A stretch of 64,000 nucleotides of DNA from Mobula hypostoma (lineage: Eukaryota): assembly GCF_963921235.1 (NCBI RefSeq), contig NC_086108.1, positions 53,198,001 to 53,262,000 on the forward strand, read 5' to 3'. Positions 1 through 64,000 of this stretch are shown piece after piece. The position numbers and the translations under genes were made by a program. Every line of letters begins with the position of its first letter. Within the stretch, counting starts at the first letter, position 1. The notes beneath the pieces are model-generated. The model did not search any database and was not told where the DNA came from. It worked only from the letters and a program-made list of their open reading frames with translations.

Positions 1-1579
1 AAAAGTGGATAAGTCTCTGGGTCCTGACAGGATATTCCCCAGGACCTTGAGGGTAGTTAGTGTGGAAATAGCAGGGGTTTTGACAGAAACATTTCAAATG
101 TCATTAGAAACGGGAATGGTGCCGGAGGATTGGCGTATTGCTCATGTTGTTCCATTGTTTAAAAAGGGTTCTAAGAGTAAACCTAACAATTATCGGCCTA
201 TGAGTTTGACGTCAGTGGTGGGTAAATTGATGGAAAGTATTCTTAGAGATGGTATATATAATTATCTGGATAGACGGGGTCTGATTAGGAACAGTCAACA
301 TGGATTTGTGCGTGTAGGTCATGTTTGACAAATCTTATTGAATTTTTTGAAGAGGTTACTAGGAAAGTTGATGAGGGTAAAGTGATGGATGTTGTCAATA
401 TGGACTTCGGTAAGGCCCTTGACAAGGTTCCACACAGAAGGTTAGTTAGGAAGGTTCAATTGTTAGGTATTAATATTGAAGTAGTAAAATGGATTCAGCA
501 GTGGCTGGATGGGAGACGCCAGAGAGTGGTGGTGGATAACTGTTTGTCAGCGTGGAAGGCGGTGACTAGTGGTGTGCCTCAGCGATCTGTACTGTGTCCA
601 ATGTTGTTTGTCATATACATTAATGATCTGGATGATGGGGTGGTAAATTGGATGAGTAAATATGCAGATGATACTAAGATAGGTGGAGTTGTGGATAATG
701 AAGTAGGTTTTCAAAGCTTGCAGTGAGATTTAGGCCAGTTGGAAGAGTGGGCTGAAGGATGGCAGAGGGAGTTTAATGCTGATAAATGTGAGGTGCTACA
801 TTTTGGTAGGATTAATCAAAATAGGCAATACATGATAAATGGTAGGGCACTGAAGATTGCAGTAGAAAAGAGGGATCTAGGAATAATGGTGCATAGTTCC
901 CTGAAGGTGAAAGTTCATGTGGATAGGGTGGTGAAGAAAGCTTTTGGTATGCTGGCCTTTATAAATCAAAGCATTGAGTATAGGAGTTGGGATATAATGT
1001 TGAAATTGTACAAGGCATTGGTGAGGCCAAATTTGGAGTATTGTGTACAGCTTTGGTGACCGAATTATAGGAAAGATGTCAGCAAAATAGAGTACAGAGA
1101 AGATTTACTAGAATGTTACCTGGGTTTCATCACCTAAGTTACAGAGAAAGGTTGAACAAGTTGGGTCTTTATTCTTTGGAACATAGAAGGTTGAGGGGGT
1201 TATTGATAGAGGTATTTAAAATTATGAGGGGGATAGATAGAGTTGACGTTGATAGGCTTTTTCCATTGAGAGTGGGGGAGATTCAAACATGAGGACATGA
1301 GTTGAGAGTTAAAGGGCAAAAGTTTTGGGGCAACATGAGGGGGAACTTCTTTACTCAGAGAGTGGTAGCTGTATGGAACGAGCTTCCAGCAGAAGTGGTT
1401 GAGGCAGGTTCCATGTTGTCATTTAAAGTTAAATTAGACAGCTATATGGACAGGAAAGGAATGGAGGGTTATGGGCTGAGTGCAGGTCGGTGGGACTAGG
1501 TGAGAGTAAGAGTTCGGCATGAACTAGAAGGGCCGAGATGACCTGTTTCTGTGCTGTAATTATTATATGGTTATATGGT
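1..1579 (+). mobile_element. CR1-clade LINE, 3' part of ORF2 (reverse transcriptase), frameshifted
   Basis: ORF fragments PLFKKG..NYRP.SLTS, SGVPQ.SVL.P.LF.IYINDL, KYADDTKIG; CR1 3' UTR ending in tatatggt repeats. Confidence 0.92.
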
Positions 1580-1910
1580 AAGAGGCTATTCAACCATTTC
1601 AGAAACATTAGGATCATAATCTCATTTAGCATCTTTCTAGAAAGAGGCATTAGATACTGATCATACATGCAATGTCCAACTCTCTGCCTCTTTACTCAAC
1701 TGCGTGTGCCCTGCTGAGAATAGCTGACTCATCTCAAACCTTTTCCTGAATCTGAGAGAGTCATGATTCTTTATCATGCAGCACAATTACCTCTGGGAGG
1801 GCATTGCTAAAAACAGCATCGTTTAATAAATAAACTTCTTATGAAATGTGCATTATAAACAACCCAAGATCCAGCAATCTCTGAATGTATTGTTAATTTA
1901 TTTCCCTCAG

Positions 1911-2000
1911 GTACTTCAATACAAGCAACAATGATCTCAAGTATTGGGGACTTGATTATCCACCTTTAACTGCTTACCACAGTCTGCTTTGTGCATATGT
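1911..2000 (+). CDS. ALG6: ALG6 coding exon (W)[29 protein letters not shown](V)
   Basis: Acceptor tttccctcag, donor gtaagt; 90 nt. Confidence 0.96.
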
Positions 2001-5000
2001 GTAAGTTCATTCTGCTAATAGTAGGGCAGTTTGGTATTTTGCTATTGTTCATCAGAATTCTTCAGTGTAAAATGGGTGTAGCTTTGAGCTCCTGATCAAT
2101 AGCTGACCACTTTCTGCCCTGCAGTGGGAAAGTTCAATAGCATTGACTTTGGTTGAGATTTGGCTCATTCTTGATGTACCTTGATAATAACATTGTCCAA
2201 ATATTACCGTGGGGCGCGATGGTGGCGTAGCGGTTAGCTCGATGCTATTACAGCTGGGGGCGTCTGGGTTCAATCCCAGCTTTCTCGGTAAGGAATTTCT
2301 AGGTTCGTAAAGAGAGCTTTTGGTACATTGGCCTTTATTAATCAAAGTATTGAGTATAAGAGCTGGAATGTTATGATGAGATTGTGTAAGGCATTGGTGA
2401 GGCCGAATCTGGAGTATTGTGTTCAGTTTTGGTCACCAAATTACAGGAAGGATATAAATAAGGTTGAAAGAGTGCAGAGAAGGTTTACAAGGATGTTGCC
2501 GGGACTTGAGAAACTCAGTTACAGAGAAAGGTTGAATAGGTTAGGACTTTATTCCCTGGAGCGTAGAAGAATGAGGGGAGATTTGATAGAGGTATATAAA
2601 ATTATGATGGGTATAGATAGAGTGAATGCAAGCAGGCTCTTTCCACTGAGGCAAGGGGAGAAAAAAACCAGAGGACATGGGTTAAGGGTGAGGGGGTGAA
2701 AGTTTAAAGGGAACATGGGGGGGGGCTTCTTCACACAGAGTGGTGGGAGTATGGAATGAGCTGCCAGACAAGGTGGTAAATGCGGGTTGTTTTTTAACAT
2801 TTAAGAATAAATTGGACAGATACATGGATGGGAGATGTATGGAGGGATATGGTCCGTGTGCAGGTCAGCGGGACTAGGCAGAAAATGGTTCGGCACAGCC
2901 AAGAAGGGCCAAAAGGCCTGTTTCTGTGCTGTAGTTTCTATGGTTCTATACGTCCTCCCTGTGGAATGTGTGGGTTTTCTTCCAGGTCCTCCTGCTTCTT
3001 CCCTCAGTCCAAATACATACTAGCTAGATTAATTGGCCATTGTAAGTAGTTCTGTGTTTAGACTGGGGTTAAATCGGGATTGTCGGAGGCTTGCTGGATG
3101 GTGCGGCTCATAGGGCCGGAAGAGCCTGTTCTGTGCTCTGTCGCTAAGTAAATGTGCAGATGAAGAATAGCTTCGAGTTGTGTTGCAAATGCGCTCCACT
3201 GTAAATTACAAACTAAATGTTGTGTGAAGTTGGTATTCAGGGGTTTTAGAAATTGTTCAGTTCACTTAAACTAGCAGCTTCTAATATTGAGTTAGCAAGT
3301 AGAGAACTTGGCCCTTTGAGGCTGCAGGGCCATTTCCACTCACTCCATTCCATATTCCCGTTCTCTCTTTGCATCTCTTGAAGTGTCTAGAAATCTCTTC
3401 ATCTTCAGGAATATGTGGCGACCTCCACAGCCTTTTGTGTTACAGAGTTACACTTGCTCACCACCCTCTGGTGAAAAAATTTCTTCACCATTGCAGCCCT
3501 AAAGATTCTACCTTGTATCTTTGAACTATAAACACTGGTTCTGGACCTAGACAAACATGCTTCCTGCATTCATTCTCTCTTGGTAGTCAAATTTATGTAT
3601 GTTACAATGAAATCCCCTCTCATTCTTCTAAGCTTGTGAATACAGTCCTAGTGGATCCAGACAGCAACTGATTGCATAAAACCATGCAGGTATGGTCAAT
3701 AGGTTCAGTTGTTCAGTCCAAGCATCAGAATGGGGAAGAAATGTGATCTAAGTGATTTTGATTGTTGGTACCAGATGGGGTGGTTTGAGTAAGTCAGAAA
3801 CTGCTGATTGCTTGGGATTTTCATGCACAGCAGTCTCTAGAGTTTACAGAGAATGCACATCTAATGAGCAGCAGTTCTGTGGGTGAAAGTGCCTTGTTAA
3901 TGAGAGAGGTCAGAGGAGAGTGATCAAACTGGTTGAAGCTGACAGAAAGTCAAATAACCACGCGTTGCAACAATGGAGTGCAGTAGAGCATCTTGGACAC
4001 ACAACACATTGAACCTTGAAGTGGATGAGCTACAGCAGCAGAAGACAACAATGAACATACACACTTTGGCTACTTTATTAGGTACAGGAGGTACTGAATA
4101 AAACGTCCGATGAATGTACACCTTGTATCATATCTATTTTTGATTCTCTAAGCAAGTGCCTTGTGTGAGTTCTTCAATGGTTGATAGCAGTTCAGGCTGC
4201 TGTTTAAAGGTTGGGCACTTGGTTTAAGTTATTGAAGGCCTTCATACCAACAGCTATTTCTTTACTGGAGTAGGAGAAAGAGATATTGGGTATCCTTTCT
4301 TGAGGCTACATATATATAAATATATATATTTATAAAAGTAACAGTTAATTTAATTGTGTGTTTCTTTCTTACTCAGAGCTGAATCAATAAATCCTAAGTG
4401 GATTGCTCTTCGTATGTCTCGTGGGTATGAGAGTCTTGAGCACAAACTATTCATGAGAGCAACAGGTAACTAAGAACTTCAAATCTGGTGGGGCAGGGGA
4501 AGCACAGTGCGGGGGTGGAGAGTGGCAGCTTGCTTCACCAGCAAAGCTCTTTTGTCAGCCTAGGATCTGTTTTGGATGTTAACATTTTCAAAGGTCCTGT
4601 TTGTGCTGTAGTATCAGAAGGGGGTAAAAAAAAAGTGGCACAGTGGTGCGGAGATCAGCTCCGGTGTCAGATCTGATCTTGACTCGGATGCTGTCTGCGT
4701 CGAGTTTGCATGTTCCTCCTGTAACTGTAAGGGGTTCTCCATGATGGTCTGGTTTTGTCTATTGCACCAAAGACATCTTAATTGGTAATGTAATGTGTAT
4801 GGTGCTCGAAACAGGAGGGCATCGGTTTCTGTTCAGAGGTGAGAAATTTAAAAGGAACCTTGGGCAGCTTCTTCATATAAAGGCCAGTGTATACTTGGAA
4901 TAAGCTGCCAGAAGTAGTGGTTGAGGTGGGCCAATTTAGATGTCCAGTTGGACAGGAGGGGTTTTGAGGGCTATGGGCCAAATGCAGGCAGATGGGACAA

Positions 5001-8000
5001 GCTCACTGGGCAACGTAGCTGGCATAGACAGTTGGACTGAAGGGCCTGTCTCCTTTCTGTGTAACTATGACGATATTATCCACAGTGCAGGCTGACGGGT
5101 GGTTGAGGGAAGTGAGAGAAAAGTTATAGGATGAGTATAGATGAGTGCTTCATGGTGAGTGTGGATGTGATGGGTCGAAGGGTCTGTTTCCCTGCTATAT
5201 GACTGCAGCATATTTAGATTTGGGCTGGCACATGTTTGTGTCACATAAATGCCAGGTGATCATCATCCCATACAATAGAAAGTATATCCTGACCTTTGAT
5301 AGGACCTTCCTCATTGTCCTTCAACAACACCTTTTGTCTGGTTATTGACCGATTGTTCTTCAGAACCAGCAACATCAACATCATAACAGTGAGGCCAATG
5401 AAAAAGGTGGACCCTCTGACACGTGGCACATTTTTTGACTGTTATGAACATTTCCACTTTCATGAACTGATAACACATAAAAATTGCCGGTGAATGCAGC
5501 AGGCCAGACAGCATCCATAGGAAGAGGTACAGTCGACGTTTTGGGCCGAGACCCTTCGTCGGGACTAACTGAAAGAAGAGATAGTGAGAGATTTGAGAGG
5601 GGGAGGGGGAGATCTGAAATGATAGGAGAAGACAGGAGAGGGAGGGATGGAGCCAAGAGCTGGAAAGTTGATTGGTAAAAGGGATATGAGAGGATCATGG
5701 GACGGGAGGTCTAGGGAGAAAGAAAGGGGGAGGGGGGAAGCCCAGAGGATGGGCAAGCAGTATAGTGAGAGGGACAGAGGGAGAAAAATGAGAGAGAGAG
5801 AGAGAGAAAAAAAAAAATTAATAATAAATAAATAAATAACGGATGGGGTACGAAGGGGAGCTGGGCCATTAACAGAAGTTAGAGAAGTCAATGTTCATGC
5901 CATCAGGTTGGAGGCTACCCAGATGGAATATAAGGTGTTCCTCCAACCTGAGTGTGGCTTCATCTTGACAGTAGAGGAGGCCTTGGATAGACATATCGGA
6001 ATGGGTCATGGAATTAAAATGTGTGGCCACTGGGAGATCCTGCTTTCTCTGGCGGACAGAGCATAGGTGTTCAGCAAAACGGTCTCCCAGCCTGCGTTGG
6101 GTCTCGCCAATACATAGAAGGCCGCATCGGGAGCACCAGACACAGTATATCACCCCAGCCAACTCACAGGTGAAGTGTTGCCTCACCTGGAAGGACTGTC
6201 TGGGGCCCTGAATGGTGGTAAGGGAGGAAGTGTAAGGGCATGTGTAGCACTTGTTCTGCTTACAAGGATAAGTGCCGGGAGGGAGATCGGTGGGAAGGGA
6301 AGCGGGGGGGGGGGAACGAATGGACAACTGGTAGCTGTTTAATTACACAGGCTTTATGCATGTTTTGCCCTTCGTTGTTTGGGCCGCCAAATTATCAAAC
6401 GAAGACGTGCTCAGATCAGATTGTCAATGCCAGAAGTGGAATATCGGATATCCACAAATTTGTACAGAACACCTGGTAGTGACTGATATTCCTTGGGCAT
6501 CTTATGGCTTAAACATGTGAATGACAAAGATGGAAATGTGTTTGTGTATGAAAATTAAGTACAGTGGATTCCAGTTAATTGGGACATGTCAGGAGCAGTA
6601 TGTTGTGGCCAAATTAAGTGGCTGCGCCAATTATTCAGTTTCTTGGAAATAGTTTAAAAAGGTATTAACAAGACAAACCACCATTTAACTGAGTAACAGA
6701 TGCATTTAAATGAAACACAGACCAAATTAGAGCAGTACTAATATTTCTGCAATACTATGAAACTGTAGTGGTTCGTAATGGAGGAATTCATGAGTATACG
6801 CTGGCATTGTACTCGATTGGTAAACTATCCATTCTTAGCCCCTTAAAGCATCAAGGTTTAATGCTTTTCCCAATAATCAACGATTTCTTGTTATCAGTTC
6901 CTGACGTATTTGAACAACGCAGCACAGTTATGCGATCCATTGCTTTATTTTGAACCTGATTATGTTGGTGTTTGTAGCAAAAGGAATCATCCAGTATGGC
7001 ATGATTTTTTTTAAAAAAAAAAGGTCTGTTTCGTTGGCATTGTAGATGTCATCTGCACAAAATTTTTGAAGCAAGTTGGGGAATTTGCAGATTTCTATGT
7101 TTCTGCACTTATAGCATCAATACTACCTTTCTCACCACGTGCTTTCTTGAATTTAATGTGGTGTCCACATTTCCATTGGGATAACCAACGATCTGTTGCT
7201 TTAAAATCTTTGTGGCCCAGCTTCCTAGCTAACTCCTCTGACTTGTTTTTTGATATTGGTCCACTGACACGCACAACTCGTCCAGTTATAATGGAAAGCC
7301 ATTGATTGAGACCCTTTTCAACATCTGGATCTTCACCTTTACATTTTCATTTTAGGGATGTTCTTTGTTGTCCCTCTCATAATGCCCATTCTTCTCACAG
7401 TTTATCTTGCTGATGTATCAAGTGTGCAATTGTAGATTTCGGCAATCCAGTTATCTATTCCAAGTGATGATAAGTGGTGTTGGGCGGATAACTTTTAATT
7501 TGGTCCGGTAGGGTATCTTTTTCCGCTAGTGTCACATTTTTTTTGTGGCAAGAGTCTCTACAATTTATTTTTAACGTCAAAATTAAAGAAAACTAAAATT
7601 AAAAAAGAAATAATAAATAACAAATAGGAAATAAATATCGAGAACATGAGATGAAGAGTCATTGAAAGTGAGTCCACAGGCTCTGGGAGCATTTCAGTGA
7701 TTGGGCAAGTGAAGTTGAGTAAAATTATCCCCTTTGCTTCAAGAGCCAGATGGCTAAAGGGTAATAATTGTTCCTGAACCTGGTGATGTGAGCTCTGAGG
7801 CTCCTGTACCACCTTCCTGATGGCAGCAGCGAGAAGAGAGCATGTCCTGGGTGGTGGGGGTCCCTGATGACAGGTGTTGCTTTTCTGCAGCAATGCTTTG
7901 TACAGATGTGCTCAATGGTGGAGAGAGCTTCACATGTGATTAACTGGGCCACATCCACTACTTTTTGTAGGATTTTCCATTCAACGACATTGGTGTTTCT

Positions 8001-11000
8001 ATACCAGGTTGTGATGCAGCCAGTCAATATACTCTCCACTACACACTGCAAACTCCTAAGGAAGTAGAGGCGCTGCCATGCTTTCTTTGTGATTGCACTT
8101 GTGTGCTGGGCCCAGGGCTGGTCCTCCAAATTAATAACATCGAGGAATTTAAAGTTGCTCTCCCTCTCCATCTCTGATCCTCTGATGCAGGTTGGGTCAT
8201 GGACCTTTAGTTTCCTCCTCCAGAAATCAATAATCAGCTCATTGGTCTGCTGACATTGAGTAAGAGGTTGTTGTTGTGGCACCACTCAGCCAGCTGTTCA
8301 ATCTGGGTCCATCTATATCAAGATCTGGATGATAAGGTGGTAAACCGGGCCAGCAAATTTGCCGATGACACTAAGATTGGTGGTGTAGTGGACAATGAGG
8401 AAGACTATCGAAGCTTGAAGCAGGATCTGGATCAGCTGGACAAATAGGGTGATAAATGACAGATGGAATTTAATGCAGACTAGTGCGAAGTGTTGCACTT
8501 TCGGAGGACCAACCAGGATAGTTCTTACACAGTGAGTGAGGAGTGTGTTGGAACCGATCTGGGAATATAGATCCATAATTCCTTGAAAGTCGCGTCACAT
8601 GTAGGGTCATAGACAAATCCAGTGGCTCATTGGCCTTCATAAATCAACGTGCTAAACACAGGAATTAGGATGTTATCGTTTAAATTGTATAAGATGTTGG
8701 CAAGGCCTAATTTGGAGTATTGTGTGCAATTTTGGTCACTTACCTGCAGGAAAGATGTAAATAAGATTGAAAGAGTGCAGAGAAAATTTACAAGGTTGTT
8801 GCCAGGACTTGACGACCCAAGTTATAGGGAAAGGTTGAATTGGTTAGGACTCTGTTCCCTGGAACATAGAAGATTGAGGGAGATTTGATAGAGGTGTACA
8901 AAATTATGAGGGGTATAGATAGGGTAAATGCAAGTAGGCATTTACCACTGAGGTTAGGTGGAACTATAACTAGAGATCATGCGTTAAGAGTGGAAGATGA
9001 AATGTTTAAGGGGAACATGAGGTGAAACTTCTTCTCTCAGAGGGCGGTGAAAGTGTGGAACGAGCTGCCAACGCAAGTGGTGGATGCGATTAAGATTTTA
9101 ATGTTTGAGAGATGTTTGGATAGGTACATGGATGGGAAGGGTATGGAGGGTGATGCTCCAAGTGGAGGTCAGTGGGACTAGGCAATTTAAATGGGCTGGC
9201 ATGGACTATATGGGCCAAAGGGCCTGTTGTTCTGTAGTTTTTTTTAAGATTATGACTCTATTAAGTTGATTTAAAAGTACATTGCTTAAAGAGAAGTTAT
9301 ATGCTTCAGATTGCAGTGATAGTAATTCAAAAGATGTATGTGTACAAGTATTATAAGTAGCCTGCAGACTGTCACCATGGTTCACTGGCACCATCTTGCA
9401 AAATGAGGTCCAAATGGATAACATAATATAAGCATGTGCAACTGATGCAACTGTTCATTCTAAGCACAGTGTAGTGTCTTAACAGCCTCACAAGTACATG
9501 TGCCTAACCGTTTCTTGTCCCAATTAGGCAGAACGGTGTCCCAAATAAATGAAGGGAATCCCAGCTATGTTCTCGATTTGTTTAAGAGTTGTTCCAAATA
9601 ATTGGCTGCCCCAGTTAACCAGAATCCACCGTACATGGGGAAAGTCACAAAACTGTATACTCATCATAATAAGGAATAAAAAAAAAACAGCTTTGTGGAA
9701 GCTATGCAGTTCTGATGGTTGTGGATTAATTCTTATGAAGTCAAGTGTTGTGCGGCTTCTGCTTTTGTAGATGAGGGAGAAATGTGTATGTTACTGTCAG
9801 CCATAGTCTCAGACTGAACGTTTTACTGCAGCACCCTCTGTCGAAAGTCTTAGATCAACTTTCATTAACACCTGTTCAGTGGGGATCTTGAGAATTCTGC
9901 TGGTCATGTGGACATAGAACTCAGATGGTGTAACACAGTGAAACCCTTCATCCCACAATGTTGTACTGACCTTGTAACGTTCTCCAAGATCAATATAAAC
10001 CAGGGGTCCATGGACTCCTTGCTTAATGGTATTGGTCCATGGCATCAAAATCATTGGGAACCCTTGGTGTAAACCTTCCCTTCCAAATTGCCCTCCATTT
10101 TTCTTTCTTCTATGTGTCTATCTAAGAGTCACAAGTATCCTTAATGTATCTGCCTCTACCACAATCCCTAGCAATGTGTTGTATTCACTTACTGCTTTAA
10201 AAAAAACCTCTGACAGCCCCCCGAACTTAAATTACTTTAAGTTGTGTCCGCTCATATTAACCACTGCTGCCATGGGGAAAAAGGTGCTGGCTGTCCACTC
10301 AACCTACCCTTTTTATCATCCTCTGAGAACAGAACAGCGCAGCATATTCGCCCGTTCTACGAGGGGTGATTGATAAGTTCCTGGCCTAAGGTAGAAGGAG
10401 TCAATTTTAGAAAACCAAGCACATTTATTTTTCAACATAGTCCCCTCCTACAGGTATACACTTAGTCCAGCAGTCTTGGAGCACATATGGATCCCTTCTT
10501 TGTAGAAGTGGTCCACAGCAGGGGTGATGGATAAGTTTTTGGCCTAAGGTAGAAGGAGATGAAATATTAACTTCAAACTTTCTGCATTATCACTCAAAGA
10601 GTTGAACTGGACGTGCACATAACAAGAGCATCTTGGACCTCCAGGTGGTCCACAGCAGGGGTGATTGATAAGTTTGTGGCCTAAGATAGAAGGAGATGAG
10701 TTATACAGCTCTTGTTACATGCACGTGCAGTTCAACTCTGAGTGAAAATGCAGAAAGTTTGAAGTTAATACTCATCTCCTTCTTCCTTAGGCCACAAACT
10801 TATCAATCACCACTGCTGTGGACTGCTTTCTGGAGGTCCAGAACGCCAACTTCTACAAAGAAGGGATCCATATGCTCCACGACCGCTGGAATAAGTGTGT
10901 AAATGTAGGAAAAATAAATGTGCTAAGTATTCTAAAATTGACTCCTTCTACCTTAGGCCATGAATTTATCAATCACCCCTCGTAGTACTAACTTCATACT

Positions 11001-14000
11001 TGTTAAGGGTTCATTGAGGACCTCCCCTACCACCTTCAGCTCCAGGCACACATTTCCTCTTTTATCCCTGATCAGTCCTACTATCACTCATGTACTGTTC
11101 TTCATGTACATGTGGAAGGCCTTGGGGATTTCCTTAATCCTACTTGCCAAAGCCTTCTCATGTCCCCTTCTAGCTTTCCTAAGTCCCTTCTTAAGCACCT
11201 TCCTGACGGCATTATCACTTTCAAGAGTCCTGTCTGGATGGGACAGACCTATCCAGTGCCCCATGTAAGTGCTCCCTGAACAACTTCCACATTTCTGTTA
11301 TACATTTCCCTGAATACATCCAATTCTAATTTGTTTCCCAGTTCCTGCCTGATAACATCATAATTCTCCCCTCCCCAATTATTACTTTCTCATACCATCT
11401 GCTCCTATCCTCCTGCATGACTGGTAAAGCTCATGGAGTTGAGGTCACTATCTCCAAAAGGCTCACCCACTGAGAGATCTGTCACCTGACCAGGTTTATT
11501 GCCTAGTACCAGATCCATTATGGCCTCTCCTCTAGTTGGCATGCCAGCATACATTATTGTGTTAAGAATTATTCTGGCTAGATTACAAGTATTATTTTTC
11601 TCTCTGTCCCATACATTAAAGATGTAATGTGTTGATTAAAATTAAATGTGAAATGTCTATTGATACCTGTGAGTGATGTGATTCCTAAACTGGAGTGCTA
11701 TTGACTGACATGATATTAGAGATTTCCAACCAGTACTTTGAGGAGGAAGCCTCTGGGTTTCTACAAACCATTTTGGTCTGGTTCATTGCATGCAATGAGT
11801 CCCATTCACAATACATTGAACTGCAGTGTACAATTGCAAATTGTCCCTGTGGTTCAATGCTTTAAACCATGGAATGGACCAATAGATAGAATCGAGACAG
11901 TTCCTTGACCCACGATATTTTGTGATAGATTGCATTTGTGTGGGGGAATTGGGCTGTTGGTGGTCAGGGACTGGGCTGAATATATTCAGCCATAATTCGA
12001 TAAGCTGACCCTATGGTGTGAAATAATGGACTTGAACTCGTGGTGGAACAAAGAAAATAATACCAGACCAGAAATCCAAAAGAAATGTGATGCATTGGAA
12101 ATACTGCAATAAAATATCCCCATCGCCACACCAGCAGGATTTTTTCATTTCTTCTGGCTATTTCCTTGTGATCTCAGAGTGTCAGTTGGGTTCAGTTGGT
12201 TCTTGATTTCCTGCACAATCATTTCAGACAATGCAGATCAAAAAGAACTTGACCCTGCTCCTCCTCATACACTGCATGCATTAAAGTCGCATGGAAGTTG
12301 AGATGGACTAAAGCAGTAGAAGGGAAAGGGGACTGGAGTCAGCAGCAGTTATGTTTTTTCTCAGGATCACATTGCTGAATGCTGGATCTCTTTTTGATGG
12401 ACCACTTTCAGACTACAGTCCTTAAAAGCTTGGGAATTAAGGATACAAAGAAAAGCAAACTTGAAGTTCTGACCAGGAAAATGGTCTGAATTCCATGATC
12501 TATTTAGTAAGCTGAGCTTGTAATCTCAGATGAACAAAATCAGAAAGCATTTTTGCAGAATGTTTGCGGAAATATGGAATACCCTTCCCCAAGTCACTTT
12601 GGATGTTGGGTTAATGTTATAGAATTTTGTGGGATATGCCGCAAAGGCAGACAAACGAAGTGGAGCATAGAACTGGTTTGAGAGAGTGAGCGATCTATAC
12701 TCAATGCAAGCTGAAATATCTGTGGTATGTACAGAGTTAAGTGGTCTTGTTCAGGGTGGTGTTGGCACTGCTAAAATGGTGCTGGAGTCCTTAGCGGAAG
12801 GAAAGGGAAAGTAGTAAAATATTGATTTAGGCAAACTTTATATGATGAAAAGTATGTTTTTAGTTGTCTAGAAGTAGACCTAATGAAATCAGTAGCCTAT
12901 GGAGGAGGTACATTGCAGTGACCGACAGTTGTGGAATGGTGTAACAGAGATGGTGAGCTAACTACCAAGAAAACCTGTTGAAGCAGATAGCACGTGGGTT
13001 CAACATTTGAAAGATAACATCAAAAGTCATACCTGTGGACTGAGGTTTCACCATTTGGAGGTTTTTTTTATTATCCTATGCAGTAAGATTCTGATTGACA
13101 CTTCTAACATACTATTAATTTTATTTAGTGCTTGCGGCAGACTTCAGTGTATATATCCCGGCAATCCTTTACTATATTCTTCACTGTGAAGGCCCAAAGA
13201 CCATGAAGGTAGGCATTGCATTCAATGTTACTATTGCAATTTTTAAAAATCAATTATTAAGCAAATGTTTGCTGTTAATTTTTTTAGCCTTGAGCCATAT
13301 ACCTAAAATATCAACTTTTTAAAACGATTAATTTTGTAAGTAGAAGATTGTCTCAGATAGTTGTTCCAAGAATCAAACAAATGGCATTGGTATTTTGTGA
13401 AGCAAAAAATTGCAGGTACTGGAAATCAGAAGTAAAACCAGAAAATGTTTGAAATAACTTTCTGGTTCTGATAAAAGGTCATTTCAAAGCTAGAGTTAGA
13501 AAATACAAGTTTCTTTCTATCAGAACAATTCTGTTAGACTATATCATTGGAGAACTAGCAGTTATTTTCTTCACTGCAACCTGCTACCGGGTATTTTTAA
13601 TTATACATTTTGCTGACAGAGTAAACAGTGGTTGGCCTCATTAAGAATGAGAATGAGACGATGTACAGAGAGGAGATAGAGCAGCTGGTAGAATGGTGCG
13701 AGCACAACAACTTGAGTTTCAACGTGGACAAGACCAAAGAGGTGATTGTGGATTTGAGGAAGGTGCAAGCTGGCCACTCCTCACTACACATACATGGCTC
13801 TTCTATAGAGAGAGTTAGGAGCACCAAGTTTCTGGGAATACACATAATGGATGATTTCACCTGGTCCCTCAACACCACCTTTTTGGTCGAGAAAGCATTG
13901 CAGCGTCTCTGAAGAGACTGAGCAAGTGAGGGTCCTCCCCATTAACCCATTTTTACAGGAGCACCATTGACTGTCCTGACCAGTTGCATTACCGTCTGGT

Positions 14001-17000
14001 ACAGGAATTGCACGGCAACTAACCACATGTCCTCTTACAAAGGATTACGACAACTGCTAAAAAGAGCATCGGTGTCTCTCTTTCACCCATTAGAGATATT
14101 TATCAAGAGTGCTGCATAAGCAGGAGCTTTAGCATTTTCAGTGATCCCTCCCATCAGTCCAACAATCTCTTTTATGTCCTACCATCAGGAGATACCGTAG
14201 CATTAGGACAAGAACTATTAGGATGAGAAACAGCTTCTTCCCTAGGCTGTAAGACTATTGAACTCCCTATCACCACCCAGTCTCTTCATGTATGAAGCAC
14301 CAATAGTGTTACACAGTTTACTTTTTAACTTGTATTGTATATGCACCTTATTATTTGTTTAATTTGTGATAATATTACCTTGTATATTATGTGTGTGAGT
14401 TATATTTTCTGTCTTGTGCACCTTGGTCCAGAGGAGCATTGTCTCGTTTAGTGGTATACATGTGTATGGTTGAATGACAATAAACTTGAACTTGAACTCC
14501 TTCGCATGTAACTTCATTGTTTACTTCACTCAGAGAGTTGATGGTTAAGATAGATTTTCTGTGATGCAGCTGTGTGGATTTGAAGCTCCGATTTATTTGG
14601 CAGCTTCATGGATTATTATTGTACAACACCATGTCCTGTTCTGATGCACGCCATTCCGACTGTATATTTTTTCTTGTGTCATCCATTCATGTGCAGCTGA
14701 AATTGCAGGACATGACTCTCATTCAGCCTTGTGTGGAACTTGATGTGTGCTCTTCACTGCTTTATTTCTGTGCTCCATTTTGTGGCACTACTTGCTCCTT
14801 TCTGAAAACAATAGACTAGAAAAGAAATTTACATAGAAAAAGCAATGTGCCATGTTATTAGAGTGAAAAATATCCAGCAGCTTTCTTTGGCCTTGATCTG
14901 ATAAGTGAAGTTATTTTCTTCAGGATCATGAGTTCTCTAAATTCTCAACCCCAGATGGCAGTGGAGGCAGTGGTTGAGAATATTGAAGACTGTGATTGGC
15001 AGATTTTTGGAAACTAAGGGAATCAAAAGACATGAAGACTTGGAAAGAATCTGGATTTCGACAGAACATTTGTGTATGACTGAAATCTTCTATTGGTATA
15101 TGTTCTTGTGAATAAGAGAGATCCTTTGAATTGCAATTTGCCACAATGTTCACAAAAGCAGCATTTTGCCCTAACCTACCTAGTGAATTTCAAATTGCTG
15201 CATGTGCATATTTATTGGCTATTAAACTCACCACAGAAAGTTAATCTGGTAAATTAACAGTATAAGTACCCCTTTAACAACATAATAGTTGTTAATGACA
15301 GCCAGACAACTTTACTTGCCCAGAAAGTGAACAGTTAAATCGTGTAGTTTGTTCCTTCAGATTGAGAGTTATAGAGACTTCAATTAAAACTTTGTTTTCT
15401 TTAACTTTTTTAAAAAAATTAACAATTTGATTTTATTGGGGAAAGGGGATGGGGAATGGTGAAGGGGGGTGGAGAGCATTACTGGAAGTTCAGGAAGTCA
15501 GTGTTCATTTCGAGCACCTGTAGATTTTCTGGTTTGTTTTTTTGATGAGTTGCCTTGAATTCATATTTTTTTTATTTGTCTTCCTTTCTACCCCTATGTA
15601 CCACTTAATTCTCAAATCTCTTTTGTTTAAGAAATAAATTATTTATCCCATTGATCATGATTGATAGTCCAAGATGACTTGTTTTCTCAACCACTGTTAT
15701 TCACTTGTACTTTCATTAGTCTTCTGGACAAAATCTTTGAACTAAAGACTGCAGAAGCAAATCTAACCATTGAGTACACAGTGAGAAATTGTGGACATTA
15801 TCATCTACTCAAATCGTCACTTGGATTTGGGAGGAGGATTCAATTTTGCCTTCTGTATCCTTTGTTACTTCTTAGCATAGTATCTACCACTCTCATAATG
15901 TATTCTGTAAAAAGTTCAACTAAATATAAGTTTATTTTCCAGAGCAGAGTATATTAAATTCATTACCAGCTCAAAGTATTGATAAAGTAATGGGATTCAG
16001 TGGGTTAAGTACATTGCAGAATCAAAGCTGTTCCAGATTCAAATGCCTAGCTTGAAATGAAGAAGCTAATTTCAGTTGCAAGTATTTGGCTGGGTGACTG
16101 TAGATATAAAGTAGTGAAAATCATCATTCGAATGTGGGTGGTGGGTTCAAGGTTGAGAATAATGGCCATTTTACCAGTAGAGAATGCTCCCTTTCCTAAT
16201 CATCATCTCTGTGTGTATATTTCTGTATTGATGGACAAGTGTTGGGTGAAGGGAAATTAACACTCCACTGTAATGAGGCAGCATCCCATCAGAAAAATAG
16301 TTTGTTTACACCATGTAGGTTCAAGTGATGAGTGTCAACTTGGTTCAAAGAAACTTATGGAAGCATATCCTAAAAACTTATTTTCTTTGATAAAAAGCAA
16401 AAGCAATGTTCAGTGAAGGGAGAGTGCGGAAGAAGAAACTGAATAATTTCTATGGATTGATTAAGCTGCAGTTCTGAATCAACAAATGATTTACTGCAAT
16501 TTGTCATTTTTGGACTTGAGAGTTTCAGTTATGTCCTTGGGATGGAGCATAACGGCAGAACAAATGAGGTTCATTTTTGGGATGTACTGACTTGAGGGTA
16601 ATGTTATTAGAAACTGGCTTGAGGTCTTAAATTCTATCACATTATAGAATTATCATTAGATTTACTGATATTTTTGTATACTCAAACAACAAAGCCAAAT
16701 CATTAACGTGCTTTAAATGCTGATAAAAGTCAAGGTGAAGGCTTCCTTGATCTCTGGTGGGTGCTTCAAGATAACAAGCAACATACATATGCCATGAAAC
16801 CAGATCTGTTTGGCTAGTAAGCAATTTTTGAAATCGTTTCCTGAGAAGCTGGTTGGGGGTGGGGAAGCAGGGGGTGGAGACAACTAGGGCAATCAACAGC
16901 TGAGAGGGAGCAGTAATGACATTTATTTACTGTTCATCCCAAGTAATTATCAGTAGTTCATATAAAGGTAACAGCTGCGATTGTGTATTAACTGCCTCAC

Positions 17001-20000
17001 GTTCTTAGTCGTGCGCAGTGAGCAAGTGTTCCTAAATTAGCATCTGCGTTGCGTGTCTAAAATCACAGAAGACCGCAGCGTGCTGTGTCATAGGGTATAA
17101 ATCCTGGCAACCGTCTTAGCAAAATACAGAGCACAAATGTTTTTACTATCTCTGAATATTTTATTTCACTGCTTTCTCCTGAGGTCCCTAATCCTTAATG
17201 ATTATCTTAAACAAGGTTCACGTTTTCCAATGTAGATAAGCAATAGTGTATTTGGTTGTGAAGATTATAATGCTTGAGCCTGATTCTGTTCTGGTATTGT
17301 TGCTAACTTCCTCCTTTGCCAACAAGCATTAAATCTTTATTTTCAGTGCCCTGGATGATTTGACTCTTTAATGAGACTGCCCTTCCTTCAAGTAAAGGAA
17401 GGAATGAATGTTACTACCTGTGGTTCGAATCCTGTTGACATCTATTTACATGTTCCAGGAATGGAACTCGGATCAGACCACCACATCCGCTTCACTCTTT
17501 CATTGAGTTCACAGTGCAAAGTTCTTGTAAAGCACCGTATTTTAGCTTTATTTTCTTGCATTTTGTATGGTTGTAATGTGTTCCACATACTGTTGTGTGG
17601 CATTTTCTGTTTGATAGGAGATTGCATTCGTTTATTGTCAAAAACATAAAGATGGTATAAATACCAATTTTCTTAAACTTCTAAGGAAGTAGAGATGCTG
17701 GTATGCCTTTGTTATAGTTGTATCCATGTGGTGGGCCCAGTGCAGGTCCTCTGAAATATTGATACTCAGAAACTTGAAGTTGTTCACCCTTTCCTTTGTG
17801 TACTTCCCCAATCTTTCCAAGTTGTATTGTTGAGTACACTATAAGTGATGTCTGTGAAATGTTTTTGTCTAGCATTCTCTCTAACTTATCTGAAAACTGT
17901 ACCATGCAAAAGTGAGCCAAACAAATAAAGTTAAAACTTTTGTTTGAAATAGCAAGTGGGGTTACATAGAGCAGGCAGAAAAGTGACAGTTGAATAATAG
18001 GGTAGGCTTGAGGGGCCAAATGGTCTTTTACACTTCCTTCAATTGTATTGCTAATTGTTTTCAAATGAGCACTGCAACAAAATGTGTGTGTTAACGTTTT
18101 GTGAAGATTAGACTGTGCTCCATTATGGCATACCTGTGGTCAGAAAGCTTGATCAGAAACACTCTTGACTAAGATGACCATCATGGCCAGTTAACTTGCG
18201 CTTGCCATCTAACCCGAACTTGGGAAGAACAGATACTGAGACATTATGATTTGATGTCGTGAGGTAACACAAACAAAATAAATCACATAGACAAGAAGAC
18301 CTTCGAGTTTTGGTTTGCAGAGAAAAAATAATTAGCCAGACTTCCCCATGCATGATTAGTATCAGTGGCCCCTTTTGGATGTATACACTGGTAAGTGTAA
18401 GTTAAACTCAGTCATTGTTTTTCTGCAGTTGTGCAAACTGATAAACGCCATGTGAGATGTGTGCCACACTGTAGACAATATAAAGTGTTTGCATTTGCAG
18501 CATATGTTGACATCTTAAGACGAAATGTAATGAAAGTTGAGGGATGGGGAGCTGTTGTCACTTATCAAAAGCCATGATTTTGTACGTTGCCAGAGGAAGC
18601 GATTGAGCTGATTATAATAATATGCATTTAAGAAGCACTTGGGTAGGTACATGGAGGGTGGGGCTTAGGGGTGTATGGGCCAAACACAGAACATTGGGAC
18701 TAGTTGGGTGGGTGGGCATTGTGGTTGACATGGACTTGTTGGGCCAAAAGGCCTGTATCTGTGCTGCCCTATGGCTTTATAACTCAACTTAATGTTTGAA
18801 AGATATTACAAACTTACAAGCTCTACTGTTACTCTTCACAGGTATCGTATTTGTTGTGTGCATTACTCTATCCTGGACTACTGCTTATTGACCATGGGCA
18901 TTTTCAATATCCTTACTGATGGTGGCTTTCAGATATTTTTAAAAAGGAGGTAATACCTAGGTCCACCCTGAGTGCTTCGATAGTGACTGTTTGATGTGGT
19001 CTGGCACTCAGCCTCATGGGGTAGACTGATCTCAGGGTCAGTCCCTGACCCTTACTAGTTTCTTGAATGCTGACTGAAATCTCTTATCCAGGGGAGGAAA
19101 ATTAATAGTGGTTCCAGCTGCTGTTTGGTCCTCTGGGGAAAAATGTGTGGTAGTTGTTTGAGGACAGATAGGGTTCTGTTGTAATTTTCACTCATGGAAG
19201 GTAACAATATCAGCCCTGTGGCAACAAAAGCTTAGGTGTGGTCTGTGTGGAGGTTGCGCATTGTCCCTTTGACCAAAAGGGCTTCCTCCAGGTGTTCTGG
19301 TTTGTTCCAGCATGCTGGTTGGTAAGTTAATTGGCTACTGTCAATTGCCCCTGTGTCGGTGAATGATGGGAGAATTGAGGGAGGTGCAGTTAAATAGAAT
19401 GTGAGAGGAAAAATTTGAGTGATGTGATGGGCAGTGTGAATGCTGTGGGCTGAAGAACCTACTGGTCTGTTCCATGACTCTGACTTCATTATCTATGACA
19501 GGGGTCCCCAACCTTTTTTGCACTGCGGACTGGTTTAATATTGACAATATTCACAATATTCTTGCGGACCGGCTGACCGGGGGGGGGGGGGTGGGGGGGG
19601 GTGTTCAAGTAGGGTTAAACTCACCTCACATGTCTTTTACAGTTAGGGTTGCCAACTTTCTCACTCCCAAATAAGGGACAAAAGTAGCAGTCAAATATGG
19701 ACAGTGTTTACCCCGAGTAAGACTACCATGACCATGAAGCCTTGCATGGGCACCTATGTGCGCATGTGCGTAAGTGCTGATTTTTTTTTCCACAAGTTGG
19801 TTTTGACTTAATCTTCCCGACTACACTGTACATACCTTATTTCTGATTTATATAGGCTGTGTATTTATCATATCATTCCTGCTTTTACTATATGTTAGTG
19901 TTATTTTAGGTTTTATGTGTTATTTGTAATGATTTGGTAGGTTATTTTTTGGGTCTGGGAATGTTCAAAAATTTTTCCCATATAGGTTAATGGTAGTTGC

Positions 20001-23000
20001 TTCTTCACTTCACGCCATTTCAGCACGAAAGGTTTCATAGGAACGCTCTACATTAGCGGGTGAAATACGGGACAAGGGCAGTCCCGCATGGGACAAACCA
20101 ATTTAGCCCAATGTACGGGATGTCCCGGCAAATACAGGACAGTTGGTAAGCCTATGTTCAAGTTGAACAGTGCGTGACGGAATGAGGAAAGGTGCAGCTG
20201 ACTCGTATCGTTTCCTCACGGCCTGGTGGTTGGGGACTGCTGATCTATGAAACGAAGAATTAATGTCAAACATTCTAGAGGTGCTGATAGAATGGAAATA
20301 ATTATGAAGTAAAATGCCACCTTTGACTGTAACTAAATCAATTTTTAAAAATTTTTAGTTTGTCTCCAAGAGGAATTTGAAAAGCATTAAATTTAATCTG
20401 TGTCCTGACACTTTACCTAAATCCTGCTTATATGATATATTTTGAAAATGTTCTGCTGGAAAAAAAATCCTTTTATGAAAGTAGGCAGCTTTGGTTTATT
20501 TCATATCTAGTCTGGGTTCATACTTTATTCAGTCCTTAACATGAAAGCACATACAACTGTATCAGCTTGGGCCTTGCCCTATGGGGGTTGCTGGGCCTTT
20601 TGAAAGGCCGGGTCCTGTTGGGATCCATGGCATTTTGCTTAGCTCTTAATTATAAGCAAATGGAACTTTATCATGCTCTCCCATTCTTCTGCTATCTACT
20701 TGGAAGCTGTTTGAAAGACCTGAGCAGTGGAGGGTGAGTAGCTAAAAACTAATAGAATTTGAGTTTTGGCTGCGTCAGATAAATCAGGTAAGGTCGTTTT
20801 AAGATTCGTAAATTGTTCTATTTTGCAATTGCTCTGTAAGCGACTTAAATACAAATCCAAGCATTATTTTTAGAATAACTAGTAGCTTCTTTCCAAATAT
20901 TCCTTATAACTGAAATCTTTCGTAGAAAACAAGGATAATTTCCTGGTGTCTGAAGTTGTACAATGCTAGTCAGTAAGCATTTGAGTAGAGACTAATGTAT
21001 TGTGGAATTGGCTATACATTCGACAGTGTCAGATTTGAGTGTCATTTTCTCTGATGGAAGTGTGGTAGTAATGCTGTAATTTACCTCTGAACTTGGAAAG
21101 TTGATGGGTTAGGAGTATGAACTGTAAAAGGACAGAATTTGACTTGCCTGGTATGACCCAAAGTTGGAAGAACTTTTTATCATTCTGTAGTAATAAATGT
21201 GCAGAATGGACATGTGCAAGATATTGACAAACGGATTTTTTTTTCAGAACTATAATCCACCTGGGATCAATGTATTCCAAAGAGTTGGTGAGAAAATAAG
21301 TGGATGATATATCTATTGATTAGAAAGTAATGATGTAATTCCTTTCACAACCCCTTAATCTCAAAAGCAATTCAGAGCCACAAGATATTTTCAACATTGT
21401 AAATTGGGGAAGCATAACATCAGGTTTATGCAACACTCACAACATGCTGGAGGAACTCAGCAGGTCGGGCAGCATCCGTGGAAACGTTGATTGATCATTT
21501 CCGCGGATGCTGCCCGACTTGCTGAGTTCCGCCAGCATGTTGTGAGTGTTGCTTTGACCCCAGCATCTGCAGAGTATTTTGTGTTTACATCAGGTTTACA
21601 GAGTTTCACCTAGAAGGTTGTAACAGATGTCACCTGTTTCAGTCATGTTACACTTCAGAAATAATATACAAGCTTCCGCTAGTACAGTGAAATAAAGAAC
21701 TCTGTCTGTTTGAGGAATAACGACTGTTCAGTCAGTGGAAGTGTATCTGAAACGGGCCTTATCCAAAGACTAACATCTACAACAGCTTAGCATTCCTAGG
21801 TACTGCACTGGAGCATGAACTTGGGTTGTGATGGTCCAGAAATAGTTTTCATAAAACACCTTTCTTATTGATTAGATGTTAATGTTGAATTCACTGAATG
21901 ATGACAATATAACTTCAGATGGTTATACAAAAATGTCAGGTTCAACAATATCAGGGTAGAAGTTTACCTTTCTTGCCTAATCTAGTGTAGTGCTAAGCAG
22001 GATCCCTGCTTGCGTAGTTCACTAATACCATCTACTGAAATGGCTATCAAATCACTCACTGCAAAAGGAATTAAGACCATAAGATATAGGAGCAGAAGTA
22101 GGCCATTTGGCCCATTGTCGCTGCTCCGCCATTCAATCATAGGCTGATCCAATTCTTCCAGTGATTCCCACTCCACCCCATACCCTTTGATGCCCTGGCT
22201 AATCAAGAACCTATCTATCTCTGCCTTAAATACACCCAATGACTTGGCCTCCATAGCTGTTCGTGGCAACAAATTCCACAGATTTACCACCCTCCAACTA
22301 AAGTAATTTCTCCGCAATCAGTTCTAAAAGGACGTCCTTCCATCCTGAAGTCGTGCCCTCTTGTCCTAGAATCCCCTACCATGGGAAATAACTTTGACAT
22401 ATCTAATCTGTTCAGGCCTTTTAACATTTGGAATGCTTCTATGAGATCCCCCCCCCCCGCCCCCTGCCATTCTCCTGAACTCCAGGGAATACAGCCCAAC
22501 AGTTGCCAGACATTCCTCATACGGTAACCCTTTCATTCCTGGAATCTTCTCTGAACTCTCTCCAGTGTCAGTGTATCCTTTCTAAAATAAGGAGCCCAAA
22601 ACTGCACACAAGTGCCTTATATAGAGCCTCAACATCACCTCCCTGCTGTTATATTCTATACCTCTAGAAATGAATGTCAACACTGCATTCGCCTTCCTCA
22701 CAACCGACTCAACCTGGAGGTTAACCTTTAGGGTATCTTGCACAAGGACTCCCAAGTCCTTTGTATCTCTGCATTTTGAATTCTCTCCCCATCTAAATAA
22801 TAGTCTGCCCATTTATTTCTTCCACCGAAGTGCATGACCATACACTTTCCAACACTGCATTTCATTTGTCACTTCTTTGCCCATTCCCCCTAAACTATTC
22901 AAGTCTCTGTAGCTTCTCTGTTTCTTCAACACTACCACTCCTCCACCTACTTTGTATCATCAGCAAATTTAGCCACAAATCCATTAATACCGTAGTCCAA

Positions 23001-26000
23001 ATCATTAACATATATCGTGAAAAAAATAGCGGCCCCAACACCGACTCCTGTGGAACTCCACTGGTAATTAGCAGCCAGCCAGAATAGGATCCCTTTATTC
23101 CCACTCTCTGTTTTCAGCCGACCAGCCAATGCTCCACCCATGCTAGTAACTTCCCTGTAATTCCATGGGTTCCTATCTTGCTAAGCAGCCTCATGTGCAG
23201 CACCTTGTCAAAGGCCTTCTGAAAATCCAAGTACACCACATCTACTGCATCTTCTTTGTCTACCCTGCTTATAATTTCCTCAAAGAATTGCTGTAGGTTT
23301 GTCAGGCAGGATTTTCCTTTCAGGAAACCATGCTGGCTTTGGCCTATCTTGTCATGTGCCTCCAGGTACTCTGTAATCTCATCCCTAACAATAGATTCCA
23401 ACAACTTCCCAACCACTGATGTCAGGCTAACAGGTCTATAGTTTCCTTTCTGCTGCCTCCCACCTTAAATAGCAGAGTAATATTTGCAATTTTTCAGTCA
23501 TCCGGTACAATGCCAGAATCTATCGATTCTTGAAAGATCATCGCTAATGCCTCCACAATCTCTCCAGCTACTTCCTTCAGAACCCGAGCGTGCATTCCAT
23601 CAGGTCCAGGAGATTTATCCACCCTCAGACCATTAAGTTTCACGAGCACCTTCTCGGTCGTAATTTTCACTGCACAAAGTTCACTTCCCTGACACACTTG
23701 GATGTCCGTTGTTTTTTTTTGTCCGCTATACTGCAGACATCTTCCACTGTGAAGATTGATGCAAAATACGCATTCAGTTCCTCTGCCATCTCTGCATCTC
23801 TCATTACAATATCTCCAGCGTCGTTTTGAATTGGTCCTGTATCTACCCTTGACTCTCTTTTACCCTTTAAATGCTTAAAAAAGCTTTTAGCATCTTTTAG
23901 TTGCCAGCTTCCTTTCCTAATTCACCTTTTCCTTCCTAATGACCTCTCAGTTTCCTTCTGCAAGTTTTTAAGAGCCTCCCATTCCTCTATCTTCCCACTG
24001 GCAGAGATTAAGCAGAGATTTAAAAAAAAAATTGGTGTTGCTAGTTAGCAAGTGTGAATGTATAAAATAAGACTTTAACTGTCTTTAGGATTTGTCATTT
24101 GAGTCCCATAGAATCCTATACCTACTTTTATACTGTATACTTGTAGTAGATGCTATAGGGATATGGAAAGATTAAAATCTGACAACTTAATTTTTTAGCA
24201 TGGTTACAGCGTGCTCATTATAGAACAACTTTGTATAGAGAATGTTGAAGCATAAGGTAGTAAAGAGTGTTCTGGGGTGAGGAAGCATCAAGAAACTTCA
24301 GACACTATGACATTTTAGATGTTTTGCTGTAGAACCCAGAGCTGCTGCTATGATTTTTCTGATTGTGGATATTAATGCCGGAGAGTTGAAATGAGCTTTA
24401 ATTGTTCCAAAAGTACAATATTTTCTCTTGTATTGCAGGTTAACCCGGTTGATCAAAATAGCTCTTGTTGTGTTGATTTCATTTGCTTGCTGCTGGCTGC
24501 CGTTCCTCACAAGTTTCCAGCAGTCTCTACAGGTGATTCAAAGACTTTTCCCTGTTGATAGGGGTTTGTTTGAGGTACGTTCACAAGATTGTTTATTATC
24601 AGTAACCACAAGTTTTGTGGTTGTTCCATTTACTAAACTTAGAGGTTGTAGCATATATGTGTAATTTCAGAAATAATTCACAAGCTGCCACTTTGGTATT
24701 TTATCAAGTTACTGAAGCATTAGGAATGTTTGGAAGCGATATTTTAACAGTCCAACAAAATAAACAATGGTTATCAGTCAAATTATCCAACTGTAACCAA
24801 TCTGTAAGGCCAACTATCTTCATCTGGTGCAAGTTCATCATAAAATCTTCCTGATTAATGTTTCAGTGATGATAATATTAGCTTGGCAACAGTGTAAATG
24901 TCTGTCATGAAATACTTATTTGGACATGGGTGAGGATGAACTTGAGAAATTGTTAGCGTAAGCAAACCACAAGTTGTGTGATAAGTTGGCCATCTCCAGT
25001 TGCTGTTTTAAAAAGATATGCTGATGTGTAAATTATACGTTGAGCTATAATATTGATAGCTGCTCAGTTTGTTTGTAGAATGCCTCGTGTTAACCTTCTA
25101 ACCTTTCTCTGTGTCCTCATCAAATTCGAGGCCGATATTCTATCTGTGCCATGTTTGAGGGAAATGGTTCCATTAGTCTGAGGCGTGGCCAGCTTGCCTG
25201 TGGAATTATGTCCCCTCCACTTGTGACATTGACAACTGTCTCTGCTGTTTCTATTTCCTGTCTTGAACAGAGGTATCAGATATTGCATTCTTGATACTGA
25301 TATCATAGCCATCTACAGATAGCCCATTTATAGATCCATTCTGGCTCATACTTAACCCTTGAAATTGGCTTGCGTTCGTATCGTAAACGCTACAGATTCT
25401 GTTGACTCAGTCAGTGCTGTCTGTGCATATCAGTGTCTCACATTAGATTTATGCCATTTGGAATTTGCTACACTATGGGCAATAACTTTACTGGACTTAA
25501 TAACAAACAAATTTGTGACAGAGAGATTGTTCTGATCCATTCAGTAATCAGTTTCAGCATAGTTCATTTCTATTGTTCTCCACAAAAGGAGTACTTTTTG
25601 AGTAAAAGAATATTGCTTACAAAGATTTTCTGATTCAGCAGAATGAATGAAGCAAGTACTGTATATGAAACAAACAAGAGAAAATCTACAGATGCAAGAA
25701 ATCTAAGTAACACGCACAAAATGCTAGAGGAATTCAGCAGGCCAAGCACCATCTATGGAAAAGAGTGAGCAATCAGAATTTCGGGCCGAGACCCTTTATC
25801 AGAACCCTTCATCTGATGGAGGGTCTCTGCCCGAAACATAAACTGTTTATTCTTTTTCACAGATGCTGCTTGGCCTGCTGACTTCTTCCAGCACTTTATG
25901 TGTGTTATTGTACATGAAAGCAGTTTGAAAGTCTTAGTTGTTTTTATGTTGATACTGTTTGTGCATGTCAGAGCAGAAGAGGTGAAAAGTCTTGTTTGTT

Positions 26001-29000
26001 TCATGCATTTGTGGCATTCCAGGTATTGGCCACCACCCAAACATTAAAAATTGGTATTCCTACTGTTTGTGATATTAAATGACAGACCATTCTTATACAT
26101 ATCCTGCGTAGGCTTACAAATACTTTGCACTTGGTTCACTAATGTAACTTGGAAGCAAGCATCCACTTTCCATGTCTACAGTGTCCAGTACAACAATTGG
26201 GAGCAACATTTTAAGTTCAAGTTGAAGTTTGTTGTCATCCGACTGTACATATATACAACCAAACAAAACAACGTTCCTCCAGACTATGGTGCATCCACAA
26301 AACATATACAGTACTACACATAGCACATAAACCAAAATATTACCATACACTTCTCTGACATTAAATTTACCTATTGATTAAATAAGTTAATGAAATATAA
26401 TTCAAGATGCATGTAGTGTGCAGCACAAGTAAATGGTAAAGAGTACCGTAAGCAGTTTGCTGCCCTAGTGACAGGACCTCGGTGGTGGCAGGATATTCAT
26501 TATTCCACAGCCTAAGGGAAAAAGCTGTTACTCATTCTGGCAGTCCGAGTCCTGATGCTACTGTACTACTTTCTTGGTGGTAGTGGGTCAGAGAGATTGT
26601 AGGATGGGTGGTAGGGATCCTCAACAATGCTTTGGGCCCTTCATCTGCAAACACTCCCGGTAAATGTCACAAATGGGTGATTTTTACTATCCTCTATAGG
26701 GTCTTGTGGTCTGTTGCCTTGCAGTTTCCAAACCATACATAACACAGCCAGGCAGGACACTCCTGATGGTGCTCTTGTTAGAATGGGGCAGCGACACTCC
26801 TGTGCCTTCTTGACTAGCGGGGGGGGTATTGAGGTCCAGGTTAGATCATCTGTTATGTGCACACCAAAGGACTTCACTCTCTCCACAGCAGAGCCATTGA
26901 TGTCCGTGTTGAGGCTCAGGTTATTCTCACACCATTTGACAAGCCGCTGTTCCTCCTCTCTGTATGCTGACTCATCATTGTTTCTGATGAGGCCAGTCAC
27001 CGTAGTGTCATAAGCGAACTTGATGTGGTTTGAGTTAGATCTGGCAGTGCAGTCATGACTCAGCAGCGGACTAAGCACACAGCCCTGGGGTGGAGGCAGT
27101 AGTACTCACAGGATAGAGCTTGAAATGTTGCTGCTAGTTTGGACTGACTGTGGTCTTTCTGTCAAGAAGTCCAAGGTCCAGTTGCAGAGAGGGGTGTCGA
27201 GTCCCGACAAGGACAGTTTACCAGCTAGCCTCTGAGGGATGGTCACAGAGCTAAAGCCGATGAACATCATCCTGGTATATGAGGCATTGTCTTTTACACG
27301 GAACTGGATAGAGTAGAGGGCTGAGGCTATTGCATCATCAGTGGGTCAGTTTGTGCAGTAGACAATCTGGAAAGGGTCCAGTATAGCTGGAAGGTGGGAT
27401 TTTATATGATCCATTACCAGCTGCTCAAAGCAATATCAGATATTTTCCTATCTGGCTCCCCAAATAAATCTCTATGGTTCCTTTAGCCAACTCAGCACAG
27501 ATCAGGAATCAAACCTACTGCTTTTATGTCTGCTTGGTGGAGAGCTTTGTTGCAAAGGGCGTTTATTTCATTTGCCACTGAGCAACTTTGTTACTACTTA
27601 ATACACCATTTTGTATGAGTTGTGGAATAAAAATGCTAATACACTACATCTATAGAAATAGTTAATATAGATAATTGTTTTGAACTGAAAACATCCGTAG
27701 TAAAACATCTTGTAGCTCTTTGCAACACTCTTCTGTTCCTGGCTTAATCAGATGCCATTTGATAAATTGATAAGGTAGACAAGTACTTAAGACCATTTGA
27801 CATAGGAGCAGAATTAGGCCATTTGGCCCATCATATCCATTCTGTCATTCGATCATGGCTGATTTATTTTCCAACTAACCCCATGCTCCTGCCTTCTCAC
27901 CTTAATCTATGATGTCCTTACTAGTATATAATAATATTCCTGTCCAGGAATATATTTTAATAAGTCAAATGTGTTTGAGTTTTTTGCTGTCTTATGGCAG
28001 ACGTGAGAAGTGTGTATGGATTGAAACAGGTATCCAATTTTAATCCTCTTTGGAAGAAAGATTTTAAAAAGGCTTTCAGTTGCTTTGTGTGTAATTATTC
28101 TAAAGTACATCAACCACAATGGCTGAAAGGTTCATTGTAATAGGCAAATAATACAGAATCTTGAGCTAATGATCCAGAGATAGAAGTTCAAATTGGGAAT
28201 TAAAATTTAGTTGATTAAATAGGTAGATCTGGAAAACACCAAGCTGGTGTCAGTAATATAATAATGAAACCACTGATTAATCTTAAAGAAACAGTCATAC
28301 CACTAATATTAACCTTAACTACATTGTGACGCTTGGCTGACAACTAAGTAGTTGACCAGCCTGCAGGACAGCTCTCCAAATGCTCCACATATTAAAAGGG
28401 ATTTGCTGGACTGACAGAACTCGGTGCCTTTGTGGTCAGTCCACATCTAGTCTTCATATAATTTATATGAAGCTGTAAATTCAGCTAACGGAGGGACTTG
28501 TAAATGATCTCAAGGGAGTTGTCTGGATTTCCACATTCATGTGTATGTATGAGGCAATAAAACTTTGCTATTTAGGAAGGATGCAGCATCCATATTGTGT
28601 GCAGCAAAATTCCATGAATGTTACTAAGATAAATGTTCAGGTACTGTATTTGTTGTGTTGACTTGGAGGGAAATTTGAAACAGATATTAACATTAATCAA
28701 AGTTCAATGCACTTCAAAGTCAGTGAAATGGTCAGAGGGGATATCACCAAAAAAAATTACAACACTAGGTCGGTACAGCACTAGCAGACTAGATTGTGTG
28801 CTGCAATAAACCTGACATAAGAAGGATCCTGTGCCTCCTTATAGTCTGTGCACACAGGCATTTGTTTTTCTCTTTCCTTCCAGCCCTTGTAGGACTGAGA
28901 TGAAGCAAAAGCTGAAGGTTTCAGGATAAAGTGTTGGACTTTCATTGCGGATCTAGAAAAAGTAACTGTCTTGCTTATTTGTTGATTATAATATAATACT

Positions 29001-32000
29001 TCAAACATTCATAAAATGCCTTGTATGACAAAATATGTGAATAGAAAAATAGGAAACCAACCACTCTGGGACAGAGAAATGATGCTGGATCTGTTTTCCC
29101 AGCAGTTGCATTCGTGGAGAAAATTTTATAATGTGTTTCCTATTTAAGCTCAATATATTAGGAATGGCACATTAGCTCAGCTCAGAAATGCCTCACAGTG
29201 GCAGTGACCCAGGTGCAATTCTGACCTACAGTGCTGTCTTTGTGAAGTTTGCATGTCCGCCCTATGACCACATGAGTTGCTCCCAGCTGCTCTGTTTCCT
29301 CCCACATCCCAAAGATACAGTGACTGGTAGATTAAGCCCATAATTAAAATAGTAATTTAGCTGCTGTAAATTGTCCATAGTGTGTTGAATGGTACAAGCT
29401 GCGAAGAGTTAGTAGGAATGTGAGGGTAATAAACCAGGATGAATACAAGATTAGTATAAAGGGATAGTTGTTGCAGAATTGGTAGGTAGAAGAGCCTTTT
29501 TTCCATGGTAAATGTCTATATTTGTATTAACTCCACTATGTTTGTAATCACTAACATCCAACAGTTTTCCATTGCAGTAATCTGTATTTTATTGATAAAA
29601 CAGTTTCTTGAAATTTGAACAATTTTTCCGAAGTTCCTGAAATGGTGCTTGCACGCTCTTATTCCTCCCTCTGTTCTATCATGTTGAAATTAAAATTTAT
29701 TGTACAATAAACTGTTAATTATACATTGTTTGAATCTCAATACTGTGAAAACATTTAAACTAAGTTTTTCTTATTCCTCATAAAACTGCAAGCTTTATTT
29801 TTGAAGAAGACTTATGTTGACCCTTCAACTAATTAATGCTTCTCAACTAAGCTGATTTTCAATGTTCAGTCTTGTTATTGCCAAAAGCATAAGAACTTTA
29901 GGTTTTACTTGTATTTTCATTTTTAAAAATAACTGATTAATTATTTGTGACCGATTTTGATATTTCAACATGTTCTGTGAATGACCACTAGTCTGTGCTG
30001 TTGCATAGTTTAGTGATGACTTTCATGGATACTAGAAAAATTAAGTTGGACATTTTATTGTTACTTGCATAATTTATAATTAACATTGTCCAGTATTAGC
30101 AAGTGAAATGCTCTTAAGACTATAACACATGGGAGTAGAATTAAGCCATTTAGCCCATTAAGTCTGTTCTGCTATTCCATCATGACTGATTTATTATCCG
30201 TCTCAACCCCACTCTCTAGTCTTCACCCTATAACTTTTAACATCCTGACTAATCAAGAATCTATCAACCTCCACTTTAAACATACCCAATGAATTGGCTT
30301 CCATAGCCATCTGTGGCAATGAATTACAAAGATTCACCACCCTCTAGCTAAAGAAATTCCTTCTCATATCTGTTCTAAATGGACATTCCTCTATTCTGAG
30401 GCTGTGCCCTCAGGTCCTAGATTTCCCCCACTATAGGAAACATACTCTCCACATCTACTTCATCTAGGCCTTTAAGTATTCAATAGGTTTCATTGAGACA
30501 ACCACTGTCCCCCTCCTCCCCTCATTCTTCGAAACTCCAGCGAGTACGGGCCCCGAGCCATCAAAATCTCCTCATGCGTTAAGATCTTCATTCCCTCCAT
30601 GAACCTTCATGAACCTCCATGGACCCTCTTCAATGCCAACACATCTTTTCTTAGAAAAGGATCCCACAATTGCTCACAAGACTCTGAGTGCTATCTGAGC
30701 ATTGTCATGGTCTGTTGCTCCAGTGTCATGAAAAATTGAGTGAGAATTATATCAGTGCAATCTAGGAGCAATAACTTACAGGGTTATTTCATTGGTGTGG
30801 ATCGAGGGAGACCTCTGTTTACTTCAGTGGCCTACTTGAAGATGGCTGTATTCTAGGCCAATGCATCATCTCATTTGCAAAGGCTAAGTACAGTATAGAC
30901 AGAAAAATATGTGCATGGATATAATGGTCTGACATTTCATGGCAATGGTAGGTTACTTGGATTTGTCGTTTAACCACCAACTTAGCTTTCTCAGCACCAA
31001 ATTTCTGGGCACATTCTGTACGAAAACCACTCTTCTGCTTGAAGGCAAAGTCCTGTGCAGTTCAGGACTTTTGGGGGATATGTTCCAGCACATGGTGGAA
31101 TCGATCATAACGTTGAAAAAGTTTACCTGCTGAATAAATTGTATTTCCTGTCTTAGTCAACTGTCAAAACCATGACTGTTTATAATTGTTTCTGATAGTC
31201 ATAATCATTAAAATATTAAAAATTAAATAGCTTGCTAATAATTTTAACTGAAAATAGAAGACATTTAAAACATTTAAATAATTTGATTTTTTTTTAAAGT
31301 AAAGCTAAATGACTTGATACTTGGTCACTTGCAGCTGTTTCTCTGCATTAATATGATTGGAAGTTCTTCCTGTGCAAGACAACCTGGCATAGGTTTAGCT
31401 GGGGAATTAGACTCCATGACAACTGATTACACATTTTTTTGGTTGAGTCAAGAGGTTCAGCATATATAGTAACTGTACATTTAGGAAAATAACAATAGAG
31501 AAGAGATAAGAGAGGTTGGATAGTGAGGTTATAGAGTGTGGTGTTGTACATTTCTCTGATGTAGAATTCATTACTTAATGGACCTATATTTGGGTTGTTA
31601 GTTGTTTCCCTAGTTTGTCTCTTTAATACACCAGTATGGCCACACTTCATGATGGAATATCAAATAAAGGGATTCTATTCTGGTTGGCTGCCGGTTACCA
31701 GTGGTGTTCCACAGGGGTCAGTGTTGGGGCCGCTTCTTTTTACATTGTACATCAACGATTTGGATTATGGAATAGATGGCCTTGTGGCTAAGTTTGCTGA
31801 CGATACAAAGATAGGTGGAGGGGCCGGTAGTGCTGAGGAAATGGAGAGTCTGCAGAGAGACTTGGATAGATTGGAAGAATGGGCAAAGAAGTGGCAAATG
31901 AAATACAATGTTGGAAAGTGTATGGTTATGCACTTTGGCAGAAGAAATAAACGGGCAGACTATTATTTAAATGGGGAAAGAATTCAAAGTTCTGAGATGC

Positions 32001-35000
32001 AACGGGACTTGGGAGTCCTCGTATAGGATACCTTTAAGGTTAACCTCCAGGTTGAGTCGGTAGTGAAGAAGGCGAATGCAGTGTTGGCATTCATTTCTAG
32101 AGGAATAGAGTATAGGCGCAGGGATGTGATGTTGAGGCTCTATAAGGCACTGATGAGACCTCACTTGGAGTACTGTGGGCAGTTTGGTCTCCTTATTTAA
32201 GAAAGGATGTGCTGACATTGGAGAGGGTACAGAGAAGATTCACTAGAATGATTCCGGGAATGAGAGGGTTAACATATGAGGAACGTTTGTCCGCTCTTGG
32301 ACTGTATTCCTTGGAGTTTAGAAGAATGAGGGGAGACCTCATAGAAACATTTCGAATGTTGAAAGGCATGGACAGAGTGGATGTGGCAAAGTTGTTTCCC
32401 ATGATGGGGGAGTCTAGTACGAGAGGGCATGACTTAAAGCTTGAAGGGCGCCCATTCAGAACAGAGATGCGAAGAAATTTCTTTAGTCAGAGGGTGGTGG
32501 ATCTATGGAATTTGTTGCCACGGGCAGCAGTGGAGGCCAAGTCATTGGGTGTATTTAAGGCAGAGATTGATAAGTATCTGAGTAGCCAGGGCATCAAAGG
32601 TTATGGTGAGAAGGCAGGGTAGTGGGACTAAATGGGAGAATGGATCAGCTCATGATAAAATGGTGGAGCAGACTCGATGGGCCGAATGGCCGACTTCAGC
32701 TCCTTTGTCTTATGGTCTTATGGTATTGCTGCTGAATTGTGCTGCGTGATTAAGACATTAAAGGTAAAATATAAGCAGGAATCTATATTTAGATTCCACA
32801 GGAGAGGCACCAGATTTTAACAAAAATCAAAGTGATATAACTTGAAAGTGCAAAGAAATATCAGAGATGCTGTCATTTTAATCCTAGTTGAAGTAACTGC
32901 AGGAAAAATCTCCACAGGAATAAAAATTCGAACTCATAATTGAATCAAGACTCACTCAATATAAAATTGCAACTATTTTAGTCAATTCTACCTAATTGCT
33001 TAAGTAACACTGTCCATAGTCATGTGAACTGTACAGGAAACATTGTGTGCAGCTTTTGTTCCTCACTGTCAATTGTTTTTTTTTGTTGATTTCAATTTAT
33101 TCAACTTTTTTTTTCAAAAATGTTTTCGTTGAATGGTCTGAGTTTGATCTCTATATGTTCTCAGTTCAAAGAGTTATAAAAGACTTCTAATTTCCAATTT
33201 TTCTTTCTTTAATACACTTACACTTAAGCTAAATAACTTGTTTATCAATGGTGTTCAATCACATGGGACAGATTCAACAAATGGATTTGAGAAGGCGAAA
33301 AATAGCTAATTCACAAACAATCCAGATATATATTTAGAAATCAATATCTTGCCATGGTGGTTCTATGGGCAGGGGAATAGTAGGAAAGAACATTGCAGGA
33401 GAATTGATAAATACTCGGAATGTTTGTGTCCCTATTTAAAGAGCGGCAACGAAGTCCATGACTCCACATTTTGTAAAAAAAAATGTGGGCCTAATGGGTT
33501 AGTGGTCTTTACCAAATGTGTGCTTTTTAATATTTTTCTGAAAATGCACTTTTGAGCCATCTTTTGAAATCCCAGGATCAACTTTAGAAATCGTAGAGCC
33601 TTAACCTCAATAATCATTTTGTTTAAAAGATAACTAAAATTCCCTGTATTTCAAAATAGTTAAAACACAGGAGGTTGTTCATTCATTTGAATCTCTACCA
33701 AGTGTGTAAGAGCATTCCAGCAAATCTTGTGGCCTTTTATCAAAGACTTGCTAGTTGATGCAATGCTCACAATCTGCATGTACCATGAAGTTCTTTTCTT
33801 CATAGCGGTATATTAGTAGATTAGGAAGCAATTGAATAAATGGCACTAGCCGTGTGGAGAGCCATTGAGATTACATCTGCCATTGCCAGACATCCCACCC
33901 TGCAAAAACTCATTTCAGGGAGGTGGCACCACCATTTCAGGGAGGTAGCACCCCCGCCCCCCGCAGCCCCATATCCCCCCCCCACGGTCGACCTCCAAGG
34001 GTGTATGTAATATTTTGTTTAGTGATTTTGTCTAATTTGTAAACCAAGTTGGGTATATGCAGAAAATGTGACATTAAAATATGTATTTATATTATATTAT
34101 CATGTTTATTCTATTACAACTTTAAGCAAGTCTACAGGGAGTTTGGCCTCATCAAATAGGACATCAATAGCGTAGCTCCTTAGCAGCCAGCCAGCTAGTT
34201 TAAATAATGTTAGCTATGCTAATGAACAAATGACACCTGTTAAACTCACCTCAACATGTCTTTTACATTTTAACCCACCATGGGCAATAGAAAAGTCACT
34301 GTTGCAAATAGTGCAGCGAACAACACCGTCATTATTTTTGAGGTCGACTGTAAAGCCCGCCCACAGAGAAAACTTATATGTCTACTTAGCAGGGGGCCGC
34401 AATCGTTTTTGCACCGCAGACCGGTTTAATATTGACAATATTCTTGTGGACTGGCCGACGGGGGGCAGGGGTGTTTATCACAACCTGATAGGTGATAAGT
34501 CAATTGCATCCTAACATTTTAAGTGACGTCTGGATATTAAATACACAGCGCATATTTTCCCCGTATGAACATATAAAATCATTGCAACACACCAGTATCG
34601 CTGAATCAGTGGGAGTCCTGGGCTTGTTTTCCTGCAACAACACGGTCCTATCGAGGGGTGATGGGAGACAGCGATACTCGAAGGGGGTTCTTTATGTTCA
34701 GTCTATTCCGCAATTTAGTTTTCGTTGCATTCTTTGCAGAAAACCCCGCTTCAGAGATATGTTGGAAATGGAAGCAACGTTTTCAGTGCTTTCGTGGCTA
34801 TCTCAGGATATTCAGCCTTGTCTTGGATCCAGAATGCCGGCAGAGGTGTTACGTCAAACATACTTTTCAGCCCACCATCATTTGCAAGCTCGAGGAGTTG
34901 ATCTTTTTCCCGCACTGACATGGATGATTCACTGGAGACATTCACTAATGGTTCACGGACCCATTCCTTTGCTTGTCTCGGGTCACTGATGACCTCGCGT

Positions 35001-38000
35001 GCGTTAAAATTCAAAAGTGCGTGACAGGAAATGAGGAAAGATGCAGCTGACTCATATCGTTTCATATTGCCAAATCACATTGTTCCTTGCAGCCCAGTGG
35101 TTGGGGACCACTCTTAGCACGAAGAGAGACCAATCAGGATGCTCTCTCTCCCTCTCCCCCTCCCCCTCAAAAAAAATCTATTCCCGGGATATTGTATATA
35201 ATTTCCGGGCGTCAGGGAGCCACTACCGAGATGCGGGAGACTCACGGAACTTCCGGCAGAGGTGGGAGGTGCATTGACCTATTGTGGCAATAGGCAAATT
35301 GCAGTGGGTCCAGGTCTGAGGCAGGAGTTCAGTCTAGTCATAACCAACCTCTCAAAGCATTTCATCACTGTCAAGTACTACCGGGTGATAGTCATTAAGG
35401 AAGCCCACATTATTCTTCTTAGGCACTGGTGTAATTGTTGCAGACTCTCTGTATACACATGACTGTGTGGCTAGGCATAGCTCAAATACCATCTACAAAT
35501 TTGCTGACAATACAACCATTGTTGGTAGAATCTCAGGTGGTGACAAGAGGGCATACAGGAGTGAGATATGCCAACTTGTGGAGTGGTGCCACAGCAACAA
35601 CTTGGCACTCAATGTCAGTAAGACAAAGGAACTGATTGTGGACCTCAGGAAGGGTAAGACGAAGGATCACATATCAATCCTCATAGAGGGATCAGAAGTG
35701 GAGAGAGTGAGCAGCTTCAAATTCCTGGATGTCAAGACCTCTGAGGATCTAACCTGGTCACAACGTATCGATGTAGTTATAAAGAAGGCAAGACAGTGGC
35801 TGTACTTTATTAGGAGTTTGAAGAGATTTGGCATGTCAATAAATACACTCAAAAACTTCTATAGTTGTACCATGGAGAGCATTCTGACAGGCTGCATCAT
35901 TGTCTGGTATGGAGGGGCTACTGCACAGGACTGAAAGAAGCTGCAGATGGTTGTAAATCTAGTCAGCTCCATCTTGGGCATAACCTACAAAGTACCCAGG
36001 ACATCTTTTGGGAGCGGTGTCTCAGAAAGGCAACATCCATTATTAAGGACCTCCAGCACCCAGGACATGCCCTATTCTTACTCTTACCATCAGGTAGGAG
36101 ATACAGAAGCCTGAAGGCACACCCTCAGCGATTCAGGAACAACTTCTTCCCCTCCGCCATCCGATTCCTAAATGGTCATTGAAGCTTTGGACACTCTAAC
36201 TCACTTTTTTTAATATACAGTATTTCTGTTTTTGCCCATTTAAAAAATCTATTCAATACACATAATTGATACTTATTATTATGTTTTATTTTATTATTTT
36301 TTCTCTCTCTGCTAGATTATGTATTGCATTGAACTGTTGCTGCTAAGTTGACAAGTTTCACGTCACATGCCGGTGATAATAAACCTGATTCTGATATTGC
36401 ATGTGGGAAATTTAATCATTGAATAGTTTAAAGCTTTGAATGCAGTCCAACCTCTTCCTGATTCAAATTAATATTTTGTAAGACATGGCATCTGGTAAAC
36501 TAGTTATGTTTTTCTAACTAGGATAAAGTTGGAAATGTGTGGTGCAGTTTATCTATAATATTGAAGGTGAAGAGGATTCTATCACAACAGACACAGATAT
36601 GGCTCAGGTAACCTTTTTCTTGTTGAGCAATTTTGTGTGGTTTAGATATTTCAGTTGTTACTATAGCAATGAAAGGGTTGACATTTTTAAAGTAATTGTG
36701 AATACATTTAATAGTTGAATACTGTGCATTTAATTTAGTACTCTGTATGATCTGTATACCATAGAGATCACTTGGCTTTATGTATTCAGGGAAACTGTAT
36801 TTATAATATGGGAATATTTATAATATGGGAATTTGCAAATGGGCATCAATTGAGGTGGCCGGGTCAGTTAGCTATAAATGGGTGTCAAAGGGAAACAAAA
36901 CTTGTTCCAGGTGGGAAGGAGAGACGGTTGATTAGTACTTAGAATCAGAGTTATGAAGTTCTGTAGCACAGAAGCTTATCCAGAATTAATTCAAAACACA
37001 GCAGATTTTAATGGCAACAGTATCTGTAAATCACAAACTACATAATATGCACAGTTTTTTTGTTTTCTACAGTATTCAAATTTATTTTCTCTTGGACTAT
37101 ATTTGCCCTTTCCACTGGCTTGTTGGAGTGAATGAATGAGAATCAGGTTTAGTATCATTGGCATATATTGCTTTGTGGCAGCGGTACACTGCAATACATA
37201 ATTAAAAATTGCAGTAAGAAATATATATGTAGGAGTGTGTGTGTATTTGTGCGTGTGTGTTTATTGACTGAGATACAGTCCTTTTGGTCCTTTGCACCAC
37301 GACGTCCAGCAATCCCCTAATTCAACCCTAATCATGTCATAATTTACCATGACCAATTAAACGACTTACTGGTATGTCTTTGGACTGTGGGAGGAAACCG
37401 GAGCACACAGAGGAAACTTACACAGTCACAGGGAGAACGTACAAGCTCCTTATAGGCAGCAGCAGGAATTGAACCTGTGTCACCTGTACTGTAAAATGTG
37501 CTAACCTCTACACTACTGTGCATGTTTCTGTCTCTCCAAGTAGTACCATCGAGTCCCGATGATGCTGAGATCAGGGCTTCATTGAGACCGTACCATCTGT
37601 TCCAGAAATCCTTGTTCTTCTTTTCACTGAAGATAGTTGGTTATGACCATGGCCATGTGTTTGGGGTCATTGTCCTGCTGCAGAATGAAATTGGGGCTGA
37701 TCAGATGCCTCCCTGATGGTATTGTGCGATGGATGAGAATCTGTACTCAGCATTGAGGATTCCATTAATTCTGACCAGATCGCCAACTCTATTTGCAGAA
37801 ATGCAGTCCCAAATCTACAAGGAGCCTCCATCGTGCTTCACTGTTGGCTGCAGACACTCATCTGTGCAGTGCTCACCAGCTCTTCTATGGACAAACTGCC
37901 TCCTGCTTGAGCCAGAAATTTAAAATTTTGACTGGTCAGTCAAGACCACTTGCTGCCATTGTCCAGCACTCCAGTCCTTGTATTTTTGTGCATAGGTGAG

Positions 38001-41000
38001 CCTCTTGGCTTTGTTTCCACTTTGAGGAATGGCTTTTTGGTAGCATTTTCTATGAAGAGAATGTCTGACAAGACTTCCCTGGACTGCAAAGGCGTGTACT
38101 TGGGTTCCAGTGGTTTCGGTGAGCTCAGAGCTGATAGCAGCGCTGGACGACTTCTGATTTAAAAGGTGTGTCAGTTTGATGTATCTCTCATCTGCTGCAC
38201 TCAATTTCCATGGCTGGCCACTACATTTCTGGTCTTCGACCTTGCCCATTTCTCTGTGCTTATTCAGAAGAGTTGGGCCAACTCATCTTGAAACTTCTGT
38301 TTGCTGCAAAATTTCCGCTTGGGAGAGATTTTGCTGATGCTGGATGACCACCTGGTATCATGTTGCTATGCTCACTCTTGCCAAGTGATAAGAACTGATG
38401 ATTTGAAGGTTAAACTGTCACATTTGTCACACCGTCGAATTTTAGTTAAGTTGTCCTTTGGCCAGTTTTATTCCTTCTACACCTATTTCTGTTTGTTAAT
38501 CAGTTTAGTTCATTCCATCATTACATCATTGATTAATAGAACCTGTTTGTATATCCTTGTTTCATCATGCACTGGGCTACAGAGTAATCAAGTTTCGATT
38601 TGAAAAGTGGTCCATTATGGCTTGCAGAAGGATCTGGACCAGCTGGAAAAATGAGCAGAAAAATGGCAGATGGAGTTTAATGCAAACAAGTGCGAGGTGT
38701 TGCAGTTTGGTAGGACCAGCCAGGGTAGGTCTTGCATAGTGGATGGCAGGGCACTGAGGAGTGTGGTAGAACAAAGGGATCTGGGAATGAAGGTCCATAA
38801 CTCATTGATAGGGTTGTAAAGAAAGCTTTTGGCACATTGACCTTCATAAATCGAAGTATTGAGTACAGGACACATAGACACAGACACAATGTTATGTTGA
38901 AGTTGTTTAAGACTTTGGTGAGGCCTAATCTGGAGTATTATGTGCAGTTTTGGTCACCTATGTACAGGAAAAATGTAAATAAGGTTAAATGACTACCAAG
39001 AAAATTTACAAGGACATTGCCAGTCTGGAGGAACTGAGTTATGTGGAAAGATTGAGTATGTTAGGATTTTATTCTTTGGAACATAGAAAATTGAGGAGAG
39101 TTTTGATGGAGGTATACAAAATTATGAAGTGTATAGAAAGGGTAAATGCAAGCAACCTTTTTCTACTGAGGTTGGGTGGAACTACAACTAGATGTCATGG
39201 GTGAAGGGTGAAAGGTGAAAAGTTTAAGGGGAACATGAGGGGAAGCTTCTTCACTCTGGTCGTGAGTATGTGGAAGTAGACACTCTCTCACAATCCATTA
39301 CTGTACAACATCCTACTCAGTTGGATGTTGTTGCATTACCTTTCCTTTGTGAAAGAGTACTTGGAAGTAAACACCTTTGTGTGAAAGCGATTTTTCACTA
39401 TTTCCAAAATAGACCTTAACGTTGAATTTTGAAAAGTTGAATCAGAGTTACATCAGTGTTGTGTCGCTGCAATCTAGGGGCAATAATTCAGTGTCATTTC
39501 ATCGGTGAGAAATGAGGGAGACTTCTCGTCCACTTGAAGATGGCTGCATTCTAGCCTTTGCATCATCTCAGTTGCAAGGGTTGAGTGCAATACTGGCAGA
39601 AAAGATAAACTCCCACTACTTATTAAATGCTCCAAATGTTGTGCATCCCAAGTAGCCTCTGACAACTCAGTCCAATTCCAGTTTGTTTTTCTTTCCCTAG
39701 GCATGTGTCCATTGCATTAAAATTGCCCACAATTCAGGACAAGCTGCAACTAAGTAGCAGTCTGTGTGATTCTGCTGGGATGGTGGTGTCATATATGACA
39801 GTGTTATGTGGATGGTGTTCGGGACAAATGTTCTGTGACATTGAATGTGCATCAACCCTGTATATTAGCTGAAAGTAAATACTTCTCTGGAAGAAGATGG
39901 CGCCGATGAATAAGGGCGACATCCTGCAGATGGTGCATGAAACTACCTCTTTTACATCTTATTTTTCTTTCAAATCTGGTTCTGCTATTGTTGGAGCCTG
40001 TGATCTGCATTTTGGTGGTGTATTATCGGGCACTCTGCTGTCTCCAAGGATGTTCAGTGAGGCTTTGACTGAAGCTTGTGGCATTGAGGCCAAGATGCCT
40101 GGAGATAGGGCATGAGCCTATGATCGACTCTATTTCTTGCCAATCTCAGCGGTTAAAGCACCAAGGAAGATTGAAATCATTGAGAGTGTAGAAGGCAGGC
40201 ATGTGTTCAGCGCCATCTACCAGCCTCTTGCTGCTGCCAGAGGAAATTGTCTGCATGTGATGGTCACTCTCTCCCTTTTGCTCATTGCTCCCAAAGGAAG
40301 GTCCGTGCATTCAAATCCCCCTCTCACACCCCCCTCTCCCCCACCTGTCAGAGGATGGTGCCAGAGTCCTGGGACCTGGACAAGGTTTAGACAGCACAAT
40401 TTGCGGGTTGGACTCTGTAACTTCACATTATGATCTATTTCTGGTCACTCCTTTCTTTGTTGCTATTTTGGGCGATTTTAAATTGGGGTGGCCTGCAGAT
40501 AATGAATACTGAACTGAACTGAATATACCTGCACTCTTTCGATTTTGTGTTTTATATTCTGTGGCTTTTTTTTTGGCTGTTTGCAGGACTTTTTTTTGCA
40601 TGTGGGAGGTGGATTTGATGTTTTTCTTTGAACGGGTTCTATGGTTTTCTTTGTTTCTGACAATAAATGTACTTTGAAATTTTGGAATATTGTAGGCAGT
40701 TTTGGCCCCCTTTTCAAGGAAAGGATTTGCTGGCATTGGAGAGAATCCAGAGGAGGTTCACAAGAATGATTCCAGGAATAGAAAGTTAACATATGAGGAG
40801 AGTTTGATGGCTCTGGCCTGTATTTGCTGGAGTTTACAAGAATGTGGGGGGAGGCGGGGGGAATCTCATTGAAACCTATCAAGCCTTGAAAGGCCTGGAT
40901 AGTGGACGTGGAGAGAATGTTTTCTATAATGGAGGAGACTAGGACCAGAGGGCGCAGCCTCCGAATACAAGGATGTCCCTTTAGAACGGAGATGAAGAGG

Positions 41001-44000
41001 AATTTCTTTAGCCAGAGGGTGGTGAATCTGTGGAATTCATTGAAATGGATGGCTGTGTAGGCCAAGTCATTGGGTATATTTAAAGCGGAGGTTGGTACGT
41101 TCTTGATTGATCAGGGTGTCAAAGGTTATAGGGAGAAGGCCGGTGAATGGGGTTGAGATGGATAATAAATCAGTCATGTTGAAATATTGGAGCAGACTGT
41201 ATGGGCCAAATGTTTTATGGTCTGAAATGGTTGATCATAACATAGGAAAACAATTTATTATTTTGAGAAGATATGAAATTGGGGAAAGATTTGAAGAGTA
41301 AACTCTTGTCTGTGAAGAACAACAATTTCAGGATGTATAGTTTATGCATTTCTCTCATATTGAGTAAGTGAGGAATAAAATAATGATTTGGTAGATGGGC
41401 TAATGAGTGGCAAGCAGCATTTAATATGGATGGATATAGGAATAATAGGAGAAAAATGTCATTGGGAATATGCAAAATCTGTTGATTTGGCAACACAACA
41501 GAAGATATATTTTGGGCACATAGCATGCAGCTCATTCAAGACAAAAAATACCAAGTGCATTATTGGTACAGCTAGAATGACAGTACAAATTCCAGGAAGT
41601 ATTGGAGTGTGTTGCTCAGATATAAACATACAGAATGCTGAAGGATCTCAGCAGGTCAGATAGTATTTATGGAAGGAAATGGACAGTTGAAATTTTGGGT
41701 CGAGACCTATTTATTATTAGGATTTCAAAGAAAGGGGAGAATCCAGTTTAAAAGAGTGGAGTGAGGGCTGACAGGTGAATCTAAATGAAAGGAAGACAGA
41801 TAGTGGAGGAGGGAGTTTTATTTGATATAAGCAACTGGGAGGTGATAAGTGGAAGTGACAGAAGACTGAAGAAGATGCAAACAAGAGAAAATCTGCAGTT
41901 GCTGGAAATCAAAGTAATACATGCAAAATGCTTGAGGAACTCGGCAGGCCAGGGAGCATCTATGAAAAGGAGTAACCAATCAACGTTTCAGGCTGAGACC
42001 CTTCATCAGGACTGCAAAAAAGGGATTAGAAGATTAGATTGGACTTCTAATTTCTTTTTTCCATGTTGACTGTTTACTCTTTTCCATAGATGCTGCCTGG
42101 CCTGCTAAGTCCTTCCAGCATTTTGCGTGAAGAAAATGCAGTTTATTTATCACCTACACATTCATCTCTCCAATTTCCTCCTCACCTCCTTCACTTTATT
42201 CCATGGGCCACTGTCCTGTCCAATCAGATTCCATCTTCCTTAGCCCTTTGTCACTTCTACCTGGAATTAAGGCTCAGATTTTGAGGAAAGGTGGAGTCAT
42301 AGATTTATTTGGCCCTTCAGTTCTCCATGCCTGTCCCAGTGTATTGCTTATCTACACTAGTCCCTTTCTCTTGCTTTAGGACTGTATATTTCTAGTTAAT
42401 TGCCTATCCAGATGCCTCAAATGCAGTTATTGTGTTTGAGTCCACCACATTCTCTGGCAGCACATTCCAAATATCAACCATTGCTTAAAAAAAGACCATC
42501 CCTCTCAGATTGCCTTTAAAACTCCTTCCCATCATCTTAAATTTGTGCCCTCTTGTTTTTGGAAAACCCTACTATGAGAAAATTTTTTTTTTTGATATCC
42601 ACCCTATCTATTCCTCTCATAATTTTATATACTTGTATCATGTCACCCCTCAGGCTCCTTTGCTCCAGAGAAAAGAACCAATCCTATCCAATCTCTCCTC
42701 ATAACTAATCCAGGTAACATCCTGGTGAATCTCCTTCCTACTACGTCTGGCACAACCCCATTCTTCCTGTAGTATGGAGACCTGAACTGCACGCAATAAA
42801 TGCAGTATTGTGCAAAAGTCTTGGGCACATATATATATAAATCTGTAAAGCAAAGATGCTTTCAAAAATAATGAAATGAAAAGTTTCTAAATATATAAAG
42901 ATAATTATAAAGAGCGGTAAACAGTAAAAAACTAAATTGAATCAGTATTTGCTTTGACCACCCTTTGCCTTTAAAAGTGCATCAATTCTCTTGGATACTC
43001 TGACGTGCACTTTTATAAGAACATCACCTGATAGGTTGTGCCAAGCATCTTGGAGAACTTGCCACAGTTCTCCTGTAGAATTGGGTTGACTCACTTGCTT
43101 CTGTCTCTCCAGTAATCCCAGACAGTCTCGATGATGTTGGGATCAGGCTCTGTGGAGGCCATACCATATGAAACCATTAAACAAAATATTGGGTGTCTAA
43201 GACTTTTGCACAGTAGTGTACATCTGTGCTATGGTTTAAATTATTCAAAAATGCAATGAAAATATTATGAGGACACATTGCAAGGAAAATACGAAGGGAT
43301 TATTGGATAGAAGATTAAGGGCAATTAAGGGCCATCTTTTTTTTGGACATGCACTTGGCACATTCTTATTCTCTAATTTAGCTTTGACATTTAGACAGGA
43401 AAGCATTATTTCTAACCTTATGGTAAACGGAAGTGGATGAAGAATTTTCACAACATTCCAAATTGCTTTTATCAAGTGGTAAAACAGATCTGGGCAATGT
43501 TCTTCGACTGGTGTTTAAAGTCAAGTCTTTGCTTCTAATCAGTGATTCTCCAAACATTGATTTCCTGATCTTTCAAGTTCTTTCACAGAAATTTCACAAA
43601 ACAGCTCGAGGCAAGTCATGTATATTCATTTTAATACGCGAGGGTCTGTTTTTCCCTTGATGTGAAGTGATTGAAATAACTCTATGTTTAACAATAATTG
43701 TTTCTCTTATCAGTTTTGCTGCAACACTTCTGACACTTCTGCCTACATGCATGAAGTTGACAATGAATCCCACAATAAAGGGATTCAAGTTTGCACTGGT
43801 AAGTTGCATTTTGTGAATTGACATGCATTGCATACAATTTTTTAAATATTAACTTACATTTGGCAATAAGAGCTAAAAGGATTTTAAGCTGTGGTGATCG
43901 GCATTGTATTCGATTCTGTGCCCTCCTGCCCTGTCTAGAATTGGTTCTTCTCAGCTAGAAGCAAAATTACCAGAGTTCTCTCTTTTCTTGCCTTAGTGAT

Positions 44001-47000
44001 TCCTTTTGAAGTGTGTTATATTGTCAAGTCTGTTTGTGGACTGTTATTAACCTCCACATTGTTGAATACTTTTTTTGTGTGTTTATATCAAGAATAGCTA
44101 ATTGGTTGGGACTGAAAGCAGATGTCACTTGAGGAGTGGTCTCCAACTCAGTCTATTTAGTGTTGGCCCACTCCCCAAGATCCTTTTGTTTGCAACTACA
44201 GGTCGACCTTCACTAATCCGGCACCATTGGGATCTGAGGAGTGCTGGATTAGTGAAAAGCCAAATTACAGAAGGATCACATTAAGCATAATCAGTGCCGG
44301 ATTATTGAAGGAACCGGATTGCAGGTAGTCAGATTAGTGAAGGTCGACCTGTATTTCCTTTCTGGCGAAGGTGATGTCAAATAGAGAAATTGGCAGATTT
44401 TCCCTTTCCTAGTCCGAAGGACACTAGCAAGTCCATGTCACAATTGATTGTGTAACTCGAGCTATCGTCTTCCTGCTCTGTATTGTTCTGTTCATTTACT
44501 TGCCCTTTGTTTTTTGTTAATGCTTGTGGATTTTTTTTTGTTTTGTCCTCTGATAGTAAATTGTAACATTCATAATGCAGAACAAAAAAAATAATCTTTG
44601 TCTTTAGATTTTGATCTTCTGTGGCTTGGCAGTTATTCAGTGAATGTGATCTAATATATATGTGCATTGAAAAAAAATAGATAATAACCGAATCCCTTCA
44701 TGTTGCATTTCTCTGTGATGCGGTGGAGTGATCCACTCTACAGACACACCATTGGAAAACCGTCATGTTAACTGTGCTCTTCCTTCTTCAATGGCCTGGT
44801 GGGCAGTGAAGGCACAGATCAGTGTAATTGTGCTATTGTAATTGGCGTCACCCTGTCTCTGAAGAGCAAAAATTGAATGCTTCCAGTCTTATCTGTTGTG
44901 TACCAATTCTGGCTGGATATGTGCCTCCTGTTGCACCAACACTTGCTGTTTAGTCAAGATTGATGGCTTGGATGAAATTCCAGAGGGCAGGCAGCTGCTG
45001 TAGATCTCAAATAAGAGTTGGTGCCTGCAGGAATGGAGAGGGATAAAATAGGTGGGAGAATAACCTTGACAGCACAATTATAAATTCAACAGTTTTTTTT
45101 TGCAACATGCTTCTAACTTTAAATTAAATTTACTTTCTGTAAAAATTCATGAATTGACTGTTTGCTAACATGCACTAGTAATTGACTTGAAAAACGTTCT
45201 ATAAATCCTGTGGATCATTACAATTCTGTAAGTTCTGACAGCTTTGGGTGGATTGGGCAGCTTCGGGCAGATTTATTCTTGGAATATGGATTTTCTTTTA
45301 CTTAATCATATTTCAGCTTTAGCTACTTTATGCACAGTCTAAGCAAATTCAAGCACTCTCTGGACTAAATTACTAAGTGTTATAATTCTGATCCAAATTT
45401 TTGCTTAGAAGCTACAGATATGAATGATGCACAATAATTTGATGGATAAGCATTCCTGCATCCTAATTACCCATACAAGTGAGATAATTTAATGCAATTT
45501 GTCTTTTTCTTGATTTCCATCATGCTTCTGTGGGCAGTTGTCAGGTGTAGTACCCCAGGGGAAAAAAAGAACAATATTCATCCTATTTTTAAAAAATCCC
45601 TCTTGCTCCGGGTGGAATTGGAACAGACAGTTCACTCAAGAATTGTTGTGCCATTTTGTTAGAAGGGGAGAGGCAATAATTTTGCTCAATATTCCATAAA
45701 GTCAATCTTTGAATGATTTTAGACCTGCACGTAGAAGCAAGTTTTTGAAACCTCTAGATGCATAGTGGACAGACTCCAATAATCACTAAATTTTATTTTG
45801 AGAATCGCCAAGTTAAAATAAGAAAGATTTTCTTCTTTGGCGATAATGATTAGACTTGGTGTTCTTTGTGATGAGGGGCTATCTTTTATATTGGATTGAG
45901 CTGGGACTTATGATGACCCCGCTCTTCATTTATACAATTATGCAAGTTATCCTTGTGTAGCATTTATCTCTGAGCCCCTATACATTAAGTAAGAGACTAT
46001 ATTTAAATAGTGATTAAAAATTTCTCAAGTCCATTTAGCCACTGCTCCACTTGAACATTTCTTGATCTGAGATAATACAAGTGGAAAATCACAGGACAAG
46101 CTCTGGACCCCATCCCTCTATCTTGAGTCATTGACAACTGGGAAAAGAGCAATAACTAAATTAAAGTTTCTCAGGGTTGCTAACATTTGTGAAACTGTAC
46201 CATTCTATGTACTGAGATTCTTTAGAAGGGAACACAATTAAGAGTTTGAAGAAAATATGTTGATACTTTCTTGCAATATGTAACTGGCACAAGCTAAGTG
46301 AAATTTCTTCTCTTTTTTTTGTAATTTCTAGGTCAATTGTTCCTTATCATTTTTCCTGTTTTCATTCCAAGTTCATGAAAAATCTATACTTCTGGCAGCT
46401 ATGTAAGTTTTGGGAATTTGTTCTTTAATGTCTTACAAGATAAACCCATGTAATAAGTGATCCTCGGCCTCACTGCAGTGGTGCTCTTCATGGGCATTGT
46501 TCTACTTTTGGAAGGTTGTTACAGATCAACCCAGGCCCCTCTTTTGCTGGGGTCACAGGAGTGAAAAATCTGTTTATTCCTCTGAATGATCTTCCTTTGT
46601 CAGGTGTCCACTTGGCATTGAATCTGGGACCTTGCTCTTCATGGGCCATTATCTCCTCAGACATGTTTGGTATTTTTATTGACCATGATGCTGTTATGAT
46701 TTTTTTTTTATTGGAACATTTTCTCCCCATTTTGTCATTATACTGGGATGCCTCATAGGATATGTGGAGAGTCTAAAAGTTAACATTTCAGCCCATTGTT
46801 CCTTCATCAGAACTGGAACAGGTTTTCACTTTTTCTTGCAGTTCAATAGTTATCACTCACGTAACATCATGTTCTTTTGCTATGACTACAAATGTCTACA
46901 CATTCTTAGATATATATATACACACACACTGTCTGTTTGCAGTAACGGAGGGAAAACGTGCCAATAATTCTAACGCATTAAGAAAGCTCCCTTAAGTGAC

Positions 47001-50000
47001 TTGAGACACTTGTGCTGTCGAAGTAATACTGTGAGTTAGAGTTTTCAGTCTGTCATGTGCTTTGGCTAAGTGTTCAAATTAGTTAGTTGTCGATATTTAA
47101 AGTACAGTCAGCTGACTTACAAAGAGCACATTTTATATTGCACTTAATAGAACATAGAACCGCACAGCACAAGACCAGGCCCACGGCCCACAATGTTGTA
47201 CCGAACCAGTTAAATTAGTCATCAAATGGCCAGCTAGACTAATCTCTTCTTCCTACACAATGTTCATATCCTTCCATTTTCCTCACATTCATGTGCCTTT
47301 CGAAACATTTCTTAAAAGTTTCTAATGTTTCTATCTCTACCACCACCCCAGGCAGTACATTTGAGGCACCCACCACTGTGTGTGTGTGAGAGAGAAAAAC
47401 AAATGAACAAACAACTTACCCCTCACATCTCCTTTGAAATGACCCCCTCTTATCTGCTATTAGATATTTCAACACAGGAGAAAAAGATACAGTATGTCTA
47501 TCTATCCCTCTCATAATCTTATAAATCTCAATCAGATTTCCCCCTCAGCTTTCCCACTCCAGAGAAAACAGCCCTAGTATTTCCATGCTGTCATAGCATA
47601 TACTTCTAATCCAGGCAGCATCCCGGTAAACTACTTCTGCACCCTCTCCAAATTCTAAACTACTTCTGCACCCTCTCCAAATTCTCTACATCCTTCCTAT
47701 AATGGGGTGACGAGAACTGTATACAATACTCCAGATGCGGTGGAACTAGGGTTTTATAAAGCAGCAACATAACTTCCTGACTTTTGAAATCAGTGCCTCA
47801 ACTAATAAAGGCACACATGCTATATGTCTTCTTAACCACCTTATCAACTCGTGTAGCCACTTTCAGTGAGCTATGAACTTGGATCTCGCAATCCCTCAGC
47901 TCATCAGCAATGTTGAGAGTTTTGCCCTTAACAGTATACTGCCTCTTTACATTTCTGCAGCCAAGGTGCAACACTTCACATTTGGCTGATTAAATGTCGT
48001 CTGCCATTTCTGCCCATATCTGCAACTGATCTATATTCCACTCTTCTTTGCCAGTTTTCTATATTATCCACAACATCACCAATCTTCATATCATCTGCAA
48101 GCTTACTAGCCCACTATATTTTCATCCAGGTCATTTATATCATAAAGAGCAGAGGTCCCATTACAGATCCCCATGGAACACCACTGATCAGTGACCTCCA
48201 GCTAAAATGAGTCTCTTCGACCACTGCCCTTTGCCTTCTATGGATGAGCTGGCTCCGAATATAAACGTCCAATTCACAATGGATCCCATGTATCTTAATC
48301 TTCTGGATGAGCCTACCATGAGAGATCTTGTCAAAGGCCTTATCTAAAATCCATGTAGATGACATCCACAGCTCTACCCTCATCACTCTCATCACCTCAT
48401 CAAAAAAAAACTCAAGTTAAGTTCAAATTCGTAAGACATGAATTGTCCTGCACAAAGCCATGCTGGCTGTCCCAAATTAGGCCACGGTCTTCCAGATGCT
48501 CATAAATCCTATTCCCAAGAATTCTCTCCAGTATCTTCCCTACCACTGACTTGAGACTCACCTGTCTGTAAGTTCCAGGATTATCCCTGGTTCCCTTCTT
48601 GAACAGTGGATCAACATTAGCCACTTGCCAGTCCTCCAAGACCTCACTTGTGGCTTGAGAGGAGAAGATCTTGGGCTCCAGCAACCTCTTTTCTTGCCTC
48701 TCTCAAAAACGGGTATATCCCATCAGGCCCTGGGGACTTATCCTTCTTAATTCTCTTTAAGAGACTCAACACAACCTCCTCCTTTATCTTGGAATGCCCT
48801 AGCATATCAATGTACTTGGCTCTTCTCGCCCTATTCTCCATGTCCTTCTCCTAGTTAAATACTGATATGTAAAGTACTTATTAAGGACCTAGCCCACATC
48901 CTCTTCATCCAAACAAATATTTCCCCCTTTATTCTTGTGGTCCTACCTTCTCCCTAGTTAGCTTCTTTTCTTGATGTATGTGCAGAATACCATAGGATTC
49001 TCTTTAACCCTTCTTGCCAAGGACTTTTCATGGCTCTTCCTAAGTTTTCCATTTCCCCTCGAGTTCTTTACTGATTTCTTTATAATCGTCAAGGGCACTG
49101 TTTGATTCAAGCTTCTGAAACTTTATATATCTTTCCTTTTTCTTCTGGACTAAATTCGTCACCTCTCTTGACAAACAAGGTTCTATTATTTTGTCATCCT
49201 TGTCCTTCCCTCTGACTGGAACATACCTGTTCTGTACTCTGTGCAGGACAGGTACCTCTTTAAACATTCTCCACATCCAAGATACAGATTTTGCCCAAAA
49301 ACAGTTGTTCCCAATTCATTCTCCCTAGTTCCTGCCTAATGCTCTTGTAATTTGCTCTGATCCAATTAAATACACTCCCTCCAAATCCATACTTATCCTT
49401 TTCTATATTATCTTAACACTTAAGGAGTTGCAGTCACTGTTCCCTAACTGCGCATCCACTGAAAGGTCGGTCACCTGGCCAGGCTCGTTACCCAACACCA
49501 TGTTCAGTACAGCCCCTTTTGTTGGACTTGTCAACATATTAATTTAAGAAACTCTCCTGGATGCATCTAACAAATCCTGCTCCACCTAAATCTCTTGCAC
49601 TAAGAAGGTTTGTATTTGGGAACCCTATTAAACTCTTCTCAGGCTTCCAACCGGGTACAGATATTGAGTCAAAAAGTACAGGAGGTGTATCTGTTTGGGT
49701 TACCTGGAGAAATTGGCAATAGCAGAACATTGCATTCGCAAAGGCCATATGATTGACTTTGACGGCACAAAACTACTGTGCTGTGCCAATGACTTTGGGA
49801 TCACCTGGTAAAGGAAACCATTGAAATAAAACTAGAGGAAAAGAGTTTTAACTAAGATGAAGGTCTTGCTATAAGTAAGAAATGGAATTCAATTGTAAAC
49901 AAGGTGGGACAGCGGAAATCTTATTGGATGAGGACTAACCAATCAGGACAGATGATGGGGCTATAAATACCACCAGCCTGAACATGCCTGGGCATCATCC

Positions 50001-53000
50001 CTGATGAAGATGCCAGAGTTTGTTATCAAAACATTGGTTAAAATCAATACCTCTACCCGTTGGAAGTCGGAGAAGAGTTTATTCGTCATACATGCCAGGA
50101 AAGTACTAGATCCTTTTTTCAACAACCCTGCATATATGTTCCTCAATATTCCAGTAACTACTGGGGGTGGGGTGTGTTTCTGTAGTACAATCCCATCAGT
50201 GCGTTCTTCCTATTTTGGAATTCTACCCATATAGGCTCAGTAGACGAGCCCTCCATTATGTCCTCTCGAAGTGCAGGTATGATAAGGTCCCTGATTGGTA
50301 GTGCAGCTTTCCCTTCCCCTCTTTTACCCTCTCTCTATCTTTTCTAAAACATTGAAAACTTGGGCATTAAGCATCCATTCCTGTTCCTCTCAACCAAGTC
50401 TCTGTAATGGCCAGAACTTCAATGTTACCGGTACTGTACTTCCATGCCTTCTTCATGAGTAATGAAGAGTAATCACTGGCATGACTTCTTTGGCCAGGAA
50501 CGTGAAGCTCACCCTTTCCACCACTGCTCCCTCAATGAGGACTGGTGTATGTTTTCCCAACTGCCCCTATCTGAAGTCCACAATTAATTCCTTGGTTGAG
50601 TGCAAGGTTGTTGTTGAAACACCACTCAACCAAGTGATCTATCTCGTTCCTGTACACCACCTCATTGTCTTCTGAGATTCTGCCAACAAGGATTGGTGTT
50701 ATTGGCAAACTTATCGACGGCATTTGAGCTGTGCCTAGCCACACAGTCATGAGTGTGGAGAGAGAGATAGAGACAAATATTTAATTTTAAAAAAGTTTGA
50801 TCCTTTGCTAGTGTTTTACTTTCTATTGTGGCCACATGTTTAGAATGGTTAACTGTTCAGCCTGATGTATTATTGGTGTAAAATAGACAAGGGAACTCCC
50901 ATACTATCTTGATAATTTTGTGCTCTGAGTTGATCCTGGCAAGGTCAGTTACATCAGAGGTTGGAAAGAGGGAGCAAATACAAATCAAGTAAGTTCTTGC
51001 AATTCATTAAGCAGTTTGCATTGACTCACATTATGTTATGTCTAGCCTGAATATTCATAATGTATTGTAAGAACTCACTCGTGAAGAATGGTTAGTTGGA
51101 TGGTGACCTATAACTCAACTGATGTTGATGCTGTTAAGAAAAAGGAAACAATGAAGCGTCATTGAGGTATACAGCTTGTCAATCGACCATTTGTCCCACA
51201 AGGTTCATGCTGACCATCAAGCTCCCATTCTCCCCTTATCAGCTTATTTTGTGCACTTCCTATAACTCCCTCCAATTCTGCCTTTCATTAACACACTAAG
51301 GGCAGTTTACATCAAACAATTAGATTATATATCACAGTGGGATGTGGGAGGAAGTTAGAACATTCAGGAAGATCATGCAAGCTCAACACGGAGAGTACTG
51401 TAGGTCAGGATTGACCCTGTGTTGCTGGAGTTCTGGAGCAGCACCTCTACTGACTGTGCAGTACTGTAGTAGCATCCAAGAACTTGTTGGGTGGATAGTG
51501 AAGCTGTGACTCAGAAGCAGGCGTGTTTTGAAGTTGTTTCAGTGTCCCATTCCGATCACATTGTGTGACTGCATTGTATGGAATAATATTGGCAATTTGC
51601 TGATCTTAAGGAAAAGATAAGGAAATTCTTGGGAACAGGAAAGGAAAATTAAGCCTTGCAAAAGAATTCCTTTTTGGTTAGACCAATCCTACCAATTTTG
51701 TTCCTTATTTAATTTCTCATTCTCTGGTTCAACTCTATGGTTCAGTGATCTTTCCTAGCAACTTGCTTTACAGGTCTGTTGCAAAATTATTTAGCTATTT
51801 TGCTTAACTACTTAAGCCACCATATTAATTTTTAATACCCCTTGGCATTTGACCTCAGTGATCTCTTTGTCTGGCTCAATTTATTTGGTTCCATTATTAA
51901 TCTTCAAAATGTTATTTGTTTAGCTTATTGTAGAGTCTGCTTTTACCTAAGGGGAAAAGCTTTACTTGTAAATGGAAGATATTTTCCTTGTACCTGACAG
52001 GCTGATGTGTGTATGACGAATGTGAATCCAATCTCAGTTCCATGGTGATCATAGCAATCAATGCTTTAAGGAATAGACACATGAGTGATGAGTATATGGC
52101 TGAAAGCGACAGTATAATAAACACTGTGCACAGTGTACTTACACAGATAACATGTTACAATGCATTCAACTTGCATTAACTAAAAATTATTGCATTTTAG
52201 TTTCTGTATCTGCTTATGCAAGTTAGATATATTGCAAAACAGCACGTTAATAGGTTTAAGAAATTTCTATTTTTTAATGTCACTCTACTATCAGGTTCAG
52301 TGATCTGTCCTGGCAGCTTGGTTTACAGACCTATTGCAAAATAATTTAAATATTCTGTTTAAGGTATCATTTCAATAAATGCAACATTGAAATAGTTCCA
52401 ATGCATTAAAACATTTTAGCTTCTATCCAAATTATGCTCAAGATTTCTGTCACATTACCAGCTTGGCCAATGCTTTAAGCTGTGGTAAATTTGTGGCTGG
52501 CATTGGTTAAAATTGACAAAATTAATTTATTGACCTGCACTGAAAGCTGATTGTGTAGCAAAGCATTAGGCTATACAGATGAGGAAGGTTCCAGAATTAT
52601 CCACTAAGGCAGCGGTATGGTGCTATGATTGGCATGTGGGTTAGGAAAAACTTAAGACTTACAGCAATCATTTTACAACAACTATCTGGATTATACATTG
52701 GTACAGGCAAGTGCCTGCTTTTGAAGAATGATATTCCAGTATGAATTACCCCATTAGGAAAGCAGTCTGCAATAGAGTTAATTTTTTTTAATTGAGATTA
52801 ATCTTATTTATATATCAAAAAAAAGTTTGGGATCTGTATGCAAGACTGAATGGAACAGCTGAAGTGAAGTATGTTCATGAATAAAATTTCTATTACTAAA
52901 GTGATTGGGAAAGATAAGAGATTAAATTATTATTCCATAGTTACTTATCTGATTCCAATTTTTCCTGTCAGTTAACAATCATGACATGACCTTGTTAAAC

Positions 53001-55816
53001 GATCTTTTACTCTTGATGGAATACTTCACAGGCATTCCTCCTGTATTCATTTTCTTATTTAAAAATTTTTTTTTGTTCAAATTTCCTCTCTTTCTGAAGG
53101 GAATGAACCTTCCTGGTGCATAATTCCATTGGCACCACACACTCAAAGATTATTGACCCGCTTGTGTGGCTAATTCAACTGGCAAAGTGGGAGGGAGTAA
53201 AAGGGCAGAAATAATTTTCATTTCTTAGAAATATTTCAAAATAATTGTTCCTGTGCAATAAAGCTTGATTAATCTGGTTTACTATCAGTAATTATGAGCT
53301 GATGGGCATATAAAAGACAAAGGGAGATATAATAAGTAGAAGTTACAAATCTTTTGCACTTTCCCAGGAACGTTAGTGCTGTTATTTTTGGTTTGATACT
53401 GCTGTTATTCTGCCTCTTCCACACGTCCGTTCTTAATAATTTTTTGTCCTTGAAAGAAATTGAGTGGGCTGGTCATCTGATTGAATGTAGGATTATTTAT
53501 CATATGGTCAAATAGACCATGGTATTTCCTGTCAACAATATCAATGAAGTGCCTGTTAAGATATAAGCTTTAAATGTTCATGCTGATTCATGTGAAAATG
53601 TCCAGGATTCCGTCTCCCCACTGCACAGAGCTTTAAGACTATTTGTGACTGCCCTGACTGAGGTGAGCTAAAGGAGCACAGACTGGGATTGAACCCCTGA
53701 CCTCCTTTGTCTGAGCAATTCACCCCATATAAAGCTGTGAGTTTACTTATTGATATTTTCAGTTCGATTTTGTCCAAATCTTTGTTTATACTGCTCTTAT
53801 TTTGCTGGTTTTCAGACCTGTAATATTGATTCTACATGAACTGCCCTTCATGACAACCTGGTTTTTGCTGGTATCAACTTTTAGGTAAGATCAATAATTT
53901 TACATGGCAGATCACTACATGTATATTGTTCAACTTGTGTTGGTTCTACGTCTAAATATTTCTTCATTTCTTTTCCTAGTAGAATTGAGAGGAAACTCAA
54001 GATTCAGGGGCAAAAAAAAACATTTTTTTAACAAGTTTTTAAAAAAATTTCTCTTATATAGTCTCAGTAAATAATCATATTATTCTTTTAAATGTTCAAA
54101 AGAATATTTTGGAACTGCTTCCAATTCTTGTGCTTAAAGGCATGTCTTCTTCCTGCTTTGGGTACTAGACAGTTTTTTTGGTGAAATGCCACCAAACCTG
54201 ACTAATCTAATGATCAATCCATCCTTGCAATGTACTCACTAAAGCAAGCAACAGACGCTGAAGTCAGTATTGTTAATCTTTAGTTGCCACTACTATATCC
54301 AAGGTAACAGGTAAACTTGATAGCACTAGACACATAAATCTAATTGAGTTGGAATACAACTTTTCATTTGACATTTTTTTCCTTTGTGTTCTTACAGTAT
54401 GTTTCCCCTGTTGCTAAAAGATGGCCTACTCCTTCCTTATATTGTTAGCTCTTTGACATTCCTTCTTGTCACAATAAAGTTGTTATCAGCCTTTGAGAAA
54501 GTGTCCGTGGAGGATCTGCAGCTCCAGCCGGTTTTGCAGAGCTTGAGGAGGTACATCCCACACTTTGCAATTTCATCATACGTTGCAAAGCTTTCAGTAA
54601 GTAATCTCAGTACTTTAGAAAAAATGGTTCATTGCAAAATCATTGTTTTAAATTTGTTTTTATTTTCCAAAGCACCCAAGCCTTCAGTATTGGGTCTTGG
54701 GTTGTAATCCAGTTCAGAGGAATTGAAAGGAAGCTAAGTATTATTAACTTAGCCACAGGAATGGCTAGTCCAGGAAATGGACACTTTCACAGCAGTACAC
54801 GTCTAAGGTTGAAATGCTAATGAATTCAAGAGAGCTGCATATACAAATCTTGTAGAACTTACGAGGAAATGTACAAATACTGACAAAAGTGAATGTAAAT
54901 ACCTGGTTTCTGGATTGTGATGAATTTGAAGTGTGTTTTTGTATATGCACTGCATGAGATGGATCTCAAGATGCTTCATCTTGGTTTTTGTTAGTTCAGT
55001 GTTGCCCAGCAATTAGCATGAATCGTAATTAAAGGGGGAGCTTTCTTTTGAGGGGGCATGTGAAAAAAACAAGTGTCTATCTTTAGTTCATCTAATTGGT
55101 CTTCTTAACATAAAGGCCAATAAAGAATACATAGCTTTGAAATAATGCTAAGGAATCTCTTGTACTCGCCTGAAGAAGCAAACGGGCCGCTCTAGAATGT
55201 CCTATTTGAAAGACAGCTCTCTCTTCTGAGAAATGCATTGGAGTATGAGCCTAGAACTTGATGCTAATATCTCTGGAGTACCATATGGGACCGTAACCCT
55301 CTGACCACCTACTGAAGAGCTCTAATTAAAGAACAAACTGAAACTGGAGAACTGATTTTAATTATTTCACTTTCTCTTGCATCAAGAATTGATTGTCGAT
55401 TTATTTTTCAAGTTGGTTTGTTTCGTAGTTTAGACATACTATGATACTATACAGCTAGTGTTGGGTTATAGAATCTATAGGTTATTCATGGTTTAAGATT
55501 ATTAAATATGTTTCAGTATTTGGGATTTACACCCTTAAAATACGAAATGGATTAAAGAAATTGTAGTTGAATGTGTTAAAAAAAAAACTAACAAACAACT
55601 TTTTTTTTATTCCTACAGTTCCTTTTATCTGTGATAGCCATGGCGAGTCTTAGTTTGATTAGTGTAACACTAGTTCCTCCACCACAACTGCCAGACTTGT
55701 TCCCCGTCTTGGTGTCCCTAATTTCTTGCTTCCACTTCTTGATCTTCCTGGTGTACTTCAACATTCTGCATCTATCGGAGCCTGTGTTCAAGAAGCATCA
55801 ACGGAAAGTGAAGTAG
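1911..55816 (+). CDS. ALG6: ALG6 dolichyl-PP-Man9GlcNAc2 alpha-1,3-glucosyltransferase, 5'-partial, 12 coding exons: join(1911-2000,4377-4465,13129-13208,18842-18906,20551-20733,24439-24574,36522-36607,43714-43798,46332-46402,53816-53884,54398-54596,55619-55816)
   Basis: Spliced exons give a continuous frame (1351 nt, all phases compatible) with ALG6 motifs [71 protein letters not shown] and LPDLF. Ten GT-AG introns and one AT-AC intron. Confidence 0.97.
2211..3153 (+). mobile_element. tRNA-derived SINE (V-SINE/HE1-like), split by a CR1 insertion
   Basis: Pol III A box (ggtggcgtagcgg) and B box (gggttcaatccc) at 2221-2277; body resumes near 2949; CR1-like 3' tail. Confidence 0.75.
2302..2948 (+). 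mobile_element. 5'-truncated CR1 LINE nested in the SINE
   Basis: ORF 2328-2699 ([15 protein letters not shown]...[13 protein letters not shown]); ttctatgg tail. Confidence 0.9.
3300..3660 (-). mobile_element. Degraded CR1 3' fragment
   Basis: Reverse-complement similarity to the CR1 3' region (accaccctctggtgaaaaaatttctt; ccctctcattcttcta). Confidence 0.55.
3680..4118 (+). mobile_element. Tc1-family DNA transposon remnant
   Basis: Decayed N-terminal transposase ([23 protein letters not shown]) and TIR-like ggctactttattaggtaca near 4068-4086. Confidence 0.65.
4377..4465 (+). CDS. ALG6: ALG6 coding exon [29 protein letters not shown]
   Basis: Acceptor ttcttactcag, donor gtaact; 89 nt. Confidence 0.96.
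4635..5205 (+). mobile_element. V-SINE-like element interrupted by a CR1 3' fragment (about 4800-5072)
   Basis: SINE core gagtttgcatgttc; internal CR1 3' end; second SINE tail gggtcgaagggtctgtttc. Confidence 0.6.
5473..6325 (-). mobile_element. Penelope-like retroelement (Neptune-type), 3' part: GIY-YIG endonuclease plus terminal repeat with a degenerate hammerhead motif
   Basis: ORF 5869-6327: Cys-rich linker [49 protein letters not shown]. Hammerhead-like motif at 5531-5566. Possible TSD aactgata/aactggta. Confidence 0.88.
7557..8302 (-). mobile_element. Rex1/Babar-type LINE 3' fragment
   Basis: ORF 7725-8285 [13 protein letters not shown]...[17 protein letters not shown] (RT C-terminal, DUF1891-like). 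Confidence 0.85.
8303..9261 (+). mobile_element. 5'-truncated CR1 LINE
   Basis: [24 protein letters not shown]1 3' UTR. Confidence 0.88.
10360..10982. mobile_element. Mariner-type non-autonomous foldback element (MITE)
   Basis: TIR cgaggggtgattgataa / ttatcaatcacccctcg with TA TSD; long inverted arms; no transposase. Confidence 0.85.
10990..11545 (-). mobile_element. CR1 internal fragment (region between endonuclease and RT)
   Basis: Similar to the corresponding part of the long CR1 at about 48900-49530. Confidence 0.65.
13129..13208 (+). CDS. ALG6: ALG6 coding exon (V)[26 protein letters not shown]
   Basis: Acceptor ttttatttag, donor gtaggc; 80 nt; YIPA motif. Confidence 0.92.
13607..14498 (+). 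mobile_element. Rex1/Babar LINE 3' fragment
   Basis: ORF 13628-13912 ([29 protein letters not shown]); tail aataaacttgaacttgaact. Confidence 0.85.
18842..18906 (+). CDS. ALG6: ALG6 coding exon [21 protein letters not shown](Q)
   Basis: Acceptor ctcttcacag; ends at U12 donor ATATCCTT; 65 nt. Confidence 0.95.
19225..19485 (+). mobile_element. V-SINE-like remnant inside the U12 intron
   Basis: Core gtgtggaggttgcgcattgtccc..taattggctactgtcaattgcccct; tail gggctgaagaacct. Confidence 0.55.
19499..20242. mobile_element. hAT-Charlie-type MITE with 8-bp TSD ATCTATGA
   Basis: TIR caggggtccccaacc / ggttggggactgctg; TSD at 19491-19498 and 20243-20250. Confidence 0.88.
19610..20154. mobile_element. hAT (Tip100-like) MITE nested in the Charlie MITE, 8-bp TSD TGTTCAAG
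   Basis: Ends tagggtt / aagccta; internal tagggttgccaac at 19644; subterminal cggga(c/t) repeats; TSD at 19602-19609 and 20155-20162. Confidence 0.82.
20551..20733 (+). CDS. ALG6: ALG6 coding exon [60 protein letters not shown]
   Basis: Follows the U12 AC acceptor; donor gtgagt; 183 nt. Confidence 0.95.
21429..21586. mobile_element. Palindromic Penelope-terminal-repeat-derived mini-element, 12-bp TSD ACATCAGGTTTA
   Basis: 55-bp inverted arms (21430-21484 and 21498-21552, 52/55 identical); exact TSD at 21417-21428 and 21587-21598. Confidence 0.85.
22072..23998 (-). mobile_element. CR1 LINE, about 1.9 kb of ORF2/RT plus 3' end
   Basis: ORF pieces [53 protein letters not shown]; taagacca tail. 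Confidence 0.92.
24439..24574 (+). CDS. ALG6: ALG6 coding exon [45 protein letters not shown]
   Basis: Acceptor tgtattgcag, donor gtacgt; 136 nt. Confidence 0.96.
25671..25908. mobile_element. Palindromic Penelope-derived mini-element with two inverted hammerhead-like motifs
   Basis: About 96-bp inverted arms (25708-25803 and 25812-25907); TSD TGTATATGAAA / TGTACATGAAA. Confidence 0.82.
26213..27432 (-). mobile_element. Rex1/Babar LINE fragment
   Basis: ORF 26641-27078 [26 protein letters not shown]; ttgaac tail. Confidence 0.85.
29165..29515 (+). mobile_element. V-SINE-like element
   Basis: tRNA-like head; core gaagtttgcatgtcc..tcccacatcccaaagat; LINE-like tail. Confidence 0.65.
30115..30700 (-). 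mobile_element. CR1 3' fragment
   Basis: Same subfamily 3' region as 22072-22600. Confidence 0.75.
31662..32723 (+). mobile_element. 5'-truncated, relatively young CR1 LINE
   Basis: ORFs 31595-32026 and 32209-32622 ([31 protein letters not shown]); tcttatgg tail. Confidence 0.92.
33887..35271. mobile_element. Non-autonomous hAT-like element inserted in the Rex1 copy
   Basis: Ends cagacatcccacc / ggtgggaggtg; duplicated target gccattg(c/a); subterminal cgggagac motifs. Confidence 0.6.
34390..35112 (-). mobile_element. hAT-Charlie/Buster element with a transposase C-terminal (dimerisation domain) fragment
   Basis: ORF 34751-35065 [41 protein letters not shown]; TIRs cagggggccgcaa / ttggggaccact; same ends as 19499-20242. 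Confidence 0.85.
36522..36607 (+). CDS. ALG6: ALG6 coding exon [28 protein letters not shown](S)
   Basis: Acceptor tttctaactag, donor gtaacc; 86 nt. Confidence 0.94.
37258..37515 (-). mobile_element. V-SINE-like element
   Basis: tgtctttggactgtgggaggaaaccggagcac..gggagaacgtacaagctc..ggaattgaacc (reverse B box). Confidence 0.7.
37527..38590 (-). mobile_element. Tc1 transposase pseudogene
   Basis: ORF 37920-38249 ([27 protein letters not shown]) and downstream [17 protein letters not shown] motifs. Confidence 0.85.
38615..39275 (+). mobile_element. Degraded CR1 3' fragment
   Basis: [15 protein letters not shown] and [10 protein letters not shown] motifs. Confidence 0.8.
39890..40685 (+). mobile_element. 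Probable non-autonomous retroelement with a Rex1-like tail
   Basis: Begins aagatggcgccg; ctgaa repeats at 40509-40524; ends acaataaatgtactttgaaatttt; no credible ORF. Confidence 0.45.
40685..41225 (+). mobile_element. CR1 3' fragment
   Basis: [19 protein letters not shown] coding; CR1 3' UTR. Confidence 0.8.
41880..42127. mobile_element. Palindromic Penelope-derived mini-element nested in an older Penelope terminal-repeat remnant (about 41625-42290)
   Basis: Inverted arms aaaatgcttgaggaactcggcaggccagggagcatctatg / catagatgctgcctggcctgctaagtccttccagcatttt; TSD TGAAGAAGATGCA / TGAAGAAAATGCA. Confidence 0.8.
41977..42014 (-). ncRNA. Minimal type-I hammerhead ribozyme motif (Penelope-type)
   Basis: Minus strand reads CAGUC-CUGAUGA-AGG(GUCUCAG)CCU-GAAAC-GUU-GAUUG: intact CUGANGA and GAAA boxes, stems I and II, palindromic ACGU stem III. 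Confidence 0.7.
42300..42800 (-). mobile_element. Degraded CR1 3' fragment
   Basis: [22 protein letters not shown]. Confidence 0.7.
42803..43218. mobile_element. Internally deleted Tc1 element
   Basis: TIRs cagtattgtgcaaaagtcttgggcac / gtgtctaagacttttgcacagtagtg(ta); shares sequence with 37527-37595. Confidence 0.82.
43714..43798 (+). CDS. ALG6: ALG6 coding exon [28 protein letters not shown]
   Basis: Acceptor ctcttatcag, donor gtaagt; 85 nt. Confidence 0.94.
44199..44351. mobile_element. 153-bp Tc1/mariner-superfamily (Tigger-like) MITE
   Basis: Perfect 20-bp TIR CAGGTCGACCTTCACTAATC; TA TSD on both sides. Confidence 0.88.
46332..46402 (+). CDS. ALG6: ALG6 coding exon [23 protein letters not shown](I)
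   Basis: Acceptor aatttctag, donor gtaagt; 71 nt; FQVHEK motif. Confidence 0.96.
47147..50430 (-). mobile_element. Long degraded CR1 LINE (endonuclease to RT) with a Penelope insertion
   Basis: [42 protein letters not shown]; atagaac tail; internal 29-bp tandem duplication near 47628-47686. Confidence 0.88.
49630..50113 (+). mobile_element. Penelope/Poseidon-type retroelement fragment with an inverted partial terminal repeat
   Basis: Decayed GIY-YIG C-terminus ([43 protein letters not shown]); 38-bp inverted repeat at 49630-49667 and 50044-50080; hammerhead-like ctgatgaagatg..atcaaaac. Confidence 0.8.
50470..50760 (-). mobile_element. Rex1/Babar fragment
   Basis: [33 protein letters not shown]. 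Confidence 0.75.
51165..51460 (-). mobile_element. Degraded V-SINE-like element
   Basis: gggatgtgggaggaag..ggtcaggattgaccc. Confidence 0.5.
53816..53884 (+). CDS. ALG6: ALG6 coding exon [22 protein letters not shown](S)
   Basis: Acceptor ggttttcag, donor gtaaga; 69 nt. Confidence 0.95.
54398..54596 (+). CDS. ALG6: ALG6 coding exon [18 protein letters not shown]...[17 protein letters not shown]
   Basis: Acceptor gttcttacag, donor gtaagt; 199 nt. Confidence 0.95.
55190..55320 (-). mobile_element. Probable Deu-domain SINE remnant (second similar remnant at about 21750-21830)
   Basis: gaaagacagc..tgcattggagtatgagcctaga..ctctggagt resembles the recalled DeuSINE core. Confidence 0.4.
55619..55816 (+). 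CDS. ALG6: ALG6 terminal coding exon [65 protein letters not shown]
   Basis: Acceptor ttcctacag; 198 nt to TAG. Confidence 0.96.
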   Translation, partial: FLLSVIAMASLSLISVTLVPPPQLPDLFPVLVSLISCFHFLIFLVYFNILHLSEPVFKKHQRKVK

Positions 55817-55875
55817 AGCACTGTTTGTTTTATTGCAGTGCAAAAATAGAATCTGTTCCACTGTATATTACAGTA

Positions 55876-55881
55876 AATAAA
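55876..55881 (+). promoter_or_regulatory. Candidate polyadenylation signal (AATAAA) of ALG6
   Basis: First AATAAA, 60 nt after the stop codon; actual use unverified. Confidence 0.45.
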
Positions 55882-56656
55882 TGATACTCTATGGTCCAAA
55901 ATGTAAAAATTATCATTTTAAAAAATTATGTATTAACTTATCTGCCTCAATATATCAGTACATGCTGAAGAAAGCACCATGGATCCTGGGTCTTCCTGCT
56001 GTATTTGATCTAACAGTTAGGATGTTTCATGTGACCACGGAAACACCGATTTTAAAGAGGTGAGAAATCAGCCATGTTTGCTGCTCCTGACTATCAAATG
56101 AACTTTGATGACAAATGCAACAATTTGAGTATCTTTTGTGGAAAAGATTAAGTTTATATATGATGTCTCCAGTAATTATTATTCTGACAGTACTTTTACA
56201 CTTGCATAAAGTAACCAAGATTAATGGCAATAAGTTAATAACATATCTTGGCATTGGCCATTCCCTTTGAGAGGAAGTGAAGAAAACAAAAAGGATACAT
56301 GCACCAGCATGCTCAGATTTTGACCCTGGGCCATTTGTAAAGAGAACATTAAATAAGAAGTGAGTAAAACAATTGATGTGTGCTTCCTGGTTTTAGGGAA
56401 GAGAGGAAATACACTGCAAAGGTTTGGGAGTGTACTGATCTCACCCACAATCAGACAAAGATAAAATCCAATTAAAGAAATACTCCAATCTGTCAGGGTT
56501 GTTTTTAAGGTAGTACATCCAAAGCATTGTGAACAATGCCGGACTCTCTAAGAGTTAAGTTCCATTGTTCTTGTCGACTTAATTTACGTACTTTACCATT
56601 TTTCCTGAAAGTGCAGACTGCAATTTTTCTAGAGATGTTTCATGTGTGATTTCAGA

Positions 56657-56697
56657 GTGAGTGTGTGTGTGTGTGTGTGTATATGTATATATATATA
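56657..56697. repeat. Compound (GT)n/(AT)n microsatellite
   Basis: Read directly from the sequence. Confidence 0.9.
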
Positions 56698-57394
56698 TTA
56701 TGTACACCCACACACCCACCCATTTATAATTGTGGTATATCCTGCCCCTTTCTTAACCTGACAATTAAAATTTACATAAAAACTAATTTGGTAGCAGGAG
56801 TGGCCTATTCCATCCCTTGTGCAGATTCTCCAGCACTAATCCCTTCATTCCCTAATATCCAAAAATGTGTTGATTTCTATCTTGGATATAATTGCATGGC
56901 TTGGCATCTAGTTTGGGAGTTTCCAGCATTCCTCTCCCTCTGGCTGGACTCATTACTTATTTTAGTTCTCAGTGACCAATCCCTTCATTTCAGGCCGTGA
57001 TCCCTAGTTCAAGATTCAACCTCCTCTACCAGACAGAGAAAATTTCATCCCCAAATCTACCCTGTAAAGCCCTCCAACAGTTTACCGATTTTGTATCTTT
57101 TGATGAGATTAGTTTGCATCTAAAATGGAGAATATAGATCCAGTCTGCTTGATTTCTGCTGAAAAGCCAAACCCAAATTCCAGAAATCAATTTGATTAAC
57201 TTTTGCAACTATACTCTGCCGTGCGTGCAGAGGTTGGATCAATTTATGGGATTCCAGGTGCTGTCTTGCTGTCTTAATAGTTTGTAATAGGAGGATTTGG
57301 ATCCTTTTGAACACCATCTTTTAATCACGTATCACTGAACAAACACTCCATTTTTGTTTTTTTAATGAAATGGATTACCTCTCTTTTGTGTGAG

Positions 57395-57770
57395 ATTAGG
57401 TTAGCTTTATTTGTCACATGCACATAGGAAATACAGTGAAATGCATCATTTTTTTTATCAAATCAACAAGGATTGTGCTACTGAAGGGTTTGGCCCGAAC
57501 CATCAACTGTACTTTTTCCATAGATGCTGCCTGGCCTGCTGAGTTCCTCCAGCATTACGTGTGTGTGCTGCAAAGTTTGTGCTAGGCAGCCTGCAAACAT
57601 TGCCACGTTTCCAGTGCCAACATTGCATGCCCACAACTCACAAACAGTGGCGGTACATCTCTACTGTACTGTGGGAGGAAACCGGAGCATCCGGAGGAAA
57701 TCCACATGGTCACGGAGAGGAACTCCTTATAGATAGCGACAGTGTAATCCATTGGCACTACTACTACCGG
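57395..57770 (-). mobile_element. SINE with a Rex1-like tail, interrupted by a Penelope-derived mini-element
   Basis: gctttatttgtcacatg tail; tgtgggaggaaaccggagca core; related fragments at about 59435-59555 and 61610-61690. Confidence 0.65.
57481..57570 (+). mobile_element. Single-arm Penelope-terminal-repeat mini-element
   Basis: gaagggtttggcccgaacc..catagatgctgcctggcctgctgagttcctccagca; TSD CAAGGATTGTGCTA / CAAAGTTTGTGCTA. Confidence 0.72.
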
Positions 57771-60700
57771 CCGTAATGGACTTCATTAACGATGCAGCTA
57801 GAATGGAAAATAACACTTGAATGTCGATTGACTTGAATTGCATGTTAACAACTGAGTTTTGAGAGTATTCATGTAGTTTACTGTTTTGGGTGTACTTAGT
57901 ATCAGCCCAATTCTCAATAGACATGGGTCCATTGTATACACAGTAAATGTCTAAAGATCAGTTCAAACCCTACAGTGCCCATGAGCATCAGGACACCTGT
58001 CCAAAGTTGAGGAAAGCTGGTGCAGAACCCATTAAATTTTGCACTGTACCTCACCAGTATTGTATTTCATTGGGATGATTTAATATTGATACAGGGAATA
58101 TAGCTTAGAGATTTCTTCCTTGCTATTATCTTAAAGGAAAAAAAAGGTTGTAAATGGGAGATATGAGAGTTGTGTAAAAGATGGTTACAGCAACTGATGT
58201 AGTTGCTGTTTTAAATTTTATCACAAAATATTTTCCATATGAATTGAGGTAGAATTGTCTTTTTGTCATTGTCAGTTGTTAATTTATTTAAGATTTATAT
58301 ATTACCAAAATGTCCATTTAATAATCTGAAACAGCTGAAAATTACTAATTTCAGTCACTTTAAATCTGAAGCTTGTTGTTATAATATGTATAACACAGCA
58401 TTCATTCTGTGTTCATTTATATTCATTTCTAATAGTGAAGGCAACAAAGTTATTAGCAAATGGTTAATAAAATTAAGATGTCATGACCTACTGGAGGCCA
58501 CACATTCCCACCTGCTTTCTCATCTCTTCTGGGTTTATTTGTGTTTTAATGGGCTTTGGAATTTGGAAAGCAGCATAACCATGAGGTGAGCAAGATTCTT
58601 TGCTCCCTCCAGCTGCACTGGAAAATGACATTCATGACATTCTGAGCAAATGACAGGCCCAGAACATTGAACGAGACACCTCCAGGGCAATGCAATGAAA
58701 ATCTCTTTTTAATCATGTGCTTGGTAAGGGTCATGGCTGCCAAGCAGCTCAAGAATGCTCAGAAGAAATGGCAGTGATCTCTCATGTCAGTAGCTCATTC
58801 TGTCATATAGATGCAGACTGTCCTTTCCTGGTTATTACTGCAGTATAAAAACATTAGTTTTATGTTTGGGATAGTTTTCCATCCCCACCCCCTCTCTCCA
58901 GACCATCACCCTCCTTCCAGCCCCATCACCACCACCATCCCTTCTCAGTTTTTTTCCCAGTTGGCTTCACATGGTGATAAAGTGAGAGCTATATGATCTA
59001 CCTGATGCACAACTGGAAAATGGATCTTGGAAGCACCAGCTGTCGAATGGCAGAAAGCTCCTGCATTAACCATTTATTGACTATGATCATCACTATGTTG
59101 TACGTGTCAGGCAGGGAGTGGGAATAGGTTAGTGAGAGTAAAGTAGTGTTGCTCCCAAGTATTTATGTAAAAATTTGTAATTTAAAAACAAAAGCTAGCC
59201 TCTGTGGAGCTACTGGAAAAATATATTTAGGCCTGTAGTCTCCTTCAGAATATCTTCCAATCAGTGTTATGCTGCTGGCTCAACTTTACATCTAAAGACA
59301 AAAAAAATTGCTACTATTTTTAAACATTGACATATGCAAGAATGCCATTGATTTGCTTCCTAGATTTTGCTTCCAATTTAAATTCTAGAAAAGTGTTGGA
59401 ATTAATTTCTTCTATCAGAAGTCTTGAGCACATTGTTGTTGCTTTATTTGTCACGTACATAGAAAATACAGTAAAATGCATTTTTAAAATCAAATCAATC
59501 AACAAGGATTGCACTGGGCAGCCTGCAACTGTCACCATGCTTCCAGTGCCAACCACCAAATTAATTTCCTTTTTGAAAATCTCCTGCAGGATTTTTCCCA
59601 CTCTTGGGCTTTCCTTCCATACTTCCCTCCTCCATTTGCTGATGCATCTACCTTTCCCAATTTGTATTACTCAATTTGTATTTTATTTATGAAGCTGCAT
59701 TTCCGAATCCTTTAAGATGGTCAACCGAAGTCCAATATATCTGGATTTATGATTCTCAAAAAGAGGGTACTACACTGTAAGGCAATCACCCCATAATCAA
59801 GTTCTACTGTTTCTTTCAATCATGATTAATCTATAATTGAAACTTTTCCATAAACACTTTTCATGAATCCATGAACACTACCAAATTATTGCTTTTCTTT
59901 TGTAGATGTTTATTTTTTTTAATTTGTAGTAATTTAATGTCTTTGCAGTGTCTTGCTGCTGCAATACAACAAAATTTACATCATATGAGGCAGTGATGAT
60001 AAACCTAATTTTGTGTCTATTTCCTTTGATGCCCTTAAATAACAAAGTTTTGAAAACCTCAATTGATCCTGTATTTTCAGCCTTGGGGTGGGGAACGAGA
60101 TGGTGTCAGAGAATGCTTAAGACAAGTCTGCATGAAGTCATGGATATTCTTAGTCTTAGACTTTGATCTGACTAATGATGGCTTGATGAGTTTGATGTCA
60201 TAATTTTGACAAATACTCATGTAATTAGGAACTTATGTCAGACATGATGGCAAGAGAAATGATGCATCTTGTGATTGAAGGTGGAAAGGGGGAGGTCATA
60301 AAATTGCTTTAGTGCTCAATTTGTAATAAGTTACATAACAGGTCTTCTGATTGGTATCAGCTGGTTCTTAAACTTTTACTCAACATTAAAAACTGGCAGT
60401 GATCATTTACTGGATTGTTCTTAATTGTCTTTAACTTGAGAACCTGGTCTTGGGAGTCGAGAAACAAAAAATTCAAAAACAAATGTGAAGCCAAAAGAGG
60501 AAGGTGAGAAGGACAAAACAATGCAGGGAGAACCTGGAGCTGTCATGGAACTTGGTTAGATCTTGGTTGGATCAAAGGGAATGGACCTGTGTTTGGATTA
60601 AATTTATTCAACTGAGTCCAATTAATTATTTCCCCCAGTGATCTGGTTGGTCTGAGGTTCGCTTTGGTTAGCATAAACCACTGGCAACATTGTAAGCTTG

Positions 60701-63700
60701 TTCTCACAATATTATGCTAAATTAAATATTATAGAGACAGATTTTACTATTTTACACATAATATTTAAGCAAGTTAGCGAATATTCTTTGATTTTTCTTT
60801 AGCAGGAGAAAGGTTGCTGAGAGAGAGAGAGCTCTCTGCCAGGGTAAATGACATTTAAATTAGGTGCTAGAAACTGAATCTTGGTGTGCACCTGTGGGAG
60901 CAGTTCCCTGCAGGCATTTTAGTGGACAGATTGATTTGCTTAGTGACATTTCTGTCATATATTTATATGAGTGGGCAGCTGCAATGATCTGCCCTTTCAT
61001 ATTCACACCAGACTCCTAAGGGACATTCCCTTGGGAACAGAACTTATAAAATTAAAATGCTGATAATTACAATACACACTTTCTTGTCTATTTTATCAGG
61101 TCATGCCCAATTAGTTCTGCTGTTTATATTGTGGCCAGTTAATGTCAAATGCTGGATTAAAATAACAATATTTTGTGCTCTCTTTGCTTTTTTTTGTCTC
61201 TTGGTGACATTGGCTCAGACTGGAGTGAGGTTTATCTTTGCCCACTGACTAATACCTCAGCCAAGTATCAATTCTTGCCGTGAGCCTCAACTGTAATATC
61301 TTGAGGTAGGCGAGGCATTAATGAAGATCTAGTGACTTTATTCTGTTACAAGTCTTATGTTCTGATAAATGACACTGTTTTGGAAGAGGCTGTGGAAAAA
61401 TCAGCTGGTGAGGTTGCACTATTCAGAAATGGGCTGGGCAATGCTTTGACGGATTCAAGGCTCAATTTTAGTTCCCACAGAGTTACAAGCAACCAGTTGT
61501 TACCCGTCAATAGCAATCTAATAGTTTCAATAGTAATCTAATAGCCCCACCAATGTAACCAAGAGGGTAAAATGAAGGCTTTATATAATGACACCAAGAG
61601 TCAAAGTTAAAGATTAGCTTTATTTGTCTCATGTACATCAAACATAAAGTGAAATGTGTTGTCTGTGTCAATGACCAATGCAGTACCGCCCAAGAAATAC
61701 ATCCATCTTAAATTTTCATGATGAGGAAAAACTAAGATATACTGCTGCTTGGTTGAAGTGAAAGTCATTTTTTTTTAATTAAGAGAATTATGGAAGTTTA
61801 TGCAAGAAAAGGATTTTATTAGTTTTGGAAATAAAATGACTGGAAAAATAGTGAAATTGGAAAGAAGTCAGAACTTCATCTAAAAGGCAATATACTTGGG
61901 GACAGTTTTGTGGAGGATAAAAATAATGGGTTCAAGAGGCCATTTAAATGTACTTATTGAAAGAGAAAGATTGAAGATTGGTAGAAAATCTGAGAACAGG
62001 ACTATTATGCTAAATGGTCCTTTAATTTTTATAAATTCCTATTTTTATTCAAACATTGTCAGCAAATGATTAATTTTTTTAATCATTTACTCACTATCAG
62101 GTACAGAAGCATACCCAGCAATGGATTAGAAGAGGAAGGGTTAAGCCATTTTTTAAAAAAAGATACATTGAAGTGTTTATGAACAGTGATAAATTTATTA
62201 AATGTTACTTTTGACATGGATAAAGTCATAATTTATGTTTGAAAATTAGTGTTTAATTAATTGCTATTTTAGTTGTTGTTGGGCATTGCTGAGAACCTCA
62301 CCCTCCCACTTCAGCATATCCTCAGATTTGATTAGAGTTGCAACCAGCAAATAAAACAACAAGCAAAGGTTGAAACATCTCTTTTGCAAACGTTTTGTAA
62401 CTAGGCTACAATTGATAAAGTGATCCCTAATTGTTGAGAGACCAAAGAGAATTGAACGGTTTTCTCTGAACCAAATTTAAAGCCAGTGCAAAGACTGACA
62501 CCTCCAACCCCATCCCTCAGGTTTATTTATATTTGTACCTTGCCTATCAATTTCTTTCCAATGCTGAGGTTTTCTTTTTTCCTCTAAAAGTCATAGTAAA
62601 TAAGATTTTCTTGACCAAAATACCAATAAAATTAGTAATTAAGTGAGTTACAGTCAGCAAATATATGTGCAGTTCAGTAACAGTATCTGATCAAGGTCTT
62701 CAGAGATTGTTACATTTGTTTCTGCAGTAAGCAGAACTGTTTAAATGTTATTTATTTTCATGTTCACAAAAAATCTATAGAAAAATAAAATATTGATTGA
62801 ATCACAACAATGCTGTAGGAGGAAAAAAATTTATGAAACCTCTTCTCAAATCCTTTAATTGAATTTTCCAAATCTCTCACCACACACAAATAATCAATAT
62901 CTCCCAGCGTCAAGAAAAGGACCGGCTTTCTTTCCAATTTTGTTGTCATCAGCACATAGAAGAGCACTTGGATATCTGTAATGTCTTGACGAAGAATTTA
63001 TATTAACCTCATAAACTATTGTTCCTTTGAGATACATTGAGACACAAAAAATCAAGAAAAAATAACTTTTCATAGCAGCAGCTGTGTCAGATCTTAAATA
63101 TCCAATTTTTCTTTATTTCATTGAGAAACTTGGTTGAAATCTACAGCATGGGTCCATTGTTTAGGAAAAAAGTGCATTAAGATTTAAAATAAGTGGGAGA
63201 AGACAAAAGAAAGTGCTGGTTAAGTAATAGTACATTCAATTTTTAAAAGCCTGCAGCTTTGTAAGATAAAGCAAAAACTTTAGAGTGTTCCAGTGTGGAA
63301 GTGAGGAAATGAGGCTATATGCGGGAGACAGGTAGATGTATATTGAAATAAAGGAGTAAGGACGAATGCAGAAATTGTATAATTGTAGGTAGGAAGAAAT
63401 ACAGACTTGTTTTGAAGTGCAAATATTTTCACCTCATTAGAGACTAGCAAGGAGGGAAGAATCGACTATATATTTTGTTAAGGAATGCAAGAGATGTTGC
63501 AACAGAAAAATGGGATATGACAATTCTACTTATTAGCTGGAAAGAGTGGTGTAGGAGAAAGAAGCTGCCACATCCACAATGCACTTCAAAAGCAGTTAAA
63601 GTTGTGTAACTTGAGGAGGTGGGACGTTCAAATCTTCCACTGCTTGTCTAAGGAATATTGCCAGGAAGAGTTCGACATAATACATCATGATCAAATGCGA

Positions 63701-64000
63701 TTTGAGCTTTAGTTTGCAGTGAAATTTTCATTTCATTCATGCCAGTTGGGCAATTTAGATGATACTTTTTAATGGACCCTTTCCACTTGCTTGGTAGCTT
63801 ATATCACTATGCCTTTAAATATTGACCCTTTTGTATTTCTGCAGACAAGAAGGAGATAATTAGGGACAGCAGTGAATCACTGGCTGGTCAGTGTCCAGTA
63901 ACCAAGGAGCTAGAGACTAAACAGAGCATCAGAGCAAAACACTTAGAATAAAAGCCATGTAATCTTACGTATATCCATGAATCAGTCCACCTGATAAATC

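Follow-up and report, generated by a model that had tools for sequence, protein, structure and literature searches.

The window analysed here, a stretch of 64,000 nucleotides from Mobula hypostoma, is vertebrate DNA rich in repeats, among them many LINE fragments. It contains a Penelope-like element (PLE) at 5470 and several short repeats related to the end of this element, which a first-pass annotation had proposed to be the parent of a non-autonomous family of ribozyme-bearing, hairpin-forming mini-elements. The question raised by the locus is whether the short copies, here called stubs, form such a family or are ordinary by-products of PLE insertion. A discrete, self-copying mini-element bearing a hammerhead was not supported, and the stubs read as ordinary insertion by-products. 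We consider it likely that the stubs and the 5470 copy were all dead on arrival, having been inserted by several sister subfamilies of a PLE that bears an endonuclease and is abundant in a myliobatiform ray. The features are collected in Table 1.

Read on the minus strand from 6325 to 5470, the main copy consists of a truncated linker, a CX4CX2C motif, a GIY-YIG domain with CCHH residues, a stop codon at 5869–5871, the UTR, and a hammerhead from 5566 onward, and it reaches the arm end near 5471 without a tail. The open reading frame (ORF; 5869–6342, minus strand) gave a weak match to the GIY-YIG family of Pfam (E 0.0053, 17.5 bits, under the cut-off of 22.6). Its best protein matches were from M. 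hypostoma (87–88% identity) and Hypanus sabinus (84%), and the 88%-identical ray protein has RT-thumb and GIY-YIG sequence, which bears out the GIY-YIG ORF of the first-pass annotation. The terminal repeat reported with it proved to be the hammerhead-containing pseudo-LTR of a PLE. Reverse transcriptase (RT) sequence upstream of the endonuclease is missing in the truncated window copy and is represented by RT motifs in the relatives P0001–P0004; P0017 has RVT_1 followed by GIY-YIG, and the GIY-YIG match of relative P0016 was over the Pfam cut-off. Ray proteins with 73–87% identity to the window ORF extend upstream into RT motifs and, by their RT and GIY-YIG sequences, show that there are coding sister subfamilies. 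A search with one ray relative returned 20,530 proteins at E ≤ 0.001, the best full-length relatives having 750–950 amino acids and 41–47% identity. In alignment A1 the CCHH residues C65, C68, H87, and H103 were invariant in all 10 rows, and the cysteines C22, C27, and C30 of the CX4CX2C zinc-finger linker were invariant as well. By the features examined (CCHH GIY-YIG, RT in relatives, hammerhead pseudo-LTR, and target-site duplication, TSD) the element at 5470 is an endonuclease-bearing PLE, its 8-bp TSD being within chance when taken on its own (p 0.14, 400 random site pairs).

The element had been called Neptune-type. According to the available text of one preprint, a CX2-5CxxC motif between RT and EN is common to Neptune and Nematis and missing in Penelope and Poseidon (10.1101/2021.04.23.441226). 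Since Nematis was absent from the 35 species of a second preprint, in which the vertebrate groups are Neptune and Poseidon as far as its available sections go (10.64898/2026.07.22.740005), Neptune is favored by exclusion. The designation thus held for a PLE with the Neptune/Nematis zinc-finger linker, and by this exclusion of Nematis the clade is probably Neptune itself. Database records of 10 full-length relatives carried no clade names (nine unnamed, one 'hypothetical protein'), and no solved structure for PLE relatives was found in databases.

The 5470 copy is dead: it is without RT, YIG has become CIG, and the ORF has two small deletions. Contigs of organisms A and B span both of its junctions. 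In organism G the match of one contig ends at 5469 with 260 letters remaining, and the depth was 5.4 on the left as well as the right flank; we read this as an empty site at the locus, the joint itself lying outside the matches listed.

Hammerhead positions are numbered here by the standard scheme. A hammerhead descriptor permitting up to two core changes, with 10 shuffled windows as control, found two matches in the window, at 5566 and at 42013, the latter with an unchanged core. Two of the 10 shuffled windows gave one match each at up to two changes, and none did at zero changes. An Rfam scan at E up to 1 returned eight matches, the hammerhead family being absent among them. The minimal hammerhead on the minus strand at 5566, with its changes U4C and G12A, has the sequence that the first-pass annotation gave and was recovered by the descriptor. 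Related contigs carried the U4-restoring letter at 98, 96, 99, and 94% of contig depth and the G12-restoring letter at 79, 76, 74, and 93% (runs X1, X5, X14, and X15, respectively). The core of the family hammerhead is thus canonical and U4C and G12A are decay private to the 5470 copy, because related contigs carry the canonical letters, which also rule out a new ribozyme variant. Monomer folding of the hammerhead regions was no better than that of shuffles in five of five cases (z −1.18 to 0.34), as expected because the motifs are without stem III.

Minimal hammerheads have been described as CUGANGA and GAAA boxes with an extra nucleotide before stem II, with stem III missing and positions 15.2–16.2 palindromic; they were reported in fish Xena, Poseidon, and Neptune, where most such motifs are single and were ascribed to truncated PLEs, and their cleavage requires two copies (PMC4209133). 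The 5566 motif shows no substantive difference from those covered in the available text of that paper. A pyrimidine tract ending in CAG lies at stem I or 4 nt before it at 5566–5590 (minus), 42011–42032 (minus), 42044–42062 (plus), and 46812–46825 (minus). The 41880 variant has a branch-point-like CTAAT in the tract upstream of the hammerhead, and a further tract variant was seen in one loose contig end of run X15. These CAG tracts resemble a 3′ splice site that overlaps helix I, an arrangement reported for the Penelope of Drosophila virilis (PMC4209133); the whole UTR is pyrimidine-rich, and this is only a lead.

Contigs of the same four runs were overlaid on positions 5330–6470 at 80% identity. 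With the main copy as reference the overlay mostly collected relatives of 5470 and mostly missed stubs of sister subfamilies. It comprised at least 159,176 (X1), 149,314 (X5), 58,511 (X14), and 8,528 (X15) records, and with at least 159,176 contig pieces from X1 on a 1.1-kb stretch the PLE family is very abundant. Contigs of three organisms covered both the coding body and the repeat. No position gathered a fifth or more of the molecule starts or ends, and among the 15 joints listed (762 further) each occurred in at most five contigs. For the hammerhead compared with the ORF end, depths were 7.76 versus 7.79, 17.3 versus 15.2, 1.53 versus 1.93, and 0.198 versus 0.192 million in the four runs; contig depth cannot rank parts of an element, and the near-equality is a hint at most. 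Loose contig ends carried other UTR and ORF-end variants, which are sister subfamilies. Run X15, which is only guessed to be RNA, covered the element with 8,528 pieces and left the flanks bare; these pieces reveal neither strand nor ends nor expression of the 5470 locus.

Table 1. Features of the PLE and its short relatives in the window. TSD p values are relative to 400 random site pairs with one mismatch permitted; TSD boundaries were picked by eye, those of the hairpins resting on outer-end homology and that of 57481 being partly circular.
Feature	Position	Strand	Evidence
5′-truncated PLE copy, ~855 bp: zinc-finger linker, GIY-YIG endonuclease, 3′ UTR, tail-less pseudo-LTR	5470..6325	-	Domain/protein matches; contigs bridging both junctions
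ORF remnant: CX4CX2C motif, CCHH residues, YIG to CIG, two small in-frame deletions, RT absent	5869..6325	-	Alignment A1
3′ UTR, pyrimidine-rich	5571..5868	-	302 nt, stop codon to hammerhead stem I
Left candidate TSD, 8 bp, 1 mismatch	5465..5472		p 0.14, non-significant alone
Right candidate TSD, 8 bp	6326..6333		Pair of 5465..5472
Minimal type I hammerhead, private changes U4C (5561) and G12A (5542)	5531..5566	-	Descriptor, contig letters
Old, distant relative (approximate ends)	13395..13560		Tail and arm start on minus, hammerhead start on plus; pairwise only
Hairpin stub, 156 bp, arms 94% identical over core, right-arm tail, hammerhead core absent	21429..21584		
TSD of 21429, 14 bp	21415-21428 / 21585-21598		1 mismatch, p 0.0025
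Hairpin stub, 238 bp, arms 83% identical, left-arm tail, both hammerheads broken	25671..25908		
TSD of 25671, 11 bp	25660-25670 / 25909-25919		1 mismatch, p 0.0075
Decayed single arm, partial tail, CUGAUGA box absent	41600..41710	-	No TSD, p 0.80
Hairpin stub, 248 bp, arms 82% identical, left-arm tail	41880..42127		
Complete hammerhead core in 41880 left arm	from 42013	-	Descriptor
TSD of 41880, 13 bp	41867-41879 / 42128-42140		1 mismatch, p 0.0025
Old hammerhead-like remnant, CUGAUGA and GAAA boxes intact, stem II broken	46778..46818	-	Pairwise
Single-arm stub, 94 bp, start inside hammerhead core	57481..57574	+	
TSD of 57481, 10 bp	57471-57480 / 57575-57584		1 mismatch, p 0.0175

A family profile was built from nine arms in the window, so recovery of those nine is by construction; beyond them it gave five weak matches (E 0.37 or worse), and zero matches in the reversed window. 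Five of the six family insertions in the window are ORF-less stubs shorter than 250 bp. That such repeats have TSDs of 11–14 bp of their own held for 21429, 25671, and 41880 and failed for 57481, which has one arm only and a TSD of 10 bp. The TSDs and the one-sided tail do agree with insertion of the short copies by the PLE machinery. In all three hairpins the 3′ ends point outward and a tail of ~35 nt is present on one arm only, the 3′ ends lying at the tail end (21429R, 25671L, and 41880L) or 35–47 nt short of it. The centers differ in each: in 21429 there is a 5-nt microhomology downstream of the hammerhead core, in 25671 the join falls at the CUGAUGA box with ~8 extra nt, and in 41880 it lies upstream of the core by 23–34 nt, and the right arm has a 27-nt hammerhead deletion. 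With lengths of 94, 156, 238, and 248 bp there is no modal length in this small sample, and without a common junction in the three hairpins the discrete non-autonomous family was not borne out by the one window and the one contig overlay.

Over the 53-column core, identity between the two arms of a hairpin is 94, 83, and 82% (differences of 6–18%), which points to different insertion ages; arms of different insertions are 64–86% identical and the 5470 element is 63–73% identical to all short arms. The stubs appear to derive from PLE sister subfamilies and not from the 5470 copy because their arms are only 63–73% identical to it. The missing RT, the change of YIG to CIG, and nine columns at which the 5470 copy differs where at least seven of the eight short arms agree rule out this copy as the parent that had been proposed. 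The short copies had also been described as hammerhead-bearing, and the full core is kept in one arm of eight, the left arm of 41880. All eight arms start within a zone of ~75 nt, from ~34 nt upstream to ~41 nt downstream of C3, and none exactly at the cut site; the 41625 arm starts at −15 or ~+8 relative to C3, depending on a weak extension. A tandem array of the repeat unit was absent among the eight tandem repeats of the window. The arm-plus-tail regions had no stable fold (z 0.70 and 1.08) and the AC-rich stem-loop of PAc, the Poseidon of Anolis carolinensis, was not recognized in them. Varying lengths, unshared junctions, and a hammerhead that is mostly absent or broken form the pattern named beforehand as telling against a discrete family.

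Two single observations concern individual stubs. In 41880, a single case, the 27 nt missing from the right arm are precisely the hammerhead, and the left core is intact; judged by its sequence, a minus-strand transcript of this copy would, once folded, hold the ribozyme in the loop without a pairing partner. Within 57481–57621 the 57481 stub adjoins another dispersed repeat, family D20 (43030, 57571, and 59503), and probably lies inside it.

The annotated decayed pieces were of unequal standing. The one at 41625 was matched by the profile; those at 13405 and 46778 are real and more distant, with pairwise matches only. Over 12 comparisons in all, the minus strand at 13405 gave p 0.005–0.01 against three of three tail-bearing arms, and 46778 gave p 0.01, 0.045, and 0.22. 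Both were missed by the family profile, and 46778 by the hammerhead descriptor too. They look like older, more distant relatives.

We propose that the stubs would arise as follows. Each insertion retains the 3′ end of the element, stopping at the arm end or ~35 nt beyond it in the tail, and four have a TSD of 10–14 bp. In other PLEs the protein is known to nick and extend both target strands and to begin reverse transcription at two internal RNA sites bounding the tail. In a hairpin, each target end would prime its own cDNA, one per start site; both cDNAs would halt early near the hammerhead, and microhomology or a short fill-in would join them head to head; every hairpin would thus arise anew at insertion with no copying from another hairpin. 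The one-sided tail in three of three hairpins, the unique centers, and the single arms would follow because each target end primes one cDNA per start site. Sequence 5′ of the hammerhead cut site is kept in seven of the eight short arms, which argues that the templates would be uncut RNA, and the hammerhead would be a passenger of the autonomous element with no role in stub spread. The short length could be due to copying that starts in the upstream pseudo-LTR near the 5′ end of uncut RNA, where the template runs out; this weaker part of the scheme has about even chances. Against the scheme, there are only three hairpins, and draws from a junction-rich family would look alike; the start zone of ~75 nt and the five short stubs among six insertions are not obviously predicted by random truncation. 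In a small sample, much the same picture would come from stalling at the hammerhead or from simple steep truncation combined with a detection floor. For the head-to-head joins, self-priming on an antisense template, as put forward for Adineta vaga (PMC3846280), is an alternative.

The ORF-less copies with TSDs of their own, and the nine diagnostic columns common to the short arms versus the main copy, could also be accommodated by a discrete hairpin family, comparable to MITEs or SINEs but derived from a PLE, in which a short RNA is re-inserted as a unit by Neptune proteins and of which several subfamilies were sampled. Coding sister subfamilies exist, and trans-mobilized pLTRs and non-autonomous PLE derivatives have been reported (PMC3846280; 10.1101/2021.04.23.441226; 10.64898/2026.07.22.740005). 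This explanation is improbable given that no length or junction is common to the three hairpins, two copies are single-arm, arm ages differ, and arms of different insertions are just 64–86% identical. Re-copying would moreover mean reverse transcription through a stem of −112 kcal/mol in the 21429 hairpin, and the outer end would need rebuilding, whereas a two-start-site model would supply that end free. It is a similarly long shot that some hairpin stubs are a class of their own, in which Neptune proteins would use both start sites to copy a short pseudo-LTR RNA. Such an RNA might start just upstream of the hammerhead and spread as a fold-back unit, with 41880-like copies keeping an intact hammerhead in the loop, details to which we give equally little credence; if true, cartilaginous fish would have a hairpin-shaped counterpart of MITEs that is driven by a PLE.

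Later loss of the interior of longer insertions, by deletion between inverted pLTRs or by palindrome extrusion, would leave stubs as remnants, and longer PLE inserts between inverted pLTRs in one TSD as well as microhomology-mediated deletions have been described (PMC3846280). The 27-nt internal deletion in the right arm of 41880 and the microhomology join in 21429 are in line with such loss. It leaves unexplained why the arms all end near the hammerhead and why the TSD of single-arm stub 57481 lies right at the truncated 5′ end, and we regard it as unlikely. Very improbable is a retrozyme-type cycle, in which the hammerhead would excise a monomer that is circularized and reverse-transcribed into the genome: the repeats stand singly or head to head, with no tandem array, seven of eight arms are without a full core, none starts exactly at the cut site, and minimal hammerheads need two copies for cleavage (PMC4209133). 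What such a cycle has in its favor is the intact minimal hammerhead core of the family consensus and the occurrence in a cartilaginous fish of animal retrozymes related to PLE pseudo-LTRs (10.64898/2026.07.22.740005).

Taken as ordinary PLE debris, the stubs are chiefly an annotation matter since they mimic MITEs or microRNA hairpins. Positions 21457–21526 in the 21429 hairpin gave a sub-threshold Rfam match to mir-1791 (34.9 bits, gathering 75), and hairpins of this type are a likely source of false microRNA calls. The ray gene models P0003, P0005, P0008, P0012, and P0013 have ordinary gene names and contain long stretches of PLE ORF; names on such PLE-bearing models include chitinase domain-containing protein 1 and neuromedin-U receptor 1, which suggests annotation contamination or exonization. 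A family of this abundance would offer very many junctions in a ray assembly, which bear on a possible clustering of PLE 5′ ends at the hammerhead and on the use of different start sites by the two arms, as an in vivo check of two start sites outside the Poseidon clade. Some observations lie beside the PLE. An exon-like ORF at 54372–54707 (plus) matched the ALG6/ALG8 glucosyltransferase family (E 1.5e-4, 21.4 bits, under the 25-bit cut-off), and some stubs may sit in introns of an ALG6/ALG8-like gene. At 10350–10990 direct and inverted copies of a 55–80-bp unit (D18, I9, I18, and I19) form nested hairpins unrelated to the PLE repeat; the cluster looks like a transposon-end derivative. A Tc1/Tc3-type transposase fragment lies at 37920–38282 (minus; Pfam PF01498, E 2.2e-4, under the cut-off).

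No published account of the ray PLE family was found; subscription papers, preprint supplements, Dfam, and Repbase may have one. In the text available, a mobulid genome preprint has no occurrence of 'Penelope' and reports repeats by class only (10.64898/2026.10.27.761883), 10.1101/2021.04.23.441226 does not mention ray or shark elements ('shark', no occurrences), and PMC7561263 and PMC5753468 added nothing on hairpin PLEs. An exact scan of viral contigs for a 20-nt arm motif gave no matches. In metagenomes the motif occurred at six loci, none of which matched the window by BLAST and all of which were prokaryote-like chance matches.

Among known systems, animal non-LTR retrozymes resemble the stubs in being ORF-less kin of PLE pseudo-LTRs with a type I hammerhead. 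By definition they are arranged in head-to-tail tandems of which two or more units carry a complete type I hammerhead, whereas the ray copies are inverted or single and mostly miss the core (10.64898/2026.07.22.740005). The Penelope of Adineta vaga, represented by several families, has inverted pLTRs, a one-sided 31-bp tail, TSDs of 8–10 bp, solo pLTRs, and head-to-head and microhomology junctions, all of them features in which it resembles the ray stubs. The head-to-head junctions were ascribed to self-priming on an antisense template, with pLTRs mobilized in trans. Unlike the ray stubs, it is of low copy number and its inverted pLTRs mostly surround longer inserts (PMC3846280). For PAc, cutting and extension of both target strands was found in vitro, along with two internal RT start sites that bound the tail, 111–118 nt into the ORF; uncut RNA served as template and hammerhead cleavage was dispensable for insertion (PMC11167929). 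The ray family would share the two start sites, the cutting and extension of both strands, the uncut template, and the dispensable hammerhead, its mechanism being read from sequence, and it has the zinc-finger linker that PAc, of the Poseidon clade, is without. Endonuclease-bearing PLE insertions in general have been described as strongly 5′-truncated, with a truncated copy in inverted orientation, a tail of 30–40 bp at one end, and a variable TSD (10.1101/2021.04.23.441226); the combination of inverted repeats, one-sided tail, and variable TSD is an already published PLE insertion signature. The ray copies also resemble the Neptune-clade PLEs of Craig et al. (10.1101/2021.04.23.441226), which have the C-terminal GIY-YIG with CCHH, the CX2-5CxxC linker, and the pseudo-LTR hammerhead as well as the 5′ truncation, inverted copy, one-sided tail, and variable TSD; unlike those described in the available text, the inverted inserts of the ray consist of the pseudo-LTR alone, at 156–248 bp.
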